Assembly: GCA_973895155.1 (NCBI GenBank)
Contig: OZ316894.1
Span: 11,525,892 to 11,589,891, forward strand
Direction: 5' to 3'
Length of the DNA stretch: 64,000 bases
From: Marsupella aquatica
Lineage: Eukaryota; Plantae; Marchantiophyta
Each line of letters begins with the position of its first letter. Within the stretch, counting starts at the first letter, position 1. The notes below the pieces were generated by a model that saw only the letters and a program-made list of their open reading frames with translations, did no database searches and was not told the DNA's origin. Below, one piece after another: positions 1 through 64,000 of the stretch. The position numbers and the translations under genes are program-made.

Positions 1-1168
1 GGCAAGCGCACGGGCCACCGAGAAAAGTAAAGGATGCATGTGTTAGTGGGGAGGGATCTTAGCAAAAACAGGGGAAAGCAAGGGAACTTGCTGCTAAAAT
101 CAGCTGAACGATTGCACGGTTCCTATAATATTTAGTGGACCTTAAGGCCGTCTGTTCACCCCCCCACCCCACCGCCAGAGCATGGGGCACAAGGCATGTT
201 CTGATACAGGGAGGAGCGAAACAGTCATGTCAAGCAAGAAGTGTGGAGAGACCAATCAGTAAGCAAAAATAGGGGAGAACATACATACATCAGCAGCAGC
301 AGGAAACAAGAAAGATGATTTTGGGTGGCATCTTAGGGTCGGGGACACCACTGCAACACCGGGACTTAGGATATGACTAAATGTAAGCTACACAGTCCTC
401 CGTTCTCTTCAACAATTACCTTAAACAGTGAAGTAATCTAAATGGATGTTGATCAAAATCAATTGCAACTACGCGGCCCTTGGTTCTGCTGTGGCTACAG
501 TAGCCAAGAGAACAACTCAGAGCCTTGATTGAAGACTGTGCTCTCAAACTAAGCTAAAGACAAAGAGATATAGAGAGAGACAAAAAAAAGTTGACAGGAG
601 TGCAAAGCGAGAACCCACTCCCGTTCTTTCAACACCCTAAACCCCGCTGCCTGACTTAAGTTGCATGGCGACAGAAGCAGTCATTGAAAACTTACCTTGT
701 GATGACAAAAACGCTCTGGGATGGGCTGCTACTCCCAGGACTATCCCACACTCTTAGCGCCCCGTTGCTATTGAGCCACACTTCAGTTCAGCCGCGCACG
801 CTCAATCTTTGTCATTCAGCTAAGTTCAGCTCCGCAGGGCCTGGACTCACTCTCATCCAATTTCAGTTGATCAGTATTGCAGCTCTCTGCTCCCAAGAAC
901 AGGTCCTTGCGTTTGTTGAGCGCCTCTATAGACTCACTTACCTCCAAAAACACTGAAAGTTTTTATCTGCATTACAATGAGCTCTAAAGACCAAAAACAT
1001 TCCCGCCTAAACTGAAATAGAGTCCGCAACTACAAGCTTTGCAGCTCAACTCTCTGAGCTCTCCCAGCTCAAAGGTATCAGCATGTTGTACCCACACTTG
1101 ATCGAACGCTCTTCCAATGCTCGCTAGGTTGATCTTCCAATGCTCACGGTAAGCTATGGACACCAAGC

Positions 1169-1969
1169 TCAGAAGACCGTGGGGAGACAACTAAACTTGC
1201 AGCGACGTAGGACCGCAAAGATAGGGATTACAGCTTTACCTGGGGTGATGCAGCACCAAGCCGTGCTGCGTAGCAATCCGCAGCAAGAATAGTCCAAATG
1301 CAAGCCAAGTGACAAGCTCCTGGTTCTCGATCCCAAGTTGCAACTGAATATCGAATTCACTCTCCTAGCTTCAAGGAATGAGTGTCTATTGAATGTTGAA
1401 TTAAATTCTCGCAAACTCTTCACAGTGCTTCCCGTAGTGCCTATTGTCGATGCAACACACAATCACTCTTGATGCCTACTACTCACATTCCCTTTTCTCA
1501 ATGCAACACACACTCGCTCTTCTTGCCTCCTACTACTCACATTGCCCAACGATCAACGAAAGCAGAAGGACAGGACAGGGAGAACCCTTTTGCAGCTCAG
1601 GACGGCAAGGCTAGGAGTGTATACACATCGGGCCGCAATAAGGTCCAACCTCAACTTCAAAAAGTGCAACGCCAAAACTGGAAGTCGGGTCCAATAACAG
1701 TCGTTAGTAGGATGTGAAAAAACCCCTAAAGTTGCAGCATTGCCATACTCTACTTCCTCACCCGGTAGCGCTAGGCATTCGACCTCTCTCTTCCAAAGAC
1801 CTCGATGACCTCCCACCAGCTCAATGACGATGGCACGCAAAGCTTCCGTTTGGCTTGCAAACCCTTGAGGCAAACCAACTCCCTTGGAGACCCTTCCCAA
1901 AACCCTATGCGGGAGAGAAATGCCGAACGTGAAGACCACTCACTTGTCTTCCCATTGAAGTGGAGACAT
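1169..1969 (-). pseudogene. Decayed reading frame of unknown identity, possibly a further gene inside the CACTA element
   Basis: ATG at 1969 (MSPLQWEDK*). The ORFs 1553..1939 and 1169..1462 lie in the same frame and are separated only by TGA codons. An internal duplication gives NVSSRRQEERVCVA / NVSSRHQE*LCVA. No family recognised. Confidence 0.25.
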
Positions 1970-2878
1970 TAGTTCACAAAAGAGACACAAAAGTCTATGA
2001 TTTGCCTAATTTGTTTTTTCCTTTGAAACCAAAGGACTTACGCAATAGTTATATGTGGGGTGAGTGGTTAGTCACAACTTTGAACCACCCCCTTTGGTGA
2101 AAATGTGGCCAAATATTCAGGTATGACCCCACATTACCATTATGAAGTACACTTTTTTAGGGTTGGGGTAGTGAAGAGCTGATCATATATATTTAAGTTG
2201 GACATTTAAGTTGGACTTATATTGAACATGAAGCATGCATGCATTGGTTGTCATATATGAAGGGGGCCGGGGAAACATGGTGGTTTCTGGGGCATGGCAA
2301 TAAGTAAACCCAACCTACATATGTGAGGCTGAAATTGGGTGATAATTAAGCACGCCTTTGGCACGACCAGAAGACGTCGATAGAAAAATTAGAGATTGAC
2401 TACAAAAAGCATTAAGTTAGGTTAGCAAGCTTTGACAAATCCTTTTTGCAGTTGAATGGGGCTGGGGCGCGCTTCATGGTGTCTAGATGGGGGTAGGAAT
2501 AATGATGGAATACTCAGTAATGGCATGGTTTAAAATGGTATGACCAAACTAGAATTAAATCTATGTGGAGTGACATATGGTGTATCCAAAATCATATGTA
2601 TTGGGTTAGATCTCATACTTTAAGGTTGAAGGGCTCAAATGTTGTGCTCTCATAAGTTGTACTCTAATGTAGAGTCGCTTGTATGACTTCAACCTAATTG
2701 CCTTAACTGAGTTATAGTTACAACTTCCCTAAAAGTTGTAAACATGACTCCTCAAAACTTCACCAAAACTCAGTCAAGAAGGTGTGACTAACATGACACC
2801 AATAACCTTGGAGTCGCTGTTTCATGAAGGTCTCGGACAAGTCACATTCTTTGTGGTCTCAGAAAGGGTGGGTTTCTT

Positions 2879-5800
2879 CTAGTGTTGGTCACCTTCAATG
2901 TCCTCTACATCTGACACAAAAATAGTGTCTGGCTTGTCTGAAACAATGGAACGAGACCGTGGCACATATGTGATGACAAGTGACCACTCTGGGTCTAAGG
3001 GGTATGGAACGTAGAAACATTGCTCCAAGTGAGATGGGAAAGTAAATGGCTCTGACGTTTGCCAATGAGATGCTTGAAAACTAGTGGCACTTGTCCTCAA
3101 CCGTGTAAACCCACTCTCATCTTGGAGTACAGTGCGATTATTACCAACAAGGTTCACTTTGAATCACTTGCACTTGAAGACATACTCCTCAAACTTAGAT
3201 TGGTTGTCATATGAGACCACCAAAATCTCCTCTATCTTCCCATAGTGTGGCACAACATCACGAACAATGTTCCTGTCATGTCGGCTACTCCGGGAGTCCT
3301 GACAAAACTGCCCTTGAACTCCACAATCAACAGTACGAGCCCTCTTCTCATCAAGGGAAGAAATCCTGAAATTAACAAGACCCATATATTGTTACTACTA
3401 CACAAAAAACACTAATCATGTTATGAGGAACCTTTCATACCAAAAGAGAAAAACACACTTATCTTAAGTAAAATGATTACTATATCTTAAGTAGTAGTAC
3501 ATGAATATGGAAAACAAGGTTATGAACTAGTGAAACCTGAAGTGTCTCCCTTGGGTCCACATGGCCGTCTTGGATGTTACCACTCTCAAAGGGCCATGAA
3601 CAATGGTCCGAATGTCATTTGTCATAGTAGGAAACTGTGATACATCTCCTCCTTGTGCCAAAATGCCATCCAACTCAACCAACTTTTCCTTCATAAACTC
3701 ATGCAACTTAGGAAAAATCCTTGCCCTTTGACTCATTCTTTTGGCATTGTCATAAAACTCCCTCCATTCATCCATGACATTGCTATTACTCAACATGAAT
3801 GTATTCAACTGTGTCCACTCTGTTGCTGTAAGCATGCATGTTTTTGTTGCTCCTGTTAAATGGTCCTCCTCCTCTTGCCTCTCCTCCATCCAAGTACGTG
3901 GTAAAGTCCGATCAATGGTGGCCAAGATGTTACTACAATAAAACATGCTCTCTGCAGCCAAGTATCCTGTAGCTATGCTTCCCTCCACTCGTGCACGGTT
4001 ACGTACATAAGCCTTCAAGACTGACATGTAACGCTCAAGCCAGTACATCCATCGACAATGAACTGGACCAGCAATGGCAACCTCCCTCACAAGATGCACA
4101 AGTAAATGAACCTGACAATCAAAGAAGGAAGGAGGGAGGGCCTTCTCCAACTTGCAAACCACCTCAGCAGCCAATACCTCCATTCCAGGAATCTCTTCCA
4201 CATATATCTCCTTTGAGCATATCCATCTCAACAAACGACCCAATGACCAAATGGCATCTTGCACTTCTTTGGTCCCCAACCCTATAATTGCCACTGGCAA
4301 TATATGCTGCAATAAGCGGTGATAGTCATGTGTCTTGAGATACCGTGGCCATTTGTGATTGTCCTCCATCCCAAAAGCTTTCCTCAAATTGGCACCATAG
4401 CCTGTAGGAAACCGCATCTCCCCTATACGATTCCAGAATTCACGTCTTTGGCCAACACTAAGCACCCAAGGAGCAGAAGGATGATGTTCCAAACCTGTGG
4501 CAGGATCAACTTGTACCCATACATCTGGATGCATTTCCAACTCTTCACATGCCTCCCTGAAGTTAGTGTCCTTCTCCCCATAAAAATGAGCTATCAACGC
4601 CTTCCCCACATTTCCCTCTATGTGCATGGGGTCTAAAAGATGGCGGATCTTCACCTCTGACCAATAGGGCAAACTGGCTAGTATACTCCACCTCGTCAAC
4701 CCAGTACCATCAAAGGTGAGGGGATCATCAGGGTCTGCCACCCTATCAGCTAGTGACTTCCAATGCCCAAAAGTTGTTGGTTCCGGAATTTCCCGCATAT
4801 CACCAAGGGGCATGTCAAAGGAGGAAAATAAAAGTGGGTCAGACCTCATCTCATGCCCCATCGGAAGAAACTTTGTATGCCCAATGTAAACAATCTTCCT
4901 AAGCCATGGGGACCAAATTGCCATATCTTGCAATTGTGGACCACAGGTGGAGCAAGCTTTGTACCCCTGAGTTTGCAATCCAGAGACAAAGCCAAACCCT
5001 GGTTACACCAAAAATAAAACCAGACTAAATGTTAGGGTTGTCACATGACAAACAAGTATATTAAAGAGCATATCAAAGAAGGGTGGCATATGGTCAAAAA
5101 GTCATCTTACCAGGATAGTCATGCATTGTCCAACAAACTACCCCTCTCAGTTTAAATACACGTGGAATGCCTCCTGTATTTTTCCTGCCATCATATGCCC
5201 ACACTCCACCCCACAATTTTTGGAGTTCTCCAATCAATAGTGCCAAATAAGTGTCAAAGTTCTTCACCTTTTTTGGACCTGGAATAATCAAAGACAGCAA
5301 GAGGAACCCCTTCTTCATGGATAGCCATGGTGGAAGGTTGTAATTCATCACAACCACAGGCCAAACTGATGTAGGTCTTCCCTTGCCTCCAAGGGCATGA
5401 GGACTAACCCCATCAGATGCCAATCCCAACCTCACATGACGAGGATCATGTGCAAAGTCTGGCCATGTTTCCTCAATATGTTTGACTGCAAGAGAGTCAA
5501 TTGGCAACCGCATAACACCAGGCTCTGATCGATGAGTCTTATGCCATACCATCAACTCTGCCAAATCAGAACACCTGTACATGTGCAACAACCGAGGAAT
5601 GATGGGAAACCAACGAACAGCTTTTCTTGGCACCTTCTTTGTAATCATGTTGGGGTCATACCGTGGCTCATGACATTCAGTACACTGTGTCTTCTTCTCA
5701 TCGGCCCCATGAAATAACATGTAATCATTCACACATGCATGAATGATATGATATTCCATGCCAATTGATGAGAGAACACGCTTGGCCTCCTTCCAAGTTC

Positions 5801-7590
5801 CTGGCAACACATTGCCAGAAGGTAACATAAGGTCATGGCAAAGTGCAAACATATCAGATAACAAGGCATTGCTTGCCTTGTGTTTGGCCTGTAGATTCAT
5901 CAACCCCAAGATAGCAGAAAGACGACTCAAACGAGCACCCTCATAGATAGGAGTTCGGGCATGTTTCTCTGCTTCCTCCCATTGGCGCTGTCCCTCGGGG
6001 GTATGTCTTGGTCGTGGATCATTGGGGGGCACATGACCTCCTTGATCAGCAGACACCTCAGCATCATCTCCAGGGACGTCAACACCAAACCAATCAACCA
6101 TAAAATCATCCATGGCTCTATCTTGGTCATCAATAACCTATTCATATGTTCTGGGTACATTGCGATCAGGGTTGTTGCTTCCACTGTCACTTGATGAGGA
6201 ATGTGACTCAGAGCCTTGTCCTTCTTCTGGCATACCCATTTCCCGATATGCTGCTCTCAATCTCCGCGGTAACATATTTTGAGAGGGTCGCACATTCTAA
6301 AAACAATGCAAACAATTGAAAGTTACAAAGCAAATAGTTACAACATGTAGAAGAATATATGGGGGTGTGCAAACATGAAATAATATCGGTACTGGTGTAA
6401 ATACAAAATGTGGCCAAACGCCATGTGTATGGTCATTTTCTAATCCCACACATAGTGAGTAAACAACTCATCACCTGAGTGAATGGTCCTAGTAGCTACA
6501 ACCAGACAATGGTCATGATGATATGTCTGGCCATAAGGGGCTGGTGGAGGACCCTCAATGAAAACCCACTCACAATTTTGCCTACGCTTGGGGCGAGTCC
6601 CCACAGTACTGTTTATGAAACCAGCTATATTCCCAGTTCGTATGGGGTCCCCATCTATCACCCGTTGCTCACTATACCTCCTAGTGTTTCCATCAAAAGT
6701 ATCTAACTCCAAGGCATAAGTCTTCCACTCAGGATGTTGTGCAAGGATCATGTTCCAATGTCTTCTCTTGTAGATGGGTCCACCATAAGGAAACAACGTA
6801 GGTCCTTCTCGACCGCGTCCATCACTACCACTCTCGGTATCCACAATGATGTCTTCACAAGCAAAAACTCCATAGCCATGTCTATCCCCAAGTGTGGAAG
6901 GTTTGATAACCCAACGTCTTCCCCAAACCTCTACCTCCTCACCATAGGAAAGCTCTTGTGGCAAACCAAGAGTCTGGGGATCCCAGTCCTTGATGATAGG
7001 AACACATCTGCCAGTAAACTCACAATCACCCCACCTACCGGTAACCACTGCCTTGTACAAATCAGTATCCCCTCGGGGCCGTCTCTTGGAACGCTTTCTC
7101 CCTCTTGGGACAACAGGCTCACCCCCAACTGCCCTAGGACTGGAGGGGGCTGTTGCTAGACCCAAGGCTTGTGAGAATGCATTGCCTATAGCATCTAGAA
7201 CACCTTGTGATGGGACATAAGGTGCTGATGCCGCAGGTCTAGGCCTACTAGATACCTATTCCACCCAAACCAAAACAAACAACAAGAGGTATGAAATTAA
7301 AACCCTTCACCATTGCGATGTGGAAATAGGGTAGAAACTAAGGCGTAAACACTTACCACATGGGATGAGGAAGCCCCTGTTGTATGACGTCCGTAACGTC
7401 CATATCTCTCAATATGCTGGGTGCATATATAGGACTTTTGGGAAACCTGACCCACGCATTTGGCACATTGGCAAAGCTGACGGGGTGGACCACGAGGAGG
7501 AGGTGCAGTCGTGTGAGGTTGAGGAGGAGGTGGTATATCTTCATCGGAGGAGGAAGAATCTGTGGTGGAGATCTCAGAAGATGAAGACAT
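2879..7590 (-). pseudogene. CACTA TnpD-like transposase (Transposase_21 + DUF4218 + DUF4216), predicted exons 7590-7357, 6296-5111, 4998-3537, 3365-2879, with two nonsense codons
   Basis: Motifs: IHACVND, RHVRLGLASDGVSP, SVWPVVVMNYNLPPW, TMHDYPG|FGFVSGLQTQGYKAC (joined by a GT-AG phase-1 intron), LDPMHIEGNV, LKTHDYHRLLQ, PPSFFDCQVHLLVHL, GPVHCRWMYWLERYM, FKCK*F, EPFTFPSHLEQCFYVP. In-frame stops are TAG 6140-6138 and TGA 3166-3164, the latter at the expected W of FKCKW. Confidence 0.9.
6440..7590 (-). CDS. Transposon-encoded SET-domain protein (~349 aa; exons 7590-7357 and 7255-6440)
   Basis: SET motifs in order: PSTLGDRHGYGVFACEDI (GxG), FPYGGPIY (YxG), GNIAGFINST (RFINHS-like, His absent), VATRTIHSGDELFTHY (ELxFxY). 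The donor GTG|GTAAGT at 7357 and acceptor AATAG|GTA at 7255 join in phase 0 with no stops. Basic NLS-like RGRKRSKRRPR. The N-terminal exon has CQCAKC..C..H. Confidence 0.82.
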
Positions 7591-8214
7591 TGCCCCTACA
7601 AAGATGTATAATTTGCAAGTTAGGGGTTATTACCAAATAACATCACAATATCAAGCTGGACAAATGTAAGTTCTCAAGTAATGATGACATGAAACCAAAC
7701 ACAAAAGGAACACTAAAAAATACCTTTCTGAGACCCAGGCTCAGCGGTGCCAATAGGTCTTGTGGCTCTAAAATAATGAACCGAATCTGGAAGTATGAGA
7801 AAAGCTGCAAGTACACAAAGCGAACACCTTACATACATGTCCTCTTTATAGATAGTGGGAACCAAAAATTTTAATTACATGAATAAGCCTAACTAGACCC
7901 ATCTATTTTAGTCCGTACCTCCAGATGCCCGGGCTCTCACGATGCATACGCATTAGCTAGTATCAATTCATGCAAAAGTGCCGCACCCTGCAAGTTGTCA
8001 TAGCTCCACCTCCTTTGTTAGCATAAAACCCATGGAAAAACCATTAAAACCCAAAAGATCCATAAAACCCATTAAAACCCATAAAACCCATGGTAAAACA
8101 ACTAAAACATTAATCTCATCTAACCTTGCTTTGCCTTTTCCAAACCCTCACCCCCAAACCTCTGACCTATTACAAAAACCTAGACCCTCACTCCCAATCC
8201 CCTTCCTCTCTTTT

Positions 8215-8345
8215 GTTTTAAACCCTAAACCCTTGCTTGAACCCTAAAAGCCTACAACCATAAATGCAAACCCTGCTTAAACCCAAAATTAAAGACTTAA
8301 ACCCTAAACCCAAACCCAACTTTAATCCTAAACCCTTTCCTCACT
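8215..8345. promoter_or_regulatory. AAACCCTA (telo-box-like) cluster in the divergent intergenic region of the CACTA element
   Basis: Repeated AAACCCTAAA/AAACCC between the minus-strand TnpD/SET unit and the plus-strand ORF2. Regulatory function is inferred only. Confidence 0.35.
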
Positions 8346-8956
8346 TATTAATTTTAAACCAAAACCCAACTCTTATCAAAATTAGCCTACACCCACACCA
8401 TGTATAGCTTAAAAAACGGAAGGTTTGACTGGTAATCTCGCTTTTAACCCCTAAAAAAACCAGCTTCATCCAAGACCCAACCCTAACAAACGTCGGGATT
8501 TGAAACGGCGGAATTTCTTAATTACACAAAAGGGCATAGTATAACTTACATGGCCTAAACAAAAGGAGGAGGGAAAGAATGTGAAAAAAAAATTTGCCAG
8601 GAATTGCCACGATATTGAGAACCGACCTGCTTCGCAACCTGCTTCAGAATTTGGTCACATTATTTGCGAAGCAAAATGTTTCGCAACAGCTTCGGAAAAA
8701 TAGAGCCCGAGAGCGTTTTTTCGCGTCTCTGCAGCTTTGCAAAGGCTTTGCGAAGCGTGTGGTTTCGCATTGGTTTTGGAAAGTTGAGATACTAGTTGCG
8801 AAGCGGGCTGATTCGCAAATTGCGATGCGGACTGCGTCGCAAATGTGTTTTGTCTGGGCATTTGGACCTTCCCGCCGGGTTACGAGGCCCATTCAACGTT
8901 TTTTGAAGTGAGGGAGGGCAGGAGGAGAGCTTGCGCGCGCTTGGTATTGGATAGCT

Positions 8957-11061
8957 ATGGATTCTAGTGGAGGGCGTGGAGGGGATGGGGCAGGGGCAAG
9001 TGGGAGTGGCAATAGCAATGGAGGGAACAGGAATGAGGAGAGTAATCAATGGACGAATTTGATGGCCGAGCATCTCAATGCCACACAGCTGAGCCATTTG
9101 GATTTGAGTACACCAGCTGGGATTGCTTCTTTGAGTGCAATTCTAGGGCAAGCTTTGCAAACCGGGGTTGCAGCAGGGCAGGCTCAGAGGGAGAAAGAGG
9201 CAAAGGCTGCAGCTGAGGAGAAGGCCAGAGAGAAGAAACGAAAGAAGGAGGAGAGGGCTAAGGCAGGAGTACTCTCTCCTGCAGCCCTCGAAAAGAAGAG
9301 GAGAAGGGAGGAACGAGATGAGATTCGAGCACAACGTGAGGCGCAGCGGAAAAAGGAGGAAGAGAGGAAGAAGCTGCCATTGATTGCCTTGGTTGAGGGC
9401 ATTCCTACTGAGTTGGCCTACACTGGGGCAAAGAGCATTATCAGGCTTGCTGTGAGGACTAGCTTTGCACGAGGTGTTGAGTGGGGGAAACTAAGCAGAG
9501 CAGAGCAGAGGAAAGTAATGACTCAGGTCAAAGATTCATTCAGAAATGGAGCAGAGATTGATGACCAGTGGCTTGCAGATAGAATTTTGAATTCAATGTC
9601 TCAAGCACGATACCATGATAGGAGGAAGGTGAGGGCCTACCTGGCAAGCTTGCAGGAGTACAGGAACGTGAGGAGGCCAGTGCAATTCACAGAGGATGTG
9701 TGGAACGCGTTCTATAAGGTCGAGGTGCAGCTGAAAGCAACCAAGGACCTCCAATTCTGGAAGGAGAAGGAGGCCAAGGCACTTCAGGCCGGGAAGTCAG
9801 ACAAAGACCTCAAGGCATTGGCTGAGAAGGTCTCTCAACTGCAGCACATCATGGATGAAGTGGGGACACCACCCTAGAAGTTCATCCTTGTAGCAGACCG
9901 AGTCAGCAAACGCCCCAAGACCACACACAAGATGGGGCAAGGTGGACTTCCCGGCCTGAAAGCAACCTTCGTGAGTCCTCTCCCCTCCTCCCCTGCTTCT
10001 TTTCCTTCGCCTTCAATTGTTGTTTGCTTGCCTGCAATGCCCCTCGCAGACCTCTGCTTTACCCCTTATGGCCTCCCCTTTTGTTTTAGGTCACCCTGAC
10101 ACATTGCGTGCCTTAGCCATTTCTCGGATTTTTTTAAAAGCACAGTTTGCGAAACAATTGCAAAGCGGGTTGCCTCGCAATTGTTTCACAAACTCTATTA
10201 TAACCTTTTTCCCGTAAGGTTTGCGAAGCCATTGCGAAGCAATCCAATTCGCAGTCTATTTCGCAAACTTAAATATATTTGAATTTGCGAAGGTGGGAGT
10301 TTTGCAAAGCTTGTTTCATTTTGAAAAACGTTTAGTGTCGAGTGACAAATGTTTGTTAGGGTAATGGGGTTTTTTTCTGGTTAGGGTACCCTTTTTACCC
10401 TTTTTAGGATTCCTTTTTTGCTTAAGTACCCTTAGTTACTAACCCGGGCCCCTTATGTTTTGGTGTTTCATTTTTTTGTGGTAGTATAAGAGGTACCGCC
10501 GCAAGATAACAACAAAGGAGATGGAGATAGGGGCAGAGCATGGGGCCAGACATCTCTTTGAGTTGGTTGATGCAGAGTTGGCTAGTGTGAGTGATTTGTA
10601 GTACCCTTTCTAAACCCGCACCCATTCCATTTATAAGGTTTATACATTTTTCCTATTAACCCTAAACCCGAATTAACCTTGTGACATGGAAGCAGGATAA
10701 GGAGGAGCAGGAGGGGAGTGAGGATAGCAGTGAGGAGGATAGCGGCGCTGATGATGGGGACACTACCGGGGCCACCACGAGTGGGTCCAGAGGGGCAGGG
10801 AGTGCTGCCACACCTAGCACACCAGGAGACCAGGAGGATGATGATGAGGATGATGACGATGATGAGGATGAGCCAGATGGGGAGGAGCAGCAGGCACCAC
10901 CACCACCACCCCCTCCCGTCCAGCTCGTCCCGCCCAAAGCAAGAAGGACAAGGGGAAGAGGCCAGCAAAGAGGAGTAGGCGGGCTCCAGTCTAGAGGATG
11001 CAGATGTAGTTCACTCTATATGGCATATGGATTAGTCAAAGGACAGTGTCTTGGTATTTGA
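8957..11061 (+). pseudogene. CACTA second gene, TnpA/Transposase_24-like; predicted exons 8957-9970, 10485-10586, 10696-11061, with one nonsense codon
   Basis: The 306-aa ORF has a coiled-coil/basic region and a W..L....R..RP......W..F pattern. The frame continues past TAG 9875-9877 to ..KTTHKMGQGGLPGL (HxxGxxG, typical of Ptta/En/Spm proteins) and then a GTGAGT donor. Phase-0 exons lead to an acidic/Pro-rich tail. Confidence 0.65.
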
Positions 11062-11219
11062 TACCCCATAGGGTTTTAGAAAACCCTAATTTTTGTACAT
11101 TCAGGGATTTTTGGCATATATAAAGTTTTGCTTTGGTATCTTCATGTGGAGCAATAAGACCCCAACCCAATTATGAACCCAAATATACAAAACCCAGCCC
11201 TCAAACTATCCTTGTGAAA

Positions 11220-11620
11220 CACATGCGAACGCCATACTATCGCAAACTTGCCATACATTGAGTATTGGAACATTGCGATACTTTTGGTTCCGCAATTGTG
11301 CGACACCCTGACTGACACAGTTATGCGATACCATATGAATGGCAACGGAATTGTCAAGATAACAGCTTCGCAAATAAGTTATAGTTCAGAGCGCGTCGCA
11401 AACCGATAAAGAGTCTGTCGAGATCGCATAAATGTGATTTATGTGCGATAAAATAAGTTTCGCAGTGTGCGAAGGTGTTGCGAAGGGGTTGCGAAAGTCC
11501 GATTGCGAAGCTGTGGGTTTCAAAGAATGTGAAAGGGTTGCGATGCGGAATTTCATAATTTGGTCCTTTGTTAGTTGCGATGGGACGGGGTTCGCAAAAG
11601 GGGTCGGTAGTGTTGTAGTG
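11220..11620. repeat. CACTA terminal inverted repeat and subterminal TTGCGAA/TTCGCAA repeat array
   Basis: Dense copies in both orientations (e.g. ~11367, 11459, 11478, 11489, 11503, 11591), ending in TGTTGTAGTG at 11620. Confidence 0.85.
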
Positions 11621-12570
11621 ATGCACGCACCAAGCACATCGAAGGCAAACACCATTTCATCCACGAAAGGGTGCTAGAGGGGGAAATCTCATTATCTTAC
11701 ATCAACACAAACAAAAATCCCGCCGACATCTTCACCAAGCCTCTCTCAAAACTCAAGTTTGAGAAACATCTCGACTTTATTGGAGTGAAATCTATACACG
11801 TTCCTTCTACATTCCATATTTCGACAAGAAATACTCTGCCTCCCGCAATGTACAAAAACTCTGATGACAATTCCCTGAATAACCATTGACCTCCTTACTT
11901 GCTTCTGCCCAATTTAGGTAGATTCCTGGCCTACGCCCGACTGCCATTGCATAATAACGACGTCTATACAGCATCGGCATTCTATCAGCCTGATCTTCTT
12001 GGGAGACCTCAGCTTCAGAGGGGGCACTCGGCCCATACACTTCAGCTCTCCTCAACGACACTAACATTCGGCTCTCCTGCTGCTCACCAATCCGCACCTG
12101 AGGATCCCTCCTCTCCTCCTCTATCTTCGACATTCTGATCAGCTCATCGACATCCTGCAAACGAATCCATCGGGAGACTCCCCTACATCCCCTTGACAGC
12201 AATTGCAGGAATCGCGCCGCTACTTCCAAAACACCACATATACTCACCACTAGCACATGACGGAATGACATTCTCGCCTTTCCTTCCTCTCTCTTCTCCT
12301 CAGTTATTTTGTGGACATCACCGTCCTCCTTTCTCTCCTCAAAAACTTACTCGAGAGGGGGTGTTGTAAAACACTTGCTCGTAAGTCACTTAGGAGATTA
12401 AGCTTTTCTCTTAGCTTAACCTGCGCCTCCATTCTTACTTCCGGCCGCTCTCTTCCCTACTGTCGATCCTAGGTTACTACCTTCCCTCCGTTGATTCCCC
12501 TCTCCCTAAATCCTACTTGTAGTGAGTCCTGCGCTCAGTCCTATGTAGCAATAGATTAGTGTTACCAACA
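11621..12570 (+). mobile_element. 3' remnant of a Ty1/Copia LTR retrotransposon (RNase H end, PPT, 3' LTR) interrupted by the CACTA element
   Basis: The translation (H)ARTKHIEGKHHFIHERVLEGEISLSYINTNKNPADIFTKPL starts right at the CACTA end. PPT GAGAGGGGG at 12353-12361. LTR TGTTG...CAACA at 12362-12570. Confidence 0.88.
11807..12271 (-). CDS. Antisense ORF in the Copia 3' region with an RNase H1 N-terminal (caulimovirus viroplasmin/hybrid-binding) domain
   Basis: RRYYAMAVGRRPGIYLNWAEASKEVNGYSGNCHQSFCTLREAEYFL matches the YAVxxGRxPGIYxxWxEC..V.G.....K.F.T..EA signature. ATG-initiated, 154 aa, open. Confidence 0.75.
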   Translation of the reverse strand: MSFRHVLVVSICGVLEVAARFLQLLSRGCRGVSRWIRLQDVDELIRMSKIEEERRDPQVRIGEQQESRMLVSLRRAEVYGPSAPSEAEVSQEDQADRMPMLYRRRYYAMAVGRRPGIYLNWAEASKEVNGYSGNCHQSFCTLREAEYFLSKYGM

Positions 12571-13549
12571 TATTGGCTCTCAAGATATGCAGGTCTTAAT
12601 TCTTCAAGCCTCTACAGGATCTGTTGTCAGGAAAATCAAGCTCACTGGAGCTGTAATCTCCAATCAATTGCAGTTTGGCAGAACATGAGAAATCTTGAAG
12701 TTCTGCTGCTAATGTTCGGAAAGTCATTCACTAAGCTCTGGCAAACTTGGCCTCAATCTGCATACAGATCATTGTATTCTTACTACAGTTAACTCTCTAC
12801 AAGCGCACACTCTCTAGAAGATTGATCCATAGTGCACTAAACCAGGTGTCGCATTCCTTGATAAGCCCACACCCCTAAAAAGGCACTTATCAATAAGCAT
12901 GCATGATTTACATCCCTTTGTTAAAAGTGTAACAGGCCCATCTGTCAGTGAGCAGCCTTGTGCTCAGTGTCCCTGTCCCTGTCTTAAATTCTGTGCTCAA
13001 ACTCTACTAAGGATAGGCATGTATTTATCAGTAAATGCAATTTTACGGGGTTTGTGTTTGCCCATAAGTGCAGACAGACACTTATCAAGGGTTAATGTTT
13101 ATAAAGTTATCAATTAATGAAATGATTTCAGGTCTCGGTGTGCTTAGAAAAAATGCACAAAAAGCACTCACTCCATGTAAAATAAAAGGAAAGAATAGAA
13201 TGCGCTTATGGAGTGTGCGCTCAGACAGAGCCAACTGTACAAAGCTTTACTCACCTTGCTATGGAGCACCAACAAAGGTGGCTTGGGATTGTCTACACCC
13301 ATCTTTGGTTCCTTCCAAATTGACACCACTTACTACAGTCTACTTAAGCATACAATTTGTGGCCTTGTACCAAAGAACAATAGCCAGTTGCAATGCAAAA
13401 GATTGAGCATACCATGAAGAAGAACATATGCTTTGAGGAGCACCTTAAAGATCTCCTTATCCTGAGGTAATTGTGCATTCACACGAATATGGGTACCTTG
13501 TAACATTGCTCATCGAAGAGCAACTTAGAAGAGATAACTAATAAGGACG

Positions 13550-13617
13550 TAGTATAGTATAGTATAGTATAGTATAGTATAGTGTAGTATAGTATAGTAT
13601 AGTATAGTGTAGTATAG
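13550..13617. repeat. (TAGTA)n microsatellite
   Basis: Direct reading of the pentamer array, with two TAGTG variants. Confidence 0.95.
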
Positions 13618-16600
13618 ACAATCTCTTGTGGGGACCCCAAGTGAGGATATCCATGTCTCACTAGCACACCTTGGTAGGACACTAGATGTGAACAATTAAA
13701 GTCACATTATTGCAGTGGTTTGATTTTCAAAGTATCATTTGTTCAGTTTGAGCTCTTCTTTTGTGGCTCGTGTTTGTCCTCTCTTCATCTCTTTCTGCTT
13801 TTTGCTCATTGTACTTTATTTTGGCCCTTTTAGTATAAATTGGTCCTTTTCTCTTGTGGGGGGACTTAGGCCTCCTTTGCTTTTACTCATTTATACTTTG
13901 TTTGGCTCTTTCAAAATAAGTTTGTCCTTTTCTCTTGTGGAGACTGAGTAGGATAGACAAGTAAACCATTTGAGTGGGGTCTGGTGGCCAGCTCAAGTAG
14001 CCATGGACCAACAGGTGTCAAGTTCAATCCCGGACCAGAAAATTCAGCTGACATGACCAATAAATATGAATTGCAGACAACGTGGGTGAGTCTGCCAAGG
14101 ATCTCTTTAGTAAATATGGAAAAAGCCCAAAGCAAGAATTTGAAATCGATAACAACTAACTTTATTGTTATTGACAAAGTTGACAACAAAGTTGAAATCT
14201 CAAATGAGATTAACAATAAAGTTGTCAATGAAAGAATTTGAAAATAGTTTCAAGATTTGCAAGAATTTGAAATGGATAACAACTTTATTGTTGACAGGGC
14301 AGGATGCTTTGGGGGCATAACCTCTTCTTTCCAGCAGTATTGGCAGCAGGCTCGTAGTTAGTAATGCTACACAAGATGTTGGGATGGATTGTCAAAGTTA
14401 GCATGAACCATTCCAAAACATAATTTTCATATATAGACAGCTTTTGTTGCAAAGATTTTTGGAAAGATTTTCAAAATTAAAATGAACCATCCAAGAAGCA
14501 GGATTTTATACTCTAATTAGTTTGACTGGACCCCTTGGTTATGTAAGCTTGTCTTATTGAACTATTTGGAGCCATGAAGAGTTGCACATTGGAATAGATA
14601 GATGAGAATACAAAGATTAAATGGAGTATATATATTCTAAATGAAATGAATTTTAAAGGTAGTTAGGGAAATTTCATTGAAGACAAATAAGAGTACTACA
14701 TTCATGGTTATACCAAGGGTAATTCTCCATGCAAAAGTCTCCCTTAGTATCTCTATGTCTATACAATACATGTAACATTCCATATAGTTCATGCAAAATA
14801 TTACTTTGTCCACAGTACTTGAAACAGTCCCTTGGTATTCCCTTACCCATAGTGTTTCTTATTTTTGCTTGTTACTCCTTTATCCATAGTAGCCAATGGG
14901 TTTCTTAAGTTACCTTGGTGTAGCTCTATTTTTTATTATCAAAGTGTGATTGGTCCTTAGTTCCAGGTTTATCCCTGGATCTTTCCAATTCAATTCATTA
15001 TTTTGTTTGGTTAAGTGGATTGCTGGATCACCCTTGCGTCATGTGTGTTGAATCACTTCTCTTCTTTACTCTCTCATCCAAAGGTCAAACAACCAGACAA
15101 CCGGTCTCTATTATAGGGTTGTTAAAGGGTCCCTATAGTGGTGGTGTTGGGCCACTTCTGTTCTATACTTTTTGGTACAAAGGTCAAACAACAAGACAAT
15201 CGGTCTGTTAAAGGGTCCCTAAAGGGGTAAGCTTATTTTTAGCACTGCATGCAATTAGGTGTCCACGTGGCATTTTTGACATCAAGAACGAAGCAGTATG
15301 TGTATCCAGCTCACTGAATCCTTTATAATAGATCACATTGCCAAAGTGTATTCAAAGGATTATTGTATATTTGTTGCTTTAAGTTTCGGTGCACAGAATT
15401 TAATTTTGTATAAATGACATGAAAAACTCAACTACAACAATAAGAGGATGTGACAAGAAAAAACGATGGTTGGATTGAGCAAGTAACCAATTGTAAATAT
15501 TTGTGAGATTATCTTTGACTGCTTATTTCAAAGTTTTGTCAATGCCAGTTGTTAGTTAGTTGTTTGATTAGTACCCAAACATTGGAAGAAATAAAATTAT
15601 CATCATTCTCCTAGTAATCATGGCAAGTGGAAACAAAATAAAAAAAACCATCAGTGTAGAATATGGTGGAGAGAGAGGCTATATAAAATAACCTTCATGG
15701 GAAAATGAGCTCTTGCATGATGTAGCTTTTGTATGTAGTTTTGCTTTGAAACGATATCTATCATATTATGAAACTTAGTTTTCTCCATTATTTAGAGATT
15801 GTAACTCTAATCAACTGAGCGGAAATAGGCTGGACAGGAAATTTAGTGATGTTGTATTCAATGTTTGGGAACTAATAGGTTATGTCTGTGCGAGTGGCCG
15901 AGGGCTTAGCTAATGACTCTTTTGGTGTGCTGAGGGAATTATTTTTGTAGGGTATCAATGCAAGGAAGGACTGTGTATTCATAGAGATAACAACACCAGA
16001 TTGTGATATTGTCAAATGAGTTTTCCTCATGAACCACACATGGAGAAAAACCCTTCTATCGATCCCAGAAGTTGAAAATGACAATAGTTTAGGATGAAGA
16101 CAAACTACCAAATATGCTTTAAGACCTTTGAGGTTAGCAAAACTAACATTCTATGAGTTTTTGAAATTATGAAGTGTTCTCTAAGAAAAGTAGAGAAACA
16201 AGGATGTAGTCTTTCATTACAAGGGAACCTATACAGAAAAAGGGTATATCCTGTTCCAGGATGTAAAGGCACTACAACAAATTCGGGCTGCAAAAGCAAT
16301 GATCTTGGTTTCTGATACATTATAGCTCTAATAAAACAAACAAGACAATGGCAATAATAGATATTTAATGCTCGTCTATGATTTATTTGTTTATTTAAAT
16401 TCATTCTCGGTCTCATTAAGCTATTGAAATTTAATGAGAAGGCGACTGGATGTGAATAAGTACCATTATTATACTTTTTAGTCACTTTTCCTGAATCCAA
16501 GATTTCTCGCTTTGGGTTTCTCTAATTCTTATCCTTCGTATATGCTTTACCTAATTGAAATCAAGTATGGACTCTTGTTTTGTTTTTGGCTCCTTGGGTT

Positions 16601-17299
16601 TTATGGGGGTTTTGTGTTTTCTCCCCAATATTGGGTGTCCTGTCTCCAGATTTGGCAGTTTTTGTTTTCTTGTCTGATATGCTCATAAACCTGCCCATGT
16701 TTATATATGACCAAAGAACAAAAGGGCCAAACAAGCGAGAGCAAAGATGGAGACTAAAGGGAAGTTAAAAAGGGAAGAACCTGTCTTTGTTGGTGATCTT
16801 TCTGGCCTGTTATTTAGCTGCAGGTTTTTGGGTCCTTTGACCTTGCTTTTTGTTGTAAGTGCAATTACTTGGCCTCCTCTTCTGCTGTAGGGGAGGGCCT
16901 CTCGAGTTTGTCAGTTTGCTATTGTGCCTATTTGCTGTGACAGGTATTTTTGGGTTTCTTTGGTCTATTACTTAATTTAGGTGGATCCTGTTCCTGGCCC
17001 GCTTCCACTTGTCTTGAGCCTTTGGCTGTTGTGCTTGAGCCTGCTGATTACTCCCATATGTGGGGTTCAGGCAGGTGTCCATGGCTAGATAGAATTTGGA
17101 CTTTGGCTAATTCCTGCCAAAAGTGACAAAATATAGGATAACTAATGTCTGGGCAGGAGGTTACTAGGCTGTAACCTTGCATCGGGAATGTGAGAATAAG
17201 ATAACCAGAAGCAGCCCGGAAGCTTTTCCAAACATCCAGGTAGCAGGGCTAGATCACCATTAAAGCTTAAGATAGGTTATTGAACCCTGCGTCACACCA

Positions 17300-20200
17300 A
17301 AGAACCTGTCACTACGCGTGTTTCCAACCTGTGGGACATATCTTCATTCGTAATTGAGGGTTCGGGCAAGGAGGGATGTGCATATGCTACGTTTACAGCG
17401 TACTAGCGCTAAACGCATATTACCCTACATATATAATCCTTAGGGTATAGTTTTGTTCCGCCGCCGGAACTTACCCGTCTGATTCCCCGATCAGTCCCGG
17501 CTTAAGGGCTTCTAAGCCTTTGTTCGTACCTGCCTCCTGTCCCCGCATATGGGATGCATCCGCCAACCCAAACTTGCAGCCTCTAACTCCAACCGCACCC
17601 GGTGCGTATTGAGATACTGTGCGCGGCTCAGCGCTGTCAACCCGCATACAAGATCACACTATTGTACCCAATGCATTCAAAGTACAACATACATTCTTGA
17701 TTTACACAAAGGAATGGGTGGGAAAGCTCTTTGACTTGGTATACACGTTTACGTGGTTGACTCAACTTCAATGAGAATAGTAGGTCGACGGTGGTGACTT
17801 GTACATTGGAACAAAGCCCAGCAAGCTCAGTCGTACCTTCACCCCTTGATCTGCTCTATTTTGAAGGCCGGGACTCCATGCACGTATGCTGATACCCGAG
17901 TCTCAACTAAAATCCACCCCCCCTTTGCTCCTACCGGGGGTGCACTAAATACCATCCGAGTGTTGTGGCCTGGGACGGCCGGTGGCTCTGAGTCTAACCT
18001 ATCCTAAGCCATATCTAACTGTCAAAATCATAGCAGCGCGTCGTTTCCTAAGATTCTACTTTAGGTGGCGGCCTGATACGACAGGGCCGCTAACTAGTTT
18101 TGGTGCCTGTCCCTGCTACTGATCTTTCTACCTAACCCTACCTCTATTCTAAATCTAGCCCTGCCACTATGTCTGGCGCGCTTGCCAGACCCATCCGAGC
18201 CGAACCCAGACCGTGCGTCACACTGACTCCTCAGCCGATCAATGTCACGCTTTTAACAGTTGGACTTGCTTGTTGAGGGGGTCATTCTCCCATTTTGCCT
18301 CCTCCATCGCGTCCTAGCATGCCTCTTCCAACTTCTGGGCATCGCTCGTCAGCTATGCCAGTTGTTGGTCTCGGTTTCACGGCCTCGTGCCAAAGTCACT
18401 CCATGTCGGCTTTGAGGGCGTCGACCTTGGCACCGTCTCTCTGGGCCCAAGTTTTGGCCTCCTCTTCGTCCTTCTACCATGTTGTCTCCCGCCCCTTCAG
18501 GCTGTCAATTTGTGACCAAAGCCGAGCTATCTCAACATCCTTACCAGCTCCGGCCTGAAGTACCAAAGCTAGCTAGGCCTCGGCCTCTGTTACTTGGCCC
18601 AGGGCGGTCGCTAGTTGTGGCCAAAGGAGTTGCAACTCTATTTCCCTAGTTGGCTGAAGCTTCATCTAGGAGCCAAGTAGCATCGGCCTGGAACTTGTCA
18701 ATTCGCTTCTCTGCTTCAACCTGGGCTTGGCCTGTGTTTACCGCTGCAACCAACTCTTGGCTGAAGAAGTAAGCCACCTTGCTGGCCATGAATTATCCCA
18801 GATTGCACCCGACCACTACAAAGAAGTCACTGAGCAATCCATTTAGGAAAGTGCCCAGATTGAAGATTTTTGGGCTCACCAGGCTACGCTTGCAAGGGCC
18901 TGGACATGGCCCTACATCTGATTGGTTGAGGCCGGGTGCAGATAGGTCGAGAGTAGGAGCAGGTTGATGGTGGGTGGCAAGTCTACCGGAGAAGAGGAAC
19001 CTATTGGGGCCTGTGCGGGGGATGGTGGGGCTTCCTCCGTAGTAGGGGCCTCTAGCATGGGATTCGCTATGGGAGGGCTGACCAGAGTAATAGCCTGAGC
19101 TTGGTTTTGCGCCTCCAAGGCTGCAATGACTGCAGTGTCTGGCAATGAAGACAATATTAGTTGGCCTCGGGCTTGGGGTAGGAGTCACGGGTACCAGGCC
19201 TCTAGCTTTGGGTTGGGGCCTCCTCTCCATCGAGAAGACCCATTTGGCCTGGATGATCTCAGGCTCGTTGCATCGGGGGAGCGCTCGGCGATCAAATCGG
19301 GCATACCACTCCAAGATAATCTCAATATGGCTGGCTAGGTACGCCTTCCGGACCCTGAGGAACAATGTCCTCCTATGCTGCTCCATCTCATCATGGAATT
19401 TCTTGACAAAGAAAGATACCCACTTCCTTGGTGGGTAGTTCTCCACGTGAATCACTTGAGCCACAGATATCTCTCCTCGTGGCTCCATCATGTGAAGCGT
19501 GTACCGCTGGAACTTGAGCCACTTCACTATCTCCGGCCTGATGCACATTCGTAAGAGGAAGCCATTGTCTACTGACCCGTTGGGCATAAAACTGGATGAG
19601 TGGTACTTGGCTCTCTTGACCCCTTGCTTGAGATTCCACCCTATCTGTCATATCGGGTAAGCGGGCGGGTAAGCCAAAGATGAGCTTGAGCCGTGCCTTA
19701 GACAAGGACATCACTTGCCCTTGTGCACGGGTTTCTTGAAGGGCCTTGTCAAAGTTCTGGATGAACTCGGTCATGTCGTCCTTGATGTCGTCCTCGTAGA
19801 AATGGCAAGTGTTCTAGAGGAGAGCTTCAAGGTGCTCAAACCCTTGGGTCTTAAGATAAGCCACGTGTCTTGGATGGAGAATGTTTTTATGGACATTCCC
19901 CCCATCCGGTGCATAGTCAGTTTGGCCACTACAATAGTGGCCATCGGTAAGTTAGCCATCAAGGATGGCTCCTTCCTCTTCCTACCTTGGGTATGGCTCT
20001 TGGGGTGACTTGTCAACGCAACAATTCCCCGTCCCCTCTCTCCATCTGCGGTGGTATTGCTACCGCCATTATTATTGGTTTTGGGGCGGCAATTGTGACC
20101 GTAGCGTGCTTGCTGGGGTACCAGGGTGGTACTTGTGGTTGTTTGTCTCAAAGCCGGAGTTTGGCGGACAAGGGGGACAGTCTTCTCATCATCCAAACTT

Positions 20201-22770
20201 AGGTTCACTGCATTCACCATGGATTGCACTTGAGCGGGCGGTGCAACTGGTGGTGGGGAGCGGCTCGAGGGTGCCCGCCGGGGTGGTGTCTGGCCTTGGG
20301 TGCCCATGGGGAGGTTCCATGCCGGGCCACTGAAGGAGGAGCCATGGAAGCTGCGGTTCCTTCTGCCGAGTCAAGAGGTGGTGGATTGAGTGGAGGTGCT
20401 CCTAGCTTGATGACTTGGGGGCGTGCCCAACCTACAGTTGACAAATGATTGCACCTTTGTGGGTATGTCGTTGAAATGGTGTCGCTGCAAGTCTATGGTT
20501 ATGGGGATCTTGAAGACTTTGTTCGGGAGTCGGAGGATGGCTTCTCCAAAGCCGAGGTACTTGGTTCCCTCGGGGGTTCCCTTGAAGTAGAATTTGGTGA
20601 GCTCCTCAACCCTGCTGTACTTGCTTTTGAATGGGAGGTTGAGATTGTTGTTCCAATGAGGATGGCCGTGCAGACGAATAAGCCATTCATAATGCTTCTC
20701 GGCTTTGTACTTGCGCGGGTTATGGTCAGCAAGCAAATCCGCGAGATGACTACCTATTGAGAGGAATTGAAACCAAAACGGGTAGCAAAGCGCGGACCGG
20801 AGGGGTAAGGAGCGAGCGATGGGCTCAATTAAAGCTTGTGCAAGGAAAGAACTAGTGAGACATGCATGAGGAAGGAGAGCTTGCCCTTTTATACCCTCGA
20901 GCTCATCTTGAATGTTTGGCTCCCCCTGGTCATTGATTGGCTCGACTATTCCCAACCATAGCTTGGTCCTTACTCCTCCGGTCCGAGTCCGAGCGTGCCA
21001 AAGATTTGATTCCGAGTAGTTATATAGACCCGAGACTGACAGCCATAATGCCCAGATCCTAATCATGCGGTACGTCAGGTGCTGTGCCGCCAACCCGAGA
21101 GTGGACCTTTAATTGATCCTACACCTAGTCTAATCATCATTACAAAGTAAACTACTGTTGTTATGCTAATAACTATGTACGTCTATGTCTGCGTATGATG
21201 TACTTAATATGGATTAAACCGTATTACGGATTACCCACCGTGTTGGCAGCGTCACACCCTGGAACCCTGGCGAGACCTTGGTTATTGAATGTAAATCTTG
21301 TATGGAAAAAGGTTATCTGGAGTGGTGGACCTTGCCACCCTACACCCTCACCAATCCCAACACCCATGCCTAAGTGCCCCTAGTGCCCGAACGCCTCCAC
21401 GGAATACCTTGATCAAGCAACCTAGTGCCCCTTGCACTGCCCTTGGCTCCTCTTGGCATACAAAGCCGCACTTGCTCTCTAACAGGATCGCTACTCAATG
21501 GTTCTCATTGTCTGCACAAGCAACCAAGCGTCTTGGTAAGTAACCCTTCAGGATCTAGATCTCCCAAGTCTAGCATCCTAACTCAAGCTCAACAGACATT
21601 GGTAAGTAGGTCAGCGATAGGTCCTCCAGGTGCCATAAGCCGGAACCAGAACCAACATCCACTATTCATCCAGAACAGCTCCTGCCTTGGACGCGGCCCG
21701 GGTTTCCCCCTTTTACCTATCCATCACCAACTGACCGCCCTACCTCCAGGACATGCTCATGGCCCAAATAGCGTAGCTTGTCCTAAAGCTTGTCCCATCA
21801 CTCCGGGACCAACATGGCCCCGACTTTAGCAATCGACTCTCGGTTCTCACCCAACTGATGGTCTAGGGGCCAAGTACCCTTGGAACTCAACTCCATGCCT
21901 ACTTGGCCTTGCCTCTCCAACGCAAGCTCCCTTGAGAGACTCAACGCGGCTTGGCTGCTGTTTCAGCAAGATTTGGCAAGAGGGCGAGAGCCCCACAAAC
22001 CCCCAAGAACCTATGACACCCCCAGACCCAGTTGATCTCATGAGGATGTAGCCCTCCTCGAGAGCTTTCCAATGCACCCAAGAAGTCCTCCAACGTACTT
22101 CACATTGGGAAGTTATCGTTGTTTCCGTTTGGCATTTTCCCTTAGTGTCGCGACCGCCGCGGCTCACGACTTCGGCTCGCCCTTAGCCCCCCAGGGAGAC
22201 ACCACTCCCCTCATATATGCTTCTGGAGACCTACCACCCCCGGACCAACTTTGGTCCCCCAGATTTTGGCCCCAAACCTGGACCCCAACCCGCATGTTTG
22301 GGCGCGCCACCAACTGGCAATGCCCATAACTTTCTCATGCCTAGGCCCTCAGATCCCATGGTCGCTTGGGGCCCCGATCGGCCAAACCCAGATTGGGTCA
22401 TAAATCGCGCCCCAAGCGTCCATTGCCCGTGGAGTCAACTCCATTGGCCTTGGGCCCAAGAGGAGCTCTCACTCAAGCCCTCAGAACTCAAAGTCTGTCC
22501 AGGGTCCGGACGGTTGACCTTGAGCCCAGCCTTTTGCCCCTTGACCAGACCAGCCCTCAGCTAGTCTAAGTTCTTAGTGCGTGTCACTAGCTTGGCGCTT
22601 TGCGTTCGCTAGTGCCACATCCCATTGCCCACAAGTCGCCCCATGTTAAGTTCTCCTCGGATGGCCCATCCGGGCTTGGACCATAAAGGAGGTCGGTGTC
22701 GGAGTCAGTGACGTCGGAGCTAATTGTTAAGGTAGTCGAGTTCCGCGACTTCTGGTTGTATATTTTGGCA
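17300..22770 (-). mobile_element. Decayed GC-rich LTR-retrotransposon-like element with gag-like and accessory ORF remnants; no pol seen; boundaries approximate
   Basis: On the minus strand ...TTAACA is followed by PBS-like TGGGGCGACTTGTGGG (~22643-22628). There is a gag-like remnant (*WDKL*DKLRYL near 21.8 kb), long minus-strand ORFs 20371-21093, 19391-19774 and 18793-19587, and a coiled-coil remnant at 18300-18780. A second LTR was not identified. Confidence 0.45.
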
Positions 22771-24976
22771 CACAAGATTATGAAAACAGTTGTTTAGAGT
22801 AGAAATGGTTATCCATCACTAACCTTTGTTGCGAACAAGATTTACAATTTTTTTTACTTAGGTGTACTTTGACAAACTCTTGCCAACAGTGGCTCAGGCT
22901 TTTTAGTGCTGTGGAATTTGGCTGATTATCATGGCTAATGTTTGCCACCAGAACTGCTGGAGGTGCCCTTAATTGGAGGCTATGAAGGAAGTGTTTTTTA
23001 ATTTTTGAAGGCAGGTGGAATCTAACTAATATAGCTTAATGGAAAGCTACTGTATAGAGTGAAGTCTCTAGACCATGACTCTAACCAAGAATATAACTGA
23101 AAGTGAAGAGTGCACACACAAAACAAAGATGGGAGAAATGTAGGGGCTTCAGTGAAGGTGCACACACAAAACAAAGATGGGAGAAATGTGGAGTGAAGCT
23201 TCTTGACAGTGACTCTAACTAAGGAAATAAGTGAAAGTGCACACTCAAAGCAAAGATTGGGGCAAAAGGTTTTTTTTTTTCTCCTCCCCTCTGTTTACTT
23301 CAAGGAATTGGTGATCAAGCTAATTTGGCAAATTTCCGCCTCAGCCCCTAGAAAAAGCTGATGTGGGTAATCAGGCTGATTTGGCTACTTTTCGCCACCA
23401 GAAAAAGCTGATGGTATGAGCTTTTGGATGCTCTGCAGAAAATGCTTCTTTAAAGCAGGTTGGCGGACATTTCGCCACACTGGGCAGACTACAGGACAGT
23501 GGGCTCCATCCCTTTTCCTGTAGCCGTCTCTTGAGCTTTCACAGTGCTGCTTCGTCAAGTCCTTCTTCATCCACTCAGCCCTCCTTCCTCGTTGGTCCCA
23601 ATTGCGTGAGCAGGCAAGCCAACAGTCGAGCAGTGATTGGGACACACCAGTGCAGCATCCTTTTTTCTGCCATTTTTTAAAACCATGCCAGGATAGTCTT
23701 GTAGAGTTGTGCTCAGGTCTCGCTCCCAGCTCTCCCAGAAGTTTGGAATAAAGTGTAGATATCTAGGGAGAGAAGAATTGCTTTAAATTAAAATTTCAGC
23801 AGAGGTGTACATCCAGAAATGGCCTGATGCGGTGATCAATCTGCAGCTCCAATGGATGAGAACTCGGTGGCCGTGTCGTGGGCAGGACAGCATAGAACAC
23901 CGCAGTGGCCTCATCAGGGGTTGTAGTGTTGCAGCCGAGGAATTGTGATTGTTGGAGAAGCTCCGTCGATTGTACTTTGTTTGGCCTCGTTGTTTCTAGT
24001 GAGAAAGCTTCCGGATTTGGTGGGTCTCCTACAACCAATTCATAGGGGTTCAGAAATCTGATTCTCTCCTCGCTCTTGCCGTGAGGTACAAGCAAACGGT
24101 GAGGTGAGGACAGGTTGTGCTGCTGCCGCTGCTGCTGACTGCTTTATTGAGGTAAGGAGCTGTGCCTTGAAATACCATTCATGGTGATACTGTCGGAAAG
24201 CCAATGGTGAGAACGTGATAATGTTCTGAATGATGGACGATCACTTGGTTTGCAGAATTACTTTGATCGTGCCAAGCAAGCACGATAGAGTGCCCCTTGG
24301 AAGAAACCCATCTAATTGCCCACTAGCCCCGTTGCGTCGTATATCACGTTCCTCACTTTCTGGTCTGAGACACGTTTCTTCAATTCCCCGTTGAGAACAC
24401 AGATTTAGCCATTGTTCTATGTGTGAGCCCCATCCAGTGTGGTCCCATTATGACACAGCTTGGAAGATCGTAATCTGGTTTGGGTTACAACCATGAGGTC
24501 CACCTTACTCTGGCTCCAGTACAGTGTTGGAATGGTCAATTGCTGTAGGAAATGAGTGCTTAGGCTACCTGGGTCTGGAGTCTATCGGTGGATTGCCGGG
24601 TCGATCCAAAGGTACCAGACACCTGTTCCTACCACAATTGGGTTGCTAGAGTGGAGTCTGATAAGGCATATCATGTGAGGCAACTGGAGACAAGCCAATC
24701 TACTTGGCGACGGGTTTTTCCTCGTCCATCCCATGACTCACGGTACAACCCGCAACCCGCTGAATGAGGCGGGTAGAGTCTTCCAGACTCATCCCATCGA
24801 AGTTCCTCATGCAGCAGCAAACCGAGGACTGTCATTCCCTGAAAGATCAACTTGAGGCCGAGTAGTGCCCTGAGTAACGGCGCCATTCTTAACGTCCATG
24901 TTGTGAATTGGATACGACTTGACACATTACATACCTTCATCCATATAACCCAAGAAGGTGCACTTCTTTTCGTGTC

Positions 24977-27900
24977 ATGGGAGCTTACGTCTCAACGTCG
25001 GTACTCGAACGAAGAAGACGAGCGTCTAAATCTCGTGTATTGGATGTACAGATCGGTAATGCATCGTGTATAGATTCTTTTTCCGCTGCGTTTCACGTCA
25101 TTCTGTGTTGCTCGCCGCCCAGAACTGTAGCTGGTGTTCTGTTCTTGGGGAAGACTGAGCAGCAGAGGTCTTGTCTGCAGGGAAGGAAATGGCGCCCCAT
25201 GTGATAGATGAGATCGTGCTTTCACGTAAGGGAATGGATTTACTTGCAGAGGATACCGTATGGCCAGAGCTGAAACACGAAGCCAAGAAAATGGCTGACG
25301 AGTGTTCGGGAGTTTTGGACGATTTAGGCTCTCAATTGTTGCCCAGCTTTGTGGAGTACACAGTCCTGCAGTGGGGCTCGCTGGAGGAGTGTTTGGCTAC
25401 ACATCTCTCCGAAAAGCTGGCATGGAAAGCGGCTCCGGTAGAACAGATTTATAGCGTACTCTTGATGGCTTTCAGAGATGGAAAGTCATCGAAGTGTGAC
25501 CTCCTTAGCAGTATGATCAGGAAGGACTTGGTTGTTATAAAGGTTTGGACCCGACCCTTCATCCTCCTGTAATGTAATGTCCTGACTCATGTGAGAAGGT
25601 TTGTGATGACCGAAGTCTATCTTCATGTCATTGGACATAATGTTTTGGTCGTGAGTGGAACCCAGATTGCGGTAAATTTGGAAGTGTGGTTTTGACGCGT
25701 ATTTTCTTGCGATGGCTTTATCTTGATACATGTAAATGGGTCGTTCTGAGCGAAAGGGTGAAGGTTGTCTGCCTCGCCCTAGCCCTCGGCGTTTCATAAT
25801 GTATGCTGCGATTCCAATCGGGTAGGAGATTGTGCGTTTAATGACATCCTACTTCACTTTGCATCTGAGCAGGAACGCGATCCTGCGTGCCCAAGTGTTG
25901 CACATGCCTTGCTTCACTACAAGGGGTATCAAGGGCTTGAAGCCTACAGAGCAGCAAATTGGCTCTGGAGGAAAGGCCAGAGATCTCTGGCTAGCATTTT
26001 TCAAAGTCGAGTTTCAGAAGTGTTCGGCCTTGACATCCATCCTGCTGCTGAAATAGGTAGCGGGATCCTCATCGACCATGGCACTGGTGTGGTTATTGGC
26101 GAGACTGCGGTGATTGGTGATGGCTGTACGCTGTTGCATGGAGTCACATTGGGTGGTACAGGCAAGCAGGGTGGTGACCGCCATCCAAAGCTGGGAGTGA
26201 ATGTAAGTGTAACCTTCGTGCTGGCACTGAATCTTCAATGTCGTTAGCTGACAGCAGAGTCTCCTTGGATTGGGAACAACTCTTCACAGTCTCTTCTACA
26301 TTGCAATTTTCGGGCCCCTCCTTTTCCTCAGTGTGTGTGTAATGGGCAGGGTATTTGTTGGCTGCATGTTAGACGTGCAAAGGAAATATAGCATTTGCTG
26401 AAAGATATTTTCTACAATTATCCTGTCTGGAGGTCCCGTTTCTTTTGCAAGGAATCCAACCCTGTTCTTCAGTCAGTCTTCCGCACAATTTCAGAGCCCA
26501 TTCTCTCGATAAGAAACTTATGTACCATGTGCATTTATGATTTGAAAATCTAGTCGAGGAAATTGTGAAGACGACCAAATGTATCTTTAACGAGAACATT
26601 AACAATGAGCATTGGATGAACAAAAATTGAAGTGGCGGTAGAAGACCGAACGATGTTTGCAATTTAGGGACCAACTCGTAAGGACCATGGTATGTCAAGA
26701 ATTCTGAAGAGGACTACACACAGTGGAAGTACCAACCATGAATCTTTTGGCCCCTTGGCAGGCATTGTGCTCTCTCGTAGACAGATCATTGTCTATTGTC
26801 ATTGAATACCTGGAGTGCATCGATGATCAATTCTGAAAAATGGGAGGGAACTGCACTACCTTACTTGTAATAGTTATTGTGCACGGATCCAAACCAGTAA
26901 TGAAGTAAGGAGAGATTCTCCCTTGTCCCTTGGACCGCAAGACCTTGAACATCATCGAAACACTGAAGTATATCTGACGTCTTTTCTGGTACGGTGTAGG
27001 TCTTTATCGGGGCAGGAGCAAGTATACTTGGCAGTGTCAAAATCGGTGACTGTGCTAAGATTGGAGCAGCAGCCCTCGTCCTTACTGACATCCCAGCTTA
27101 CGCAACTGCTGTTGGATGCCCTGCAAAGGTGCTTTGTCTACAGTTCTTTTACCTCTGTTGTTCCCATCGAGAATTCTACCTCCTAAGTGTCTGGTGTCTG
27201 GTGTCTGATGTCTTGTAGGGCTTTTGCACTGTCGCACTTTCAGTTGTTTTAAGATATCTTACGTTGTCCCTAGTATTACAATGGATGCTATGCTGTTATG
27301 GCTGAAAAATCATAGCGGTGAGATTCAAACTTTAAATGTAAAATTTCTAGCTTGCGTCAGTGTACTGAAGGGTTTGAGCTCGTTCTTGTTGATGTCAAGT
27401 TTTGCACTCGAAAACAAGTGATTGTGATTTTTGATTGTGCTATTGAATATTTTAATTGTGATTGGAATTTTGTGTGCTGGGTGTGCTAAATCCCTCTTGT
27501 TTTGCTTTTGGCAGGTTATAGGACGTGTAAAGGAGCAGAACCCAGCTTCTGTCATGGACAGCTCGTGTAAACAGGTTGAGAAATATTTGGGAAGATCGAG
27601 GTCCCTCTGCCCTTTCCGAAAACTCGATTCCACCAAGAAAGGATACCTGGGACCCATTGAGTTTGCCACGAAGTTGCAAGACGTATGCAAGCTTCCTTTA
27701 AACCATCGGCAAGCAATCGATGCCTTCTTCAAAATGGTAAACATTTAATCCATACTCCGCCTGATTAATGTCTTGTTTCGTAACCTGCATTCTGAAAGTT
27801 GTTTTGGACTCTCGTTGGAGCTCATGGTTTCTGGTTTCTAATTTACTTTATGTTGCAATTTTCTAGGATACCGACCATGACGGTTTACTGTCCGAGAAAG

Positions 27901-27992
27901 AATTTAATGATAACCTCCACGTCTTACAAGAGGCTCTGAGCACTGTCGGTCAGTTTACAGACTCTGAGAGGTTCAATGCCATTACAACCTGA
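24977..27992 (+). CDS. SERAT: Serine O-acetyltransferase (CysE/SERAT family) with C-terminal EF-hand pair; exons 24977-25055, 25181-25542, 25873-26202, 27000-27128, 27515-27736, 27867-27992 (~415 aa)
   Basis: ERDPAC..ALLHYKGYQGLEAYRAANWLW, DIHPAAEIGSGILIDHGTGVVIGETAVIGD, GVTLGGTGKQGGDRHPKLG, VFIGAGASILG..TAVGCPAK. All junctions are GT-AG and in phase. The C-terminal loops are DSTKKGYLGPIE and DTDHDGLLSEKE. Exon 1 is less certain. Confidence 0.92.
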
Positions 27993-30274
27993 AGTAATGC
28001 CGTCAAGACAAACAAATTATGAGGGAATGTTTTCCCGCGGTATCTTTTTGGAGTTTTAGATCAAGATCATAGCGCAAGCAATTTAAAACCTTGGTCTTAC
28101 TGAAAATGCACCATAAGGGGCATAACTCATGCACCTCTTGGGTAGGTATGTGCGAGTTGGGCTTTGCAAGAAAGGACACCTTTGGGCTCTCAGACGGTCG
28201 TGAAATACGCCCCTATTTGGTTCTAGGTCTGGGTGTGGTCCCCTTCTGTTGGCGTGATCATTGTACAGTATGCTATTTTTCATCAGAGAATTTTTAATAG
28301 GAGCATTATGTATTATATGGTGCAGCCTTTCCTCTGATTCCCGAGTAATGATTTTCTATTGGAGCTTTTCTTGTGTGTTTGTCAGCTCACTCATAGGCCA
28401 AGCCGAATTTTCAGTGCAATCAATATTGATTGAAGGGACAGCAAGCCTTCCAAGTAAACAGATTGCTAGAATCCCTCTAAAGATTTAAACGCTGAAGTGG
28501 GAGAATATAACTTCGGTGGGCAGGCCCGACTTACAACTCGCCGAAGACGGTAATATTCATCAAGGATATTATAACGAACATTATGATGATTCACCGTATT
28601 TGTGAGGAAAGAATATGTTGCTATATATGCAATCAATGAAAGTCCGTTTGATAAGGAGACGTGTTAAACCTGATGAAGCACTCCAGCTAACTCAATTTAC
28701 ATTCTCATGAAAGTATACAACTTTTGACGATAGCTAGCTTGAACTGTCTACAATAGCTGTTATCACGGTATAAGTTGATTAACCTTACTCTGTGAACACG
28801 AGGAACTCCAATCAGTTCGTTCTCACATGATACTTCATCTCATATTTCATCCTTGGGTTAGGATGATCAAATCCATGTTGGAATTTTGGGTAAGGTCTTG
28901 CAGGCCAAATGGCAAACCTTAGATTAGGCCAAATGGCAAACCTTAGATTAGGCTAAAATGCTCAAACTTTTAATTGACCATCTTCACTAACAAACTGGAC
29001 TCTCTCTGTCAAACTCTCGGCTTCACTGTTCTGGATCATTGAGTCGTTCGGTTGGAGACCTTGACAATTCTAATCTTGGATTGAAAGAACGAAGTCCCAC
29101 CAAAACATCCTCGGCTAGCCAAGAAACAAAAAACAGTGAACCTCTACCCAACGTGGATCATTCCTTCAAAATGTCTTCCATTCTCCCCAAGTTCATTTGA
29201 AAAATGAAGATAGATGAGCCCAAATTTGCAGCAGGAAGAACCGACTGACGACGTATAGTAGTTTACGGGAATACAACCGAAGCACCCCGTATCGAGCCAG
29301 GGTGTTTTCACTGATGCTTTCAACGAATGAGTCGTCTCTTAGCTGTCTGGATTCCGAGCGCTCCACAATTGCAGGCAATAATGACGGCAGGAATTGCTGT
29401 CAGCGTAACGTGAAGGAGCCACAGATCGAATTTTACTTCCTAAAGCCAGTGACTATCCTTGACGAACTAAAATTTTATCAGCTTGAATAAAGTTGTGACG
29501 ACAGTAGGTACGCTGCGGAGTGCACTAATACTGGTTGCCACATTTTCCCTCAGTTGTTTGCTTTCACTCCGGCTTCCGGATGCCATTCCTTTTGCCTTCT
29601 GGGCGTTCGAGTAAGAATTCCAATTTGGTGCCTCATCTATATTTTCACAGGAGATTGCTTCCTAATTTGTCCATCATATTTCTCATGTTTTCTTTTAACC
29701 AATGACCAAAAGTGCAACCTAAGTGTTACTTGCCGTGTGGAAACACAATCTGATTGTGTACTCCCAGTAGCTGATCCTTGGCTAACTGGATAGCCGATTT
29801 TCATACTCTAAAATTGACAGCGAACCACATATAGTCGGCGACAGCTCTACTCTCCAAGAAAGATGAAGGGACTCATCACTACCGACCGAAAACCTGATGG
29901 TGGACTTGAGGCACTCCGGTGCCCCAGATTTATTAAGATAGATACTACGTACTTTCTAATCCACTGCCCAACAAGTTTTTCTGATCATGCCAAACCATTG
30001 ATTTCATTGAAACGCAATTTCTGACCCGAAGGCCATATGGTTTGTCCTCGAAAAGCTGATATCTGTTTTATATCGGTGATAGATAATGCCAGACGTTCAT
30101 TATCATCAATACGGAAAGGTGTCCACAAATAGAACCATAAATCGTGACGACACAGTAGAACCATAAATATACTAACCATAAGAAATTCGAACGCTGTCAA
30201 ATGTCAACGATTTTGAATTCTAAAGATCATTCAGGCATGGTGCACAACTACTGTTGGGGAACAATCTTCTAATT

Positions 30275-33200
30275 TCAAGGAACAGGATTCCGTTCCTTGT
30301 TTATCTTGAACGCGAGAGTACTCTCTGCACTTGAGTTTCTGGGTCCCACGCTGTACAAACTGGGTAGGTACGCCTTGTACGCTGGCATGTACCTAGATAC
30401 AAAGTCGGCAATCTGGTGGTCACACACACTCCAGTTAGCTGTAGTTTTCAATCGAAGGCGTACTGGGATTGGACGAGTAGAAAGCAAAAACAATTCCATG
30501 TGCAGTGAAAACTGTAGACAGGAATGAAATTAGCGGGTTACTGAGCTAGAAAACCATCCTACATAGCCAGTCAGGGAGACAAGAATGGTCTGACGGACAA
30601 CTGATCGCCTGCTACTGTCTACAGCATATCAGCAGTCTTCATGGGGAAACAGGACACACAGTGTAAGCCTTACTTCAAAACAACTCCGGTATTTGCTACA
30701 AATCTGGCAAACAGCAGGCTTTTAAGAGAGTAATGTATCAGATACCTGTTCATCTGTCATGCCACCTCTTCCCTTTTTCCTCATTTTAATCTCAGCCTGA
30801 CCAAACGAATTGAAAAAAAAAATTGTGTCAGGGGCGGAGACCAAATCAAAGATTGACGGACTGCATTAAACTATTGAAATATAACCTGTTCCGCAAGAAA
30901 AGTCCGAAATTGGCAACCTAAATCTGCAGCTGTACTTGTCCAAGGACCCCAGAAAAGTAGCAGTTGAGTTGTCCAAACGACAAGTAACTTGCAACATGAT
31001 GCCCAGCCAGCCAGCCTGTGCTGCTTAAGGTTTGTAGCCAAATTCGAGTTGGTATGGGATAGATACAATTCCCTTAATGGTACTGCAAACGAGAATATTC
31101 ATGGCTGCAAAACACGACTGACCCGCAATAAATGTTCCACAAACCTCTAATCGCCACTCGAACACCCATTTTGGGTCTTCAACCTCAATGATCATCCAGG
31201 AGTTGATGAAGCTGTACCATGCATCATAGTAACCTTCCAAATTCTTGTTAACTAATGCGAGCTGTAAAAGACGTAGAATTGCATTATTTCTTGAGCATGG
31301 AAGATGTGCTGTTAACGACATCGATTCTTGGACTTACCAAAATGAGACATGGTTTACAAAACCGCCGCAGGAAACTAGGAAAACACGCAGTACAATTCAC
31401 CTCACTGGATATGTAAGCGATGTAGAGCAGAGCACAACTGGACAATAGTAATATCAATCTAAGCATATTTTCTCAATCTACTGATCTAAGTCCGTCGAGA
31501 CTTCAGTACGTAGAGCATTTCAAATGTTTTGGCAATTACGCCAGGCTGTATGAAAAAAATATTTTGTGGTTGATACAAAGGATACTTTAGTGAGTCCAGT
31601 GCTTTTATTGGGCATAATTGGCAGTTGGATAATTGCCTCGTCTAATAATCTGACTCTGACAGCCAAGTGAAACGAAACTTGAAATGAGGTTCTTTGCAGA
31701 TCAGCAACAGAGATAAGAAGAATTACCTGAGGATCAACTGCAGTGACTGCATCGTTATCTTGAGGGTCGTAACCAAGCATCCATCCTTCAAAAAGTACCA
31801 CCTGCAATAAGGAATTTGCATGTATACCCAAAGTTTATTATTCATCCGCTAATTTTCATCTTTGTGCAAAGATGTCAGAACAGATATAAGCCAAGCAATA
31901 AGTCATGGGAGAAGCACAGAACGATTGTTGCCCAGCACTAAAATCATATAACTGAGATCTTCAAGTAACAGTGATTCCTGTCACAAAGCCGTCCTGCACG
32001 CCAGGAGGTGGTGTTGGTGATACCTGGACAGGACCTTCGACCTCAGACCAACAAGAAGGGTCTGCTCTATCACCTAAGCCGCTCCTGGCCGCCTGCATAA
32101 TGAATCAAGTCTTCAATGATGAGTTCGGCTTTTTAAACACATGGAACAGTGTTTGATGATCCATCAAACTCAAGGAACTAACGAAAAAGAATCGAGAATC
32201 TGTATGAATACCTTGTCATATCGAGGGACTTTTGCTTTTGAACCTGATTCCAAAAACGACATTGAAGATCAGAAATTGTTCTCATTAGCCATTTCTTTGC
32301 GACATGTCTACAAACTCCAGTAAATTTTCACAAAAATCATTTGAAACCACAAAGTGGCCGTGACTGAATAAGATAGAGCACCTTTTGAGGTAAGCTTGAG
32401 CAAAGTTTTTAACGTTTCAGTCCCTAACTCCAAGTCATGGGAACCTGCATTACCCCGCAACTGATACATTCACAATCATTGATTTGGTAACCCAGCCTAA
32501 GAGTTGTCCTGAAAGCTCCAAGCACACCGCAATTTCATCAATTATTCGAGTTATCACATCATACGACAGTGGACACTCTAGAGTTACCATCAGAAACTTT
32601 ATCTTGCAAAAGTCTTCATTCCTAGAGTTCGCGTACAACAACGTAAACAAAAATACAACCAAACAATGCACACGACTCGTACCTTCAAAAGCCCATTATC
32701 TGGATTGTCTGCAGCGAGTTTATCCTGTGCACATCAGAGTTCTTAACAACATTGGTTACCCATCAACTAAAGACCGAGTAGACTGTCTCATGCAAAATTA
32801 GGAATCGCATCATCCAGCAGGGTGCAGAAAGCATCTGGCCCTTTCATTTAGGTGACAGACCTTCGACTCAGCAAACAAGCCTTTTTGTTGACTCCGGCGA
32901 GCCGGATTACTTTGTCAAAGATCCCTTTCAAGTCCCAAGGAGAAGAATCAGCTTATTCATTGCGTAAAATTTAAGTCAGGGAGCGCACTGATCTTTTCAG
33001 AAGTTCCTTCGCGACAATGTAGCTATCTCACCTGATCGGCGCCTGTTAGATAGAAGTCGTCCACAGAGATTGACACGGCAGTTCTGGTAGGCATGCACGA
33101 TGTCAGTTACTAAACGGTGGAGATTTTTGTCGGAAAATTTTAGTCCGACAATACACGCCCGAAAAAACTTCTCTGGATATGAAGGAGTGCGAGATTTACT

Positions 33201-34146
33201 TGGCTTTAAGAAAAGACAGACAATATCACAACACCAACAAATGTCGAAGTAATGGCCATCTCAAGGATTCCTCCACACCTTCCAATTGAGTTGAATAGAA
33301 ATTCCAGGGACTCCACAACGGTTGTCTTACCGCATCCTTGAGGAGCATTAATTCCAATCTGTTCCGCAAAAACCCATCGTTCAGTAGATTCTCCACTTTC
33401 ATAATTATGACTCAACATGCCAATGACGTAATTCAAGAACAATATTAGCATTTTCTGTCCATGTCAGACTACTATTGAATTTCGGTTTTTTCTCAGAAAA
33501 CACTTCTTGACTGCACTAGAACCAAGTTAAAGCAGACGTTTGATAAGCTTCTCACCACGATAGGAGGAATCGGCTCGCCGGCTGCAAAACGGGATCGATG
33601 CGTGATCAACTGATCCAGACACCAGAAAAATACAGGCAAGTAGTATTGATACAACCGAGTAATCTCGGCCTCAGCGAGGCCATCTTTGCCAAAACTGAGG
33701 AAATCCGAAAGCTTGTTTCCCAACAAAATCCAGTCTGCTAACCGCCGAGACACAACCTCGGGGGTTGCTCCAATTTTCTGCGACAGGACCCCGTCCGTTA
33801 TGAACTTCACCAAACCAGGCAATTCCGAAGCCGACTCCACCTCGTCCGTCGTCAACACAGCCGACTCGCGACACCTCGTGACGAGATTTCGCTGCTTCCG
33901 GACCAATACGCATTCGTCAATCGAAGAAACTCCTCCTAACCGAGCTCCCGGCTCTGTCTTCGCCAACGATGTAGAAAAATAGCTCACCGATCGCAAACTC
34001 TTCGTCGAGAATCCCGAATTGCATCCTACTCGCGACACATTGTATTGCGGCCGTGCGGCGGCTCGAAGAAGAGGCGGCGATGTCGCCGCGATGCTCGAGC
34101 TGCATGTCCGAGGTCCTCGGCCAACCACAGCATAAGCCTCCATCAT
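30275..34146 (-). CDS. GLYK: D-glycerate 3-kinase, chloroplastic (11 exons: 34146-33556, 33358-33279, 33083-33032, 32724-32683, ~32460-32382, ~32242-32212, ~32092-32024, ~31801-31727, 31261-31145, 30796-30746, 30412-30275)
   Basis: Ser/Arg-rich transit peptide, then YQYYLPVFFWC, P-loop IGINAPQGCGKTT, SISVDDFYLT, LRGNAGSHDL, KVPRYDK, VLFEGWMLG, WVFEWRLEAE, FVSRYMPAYKAYLPSLY. GT-AG introns. Confidence 0.95.
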
Positions 34147-34979
34147 TTCCGATTCGCTTCACCTCACTTCACAGCGACTTCGCACAAGAATACTCCTTCA
34201 ATCGCTCTTCAACTGCACGTAAAGAACTCGACAGCAGATTCCAAATTCCAAATTCGTGCAATGCAATGCCCGTCAATCAAACAATTCGTTATCGCCAATG
34301 TTCCTTACAAACCGACAGAATTAGCTTGCACCTGTTCCCCTCGTGGCGGATGAAATGCCTATGCAGCTCCTGCGGTCGTCTGCATTCCGAATGAGAACCT
34401 CGGCTGCGAATCTCTCGGCTCTAGCTGACCCTCTCTCTCGCATTCCACAGAAAACGCTAAAATCCAAAAACCATTCCCAATCCTTCCCTCGTATCTGATG
34501 CTCAGATATCCGGCTCTCGAATTCCACGACAATCTGCTTCTCCAATAACGTCAACCTGCAGTCGTCACGTCTATCTCACTATCTCACCTCTGCTATCAAG
34601 GCATTAGGTCGACATACCGCGACTCGATCCACCTACGTTCATACCAGCACCCATAGCTTCGCTCCACTTCGCACCACGTCGCTTCACCAGCCAAGTGTAG
34701 CAACTAGCAAGACAGAGTTCGCCGGCAGCGCAATTCTTTCACCAGAAATGCCTCCATCCTAACGCCGAGCAACCTCGTCGTCTACCCTCGCCCGTCCTGT
34801 CCGCGCATCAGCAGAGCTCCACACCGAGCTACTCGAGAGAGCCAGTCCAAGCTTCACAGATGCGGATAGGAAAGCTTGCAGCAGTGCAGCAACGCAACAA
34901 CGCAACAACGCACGGCAAAAGCTATCGTCACGGCAAAAGCTATCGTCACCAGACGACGGTGGAGCCCTGCATACGAATG

Positions 34980-35575
34980 ACATTCGCCACTCTGGCGAAA
35001 GAGGAGAACACCTTGACTGAAAAAATTACGCGACATTCGCCACTGGCGAAATAGGAAAAAACCTTTAATCGAAATTTAAGCGTCCCACGGAGGGAGGCAC
35101 GGAGGGGAGGGATGAGGGAGTGGCGAGAAAGGAAAAACCTTGATTAATTGAAAATTACGCGACATTCGCCACTCTGGCGAAAGAGGAAAACGCACGTAGG
35201 GGATGGATAGCTTACTTGCCAAATAAGGAGAACTGCTATGCCACGGAGGGAGGCACGAGGGATGGATGAGGGGGTGGCGAAAGAGGAAAAGCCTTAATTA
35301 AAGATTACTATACCACCCAGGGAGGCACGGAGGATAGATGGGTTAGTGGCCAAAAAGGGGAAAGGGCCTTAATTAATTAAAAAGTACTGTGCCTAGGGGA
35401 GGCACGAGAGATGGATGTGGGGTGGCGAAAAAGGAAAAGCCTTAATTAAAAACTACTCTACCACCGAGGGAGGAACGAAGGGATGGATGGGTTAGTGACC
35501 AAAAAGGGAAAAAAACCTTAATTAATCAAAAAGTACTCTGTCACGGTGAGGGGCAATCAGGAATGGATGAGGGCC
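34980..35575. repeat. Degenerate ~70-80 bp minisatellite upstream of GLYK
   Basis: The recurring unit CCACGGAGGGAGGCACGAGGGATGGATGAGGGGGTGGCGAAAGAGGAAAAGCCTTAATTAA occurs about six times, plus GACATTCGCCACTCTGGCGAAA copies. Confidence 0.8.
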
Positions 35576-35634
35576 GCACAGGACTCATCCTAACCCAATA
35601 GTCAGGAGGATCTAGTTGTGCAGAGCTTAATTTT

Positions 35635-38600
35635 GGCATCAAAATATTTGATGGGCCCCTCTAGCTATAGATATTTTTTACTAGCCCTAAACTTTTCACA
35701 TGTATTTAATGGGGCCCTTTGTCCCTGTAACCCTTTCTCAGGACCTGTCATATTATTATTTTTAAGTACAACTATTTACTTCAGTCCACCAGATGTACTA
35801 TCTAGAAACAATTCACTGTACTCTTGTTTAAAAATATGTATATAATTTATTTATGTACTAATGTTATATTACTATTTTTAATTGTACCGTATTGTACAAC
35901 TATTTACCTCAGATGTACTATCTAGAAGCAATTCACTGTACTCTTGTTTAAAAATATGTATATAATTTATGTACTAAAAATATGTATATAACTTATGTAC
36001 TAATTTATCTCTGTCCACCAAATGTACTATCTAAAAGCAATTCAGTGTACTCTTGTTTAAAAGTATGTATATAACTTATGTACTAATTTACCTCAGTCCA
36101 CCAAATGTACTGTCTAGAAGCAATTCAGTGTACTCTTGTTCAAAAACATGTATATAATTTATGTATAAAGTATTTAGCCCTTCTCACTCCCATATTCATT
36201 TGTTTCATGTACTCACTAGCCTTTGTTTGTCTATATGCCACTTGAAATGCCTTGCAATTCTGCCAACCATTGGTCTCCCTTGATGCTTTTCATAAAAAAA
36301 ATAGAAAATTTCCTGTGCAGCTATTTCTCGCAACAGTGCAAGACTGAGACCAGAGGATCATTATTCTTGCATATAGAGTGGCTCATGTTGAGAGTACTGA
36401 TAATTGGACATGGTTTCTTTGTCTACTTGATTGGATCAAATTAGTTCATGGACCCCCACCTGTTTTTATTTGATTGAGATTGAAAATTGGATAGTTATTG
36501 ATACAAATAAAAAATGTGTTAAAAAATAGATAGTATAGCTATGAAGCCAAATCTGGAAAATCTGATGATACCTCATAAATTCTCAATTAGAGGTCCGAGA
36601 AGCTCACGGCAGAAACCTAAAGCCTGAAACATCTTGCGCACTGTGGAGGAACCCTCCCAGAATCTTTCAAAATCTCTCATCCATATTCGGACATAGAGTT
36701 AGTATTTGCTACTGGCTCCAGAACTCTGAATCCTTAACGCTGACAGCACTACGATCTCGGCTACGATCATATCCGGAAGCAATTGTCTAAGGGATCAAAA
36801 ATTGAAGAAATGAAACAGAGGGGAAGCAATCTTTGGGAGCCGAAAGGAAAACATATAGACAACCAGAAAAAGGAAGAAGCAAGGAAGAAGCAAAATGAGC
36901 GCCCGTGAAGGGCATTGGTGTCTGACATTCGATCATTCATTAGGCAGAAACTTAGAATAAGCGAAAGAATCCATAAGAACAACGCTCGCACTTGATCGAG
37001 AAAGAATAATACAAGGCGAAAAGAAGAGACACGGATTCAAAAGACCAAAAGAAAGAAGTAACGAGAATCAGAAGAGAGACATCAAAATCAGAAGGATTCA
37101 GCAATGAAAGTTGACCTTGTTTGATCAAACTACTTTTGCCTTTTTCTTCTGATCAGGTCGCTGCCTTTCCGCTCTTCTCTGCCCCGATCGTGTTTCTGCA
37201 GCGTTTTATATCTTCTTGTTCGATCCTTAATTTCCTCTTTAAATTTTCTGTTGTTCTCTGGATCCTCAGGGCATTGTGTTAGTCTCTCTTTACACTTTCA
37301 CTTCGCCATGGCCTCTTTTGATCTTTGTTTTGATTTCAGGTTCAAATCGCAGTCCTTCTCTTCCTGATTCGATCATTTCGTTCTTCAGTTTCTTCTTATT
37401 AATTCTGTTTGCGATCGTTGCTTTTCCTGCTTTTGGTCCTTATGAAATGAACTCTCTTCTGGTTTCTTTGTTATCGAGTCTTCGACCGGGCAGCTTCTTT
37501 CTCACCTTCTCGTTTCTCTCAACATTGCGTGTGCACACATTCACCGCACCATCACCATCAAAATCAACAACGAGAATTCGTGCAGAGGTTGTGGCGCGGA
37601 GGAGCGCTCATTACAGTTTGGATTGCGGGCGGGATGGATTGTAGTGGACGTTAATTACTTAACTGTTTCTAGTGACAAGTGCTTACTTTCGATTACACAT
37701 TTAATTTTTTTTTCTTTTTAATTATTACTTAATGGTTATTGTTATTACTTAATGTTGTGCATTCCGTTATTTAGGGGTTGAAAAAACGGTTATTGTCTAT
37801 CTCAACTTCAATAATTTGTTATCTAAAGGTAAATAATACGGTTAATTGTAAAACAAGTTTACATGAATTTTTACGGCATGGCGTCCCCAGTTTTACCAAA
37901 ATCCTGTCGCAAACACGAATGTGGGCATAATTTCATTGTGGAAACCAATTTGTTCCTGTTTGTTGCGGTTGTTGTTGACGTGGCACGTTGTGGTGCCAGG
38001 AATTTTGGAAGGGACCTCTAGTGGGGTCCGTAAAGACATTCCTTTCAATTCTGACCGACAAAAATGGTTGTTGGCTTCTGTCCATGATGTATCAAGGTGT
38101 GACATGCAAAGTGAATTTTTTTAGTGTCACCTTGAGTAAAAATAGAGACATGAATTGCAATATCATTTTGATAGCTAATTTTGTGGTTGTTGCACCAACA
38201 TTGAGCTCAAAATTATAAGCTCATATAACTGCTTTGACATTTGTTACTATGTGCATCCTATGTGCTCATTTTTATGAATTCAATTGATGCCTTGTGAACT
38301 TAATTAATGCCTTGTGCACTAAGCTAAAGAAAAAAATTGTTTTTAAGTGGCATTATGTAAATTTCCTGATATAGTCTGCCTAGATGCTCACATCTAAAAA
38401 AAAATCACAAAAATGACACCAAGTAAATGCTCACGTCTAACGTGAATATTTCTAAAAATGTTTTTGGAAAAACAGTATCAAAGAATTGTTTAAGTCCCAC
38501 ATGATTTATTTGCTAAAAACAACTTTTAAAAAATAGCACCCGGATACTACCCAGATAGCACCCAAACCATTGGTTCACCTTCTTGAAGTTGAGGTAAGAT

Positions 38601-39009
38601 TATGCTTTGGAGAAATACTTTTAGGTATGAGTAATTCCAAAAAATTGAGAGAAAATAACTAAAGAGAGCAAAAATTAAGTACCTTAAGTAAGTACTACCT
38701 CCCTTGCAAAAGTATTCCAAAACATGAAACAATTGAATATGGGAGTGAGAAGGGCGGAAGAATACTTAGTACATACGTTATATATTATTATTTTCAAACA
38801 AAAGTACACTGAATTGCTTCTAGACAATACATCTGGTGGACTGACTTAGATATTTGTACAATATGTTACAATTAAAAAGTGGACAAATAATATGACAGGT
38901 CCTGAGAAAGGGTTACAGGGACAAGGGGCCCCATTAAGTATATTTGAAAAGTTAGGGGCTCATTAGGAATATCTTTAGCTAGACGGGCCCCATCAAGTAT
39001 TTTGCTGGC
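35635..39009. mobile_element. Non-autonomous Mutator-like element (MULE) with long terminal inverted repeats
   Basis: 35635-35755 is inversely matched by ~38888-39009 (e.g. GTCCCTGTAACCCTTTCTCAGGACCTGTCATATT), and 36177-36198 by 38734-38755. The left arm has ~4 tandem copies of a ~70-bp ATGTACTATCTAGAAGCAATTCACTGTAC unit. An internal MULE transposase fragment is present. TSD not recognised. Confidence 0.8.
36246..36430 (+). pseudogene. MULE transposase (DDE domain) fragment
   Basis: The hand translation LQFCQPLVSLDAFHKKNRKFPVQLFLATVQD*DQRIIILAYRVAHVESTDNWTWFL matches the CRPxxxxDGxHL..YxGQLLxAxxxDxNxxIxPxAYAVVxxExxxxWxWFL MULE consensus. Confidence 0.8.
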
Positions 39010-39699
39010 TTTTTCTTTTTAGCCCAGGGTGTACTTTTTGGCTAATGTCATGTGTGAATGAGAAGATGCTACAGTAGGATTATTCTTTCTCTAGTTGAAT
39101 TACCTTGTATATCCCTAGATTTGATAACCATTTGATCTTGGCTAATGGGGTGTGTGGTTAGGTGGGAAACTGGCCAATGGAAATCAAAAACCTAGTCAAG
39201 TGGGAAATACTTTTTGGAGAGGTGGAATTTGGTGTGTTATTGCCACATAGGGTCCACCCCACATGTGGGTGGCCCTTGAGTTTCCACTGGAGTGGTGACA
39301 TTCCAACATTAATTGAAATGTTTATGCGTCACCTCCTCTATGGGCAGGCCTGCTTGCATAACCAAGGGCAAAAGCCAGAAACTTTCCGGCACCTCCTATA
39401 CCAAACCTTAAAAATTTGAATGAAAGAAGAGAAGTTCACACATTGCAAAGTTCACTCTTAGCAAATTCGCAGATTCTGTGTAGCAAAATCCACTCCCTGT
39501 GGACATTTGAGTAGTGCTCAGGGCCGTAAAAGAAACAGCTCTTGACATGGAAGATGGCCCTAACAAAAATGCTGGTGTCACCAGGTCTCCCAACCCACTT
39601 GACTTGTTCAAAGCGAAAATATGGGTTATAAAGAATGAACATAATATGATTTTATTAGGATAGACTTGGGCACCTATCAAGGTACTTATCAATGGTCTC

Positions 39700-40335
39700 A
39701 CTATCAATGTATTTCTAGGTTGCTGGGATTTTATAGATTGGGTATTTCTAGCCATGTTTGTCTCATTCTGGTCAGATGGCATATTGCTCCCCAGTTTTTT
39801 AGATGGAGTTATATTAGAAAGCTAATTCCAAAATAAGGTGATCGATCCAGGCTCTCCAACTAGAGATTGATCATGTTCTCAAATATTGCATATAAAGTCA
39901 TTGCAAAGTTGAAAGCACTGAGGCTTTGTAGGGGACTTCCACAAATGATCAACATTCAACAAACTGATTTTGTGTCAAGAATGTTAAGGATTGCTCTTAG
40001 TCTTGTGACTCGTAGGTTACGACACTTAGGCTAACCACAGTTAGGGTCTTAGTTGAGGTTAGGTTAGTCGTGTGTGACCTTGTATATACCAGGTCTAGTG
40101 TAAGCCGTTGGTGTGTGGTGCTTACTCATTGTAACGGAGCAACTTGAGGAAGAGGGAGAGCATGTGTGTTCATCTACTCTTGAAGTAAAGCTTGAATGTT
40201 CGTGTGGACGTAGCCTTGGAGAAGAAGTGAACCACATATGAATTGTGTCAACTATGTGAGAGTGGTATGAGTCATGGTTGTATGGTTGTTGCGAATGACG
40301 TTTGAGTTCAACAAAGAAGGTAAATCTACAACTAT
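39700..40335 (+). mobile_element. L1-type LINE reverse transcriptase fragment (N-terminal RT motifs), interrupted by a solo LTR
   Basis: KLIPK*GDRSRLSN*RLIMFSNIAYKVIAKLKALRLCRGLPQMINIQQTDFVSR|R*I resembles the LIPK..NWRPISLLNxxYKIIAK..RL..LP.II..QxGFV.GR.I motif. Confidence 0.75.
39982..40313 (+). mobile_element. Solo LTR (332 bp) of the same Copia family, TSD AAGAA
   Basis: TGTTAAGGATTGCTC...GAGTTCAACA, the same length as the LTRs at 40568 and 46971 but visibly diverged. AAGAA at 39977-39981 and 40314-40318. Confidence 0.95.
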
Positions 40336-41767
40336 AATAGGAAATCCTGCCATTTTTGTCCTTTGTCCCGTTATAAAATCCAGTATCGACAGGAATCAGA
40401 ACTGTCCGTTAGATATTCTAGGGGATTTTTGTATCCGTTTGATTGGGAGTTAGATCAGCACTGATCCTCCCTTTGAGGCCTCCCATGCCCCGCAATACAG
40501 TCAGTGGCCTCAATGTCATCATTATTAGTGTCTCGCCTCACCTCTATGCCTCACCTCTATGCCTGCCTGTTAAGGATTGCTCTTAGTCTTGTGACTCATA
40601 GGTTACGGCACTTAGGCTAACCACAGTTAGGATCTTAGCTGAGGTTAGATTAGTCGTGTGTGACCTTGTATATACCAGGGCTAGTGTAAGCCGCTGGTGG
40701 GTGGTGCTTACTCATTGTAACAGAACAACAGGAGGAAGAGAGAGAGCATGTGTGTTCGTCTACTCTTGAAGTAAAGCTTGAGTGTTCGTGTGGACGTAGC
40801 CTTGGAGAAGAGGTGAACCACGTAGAGATTGTGTCGACTACGTGTGCATGGAATGAGTCATGGTTGTATGGTCGTTGCGAATGACGTCTTAGTTCAACAA
40901 TTGGTATCAGAGCAAGCCTGGGAGGTGACGTTGAGGTGATCAAAATTTTTGTGACGTGTTGGTGACGGTTTTTCCAGCGGTTAGAGTTGGTGGATTTCAC
41001 GAAGATCTATCGCATGGAACTTGGAGGTGTTGGGCTCAACGGATAGATCGGGGCAAGGGCTTTCCGACGGTGCAAAGAAATCTCTGAACGGAGTTCGTGG
41101 TGCGAAGGAATTGACGTTTCCGTCGTTCTGGATTTTTTGTGATTCGTGTTCGACGGTTTTCTTCGACGGTTCTTTTTGGGGGGAACTGAGATCGTTTTCC
41201 CGACGGTGTGAGCTTTGTGGTGCGCGAGGCGTCACAACCTTTAGCTCAAATCGTAGATCGGGCAAAGCTGATCATTTCAGTAGCTGGTTTGCTATCGAGG
41301 GTGTAGTGAGTGCGATGTACCAAGCAAAAGAGCCGTTCTGAGTTTCTGACTGGCTATGGAGTCTTCTTTTGACTGAAGCGGGGTTTCTAGTCGTTGCGTT
41401 CGACTCAAAGGAAGAAACGGGAAGTGCAACGGCTCAACGGAGAGATCGCGGTGCAGTGGTCGTTTTGAGTCCAAGATTGACACTTGACGCGGAGTGAAGG
41501 AGTCGTGACGGGAATTTTTTACTCTGCTAGAGTTGCAAACGGTGCCGGTGCAATTCGGTAACATTTCCCGTCGACAACTAGTCTTTATCTGGTGTAAAGT
41601 GATAACGGCAGTGTGAGTAACCCAACAATTTTTATTTTTTATTTTTTGTGCACATTGTGCCTTAGAATAGGGCCTTTTTGGTGGTGTGTATACACACCCT
41701 CCCAACCCTTGCACCCCTGTCAATACCCCGTTGGCGACCCCCTCCTCCTCCTCGCTAATACTCCCAT

Positions 41768-41968
41768 CGCGGACGTCCCGGCCATCCCAGACGTCACGGC
41801 CGGCGCGGACATCGCGGCCATCCCGGACGTCGCAACCGGCGCGGACGTCTCAGATGTCACGGCCGGCGCGGACGTCGCAGCCGGCACGGACGTCGCAGCC
41901 GGCACGGACGTCCCGGCCGTCCCAGACGTCACGGCTGGCGCGGACTTCGCGGCCGTCCCGGACGTCCT
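41768..41968. repeat. GC-rich 18/36-bp tandem repeat in the long Copia 5' leader
   Basis: Repeats of GGACGTCCCGGCCATCCCAGACGTCACGGCCGGCGC and GGACGTCGCAGCCGGCAC. Confidence 0.9.
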
Positions 41969-42679
41969 AGTCGTCGCAGCTCCATCCCTGCCCATTTTGA
42001 CTCGGTTTTTGACTCCCCGACCCCCTGTGCACTGCCTGGCCCGTCACGCGTATAGGCGCCTTTTTTAAGACAGAATTTTTGTGTTCTTAAACCCCCTTAG
42101 GCCCGGTTTTTTAATCCTTTCCAGGCTCCTCATTGGTTAAGCGGCATCTCGGGCCCGGTGACCCACCAAATTAACCGCTTGGACAGGGGGAACGGCCCCC
42201 TGTGAGACCTGTTTCACAGTCCAAGGAATATTCCGAAAAAACAGAGAGCTGTTTTTCGGCCTTTAGTCGAAGATTCCAAGGTCCGAACGGTAACTTTTTC
42301 GGATCTTTTTTGGCGAGAACGTAGCCACTGAAGCTAGCAACGCGGTGCACCACTCGATTTCCATTTCCGACGACGGGTGGTACTTGGATATTTTCTTATT
42401 CCCCGAGGTGGTCAAAACGGGAGAGAATTTTTGAGTTTTACCCACCCCGACCAAAATGTGAAAAAGTTTTTCGTCGGAACTCGGTTTCGATTTCGGATTT
42501 CAGCGTTGGCTTGCTATGTTGGTGGGCTAAGTGGCGGTGACAAGTTTCAAGGTTTTTGGAAAGTTGCAAAAAATGATATTTTTTCGTGATTTGGATTTGA
42601 GTCAACGCGAAGGAAGGAAGGAAAAAGCATATAGGGAGCAGCACAGCAATAGCACGTGGAGAACGTTGGGAGGACAACG

Positions 42680-43582
42680 ATGGCATCCAAGTTTGGAGGT
42701 GTCAAGTTTGAGGTGGAAAAATATGATGGGCGCACAGATTATTTGCTATGGGAGAAGCAGGTTAAGGGAATTCTTCGTGCTATGGGCCTAGATCATCTGC
42801 TATCGACTCGGGAGGAGTCTAGCAGTGAGGAGGAGATCCCGTTGAGGAAATGGAGGCAAGAGCAAGTGATTGCTGTGAATGCGGTTATGCTGTATCTGAA
42901 GCCGCATATCATTAAGAAGCTGGACGACTACGAGGATTGCGTATCCTTATTCAAGGCCCTCAGAGAGAAGTACTACCGAGAGGATGCCTCAGATCAGTTG
43001 TACAAGAAGTCTCTCTTGATGAGCTTGAGACTAAAAGAAGGAGGCAAGCTTCGAGATCACTTGGATGAATTCGACAGCCTAGCTGTAGATTTGTCAAATC
43101 TTGGCAAGGGAGTGGAAGATGAAGATAAGGCATTGCTTCTTCTCAGTTCCTTACCCCCATCATATCAAGGTTTGAAGCAGGTTCTCTTGTATAGAGATCT
43201 CAAAACCATTTCATATGATGAGGTGGTAAGCTCTTTGTTGTCAGATGATGCACAGAAGAAACTGGGTCATGCCCAGACACCATCTTCATCTGGCAGTGCA
43301 TTGAATGTGAACCGCGGGAGGACTCAACAGCGGATGACTGGTGAAAACAGGTCCTTTTCACAAACGTACCCCTCACGGAATAGAGGCAAGGAGAAGGCTC
43401 GGTCTAAGTCTAGATCCAGGTCTAGAGAGAAATCTCTAGAAAGGAAACCAATTATATGCTGGAAATGTAACAAGCCTGGCCACATGAAACGAGACTGTCG
43501 AGTCAAGCAGACTCATCAACCATCAGCGAACGCAGCCACTAATGTAGATATGATTGACTTGCTTGATGATGAAATCTTGTGA
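42680..43582 (+). CDS. Copia Gag (UBN2-type) with CCHC zinc knuckle
   Basis: MASKFGGVKFEVEKYDGRTDYLLW, DEDKALLLLSSLPPSY, CWKCNKPGHMKRDC. Ends in TGA at 43580-43582. Confidence 0.92.
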   Translation: MASKFGGVKFEVEKYDGRTDYLLWEKQVKGILRAMGLDHLLSTREESSSEEEIPLRKWRQEQVIAVNAVMLYLKPHIIKKLDDYEDCVSLFKALREKYYREDASDQLYKKSLLMSLRLKEGGKLRDHLDEFDSLAVDLSNLGKGVEDEDKALLLLSSLPPSYQGLKQVLLYRDLKTISYDEVVSSLLSDDAQKKLGHAQTPSSSGSALNVNRGRTQQRMTGENRSFSQTYPSRNRGKEKARSKSRSRSREKSLERKPIICWKCNKPGHMKRDCRVKQTHQPSANAATNVDMIDLLDDEIL

Positions 43583-46500
43583 AGTCCAGATGTTGCCCTT
43601 TGCATTTCATCCAGTAACAACGGTGATGAATGGATTTTAGACTGTGCCTGTACCTATCATATTTGTTGTATGAAAGAGTTTTTTAGTTCTTACTCAGTAT
43701 CAACCGGTTCCGTGTTGATGGAGAATGATCATCCTTGTCAAATTATTGGAATTGGATCCGTGAAAATTCGGATGTTTGATGGAGCTGTGCGAACAGTGAG
43801 TAATGTCAGACACATACCTGACATGAAAAAGAACTTGATTTCTCTTGGAATGCTGGAAGCAAATGGATGTCGGTGGAGTTCTGCTGATGGTATTCTTCAA
43901 GTGTCAACCGGAGGCAAGGTTGTCATGAAGGGTAAGCGGCACAGGAATCTATACCTGTTGGAGGGCAACGTGATTTGTGAAGAAGCCAATGTAACTAGAT
44001 CTCAATGCGAGATGACTCAGTTGTGGCACAGCAGATTGGGACACATGAGTGAAAAGGGTTTGGCGGTACTTCGCAGGCAAGGACTTCTTTCTAATTTAGA
44101 ATCTACTAAGCTAGATTTTTGTGAACACTGTGTGCTTGGGAAGCAGCACAGGAGAACCTTTGGTGTTGGAACTCACAATACCAAAGCTATACTTGACTAT
44201 GTACATAGTGATGTGTGGGGTCCAGCCCCAACTCCCTCACTTTCTGGAAAATTGTACTATGTCACGTTCATTGATGATTACTCACGGTATGTGTGGATCA
44301 CATTTCTACACGCCAAGTCTGAAGTTTTTGGCACTTTTAAGAAGTGGAAAGCCCAAATTGAGAATCAGACTGGCTCCAAGGTGAGATATCTGCGATCAGA
44401 TAACGGCGGGGAGTATAGTTCAAGTGAATTTGAACTATATTGTGCAGAGCAAGGGATTACTCGTCATCTCACGACAATTTATACTCCTCAACAGAATGGT
44501 GTTTGTGAGCGGCTAAACCGAACACTATTGGAGCAATCAAGGAGTATGTTGAGCCAATCAGGTTTACCGCATGAATTTTGGGCTGAAGCTATAAATACGG
44601 CAGCTTATTTGGTAAATCTTTCTCCTTCAAGTGCAATCAATTTCAAGACGCCGTTTGAAATGAGGTATGGACGGCATGCAGACTATCAGGTTTTGAGAGT
44701 CCTTGGAAGTGATGCATATGCTCTCACACCTAAGCAGAATCGATCTAAACTAGATTCTACTTCCAAGAAGTGTCTTTTTCTTGGTTATCAACCAGGTGTG
44801 AAAGGTTACAGGCTATGGGATCCAGAAGCTTGTACGTTGCTTGTCAATAGAGATGTATCCTTTAATGAATCCAGGTCATCAAAGGAGGGGGAGAATGCTC
44901 AGGCTTCCCGTACTGACAAAGGTAAATCTCCTATCCTGGACCATGTTGTGGGGGAGATTGGTCATGAGAGTTTTCATGACATAAATGAAGGAGGTGCTCC
45001 GAGAATGGAGCTGGTTCCGGTAATGGAACAAGAGGAGCAGGCTGTTGATGGAATACCTCAAATTCAACCAACAGAACAAGATCAACCAGAATCATCAGCT
45101 AGAAAATCGAGACGTACTACTCGAGCTCCTACAAGGTATGGACAATGGACAGATTCATCAAGGTTAGATGATGTTGACATTGCACCTGATGATGATGACA
45201 GAGCACTGATCTTGGAAGAAGGAGAACCTTCTTCTTATCATGAGGCGTGCATTTCAGACGAGAAAGATGAATGGAATGCAGCGATGCAGAGGGAGTTGCA
45301 ATCTTTAAGTTACAATAGAACATGGGAGCTGGTGCAGCTGCCAAGTGATCAACAAGTGGTGGATAGCAAGTGGATTTACAAGTTGAAGGACAGCTCTTCA
45401 GATGGAGGAGACAAGATATACAAGGCAAGGCTTGTTGCCAAGGGATTCACTCAAGAGAAGGGAGTGGATTACAATGAGGTCTTCTCTCCAGTTGCTAAGT
45501 ATTCCACGATACGAATTTTGTGTCAACTTGTTGTGTTTTTTGATCTGGTGTTAGATCAAATGGATGTTGTTACTGCTTTTCTCTATGGCACCTTGGAGGA
45601 ACAAATTTTCATGAGGCAACCACTGGGCTTTGTGAAGAAGGGCCAAGAGAGTTTAGTTTGCAGGTTACTTAAGTCCTTGTATGGATTGAAGCAAGCTCCT
45701 CGGCAGTGGAACAAGCGGTTCAATGATTTCATGCTTGCACAAGGATTCACTAGGATGGTGTATGACCCTTGTGTGTATACGAAATCAGTCAAGAATGGTG
45801 TGTTTGGTTTGCTCATTCTAGTGCTCTATGTGGATGACATGTTGATTGTGGCTAAGGATCAAACTGAGGTTGACAAACTCAAAGCAAAATTGAGTTCTGA
45901 ATTCCGAATGAAGGATCTTGGGAAAGCCAAGAGGATCTTAGGTATGGAGATTACGAGGAACTTTGAAACTGGATAGTTGTGGTTGAATCAAGGCAAGTAT
46001 GCTGAAAAGGTACTTGCAAGATTCAACATGGAAAATTGTAAGCCAGTAAGTATTCCTTTGGCTCCACATTTCAAGTTATCATCGGCTTTCTGCCCCACGG
46101 ATCCAGTGGAGAGAGGTTTGATGACTAAGGTTCCATATGAGAAGGCAGTGGGCAGTCTAATGTATTTGATGACATGTACCAGGCCTGATCTAGCCCTAGC
46201 AATGGGCAAAGTGAGTAGATTCATGTCAAATCCAGGGAAGGTACATTGGGAGGCTGTGAAATGGATTCTCAGGTATCTTAAGGGCACAATAGACTATGGT
46301 CTATTGTTTGATAGTAGATCAAACAAAACCAAATCTTTGGTTGGCTATGTAGATTCTGACTACGGAGGCTGTCTGGAAACAAGGAGGTCAACGACTGGGT
46401 ATGTGTTTACTCTTGGAAGAGGATGCATAAGTTGGAGATCTACCTTGTAGAAGTGTGTATCTCAGTCTACTACAGAAGCAAAATATGTTGCAGCAGCAGA

Positions 46501-46810
46501 AGCAGCAAAGGAAGCAATTTGGTTGGATAAGCTGGTCATTGAGATGGGATTGGAGCATGGAAAAATGACTCTTCATTGTGACAGCCAAAGTGCGCTTCAC
46601 CTAGCTATTAACCAGGTTATGGATAGCAGGGTGAAACACATTGACATCAGGTACCATTTTATTAGGCAAGCAGTGTCTGATAAAATGTTTGAGCTAGTCA
46701 AGATTGATGGAAAGCTCAACCCGACTGATGCTTTTACCAAAGTGATTCCTTTGGAGAGTTACTCAAGACACCGTGCTACTTTGCAAGTTTTGCATTTGCA
46801 GCACAAGTAG
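43583..46810 (+). pseudogene. Copia Pol (protease, GAG-pre-integrase, integrase, RT, RNase H) in frame with gag, with two internal TAG stops
   Basis: WILDCACTYH, LWHSRLGH, VHSDVWGP, LRSDNGGEY, QQNGVCER, YKARLVAKG, QMDVVTAFL, SLYGLKQAPRQW, LYVDDML, YVDSDY, KHIDIRYHF. Stops at 45974-45976 and 46448-46450. Confidence 0.93.
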
Positions 46811-48183
46811 AGTAACTTAACAATATGTAATTTCTGTATATGGGTTACTCAATCCTGTTATGGCTACGGCTTAATTCTAGTTAACCCTTAGTTAACCTTA
46901 AATGGTTTTTAGGGGGACACCTATGGTTTTAGGTGATTGTCTAGAATTTCCCTATAGTCAAGGGGGAGTTTGTTAAGGATTGCTCTTAGTCTTGTGACTC
47001 ATAGGTTACGGCACTTAGGCTAACCACAGTTAGGATCTTAGCTGAGGTTAGATTAGTCGTGTGTGACCTTGTATATACCAGGGCTAGTGTAAGCCGCTGG
47101 TGGGTGGTGCTTACTCATTGTAACAGAACAACAGGAGGAAGAGAGAGAACATGTGTGTTCGTCTACTCTTGAAGTAAAGCTTGAGTGTTCGTGTGGACGT
47201 AGCCTTGGAGAAGAGGTGAACCACGTAGAGATTGTGTCGACTACGTGTGCATGGAATGAGTCATGGTTGTATGGTCGTTGCGAATGACGTCTTAGTTCAA
47301 CACTGCCCACCCAAATCTAAGCCATCAATGAGAGGAGACCGTGGCCACCTGCAAAGCCCTATACTTCCCGGTCCAGAAGAGGAGTACTCCTTGCCAAAGG
47401 CGCCCCCATAGTTTTCTAGTGAGTTTCACGTCTTGCCCTCCTCCACCCCTGACGTAGTGTGCTGACGTTCGCTCTCCTGACTGGCAATCCCACTCAAAGA
47501 TATCTAGTCGGTACCAGGATTGATACTGATCCTGTAACAGGACTGATATTGAATGAAGGATTAGGTGTCGCAAACTAATCCTTCCACAAATGAGCAAGAC
47601 TACAAATTCAAAATCTGTGAGAATGTACCAGAGGGCATTTATTCCATGTCAAGAAATGATTGGGTAGCATGCAAGGAAGGTACAGAAGTAATTAATTGAT
47701 TTCTCCCTGGAGGGGTCAATGCATAATACTACCCAAGAGAGGGAGGAGTTAGAGCATCTCCAGCGGTAGGGGCAAACCGGCCCCTAACCCCCAAAAATGG
47801 CCAATAGAGGTCAAAAATAGAGGGATGGGTTCCAACCGTTGCCCCGTATCGCCATAACATTGGCGGTCAATAGCCTTTTCGCTTGACCGCGACCACCACA
47901 TTTGGGGGGATTGGCAGTCGGAGGACACTGCCTCCATCCTTGCCTCCTTCCCCATTGACGCTTGCAACTGATCCACGTGTCGGGACATCCTACCATTGCC
48001 TGCAGAATGGCGCAAAGAACCTATGGAAATCCAAATTTTGTGCATGGTCTGACGTTTGAACAGGAGAGGCACGATCGACTCGTGGTCCCAGTACAAAGCT
48101 GGACCTCATTGGAGAATTGCACTCTGCACTGTGCATTCTCGTGCCATACTCGAGACCACACCTCTGTCAAGGACCTAACCTTC

Positions 48184-49050
48184 ATGGGAACTGTACATGG
48201 GAAAAACTACTCTGATGATGAGCTCAAGCAAGTGTGCTATAGCATGTTGCATATCTCCCAAGATCCATGTGTAGGGAATGGGCAACGAGCTGAAAAAATT
48301 GGGGATAGGGTCGGTGACCACTACGAGAAACACAAGCCAAAGGGCACAGAAGTGAGGGGAAAGAAGTCTCTTGAAGGGAAGTGGGGCGACATCAAGAAAG
48401 ATGTCAGCAAGTTCATTGGGTGTATGCAACAAGTAGAAGGCAGGCAGACGTAAGGGACAAACAAGGCAGACACCATCAAATCTGCAAAGGAGTTGTACGT
48501 GGAGAATCACCCCAAGCACAAGAATTTCACATTTGATTCATGTTACTGGATTTTGAAAGAGTGCCCAAGGTGGTGCACTCTAGTTGACTCATGCCTGGGC
48601 AAGGGGAAGAATAAAACTAGGGCAACAATGAAGGGAACAGACAAGGAGAACTCCAGCCCAACAACAGAAGTCATAGGGTCCGATGAGGAGGGACAAGCTG
48701 CAAATGTGGATGATGCCTTTGACAGTGGACAATCAGCTACAAGGAAAAGACCGTCTAGGAATAAGTTTGCCAAGGAGGAGGTGCAACTGCTGAAGCAACA
48801 ACAAGATGCTTTGAAGATGATTGCCCGGGCTCAGATGGAGATGGCAACAGCTAACTCTCAACGGGCAAGAGTTATGGAAAACAATTCTTCCATGGCTTTA
48901 ATTTCTTTGCCTACAAATGGAATGTCACAAGAATTGCAGCAGTTTATGAATTCTTGGAAGCTGGAGGAAGCGATGAAATTGAAGAAGCAAATGGACTCCC
49001 AACAACAGAATGTCAATATGCAAGAGGAAACTGCTGACGTGCCAGTTTGA
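48184..49050 (+). pseudogene. Harbinger ORF1 (Myb/SANT-like + NAM-associated domain), one stop at 48451-48453
   Basis: KNYSDDELKQVCYSMLHISQDPCVGNGQ..KW..IKKDVSKFIG..*GTN..AKELY..FTFDSCYWILKECPRW..KRPSRNKFAK. Both ORF pieces are in the same frame. Confidence 0.85.
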
Positions 49051-49959
49051 CCTCCCAATCCATGACCATTTGTTCGTCAGCCCAATTTTCTTGCCCCTCC
49101 ACCACCCCCAGTGGTTGACGTAGAAGATGACTCTGACGAGGGTGACTAGTACGAAGCAGTTCCTATTGGGGACCAGGAAGAACCCATATTTGACTCGCAA
49201 CGGCCAATTCCTGGACCTATGCTAGATCAGAATCAATTCATGGCATTGTTGAACCAGGTTCAACAATAGGGATACTGGAATATGTAATTTTTAAATTTTT
49301 TTTGTTGATGTACACTGATGAAGAGGACATTTCAACCTCATACAGTACAATTTGTCCCTATGCAATTCATTACACATGACCTGATTAGACATGTAAACTG
49401 CATTTCTTTGAAGGTTCTTCCTAAATTTGTACCGCTCCAATTTTATTTGCCAATGCTCACTCCCAATTCATGTGACTTTATTTTTGCCCTGTACACTTTG
49501 TCTCCCAGTACAGACAGGTCTAATTGTACTGGGCTTTCACACGTAGGGCACACTTCTCACAGTTGGTATTGACCCTGCCATCTAACCTCACTAATGAACT
49601 TTGCAAACCTCCAAATGCATTCCAATGGAGTCCCGCCAGAAAGAGAATAAGTGCAAAGTGCAGGGGGAGCTGGTTCCTATTGTGGCACATTTAAGCAATT
49701 TTGCAGTCTTCTATCATATTCGCTCGCAACATTCCTTCAGCATTCCTTCAGCATTCAATTGCAGCCTTCGCTAGTAGTCTTCAACAGCCGGTCGTAGCCT
49801 TCAACTTTGGATTGCACCTTCAGCATTCTCCCTACTATTTTTCAATCTACCTCTTGTTTTAGGTAAGGAGCGAGACAATGTGCAATTTGATTTTGAAGGC
49901 CTCGATTTGCATATGATAATTGAGTTTGCTTTTGTTGCACATCTTTGCAGAGCCTCAAC

Positions 49960-50253
49960 ATGCCAAAGACGAGAGTAGCTGCCACAGTGCCACCAAGCCG
50001 GCCCACTCCATATGATTCAAATGCAGGTGGAGTCACTAAAGCCACCAATGCCTTTGCTCCAGTTCAGCCTAAGACTGCTCGACGACTTGAACTCCGAGCT
50101 CGCCCAAAGGCAACAACAAGTCGGAGGGTGGAAGGCAATGCTCGGAGGGAGAGACTTGAGGAGAAGAAGTTCAAGCGAGACCTCCAAAAAATTAAGGAGA
50201 GAGAGGAGGCAAAAGAGACCACCTTTGACTCGGAAGCTAGGCAGCTCGGATGA
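49960..50253 (+). CDS. Small basic ORF (97 aa) between the two Harbinger genes
   Basis: The ATG at 49960 is preceded by an apparent 5'UTR intron (AG|GTAAGG 49863 to TTTGCAG 49950). Lys/Arg-rich with a coiled-coil tail. No family recognised. Confidence 0.4.
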   Translation: MPKTRVAATVPPSRPTPYDSNAGGVTKATNAFAPVQPKTARRLELRARPKATTSRRVEGNARRERLEEKKFKRDLQKIKEREEAKETTFDSEARQLG

Positions 50254-50659
50254 TGGAGTGTTGATTGATGGGTACCAATGGGAGTACCCACCCAATTAGG
50301 CAAGGACATAGGCAACATTGTGCAACTTGGATGTATGCATAGCTGCAGTTGTCATATGTTCAGCTTATGTTTCAGCTCATTTTGAGTTCAACATTGTTAG
50401 GTTCCGCTGCCCATTTTCAATTCAGCTTTGATAGCGGGTGTTGCCTTCAAATGTCATGTACAGAGCTGGACATGCTTGACTCAGTTTGAGTTTTTATAAA
50501 TGAAAACATACTTGTTGTATTCGTTTCATACACGTTTTGTATTGAACATTTGCATTTCAGAAAACCCATGAATAGGGTTGTACAATATATTTGCTCTCGC
50601 AATTGAAAACAACTGCTCCTCTGTGAATTGAACCACTACAGAGTCTGTTCAATGGTTTG

Positions 50660-51353
50660 CAAACCCAGAACCCCTACGTGCCCACAAATGCTCCACAAGA
50701 TCATTTCTCAACCTGAAATGAGAGTCCTTGTTGTGGATTTCCCTAGTGGCTTCAAGGTACTCAAGCCAAGGCATTACTCCATGCCTCATAGCTGGTTGGG
50801 TGACTCAGATAAGGTGTAAAAGCCTCTCCTCTCTCGTCTTCCAAGATCATGTTGTGCAACATCACACACACCATCAGAATGTTTGTCAAATTGGACTAAA
50901 ACCAAGATCTGGCTGGCCTTCCACAATCTCAAACCTAGCTTGCAGAACACCAAATGCTCTCTCAACATCTTTCCGAGCACCCTCCTGGCACTTGGCAAAG
51001 TGACATAATTTCTCAGTCTGTGGTGAGTGGATAGTGGAGATGAATATTGACCAATCTGGGTATATGCCATCCACTAGTAGGTAGGCTCGATTGTATTTGA
51101 CCCCATTCACATGGAAAGAAACGTTGGCCGTGTCATTGGCTAACCACTCATTCAAGAGTGGTGAACAATCCAACACATTGAGGTCATTGTTACCCCCTGC
51201 CAATCCCCAGAAAGCATGCCAAATCCATAATTCTTGGTTTGCAATTGCCTCAAGAATAATTGACTTGGTCTTATCCTTATCAGCGTACTGACCTTGCCAA
51301 GCTATAGGGCAGTTTTTCCATTGCCAATGCATGCAAACAAGAGAGCCAAACAC
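50660..51353 (-). pseudogene. Harbinger/PIF DDE transposase (Plant_tran), 5'-truncated and frameshifted
   Basis: GSLVCMHWQWKNCPIAWQGQY (catalytic D appears as V), WIWHAFWGLAGGNNDLNVLD, YLLVDGIYP, RKDVERAFGVLQARF, then CVMLHNMILEDER and NDLVEHLW in shifted frames. Confidence 0.9.
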
Positions 51354-51369
51354 TATATTAAAGATATTT

Positions 51370-51640
51370 GACCACCGCTATATTAAAGATCCTATTAATT
51401 TACAATATTATAGGTCTCATGTCACATGCATCGGCCAAAGTTTATGTGAATGGGCTTTTCACTAAGCCTATTCTACTAAGGCAGGGAGTCAGTCAAGGAT
51501 GTCCCATTGCTCCTCTGACTTATGCTTTATCCACTCAACCTCTGATGGATTACTTTGATGGAGATCTCAAGGGGGGTAAGGTGAATGGAATAAATCAACA
51601 ATGACCTCACTCTTTTTCATAGACTGTTTGCAGATGATCT
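51370..51640 (+). mobile_element. L1-type LINE RT fragment (central RT motifs)
   Basis: ASAKVYVNGLFTKPILLRQGVSQGCPIAPLTYAL followed by HRLFADD. Confidence 0.8.
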
Positions 51641-52029
51641 AGCCAGGGGTTTTAACCCCAGTCCAGAATCCTGCTTCTTGGAAATTTGTAGCAGAATGGA
51701 ACTAAATGAATTAGCTGTTGGACATGCCTCAACATAAAAAAACAAAAGTCATTTTCTGCATGAAATCTCCACCACAATGGCTGATTGATACAAAATGCGT
51801 AATGATTCCTTTAAGGCATGTATCCTGCGCCCCAGGGCAAAACTTGTCCAGACATTAAGGATATAATAAAGTACTTTTATTTAGAGGACATTCTGGATGC
51901 CATAATCCCCCCAAAACAAGAGCTTGAGTGTAGGAGGCTATCAGAACATGAACTTTATTCCTTGAACTGCCTATTAAATTTTTTTAGTACTTTTAGTAAA
52001 GGGCTAGGGGAACTTTCACAATTTTCACA

Positions 52030-52376
52030 ATAAAATTCTCTATTGTATAATGAATTTTTTTTAATTACCACAATGACATGACCGCAATCCTTGCCCCCCT
52101 ACATTTCTTGCCTTACTTGCATTTCCTTGCATCTCCTCTACATCTTTGGCTTGCCTTGACATTTTTGCCTGTCCTCAGCAACATCTTTTGCACAAAGTCA
52201 TCTTCTTTGCAAATGACATCTTTTGTGCAATGCCACCTTTTCTTGCATATGACATCTTTTATGCAACGATACTTTTCATGCAACAACATTTTTTTAGTAT
52301 ATGATATCTTTTAGGGATGACATCTGACACATCTTTTGCACAATGACATCTTCTATACGCCCGGGCATTGATCTAG
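52030..52376 (+). mobile_element. Helitron-like 3' end (non-autonomous)
   Basis: GACATCTTTT-type repeats ending in the GC hairpin GCCCGGGC + ATTGATCTAG|T at 52376. Similar to the end at 54048. Confidence 0.5.
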
Positions 52377-52755
52377 TAAAGTTATGTAAGCTAATTTGGT
52401 GACCTTAATCTTATATTTTATTCCGAATATTTTCTCTCTATATATTTCCCAAACTTAATGGACCTCACTCCCCTATCGCACTCAGTGCAAGCACATTCGG
52501 GCTTGTTTGTACTTTGGTAAAAGGAATGAAATCTTATTATAGAAACACCAATTGAAGCCTACTCTCAAGCCTACTCTTAAGGGCCTATGCGTAGAGTGAA
52601 GCCTCTAGACTGTAACTCTCAGCACAATCAAAACTGATAACAAGGTTCAATAAGGTCAAAAATTTAAATAAGTACATACAAAAGTGATATTTACTCTAAA
52701 TAATGACAAAACTTTGACATGAGTATGGACAGAAAACAAAGATGGCTAACCAAAA

Positions 52756-54048
52756 TCTACATCTATAATATTGAATCCCGCTCATTTTAGTCCTTCATCC
52801 CATTACAAAATTTATTTTGGGCAGGAATGAATGACAACCGTTAGATCTTTTGGGTGATTTTTTGTAATCATCTGATTATTAATTTTGTGGCCAAGGTATA
52901 CATAAACACATAATAACATTGCAATAGTCTAAGTGAGAACAAGAACAATTAATTGTTCTTGTTCTCACTTAGACTATTGCAATGTTATTATGTGTTTATG
53001 TATACCTTGGCCACAAAATTAATAATCAGATGATTACTATTTTGAAATTGTACCAGATTATCCTTTCTACTCTCCCAAGGGGACTACAACTCTACAAGGG
53101 TTCACTATTATATTATACTCATAAAAATACAAAGTTAAAGCATTATCCAAAGATCAGGGTAAAGCTAACAAGAAATTGGCATGGACCCAGGGAAAAAAAC
53201 GGGGAGGGCCAGATAAAGGAAAAAAGGAACAAAACTTGAGGAAGAGGAGAATGAAAAAGGTAAGGAAAAATAGAGAAGGGGATAAAGTGCGATGAATTTT
53301 TTCCCCTCCCATTTAAAAAAACAAGCATGTATTTATTTGTGTATTTAATATATTAATAATTTTAATTTTAATAAAAATTGCATCATTTTTTTGGGCGATC
53401 ATGCTACAACTTTGTGATGTAATGGTCAATGTCACCCATCTTGCATCTCCATGTTCTCACCTTCATCCTTGTCAACAATAACACATTCACAATAATGACA
53501 AAATGATAACATTTTTGCAACAATGACAAACATCATCAAACAATGATATTTTTTTATGCGGCGCATAGGGAATGAGTTTGCCTGCATTTTTTGTGTTTCG
53601 TCAACACTTTGCCTCACCTCAACATTTTTTTCCTCCTTTCAACATATTTTCTTTATCTCAACATCTTGTGCAATGCACAAACATTTTTTGTGTTCTTTAC
53701 CTCACCACAACATCTTTCCCTCACCCTCGACATCTTTCTCTCACCCTCTACATATTTTCTCTATTAGGCATGTTTTCTTTATCTTTACATCTTTTTCTCA
53801 CCTTGCCATCTTTTCTCTCCTCAACATCTTTTTTCCACTTTGACTTCTGTTCCCCACCTCGAGTTCTTTTTTTCACACCAACATTTTTTCTTCGCCTCAA
53901 AAATCTTTTTCTCTCATTGACAACTTTTTTCACATTAACATTTTTTCTTTACCTGAACATCTTTTTCTCTATTGACAACTTTTTTCATATCTAATGTTTT
54001 TATTCATTTTGACAACTCAACATCTTTTGTGCCAGGGCATTGGGCTAG
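52756..54048 (+). mobile_element. Non-autonomous Helitron
   Basis: 5' A|TCTACATCTATAATA at 52756. 3' TGCCAGGGCA hairpin + TTGGGCTAG|T at 54048. Inserted between A and T, no TSD. Confidence 0.65.
52864..53037. repeat. Perfect 174-bp spacerless palindrome
   Basis: 87-bp arms centred on ACAATT|AATTGT (52950/52951). The arms match to G52864/C53037. Confidence 0.95.
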
Positions 54049-54229
54049 TAACATATAAAAGTTATTGTGCAATATTTTTATTTTTCAAGGAAGGGGTCAT
54101 GGGACAAGTGTGAATGAACTTGCATGAAATTTGATTTTGTCTTGAAGCGTATCACGCCCGTAATAATGCCCGTATACCGTGCGAATTATGGCGTGCACTA
54201 AACCCAAAAATCTAGTCACCCGGGAGATA

Positions 54230-55480
54230 TATGCTTGATGGGCCCCCAGGTGAACCTTTCTTACCTGATGGGCCCCTAGGTAACTTTTTTTTACCAAGTA
54301 GGACCTCTCTTAATGACCAGTACACCTGTTCTTGTGTGGTGCCTACACCTGTCCTTGTGTGGTGCCTACTATGTACATTGACTCCAGGCAAACTGCAGAG
54401 TTGAATTGTGCGGTTGACCCTGCATGGTCGATCGAGAAATCACAGAGAGTATTTAGGAGAAACCGTGAAAAATGATTGTCGCTGTGCGGTTGACCCTGCA
54501 TGGTCGACCAAGAAACCACAGAGAGTATTCGGGAGAAACCGCGAAAAGTGATTGTCGCTGTCGAAATTGTGATTTGAAGACAATATGCATTATGTCTTCA
54601 GACTCAAAATTTGACCGATCGCGGGGTAGTCATTAGGTTTGCTTGTATGGGTTCTTTGTGACTGTTGGAACGTGTGGGAGGCCACCTCGGAGGCCACCCC
54701 TGCATGGTCGAAGAAACATGTGGGAGAAATAAGTGAAACCATGGAGATGATGTGGGAGAACTGCAAAAAGCTGCCGCCGCTGCCCAAATCGTGACTTGAA
54801 TACAATATGGTTTATGTCTTTGGGTTCAAATTTTCACCGTATCACGGGGTAGTCATTAGCTACGTTTTTCACGCGGTGTACATGGGTTTTTCACGATGTT
54901 TTCATCTGCGACTGTCAGCGTCAGTGCGGGGTACCTCCAAATGTCCACAAAGAATATTCAAGTTCAATGTTCAGAATTTGCCCACTGCCGTCACAACAAA
55001 AATCGCAAATGATTGACAAATGTGCTCGAAAAATAGTGATACTCCCCTGTGCAATGCATACAAACAATTTCAAAAGAAGACAAACCCAAAGGTGTCGGGG
55101 TACACCCTAAACCTTGAAACATGAGAAAACATAATCCATTGTGTTTTCAGGCATTAACCCATTGAATCCGAAGACATAATGCATATTGTCTTCAAATCAC
55201 AGTTTTGACAGCGGTAGTCGCTTTTCGCGGTTTTTCCTGAATAATTTCTGTGGTTTCTCGGTCGACCATGCAGAGTCGGCCACACGGTTCAACCATGCAA
55301 TTTGCCTGGAATCACTGTACATAGTAAGCACCACACAAGGACAGGTGTAGACATGATAGTAAGCACCACACAAGGACAGGTGTAGACATGATACCGGTCA
55401 TTAAGAAGGATCCTACTTGATTAAAAAAGTTACCTAGGGGCCCATCAGATAATAAAGGTTCACCGGGCATCGAACATATA
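54230..55480. mobile_element. Foldback/MITE-like element with ~350-bp imperfect terminal inverted repeats
   Basis: 54230-54600 is inversely matched by 55170-55480 (e.g. TGATGGGCCCCTAGGTAACTTTTT vs AAAAAGTTACCTAGGGGCCCATCA; GATTTGAAGACAATATGCATTATGTCTTC vs GAAGACATAATGCATATTGTCTTCAAATC). Confidence 0.8.
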
Positions 55481-55783
55481 TATCAGTCACCCGGTCGTCG
55501 AGAAGCAATCCATCAAGCAACGAAACAATCATGCGCCCTGTGAAAGAACTGAGGTGACAACACAGAAATCACGCAGAAAATGGCAAAAAGCATGAAAGAG
55601 GTGGCGATGAGGGTGCTTCTGACGGCTTCAATTCGTCGAGGGAGTCGGATCACAACGTGATGTGGAGTGGATTTTGGTCTGGACAGAATCCGTCTGCTGT
55701 GTGATCTAGCAATTCAATCGGTGGAGGGAGGCCGATTTGGAAATCGAACGGGCCACGAGGGAGGGCAAACGAGAGTTGGGACG

Positions 55784-58700
55784 ATGTGGTTGAGGGCTTG
55801 CAGTTCGAAGCTTCGCTTACTCCCCTGTCGTGGTAATTGTTACCGATTCCCAATCCAAATGGAGGGCTGAGGTCGAGTTGCATTTGTACATTTCACTATC
55901 TGGATTGCAAGAATGAACGGTGAAGAGATTGTTCGAGTGAACGAAGAATTTGGTAGTTTGAGCCAAGTGATAAAGTTGATAGAAGATGCCCATAAACTGT
56001 GGTTGAGGGCTTGCAGTTTGAAGCTTCGCTTACTCCCCTGTCGTGGTTATTACCGAATCCAATTTACAATGGAGGGCCGAGGTCGAGTTGCATTTGTATA
56101 TTTCACTATCTGGATTGCAAGAATGGACGATGGAGAGATTGTTCGAGTGAGCGAAGAATTTGGTAGTTTGAGCTGAGTGAGAAAGTTGATAGACTCTTTA
56201 GGCATCTTGACTGCTCAGGATTTGGAATTTACTATTAGGTACAGGGAGTTACGACTGAGAGGTTTAGGTTTTCCCTGAAAGAAAGGGGAGATGTTCCAGT
56301 CTTGAAAGATGCTGTTCTAGAAGAAGATTAAATTTTTAGCTCAGTTGGAAGTCTGGAATCTGCATGTATTTGAAGATGGGTGGTGCTTAGGAGTTCTTGA
56401 AGGAATTAAAATCGTAGCTTAGGACGTGATCGAAATCCACATGTGCTTGAAAATGGAAGTGCTCCGAAGAGTATTGGTGCAGTTTGAAACCCAGTCCTCT
56501 ACGCTGTTCTAGAAGAGTATGATATCTAGCTTGGAGTTTGAAGTCTAATATGTGTCATGCGCTTGAAAATGAAAGGTGCTCAGAAACAAGCTGTGGCATG
56601 GGTGAACACTGAAGCACTGAAATTTATAGCCCAAGGGGTGGGTGCTGTGGTGGAGGTCGACCGAATTCTGCCTTACACCCAGCCCAACGACGCCCGCCTT
56701 GAGCCGCTACTGAAGGTTCGGCAGCTATTCCGACTTTTGTAAATTTATTTGAACGTTTTAAGCTCCCCGCACCCTTTGCTTGTAATTGAATGTTTGAGCT
56801 CATCCGCGAATACTGATTAGTATCTCAGATTACCGGCAGAATGTATACGAGATGATATGTCAGTTTGTGTAGATCTATGAACTTCCTGCCCGTTTTATTC
56901 TTTGTATCGCCTTGAGCTGAACATCTACTCCAAAGAGCTGTAACGTACCCTTTACATTTTTGCAGAGAGCGAAAGAGAGCTTTGAGATGGCTCTGGAGGT
57001 AGAAAGTACAAATACGGATGCAATGCTATTTCTTTCGCGTCTCTATATGTACTACCACATACCGGGGACCTCCCCTGGAAGGTATCCTCTCCGAAGATAT
57101 TTTCTTAAAATCCTTCTCAGAACTTTAGGGCTTAAAGTGCTTCTACCAGAATTCACCTCTAATTGGGTCTCTGGTAGCGGAGAATGTCACGAATTTGTAT
57201 GAGTGACTGGATTACCGTTAGAAGTCCCCGTACTAATGATCAGGAGAGCTTGTCAGTGTTATTGATGTTGGACAGTCGAGAAAAGTAGGACCAGCAAAAG
57301 ATGCCCTGAAAAATGGCGCCATGTCTATGCAGTGGAGCTGTATTGTTACAGGCAGCTGCAGATGCAGGAAATCCTATAGCCCAATACGAGCTTGCCTGCC
57401 GGCTTCGTGCTGAGGTGAGGTCCTTGACGCACAAAATTGCTTTGCTCATCTACCCTTGTTGATGGCAGGTCTTCTCGCCGATGGGACGATCACATAACAA
57501 GAGTTCTCGGACACAATGTAACTATATCCTTAGTTATCGAATTAGACAGATCACAATCGTCTGCCTGCTGTCTTCGACTACAGGACTTCTTAGGGCCTCA
57601 TTTTCTGTGGTCGGGTGTGTTCCCAGGGTAAGATTATCGGTATTGGCTTGGATGGTGATGGCATGGATGAGAAGGCATTCAAATATTTGGAGCTAGCAGC
57701 GTGTAAGGTGCTTGATCCTTCCACTCATGTTACACGGTGTGCAACTCTAGACTCTTATCCTCTGTAGGACCAGTCACGGGCAAGGCTGTGTACGGTTAAA
57801 TAAACGATGAAAGTTGAATACCAGCAAAATGGAGACTAGATGTTCAAAAGAACAAGGATACGAGACTAGTGAGCTGGCATTTTTCCTACTGGAGGAGTTT
57901 TACTGGTGTATTTTAAATAGTTTATTTGTTAGTTCACAATTTCACTCATCGCAATTTTGCAATTGAGCTGTTATTCAGCCTGGAATTCTGGAACAAACAT
58001 AATTGAAATGTCTGGATGATTTGGTTAGCAATTTGTGGGAACTTCTGTATTCAAATCTTATTATCAGACGTGTGACCCGTTCAAATGCGCAGAAGCACCC
58101 GGAGGCCCTCTTCTTGATGGGTTCTATATATCTGGCGGGCAAGCATACCAAGCAAGACGTCAAAGCTGCTGCATGGTGCTTTCGTAAAGCTGCTGATCAG
58201 GTTCTGGCCGCGTTTTAGTTTATTTTGAAAAGTCGTCTTCGAGTTGGATCCTTAAGATTCTGGTTTTAAGATTACTATTGTAGATACTTACCATATGAAT
58301 GAACAGTGAATAAATCCACATTAAAGATACTGGCGCAAAGATTTGGCAACTCAAACGAGTGATACTCCAGGAATTCTTTATTTTCTCTGGATGAGTCTTA
58401 ATCCCAGAACAGTCAGTTCTCAAGCACATCATGCATTTCAATTGACAGTTGTGTCGTATCCCAGAGATTCCTTGGCCAGGCTCATGGAGCAGATTTTGAG
58501 AATTTTTACCAAATTGATTGTTACTGAAATGCAGCTTTAAATGATCAGGTTTTTGCTTCTTCCAATGGCAGGGGCATGTAGCTTCAGCAACCGTGTATGG
58601 GGCACTCATTGTCAAAGGTGTGGTCTTTCGCTTTTTATGTCTAGATTATTATTATTATTGGGACAATCATTTGATTCTTTATGCCACGTACTTTAATAAA

Positions 58701-59077
58701 AATTCTTGGCACAATAATGCGCATTGTGCATCCTGTTTCTCATTGGCTTTGGTATCGGCCTCCTTCCTACAGGCATATTGGCATCTGCACCGACACAGGA
58801 TCGTTTGGATGACCAATCCAAAAGAGCTGATGGGACCCAGCATGATGTTATCGGGCAATCAACTGTAAGGGATGATGAGCATATCTCTGAAGAGTTGGCA
58901 GAGTCTGCCAGACATTATTTTGAACTTGCCGCTGAATTAGGAGATGGACTTGCCCTTGAGTGGCTCAACAGGATCCCTGTTTCCGAGAAGTCCTCCCCAA
59001 ACCAGCTAGTGGAAGAAAAAAGTTCCTCAGATCGAGTAGATACAGAGCATGTCTCCCAGGATAAAGCGGGTTCATAA
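55784..59077 (+). CDS. Sel1-like repeat (HCP-like) protein resembling Arabidopsis At2g25570; exons 55784-55832, 56576-56715, 56966-57081, 57333-57414, 57627-57707, 58093-58200, 58572-58617, 58773-59077
   Basis: EALKFIAQG..EVDRILPY..NDARLEPLL, AKESFEMALE, AADAGNPIAQYELACRLR, AFKYLELAA, HPEALFLMGSIYL, AWCFRKAADQGH, YFELAAELGDGLALEWL. Phase-consistent GT-AG junctions. Start codon uncertain. Confidence 0.85.
55785..56193. repeat. ~213-bp tandem duplication covering the end of Sel1-gene exon 1 and the start of intron 1
   Basis: TGTGGTTGAGGGCTTGCAGTT...AAAGTTGATAGA occurs at ~55785-55983 and ~55999-56193. Confidence 0.9.
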
Positions 59078-61176
59078 CCACACCTGGTACAATTTTCCTT
59101 GTCGTGCACTATGTGTACTCACCTACAATGCCTTCCCAGAATATTTAACGCCAAGCGAAGCCTAACCATGTTCGTCAGTCTTTCATTTCAGAAATATCAC
59201 TTCAGTACGTGAAGTTGGCCTGCAATAGAAGTTCGGCTCCATCTTTGGACCCTTATTGCAGAGTGCATATGTGTTTTGTGAAAAAAATCTTTCGTAGAAA
59301 CTGTTGGCAGGTATCATTGAGCAATCTTTGTCTATGTATAAAGGCATTGAGTGATAGCAGCATTATTTCGTCTTCAAAGCAGACAGGAATTGGTAAGATT
59401 GCTAGACTGACCACCCATCTCTGTTTGTAGTCTTTGATCCACGCTGACGTGATCCGAAGTCATTGCCCACCCTCCTGAGCGACTTGAAGACTCATCAGAA
59501 GTAACGTGAAATTCTGTGATCTGGCCTTTCGTTCCTTGAGAGCGCTAGGGTTGACTATGAGGCTGTGCGTTCCGATATTTCTGGTAAACGTATCCAAGAG
59601 CTTTGCGCAAGAAGTGTCAATTCTTCGGATGGATTGAACGGCCCAACTCAGGAAGTGTCTTTTGATTTGGTTTCATCTTCGTCTCTTTTTCAAAGGGGCT
59701 TCAAAATGGCCGCTGATAGCCTTTTGAGCGGAAAATAGGTCTTAAATTTTGATGGTTTTTGAATGGTCTCCAGTTTGTATCTGGTGACAGAAGGAGTATC
59801 AGATCAAGGCATTATAAGTCAGATCGAAGTTTCTCACCATTGACATGGGCTTTATTATGAGGCCATCTGCATACACCAGTTCGGAAGACTGTCTGTTCTT
59901 TGTTTGCCAACACGTCGAAATTCCCGAGCAGTGACATTTTGCAAACTCAGACCGTGTCTTTCTCTTCCCAATTCGCCCATGGAAACGGGTAAGGATACTG
60001 AGCCTGAAGTCTGAATTCCTATTGCTCTGTCTCAGCAGCTGATGGGAAAGCGTCGGCAGAATGTTTAATGTCCAGCTTGAGCATAGATGGGCCCATAGTG
60101 AGCCTGGTAAGAGAAGATCCACCTGTCCACAGCGATCAACGACTGCGTCAGTCAATTTTCCATCGTCTCTTGATCAAAGGAGGAAATTGTGGGTGCTTCG
60201 TTAGCTGAGTGCAGATCATTAGCCTGCGAGATAATGTAGACAGGACCCTTACGATTAGACGACGAGCCATTGGTGATTAAAATGAAACCTTTCTGAGAAA
60301 CTAGCCGAACCGTCTATAATTAGTTTTCAGTTACTCTTTCATTTCAGTGCTGAAGGACCCGATCAAGTTCACGACCAGCAAACGATAGTTTTGACATCCA
60401 AAATGTTCAGAGAATTGTTGGATCGTCAGATCAACTCATGATTGCAGATTCCATGGAAGTGGTAATTCTTGAGCATGTTGTGGATGAATCTTGGATTCAA
60501 GTTCTATGACACCTACGCGAAAAAACCCGCCCATTTGATATGTAATTTCAATGCTTGATTGATGGGGTCAAGAGCATCTGTTGTTTCCTTCATATTTGGT
60601 GTTTGGTGCAGGGAAACTTGCTTGGACCAAGAGTGTAATCTGGCCTGCGATGAAATGCCTGGAAATCCTTCTACTAATTCTTTCCTAGTGGTGGTAGCTT
60701 TGACGTTAGTCATCTCAGGTTACACTCTGCTATGCTACAATCGTGCAAGAAAATCCTACGCGAAATGGCGCGATCTCCAGAGGCACCAGGCACAATAGTA
60801 AGGTGAACCCCCGAGCCATTTGTAGTGCAATCTGATCAATTCAGAGCTCTAATTGCACGCAAGAGTATTCCTCCAACGTGCAGAGAAACACTCTTCCATT
60901 CTGAACGAAAAACAGATTCCAGCCATGCCTTCAATGCATCATCCGCAGAGACTCGATTGTACGCAGCGTCGTCGACGCCTAACGGACGACGAAAGCAGAT
61001 CTCAGCTGCTGGAAGTAAGAGAAGTATTATGATGTGCCTGTTACTTTGTGGTATCGTGTCCAGTGGAGTGCCGGACATCACAGGTGCTCAATCGCGTGAA
61101 GCTATTGACTCCAAGGTGTTATACGGACGGGCAGTGCGACCGACCAATCAATCAATCCATTTGCTTTACTTGTGCT

Positions 61177-61965
61177 TTACATGAATGCTTCCATTCGGGC
61201 CAAGAGCCGGGGATTCACGTTCACCTTCTTCGGAGTTGTAGGGCCGATGGCGCCCGACAAGCTCCTTGTTCTGGCAGGACTCCTTGACGAGTCGAGAGTG
61301 CTCATGGCCTTCAGGATATTGGTCACACTCTCGGGCTTTGCATTGCCACCTTCCATCTCCTTGACGGTGTGAATCGTCGAGAAAGAGAGACTGGACTCCA
61401 GCGATAGGATCGGCTTCCGCGTATGATCCTCCGTCGCGGCCCTCTCGACCGACTGCTTCTTCAATTCGGCCTTCTTCTCTGCGTTTGCTGTCACCTCGTC
61501 TTCATCTGCTTCTTCCAAGTCATCCATGAGCTCGGACATGTCTATGGTCTCAGGCGGCTGCGCCTCCGCGACTTTGGCTGCTGCGTCGGACTTTGGCTTC
61601 GGCGATGATGAATCTTTAGTGTCGGAGGTCTTGAGTTTCGAAAGAATTTGGTCGACTTCAGACCACGGCTTGGGCACCATGACCGCAGGAACGTCCAGCC
61701 CTCTCGCCCTCTCGTAAAAGTCGTGCGCGGGGTCTGTTGTTGTGAACACTGGAGCAGATATCGTCCGGGCTGGGGCATTTTTGGATCCCGCGGCCGCGAG
61801 CGCTTTGAAGCTCTCGATTTTTCTCCTCTCCAGGTCTTCCTCAATCTCTTTCGGGAATTCCACGGTGATGTTTTGGAGTCTGCTCGACGTCAGCGGCACC
61901 ACATGCGAGACGTCAATGTCGTCCTCGTTCGATTTCCCGTTCGAGATACACATTGAGTTCCCCAT
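61177..61965 (-). CDS. N-terminal-region relative of the At3g28850/At5g39865 glutaredoxin-domain family; GRX domain not found
   Basis: MGNSMC (myristoylation/palmitoylation-like start), HVVPLTSS, PETIDMSELMDDLE, TIHTVKEME and NPRLLA match that family's N-terminal motifs. Single-exon 262-aa ORF. Confidence 0.7.
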   Translation of the reverse strand: MGNSMCISNGKSNEDDIDVSHVVPLTSSRLQNITVEFPKEIEEDLERRKIESFKALAAAGSKNAPARTISAPVFTTTDPAHDFYERARGLDVPAVMVPKPWSEVDQILSKLKTSDTKDSSSPKPKSDAAAKVAEAQPPETIDMSELMDDLEEADEDEVTANAEKKAELKKQSVERAATEDHTRKPILSLESSLSFSTIHTVKEMEGGNAKPESVTNILKAMSTLDSSRSPARTRSLSGAIGPTTPKKVNVNPRLLARMEAFM

Positions 61966-62446
61966 TGCGATGCTGAATCAGTTTCAATCAGTTAATTCAC
62001 GACCGAACGACCGACTAACTGAGCTGTTACTCCGAACAGACCAGTTTCGAAGGGAATTTTCCTCCCCTTGCGCCTCCTTTCCTCACCTCAGAAAAGTTGG
62101 AGTCTCTCGCCAGACACACCAGAAGAAGTCCTGGGCATCGCACCTGCAGCATGGGCAAGAGCAAGAGCGAAGACTAGGAAATGCCGATCAAGCAGCCTTC
62201 GGAGAGCATTTCGCAACTCGACAACTACCTGTGAAGTGCTGAGACTAAAATGTTCAGTACCTCTGCTGCTGCACCGCCGTCTCCTTCATAGATGCCCTCC
62301 TCACCGCTATGGCATTTCGCCATCACCGCGGAAATTTGGCAAAATTATTTACAATCACACGTCTAAAACATGTCCCCTGTAGCTGGAGAGCACAGGAAAC
62401 GCTTCCTTCTTACAACAAATCAGATAGTCACTACCGGGACACACAA

Positions 62447-62850
62447 TTTCCCAATACTTCGCTCGTTATCTGATGCTCAGCAGCCCGGCTCTGGAGACGG
62501 CGAGAGCGCGCAGTTTTGCCGCGCAGGGCACAACACCACATTCGCCAGCCCGCAACCTGCACTGCCAATGTCAACCTGCAGTCGTCACGTCTGTCTCACC
62601 GCTGCTACCAAGGCATTAGGTCAACATAACGCGACTTGATCCACCTATGTTCACAGCACCCAAAGCTTCGCTGCACCTGAATTCGTGGGGGGCAGCGTAA
62701 TTCATTCACCAGGCCTCCTCTCTGACGTTCTGTCCGCACACCGAGAGCTCCACACCGACCTGCACGAGAAAGCCACTCCAAAGCTGGACGACGTTCACAG
62801 ATCCTGGAGAGCTTCAGACTCACACGGATAATGCTAGCAGCAAACGCAAC
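62447..62850 (+). repeat. Diverged direct copy of 34474-34900 (distal GLYK leader)
   Basis: Shared blocks: TTCCCAAT..ATCTGATGCTCAG, GTCAACCTGCAGTCGTCACGTCT, CAAGGCATTAGGTC, GAGCTCCACACCGA. Confidence 0.85.
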
Positions 62851-63262
62851 GAAACACAGCAGCCGTTATTATCAACAGTCACCGACGACAGTGGCTCAAG
62901 CTCACAGCTCTGCGTATCTTTCTGCCGCAATTCCAATGCCATGAAGCAAGGCTGCACCACAATCATATATTCATACCATGCTCCCCAGTCTGAGAATTTA
63001 TTGGTGAGACCTCGAGTCCCAATCCAGTACATAGTACCAATCCAGTACAGGACAGCACGGTGAAACTTCAGAGCACTGTTACAGTACCGGTAATTCCTCA
63101 CGTGCGTGCACACGAGTTCACGGGAGTGGATTGGGAGACCGGTACAGAACTGTACCCACCTGACGATTGGGTTGGGATGAGTACCGTGCGGCCCTCAGGC
63201 CTCATCCATTTCTTCCTCCGTGGCTTGGACAGAATCTTACTCGTTGCTACTTTACTTTTTGT

Positions 63263-63293
63263 TCTCTCTCTCTCTCCCTCTCTCTCTCTCTCT
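63263..63293. repeat. (CT)n microsatellite
   Basis: Direct reading. Confidence 0.9.
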
Positions 63294-63664
63294 GCCCAGT
63301 CCTGAACTGCTGGAGGCGGGTACCCAGGAAGCTCGCACCTGCCTGCTTCGTTCTCTGTGGACACTGCCTGCCGCCAGCGCAATGCGCGCAGTCTCGACCG
63401 CAAAAGGTTGGGCGGTCGTTTTGGGGCCTCCGCGTCCACCACGTCGCTCACTTCGTGAGAGGATGACGCTTTTCCATAATCTTGGTCGTGGTGTGGCGTT
63501 CCAAATGGCTCCTGGTCGTGCTACTGATCTGAATACTGATGAGGCCATTAGTAATCCGTCAATCCCGCGGTGGAGCTTGTGCGGGCAATTCAATTGCGCT
63601 GTTCAACTTCGTGTCTCTCCACCTTTGGTGCCAGGCAGACGAAAGATTCAGTGGTCGAATGATC

Positions 63665-63960
63665 TCCCGGATGCGAAGAGAGGGTCAGCCAGAGCCGAAA
63701 AATTGGCAGCCGTGGTTTTCATGCGGGATGCAGGCGCTCGCAGCAGCAGCATAGGCATTCATCCGTCAGGAGGAGAACAGGTGCAAGCCAATTGGCTTTG
63801 TTTGTAGAGGGAAACAGCGACGATAACGGATGATTTGATTGACGTTCGTTGCATTGCATGATTTCAAGAGGACCCAGGATTCAAGCTCTGCAAACTTGGA
63901 ATTTGGAATCTGTTGTCGAATTCTTTCCCTGCAATTGAAGAGCAGTCGAAGGAATAGTTC
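63665..63960 (-). repeat. Diverged inverted copy of 34190-34445 (proximal GLYK 5' leader)
   Basis: The reverse complement shares CAGATTCCAAATTCCAA, GCAATGCAA..CGTCAATCAAA, GCTTGCACCTGTTC, TGCCTATGC and CGGCTCT.GCTGACCCTCTCT with 34190-34445. Confidence 0.85.
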
Positions 63961-64000
63961 GTGCTCCGCTAGCCAGCCAGGCAGCAATTCGACCTCCAGT

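What the first reader, a model, noticed from the sequence alone, without database searches (positions are those of the whole stretch)
6297..7590. CACTA transposon encodes a SET-domain protein as an alternative terminal exon nested in the transposase intron
Seen in sequence: exon 1 (7590-7357, MSSSSE..RQLCQCAKCVGQ..ICTQHIERYG) ends at a phase-0 GTAAGT donor. It joins in frame both to acceptor 7255, giving a stop-free ~349-aa protein with an NLS-like stretch and all four SET motifs, and to acceptor 6296, which is in frame with the Transposase_21 exon. One promoter and one Cys/His N-terminal module could therefore make either a SET protein or TnpD. Established: SET domains are SAM-dependent lysine methyltransferases; maize En/Spm makes TnpA and TnpD by alternative splicing; the CxCxxC..H module resembles the transposase-associated domain of CACTA TnpD; VANDAL elements encode the anti-silencing protein VANC. 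Inference: this is a transposon-borne chromatin writer or reader that shares its N-terminal module with the transposase, possibly for anti-silencing. I do not know of a characterised CACTA family with this layout, but I could not search. Caveat: the NHS motif reads NST, so catalysis may be altered.
Basis: partly seen in the sequence, partly recalled or inferred. Interest (0 to 1): 0.92.

Follow-up and report, generated by a model that had tools for sequence, protein, structure and literature searches.

The report
Bryophyte CACTA transposon with SET exon
A jumping gene of a kind found in peat mosses and liverworts carries, between the first exon and the rest of its transposase gene, an intact and conserved exon predicted to fold like chromatin-marking (SET) enzymes, and it likely makes either protein from one shared first exon, which would let the element mark its own chromatin.

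Summary
Confirmed. Exon 1 (7590-7357) joins in phase 0 to acceptor 7255, giving a stop-free 349-aa protein. The exon passes Pfam SET and folds as SET (pLDDT 91; Z about 12). The layout is a family trait. In metagenome loci the TnpD exon follows SET in 24 of 24 testable cases and exon 1 precedes it in 17 of 17. The donor and both acceptors are conserved, and SET dN/dS is about 0.22. Calypogeia and Sphagnum gene models make the same join, and Riccia models link SET to Transposase_21. Exon 1 resembles the TnpD N-terminal zinc module, which the TnpD exon lacks; the SET exon has no usable start. NH-to-NS is family-wide. This copy's TnpD has premature stops and its 3' end is missing. Splicing, expression, catalysis and substrate are untested; no RNA run was listed. 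SET-bearing transposons are known (HarbingerS, oomycete MuDR, red-algal Plavaka). I found no description of a shared-exon SET in a canonical land-plant CACTA. This scan already reported the system six times on other (peat-moss) DNA; this window is a diverged family. New variant of a known kind.

The parts
11611..11620 (-). 5' terminus of the CACTA element (CACTACAACA); the flank beyond it is a Copia RNase H remnant
   Evidence: Same terminus in L007, L009, L028, L039, L042; Copia-tail match 11620-11769, E 6e-6
11200..11610 (.). Subterminal array of a short motif, consensus TTCGCAA, on both strands
   Evidence: 17 core matches in 11200-11620, about 40 per kb against 1.5 per kb for the whole window
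10130..10310 (.). Internal TTCGCAA cluster downstream of ORF B
   Evidence: 7 matches, 39 per kb
8957..9877 (+). ORF B, 306 aa, divergently transcribed accessory gene of no known family (possibly the TnpA-like partner; untested)
   Evidence: 51-59% identical tblastn matches in 10 of 12 loci with enough upstream DNA; dN/dS 0.20, CI 0.11-0.30; no significant Pfam hit
8600..8860 (.). Internal TTCGCAA cluster between ORF B and exon 1 (likely the shared promoter region)
   Evidence: 9 matches, 35 per kb; clusters at like places in L028
7597..7722 (-). Probable 5'-UTR intron (approximate coordinates; inferred)
   Evidence: AAG|GTATTT ... TGTAG|GGGCAATG in the window; a similar donor upstream of the ATG in L001, L004, L030, L033
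7357..7590 (-). Coding exon 1: Ser/acidic start, CxCxxC-x12-H-x4-G zinc-type module, phase-0 donor
   Evidence: dN/dS 0.09, CI 0.03-0.21
6440..7255 (-). SET exon (271 codons plus stop), predicted alternative last exon; intact in this copy
   Evidence: dN/dS 0.22, CI 0.14-0.33
6297..6439 (-). AT-rich spacer that would hold the SET polyadenylation site and ends in the TnpD acceptor
   Evidence: 143-185 nt from SET match end to TnpD match start in 24 of 24 testable loci; sequence not conserved except the acceptor
5111..6296 (-). TnpD exon 2 (acidic linker, helical region, first half of Transposase_21); premature TAG at 6140-6138
3537..4998 (-). TnpD exon 3 (rest of Transposase_21, DUF4218)
   Evidence: boundaries read from the sequence
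2876..3365 (-). TnpD exon 4 with a premature TGA at about 3166; similarity to relatives ends at 2945 and no 3' terminus is in the window

Best explanation
This CACTA lineage carries a conserved exon predicted to fold as a SET domain between coding exon 1 and the transposase exons, and likely uses alternative 3' splice and poly(A) choice to put the same N-terminal zinc module on either a SET protein or TnpD; the SET protein is predicted to be an active lysine methyltransferase that would mark chromatin on the element's own copies to keep them expressible. Shown: layout, open frame, SET profile match, purifying selection, conserved splice sites, conserved catalytic residues, likeness of exon 1 to the TnpD N-terminal module, short motif arrays at the end and around ORF B. 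Inferred: both splices occur (about 0.85). The protein binds SAM and methylates lysine (about 0.7); a small residue at the F/Y-switch position would allow multiple methylation. The shared finger, alone or with ORF B, would recruit it to element DNA such as the TTCGCAA arrays, and the mark would oppose silencing (about 0.6 of the remainder).
For: Layout: TnpD exon after SET in 24 of 24 and exon 1 before SET in 17 of 17 testable loci, of 42 fetched. Splice sites: donor GT at the same phase-0 position in 16 of 16 shown, SET acceptor AG in 14 of 15, TnpD acceptor TAG|AAT in 18 of 19, while intron bodies are unalike. The codons N-V/I-R-P-S upstream of the first TnpD Met are conserved. The first Met in the SET exon is residue 169, after GYG and PYGG. 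The TnpD exon has no N-terminal Cys module; exon 1 supplies one at residue 40, against 16-51 in the comparison TnpD proteins. Exon-1 module versus angiosperm TnpD module: hhalign probability 79%, and 1 of 1000 shuffles reached the hmmsearch score. Gene models of Calypogeia (P0001) and Sphagnum (P0004) have the same exon 1-SET join. Fold: pLDDT 91; SET8, Set1, EZH2, SET7/9 and LegAS4 at Z 11-12, rmsd 2.3-2.9 over 124-134 residues. Conservation among family rows with a residue: G74 84 of 85, Y/F102 89 of 89, Y125 86 of 95, N160 80 of 91, E208 77 of 80, Y213 73 of 77. dN/dS 0.22. VANC precedent for motif-targeted anti-silencing (PMC5735166).
Against: No splice junction, transcript, enzyme activity or substrate was observed. 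No exon 1-TnpD protein was among the 14 longer proteins that match exon 1 (weak, since annotators often drop transposases). The window's exon 1 does not hit Pfam PF13963 at E<=1; the only SET-linked relative that hit it scored E 0.03, below the cut-off. The NH histidine is replaced by Ser in 86 of 91 rows, and the protein ends three residues after the last Tyr with no post-SET region. No SET class stands out, so no substrate can be inferred. DNA binding by the module is analogy only. Most loci belong to one Sphagnum-like family and are not independent. Among those copies SET dN/dS is about 0.75 (0.048/0.064) and only 6 of 18 full-length SET exons are open: copies decay after insertion.
Confidence: 0.45

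Rival explanations
1. Same splicing and an active enzyme, but its job is not anti-silencing: it would write a repressive mark to limit the element, prepare target sites, or methylate a non-histone substrate such as TnpD, ORF B or a host silencing factor.
For: No SET class is closest: H3K4, H3K27, H4K20, H3K14 and non-histone enzymes tie within about 1 Z unit. Many SET enzymes have non-histone substrates (recalled).
Against: Known regulatory accessory proteins of plant DNA transposons favour expression (VANC). Motif arrays lie at the end and around the likely promoter. This is indirect.
Confidence: 0.27
2. The SET domain is catalytically weak or dead and works as a reader or decoy that binds histone tails and shields the element from host methyltransferases.
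For: NH to NS in 86 of 91 rows; Tyr102 is Phe in 26 of 89; no post-SET region.
Against: GxG, Asn160, Glu208, Tyr125 and Tyr213 are kept across lineages only 25-45% identical. LegAS4 reads NFS at the same place and methylates H3K14 (abstract start).
Confidence: 0.13
3. There is no shared-exon switch: exon 1 serves only the SET gene, and TnpD starts at its own Met (MLPRRL) or is made as a SET-TnpD fusion like SETMAR.
For: The Met at 6275 is present in the window and in Sphagnum-like loci. Several automatic gene models fuse SET to TnpD (P0028, P0072, P0169, P0193, P0200, P0246). No exon 1-TnpD model was found.
Against: The acceptor and seven codons upstream of the Met are conserved. A Riccia relative has Ile at that Met (P0245). 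TnpD would lack its usual N-terminal module. The fused models use different junctions. The SET stop is kept in 20 of 20 loci shown, and the window has no consensus phase-0 donor inside the SET exon.
Confidence: 0.12
4. A passively captured host gene fragment with no function for the element.
For: CACTA elements often capture gene pieces (recalled); individual copies decay almost neutrally.
Against: dN/dS 0.22 with CI below 0.36 between families; fixed position; 126 representatives at 50% identity, several linked to Transposase_21; no close canonical host SET in any search.
Confidence: 0.03

Closest known systems
Maize En/Spm and Arabidopsis EN/SPM3 and 7 (TnpA and TnpD from one gene by alternative splicing; PMC13547354, passages)
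   Same: CACTA element; two proteins from one transcription unit by alternative splicing (inferred here).
   Different: The second product is a SET-fold protein rather than TnpA; its exon lies in front of the transposase exons; a separate divergent ORF B is present.
Red-algal Plavaka elements (EnSpm/CACTA superfamily) with accessory gene PAG2 (bioRxiv 10.1101/2025.02.11.637652, passages)
   Same: A DNA transposon of the same superfamily carries a PF00856 SET domain, proposed to modulate transcription.
   Different: PAG2 is a separate gene fused to an N6-adenine DNA methylase in a three-gene cassette of giant Plavaka elements. Here a small SET exon shares exon 1 with a canonical Transposase_21 TnpD in land plants. 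I did not compare the two SET sequences.
HarbingerS and Phytophthora MuDR families with SET genes; Helitron SET captures (cited in PMC12730594 and the preprint; the Repbase Reports themselves not seen)
   Same: SET gene as a stable accessory of a DNA transposon.
   Different: Other superfamilies and hosts; no shared zinc module with the transposase is mentioned in the passages seen.
VANDAL VANC anti-silencing proteins (PMC5735166, abstract and one section)
   Same: Plant transposon accessory protein; short motif arrays in terminal and intergenic non-coding parts, as seen here.
   Different: VANC is a MuDR-lineage protein that causes DNA hypomethylation; here the candidate is a lysine methyltransferase fold and its binding is untested.
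Small SET enzymes: Legionella LegAS4/RomA, SET8, Set1/MLL, ATXR5, viral SETs
   Same: Fold and core residues; LegAS4 is the best sequence-profile match (E 5e-8) and shares the missing His.
   Different: 17-27% identity; no pre-SET, post-SET or ankyrin parts; a family-specific N-terminal hairpin and insertions.

Membership tests
SET domain (PF00856) | Profile score above the curated cut-off | tested here: met
   27.4 bits against 22.4; 64 of 96 aligned relatives hit at E<=0.01
SET domain (PF00856) | SET fold | tested here: met
   Model pLDDT 91.3, pTM 0.87; Foldseek E 2e-7 to SET8; VIA Z 12.4, rmsd 2.5 over 124 residues
SET lysine methyltransferases | GxG, YxG, Asn of NH, E and final Tyr | tested here: met
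   G74 84 of 85, Y/F102 89 of 89, G104 87 of 89, N160 80 of 91, E208 77 of 80, Y213 73 of 77
SET lysine methyltransferases | His of the NH(S/C) motif | tested here: not met
   Ser in 86 of 91 rows; LegAS4 has Phe there, so the His is not indispensable
SET lysine methyltransferases | SAM-dependent lysine methylation | not testable with these tools
   Needs an assay
A named histone methyltransferase class (Set1/MLL, E(z), SUVH, ASH1, SET8, ATXR5) | Closest match to one class with its flanking domains | tested here: inconclusive
   Top rows tie across classes; Pfam finds only SET in the exon
CACTA/EnSpm | TnpD with Transposase_21 and DUF4218 | tested here: met
   E 1e-37 and 2e-34; this copy has premature stops
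CACTA/EnSpm | CACTA termini and 3-bp target-site duplication | tested here: inconclusive
   The window has only the 5' end. Relative L028 spans CACTACAACA to a one-base-degenerate 3' end flanked by ACA on both sides; L021 ends TGTAGTAGTG
CACTA/EnSpm | Subterminal repeats | tested here: met
   TTCGCAA arrays at about 40 per kb against 1.5; at both ends of L028
Transposase-associated domain PF13963 | Pfam score above cut-off for exon 1 | tested here: not met
   No hit for the window exon; relative P0165 scores 14.9 bits against 27.7
Transposase-associated domain PF13963 | CxCxxC...H[LI]...G pattern at the TnpD N-terminus | tested here: met
   Same pattern and position; hhalign probability 79%, 30 columns; 1 of 1000 shuffles reached the score
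En/Spm-type alternative splicing | Both isoforms seen in RNA | not testable with these tools
   No RNA holder listed
VANC-like anti-silencing system | Protein binds element motifs and relieves silencing | not testable with these tools
   Only the motif arrays are shown

The most novel reading that the evidence does not exclude
A land-plant transposon encodes its own sequence-targeted histone methyltransferase by splicing the transposase's zinc finger onto a SET domain. It docks on the TTCGCAA arrays of its own copies and writes a mark that blocks host silencing, and this kit has helped the lineage diversify in liverworts and cross between liverworts and peat mosses.
Probability: 0.3. Interest if true: 0.88.

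Novelty: new variant of a known kind. Interest (0 to 1): 0.62.

Why it matters
[quoted passage not shown] This family offers a small (about 200-aa core), well-folded, intact enzyme candidate in plants related to transformable models, with a built-in targeting hypothesis (shared zinc module, defined motif arrays). That makes it directly testable whether transposons write histone marks on themselves. It also means that hundreds of database entries annotated as Sphagnum SET-domain proteins are probably transposon parts, which would inflate counts of host chromatin genes.

Tried and rejected
No whole genome is held for the window, so copy number and intact copies in the host were not counted. No RNA holder listed; the four laid runs are contigs and show no 7357-7255 or 7357-6296 joint among the listed rows (31 joints not shown); this says nothing on expression. 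Variants of host copies at the TnpD stop and across the SET exon remain unread. The single sequence and the 16-sequence profile found nothing in PDB, and the 16-sequence fold was unusable (pLDDT 43); the 96-sequence alignment fixed both. Pattern scans for an outside source of the SET found nothing: viral contigs with the close alignment (0 of 27 stretches) and the distant one (0 of 17), prokaryote genomes with the distant one (0 of 6); these are low-sensitivity scans. The Atlas gave only SET clusters for the exon and no usable hit for ORF B. The ORF B and exon-4 queries were in the wrong frame and were redone. The tree is the quick one, 71 of 96 rows (25 short rows dropped), midpoint-rooted, with no clade test, so no donor or direction is claimed. 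Own-sequence look-ups in the scan's notes gave nothing. No complex was predicted, because no binding pair is claimed.

Full report
Observation. On the minus strand, coding exon 1 runs 7590-7357 (78 codons) and ends at GTG|GTAAGT. Joined to the acceptor at 7256/7255 it gives 349 codons and a stop, with no internal stop. The second exon scores 27.4 bits on Pfam SET, cut-off 22.4. The acceptor at 6297/6296 is in frame with the Transposase_21 exon. The element's 5' end (CACTACAACA) is at 11620, next to a Copia RNase H remnant. Similarity to relatives stops at 2945 and no 3' end is in the window. This is therefore a defective copy with an intact SET frame. The host is not identified. Contigs of four runs from three coded organisms lie on the element in hundreds to thousands at 85-100% identity, as expected of a multi-copy family.

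It is a family trait. A search with the SET exon gave 42 clusters, named ones from Calypogeia fissa (73%), Sphagnum species (61-74%; the largest cluster has 360 members) and Riccia sorocarpa (41%). Gene models P0001 (Calypogeia) and P0004 (Sphagnum) make the same exon 1-SET join; whether RNA supported them is unknown. A metagenome scan gave 42 loci. Of the 24 with the SET 3' end and at least 250 nt downstream, 24 have the TnpD exon 143-185 nt later. Of the 17 with the SET 5' end and at least 300 nt upstream, 17 have exon 1. Of 12 with enough upstream DNA, 10 have ORF B. The other loci end too early or hold a truncated SET exon. Most loci are one Sphagnum-like family, so they are not independent; L001 is a second family. 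L028 is a whole element of about 9.9 kb with ACA on both flanks. A profile search found 126 representatives at E<=0.001. Two of them, P0193 and P0200 from Riccia, also appear in the transposase search, and P0169 has both Pfam domains, so the linkage extends to lineages about 35-40% identical.

Selection. Between the window and L002, dN/dS is 0.22 for the SET core (198 codons; bootstrap CI 0.14-0.33), 0.11-0.16 for TnpD; it is 0.09 for the exon-1 module (against L008) and 0.20 for ORF B (against L033). Among 8 stop-free Sphagnum-like copies the SET ratio is about 0.75, and 6 of 18 full-length SET exons are open. That is the usual picture of selection during transposition and decay afterwards.

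Splicing (inferred). The donor keeps GT in phase 0 in 16 of 16 loci shown (18 had an exon-1 match; 2 ended early), the SET acceptor keeps AG in 14 of 15, and the TnpD acceptor keeps TAG|AAT in 18 of 19 shown (of 24), while intron bodies are unalike. The SET exon's first Met is residue 169, past two SET motifs, so it needs an upstream exon. The codons between the TnpD acceptor and its first Met are conserved as N-V/I-R-P-S, and a Riccia relative lacks that Met. The comparison TnpD proteins, mostly angiosperm, start with a CxCxxC...H module at residues 16-51 in 28 of 30 examined; the TnpD exon here has none and exon 1 supplies one at residue 40. The likeness is real but weak: hhalign probability 79%, 1 of 1000 shuffles reached the score, and Pfam PF13963 is not passed. 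Against the model: none of 14 longer proteins matching exon 1 is an exon 1-TnpD join, and several automatic models fuse SET to TnpD at differing junctions. No RNA test was possible.

Enzyme. With 96 sequences the model reaches pLDDT 91 and matches SET enzymes of all classes about equally: Z 12.4 (Set1), 12.1 (EZH2), 11.8 (SET8, SET7/9), 11.3 (LegAS4). The best sequence-profile match is LegAS4 (E 5e-8). GxG, YxG, the NH Asn, the Glu and the final Tyr are conserved. The His is Ser in 86 of 91 rows, so it is a family trait and not decay; LegAS4 has Phe there and methylates H3K14 (10.64898/2026.05.29.728679, abstract start in the search listing only). The position that aligns with the MLL3 switch Tyr is small (Thr, Ala, Cys or Val in 60 of 78); by recalled SET chemistry this would allow multiple methylation. 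No substrate can be inferred.

Mechanism. The motif TTCGCAA is clustered at the 5' end and on both sides of ORF B, including the region between the two divergent genes (35-40 per kb against 1.5). VANC binds motifs in terminal and intergenic parts of VANDAL21 and relieves silencing (PMC5735166, abstract and section 7). By analogy I favour a SET isoform brought to the element by the zinc module it shares with TnpD, perhaps with ORF B, writing a mark that opposes silencing (0.45). Rivals: another target or a repressive role (0.27), a reader or decoy (0.13), no shared exon (0.12), neutral capture (0.03).

Known systems and novelty. SET genes are reported in HarbingerS and Phytophthora MuDR families (PMC12730594, passages), in Helitrons, and in red-algal Plavaka PAG2, which is in the EnSpm/CACTA superfamily (bioRxiv 10.1101/2025.02.11.637652, passages). 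En/Spm alternative splicing is established (PMC13547354, passages). Seven full-text searches (listings only) and passages of PMC11982613 showed no description of a bryophyte CACTA with a SET exon. Repbase Reports, most subscription journals and the preprint's supplements (curated element table, EnSpm tree) were not seen and could hold it. This scan has six earlier notes on the same system in peat-moss DNA. They agree and pointed me to the HarbingerS and PAG2 passages, but they are not independent support. This window adds a family at dS 0.75-1.4 from the Sphagnum-like one.

Verdict. A real, conserved, selected architecture; a new variant of a known kind; function untested. Interest 0.62.

Noticed in passing
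P0001, P0004, P0042; L001-L042: Calypogeia (liverwort) and Sphagnum (moss) SET proteins are 62% identical over 334 aa, while Calypogeia and Riccia (both liverworts) are 41% over 198 aa. Both group with the window in a 14-row clade, SH-aLRT 98, without Riccia (quick tree). Horizontal transfer or old paralogous families; not tested.
   Followed up: partly
window 8957-9877 (+): ORF B is a conserved 306-aa accessory gene under purifying selection with no Pfam or Atlas match; a further acidic frame follows at 10666-11061.
   Followed up: partly
window about 4400; L002 2627-2774: Sphagnum-like elements have an extra stretch of about 146 nt, probably an intron, in TnpD exon 3 that the window element lacks.
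   Followed up: no
window 6443-7054 versus 5111-5969: dS to L002 is lower for the SET core (0.75, CI 0.54-1.03) than for TnpD exon 2 (1.37, CI 0.97-2.27); possibly exchange between families, or noise.
   Followed up: no
P0183 (Calypogeia fissa, 503 aa): A distant member of this SET family with N-terminal Cys/His repeats weakly like DUF5763 (E 0.09) instead of the exon-1 module; context unknown.
   Followed up: no
window 11621-11800 and 11810-12346 (-): The element sits against a Copia RNase H remnant; next to it is an ORF with a Cauli_VI RNase H1 N-terminal domain.
   Followed up: partly
window 1-2900: Multi-copy DNA unrelated to the 3' tail of relatives replaces the element's end; probably another insertion or a deletion.
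   Followed up: no
window 42653-46930, flanked by repeats near 40568 and 46971: Near-complete Copia retrotransposon, with a 9-bp tandem array at 41734-41986.
   Followed up: no
window 48454-51377: Harbinger-type pieces: Plant_tran/DDE_Tnp_4 and NAM-associated domains.
   Followed up: no
window 25783-26244 (+): Serine acetyltransferase-like exon.
   Followed up: no
window 52864-53037: Perfect 87-bp palindrome with no spacer.
   Followed up: no
window 18796-21108 (-): Three GC-rich open frames of 199-284 codons without a Pfam match.
   Followed up: no
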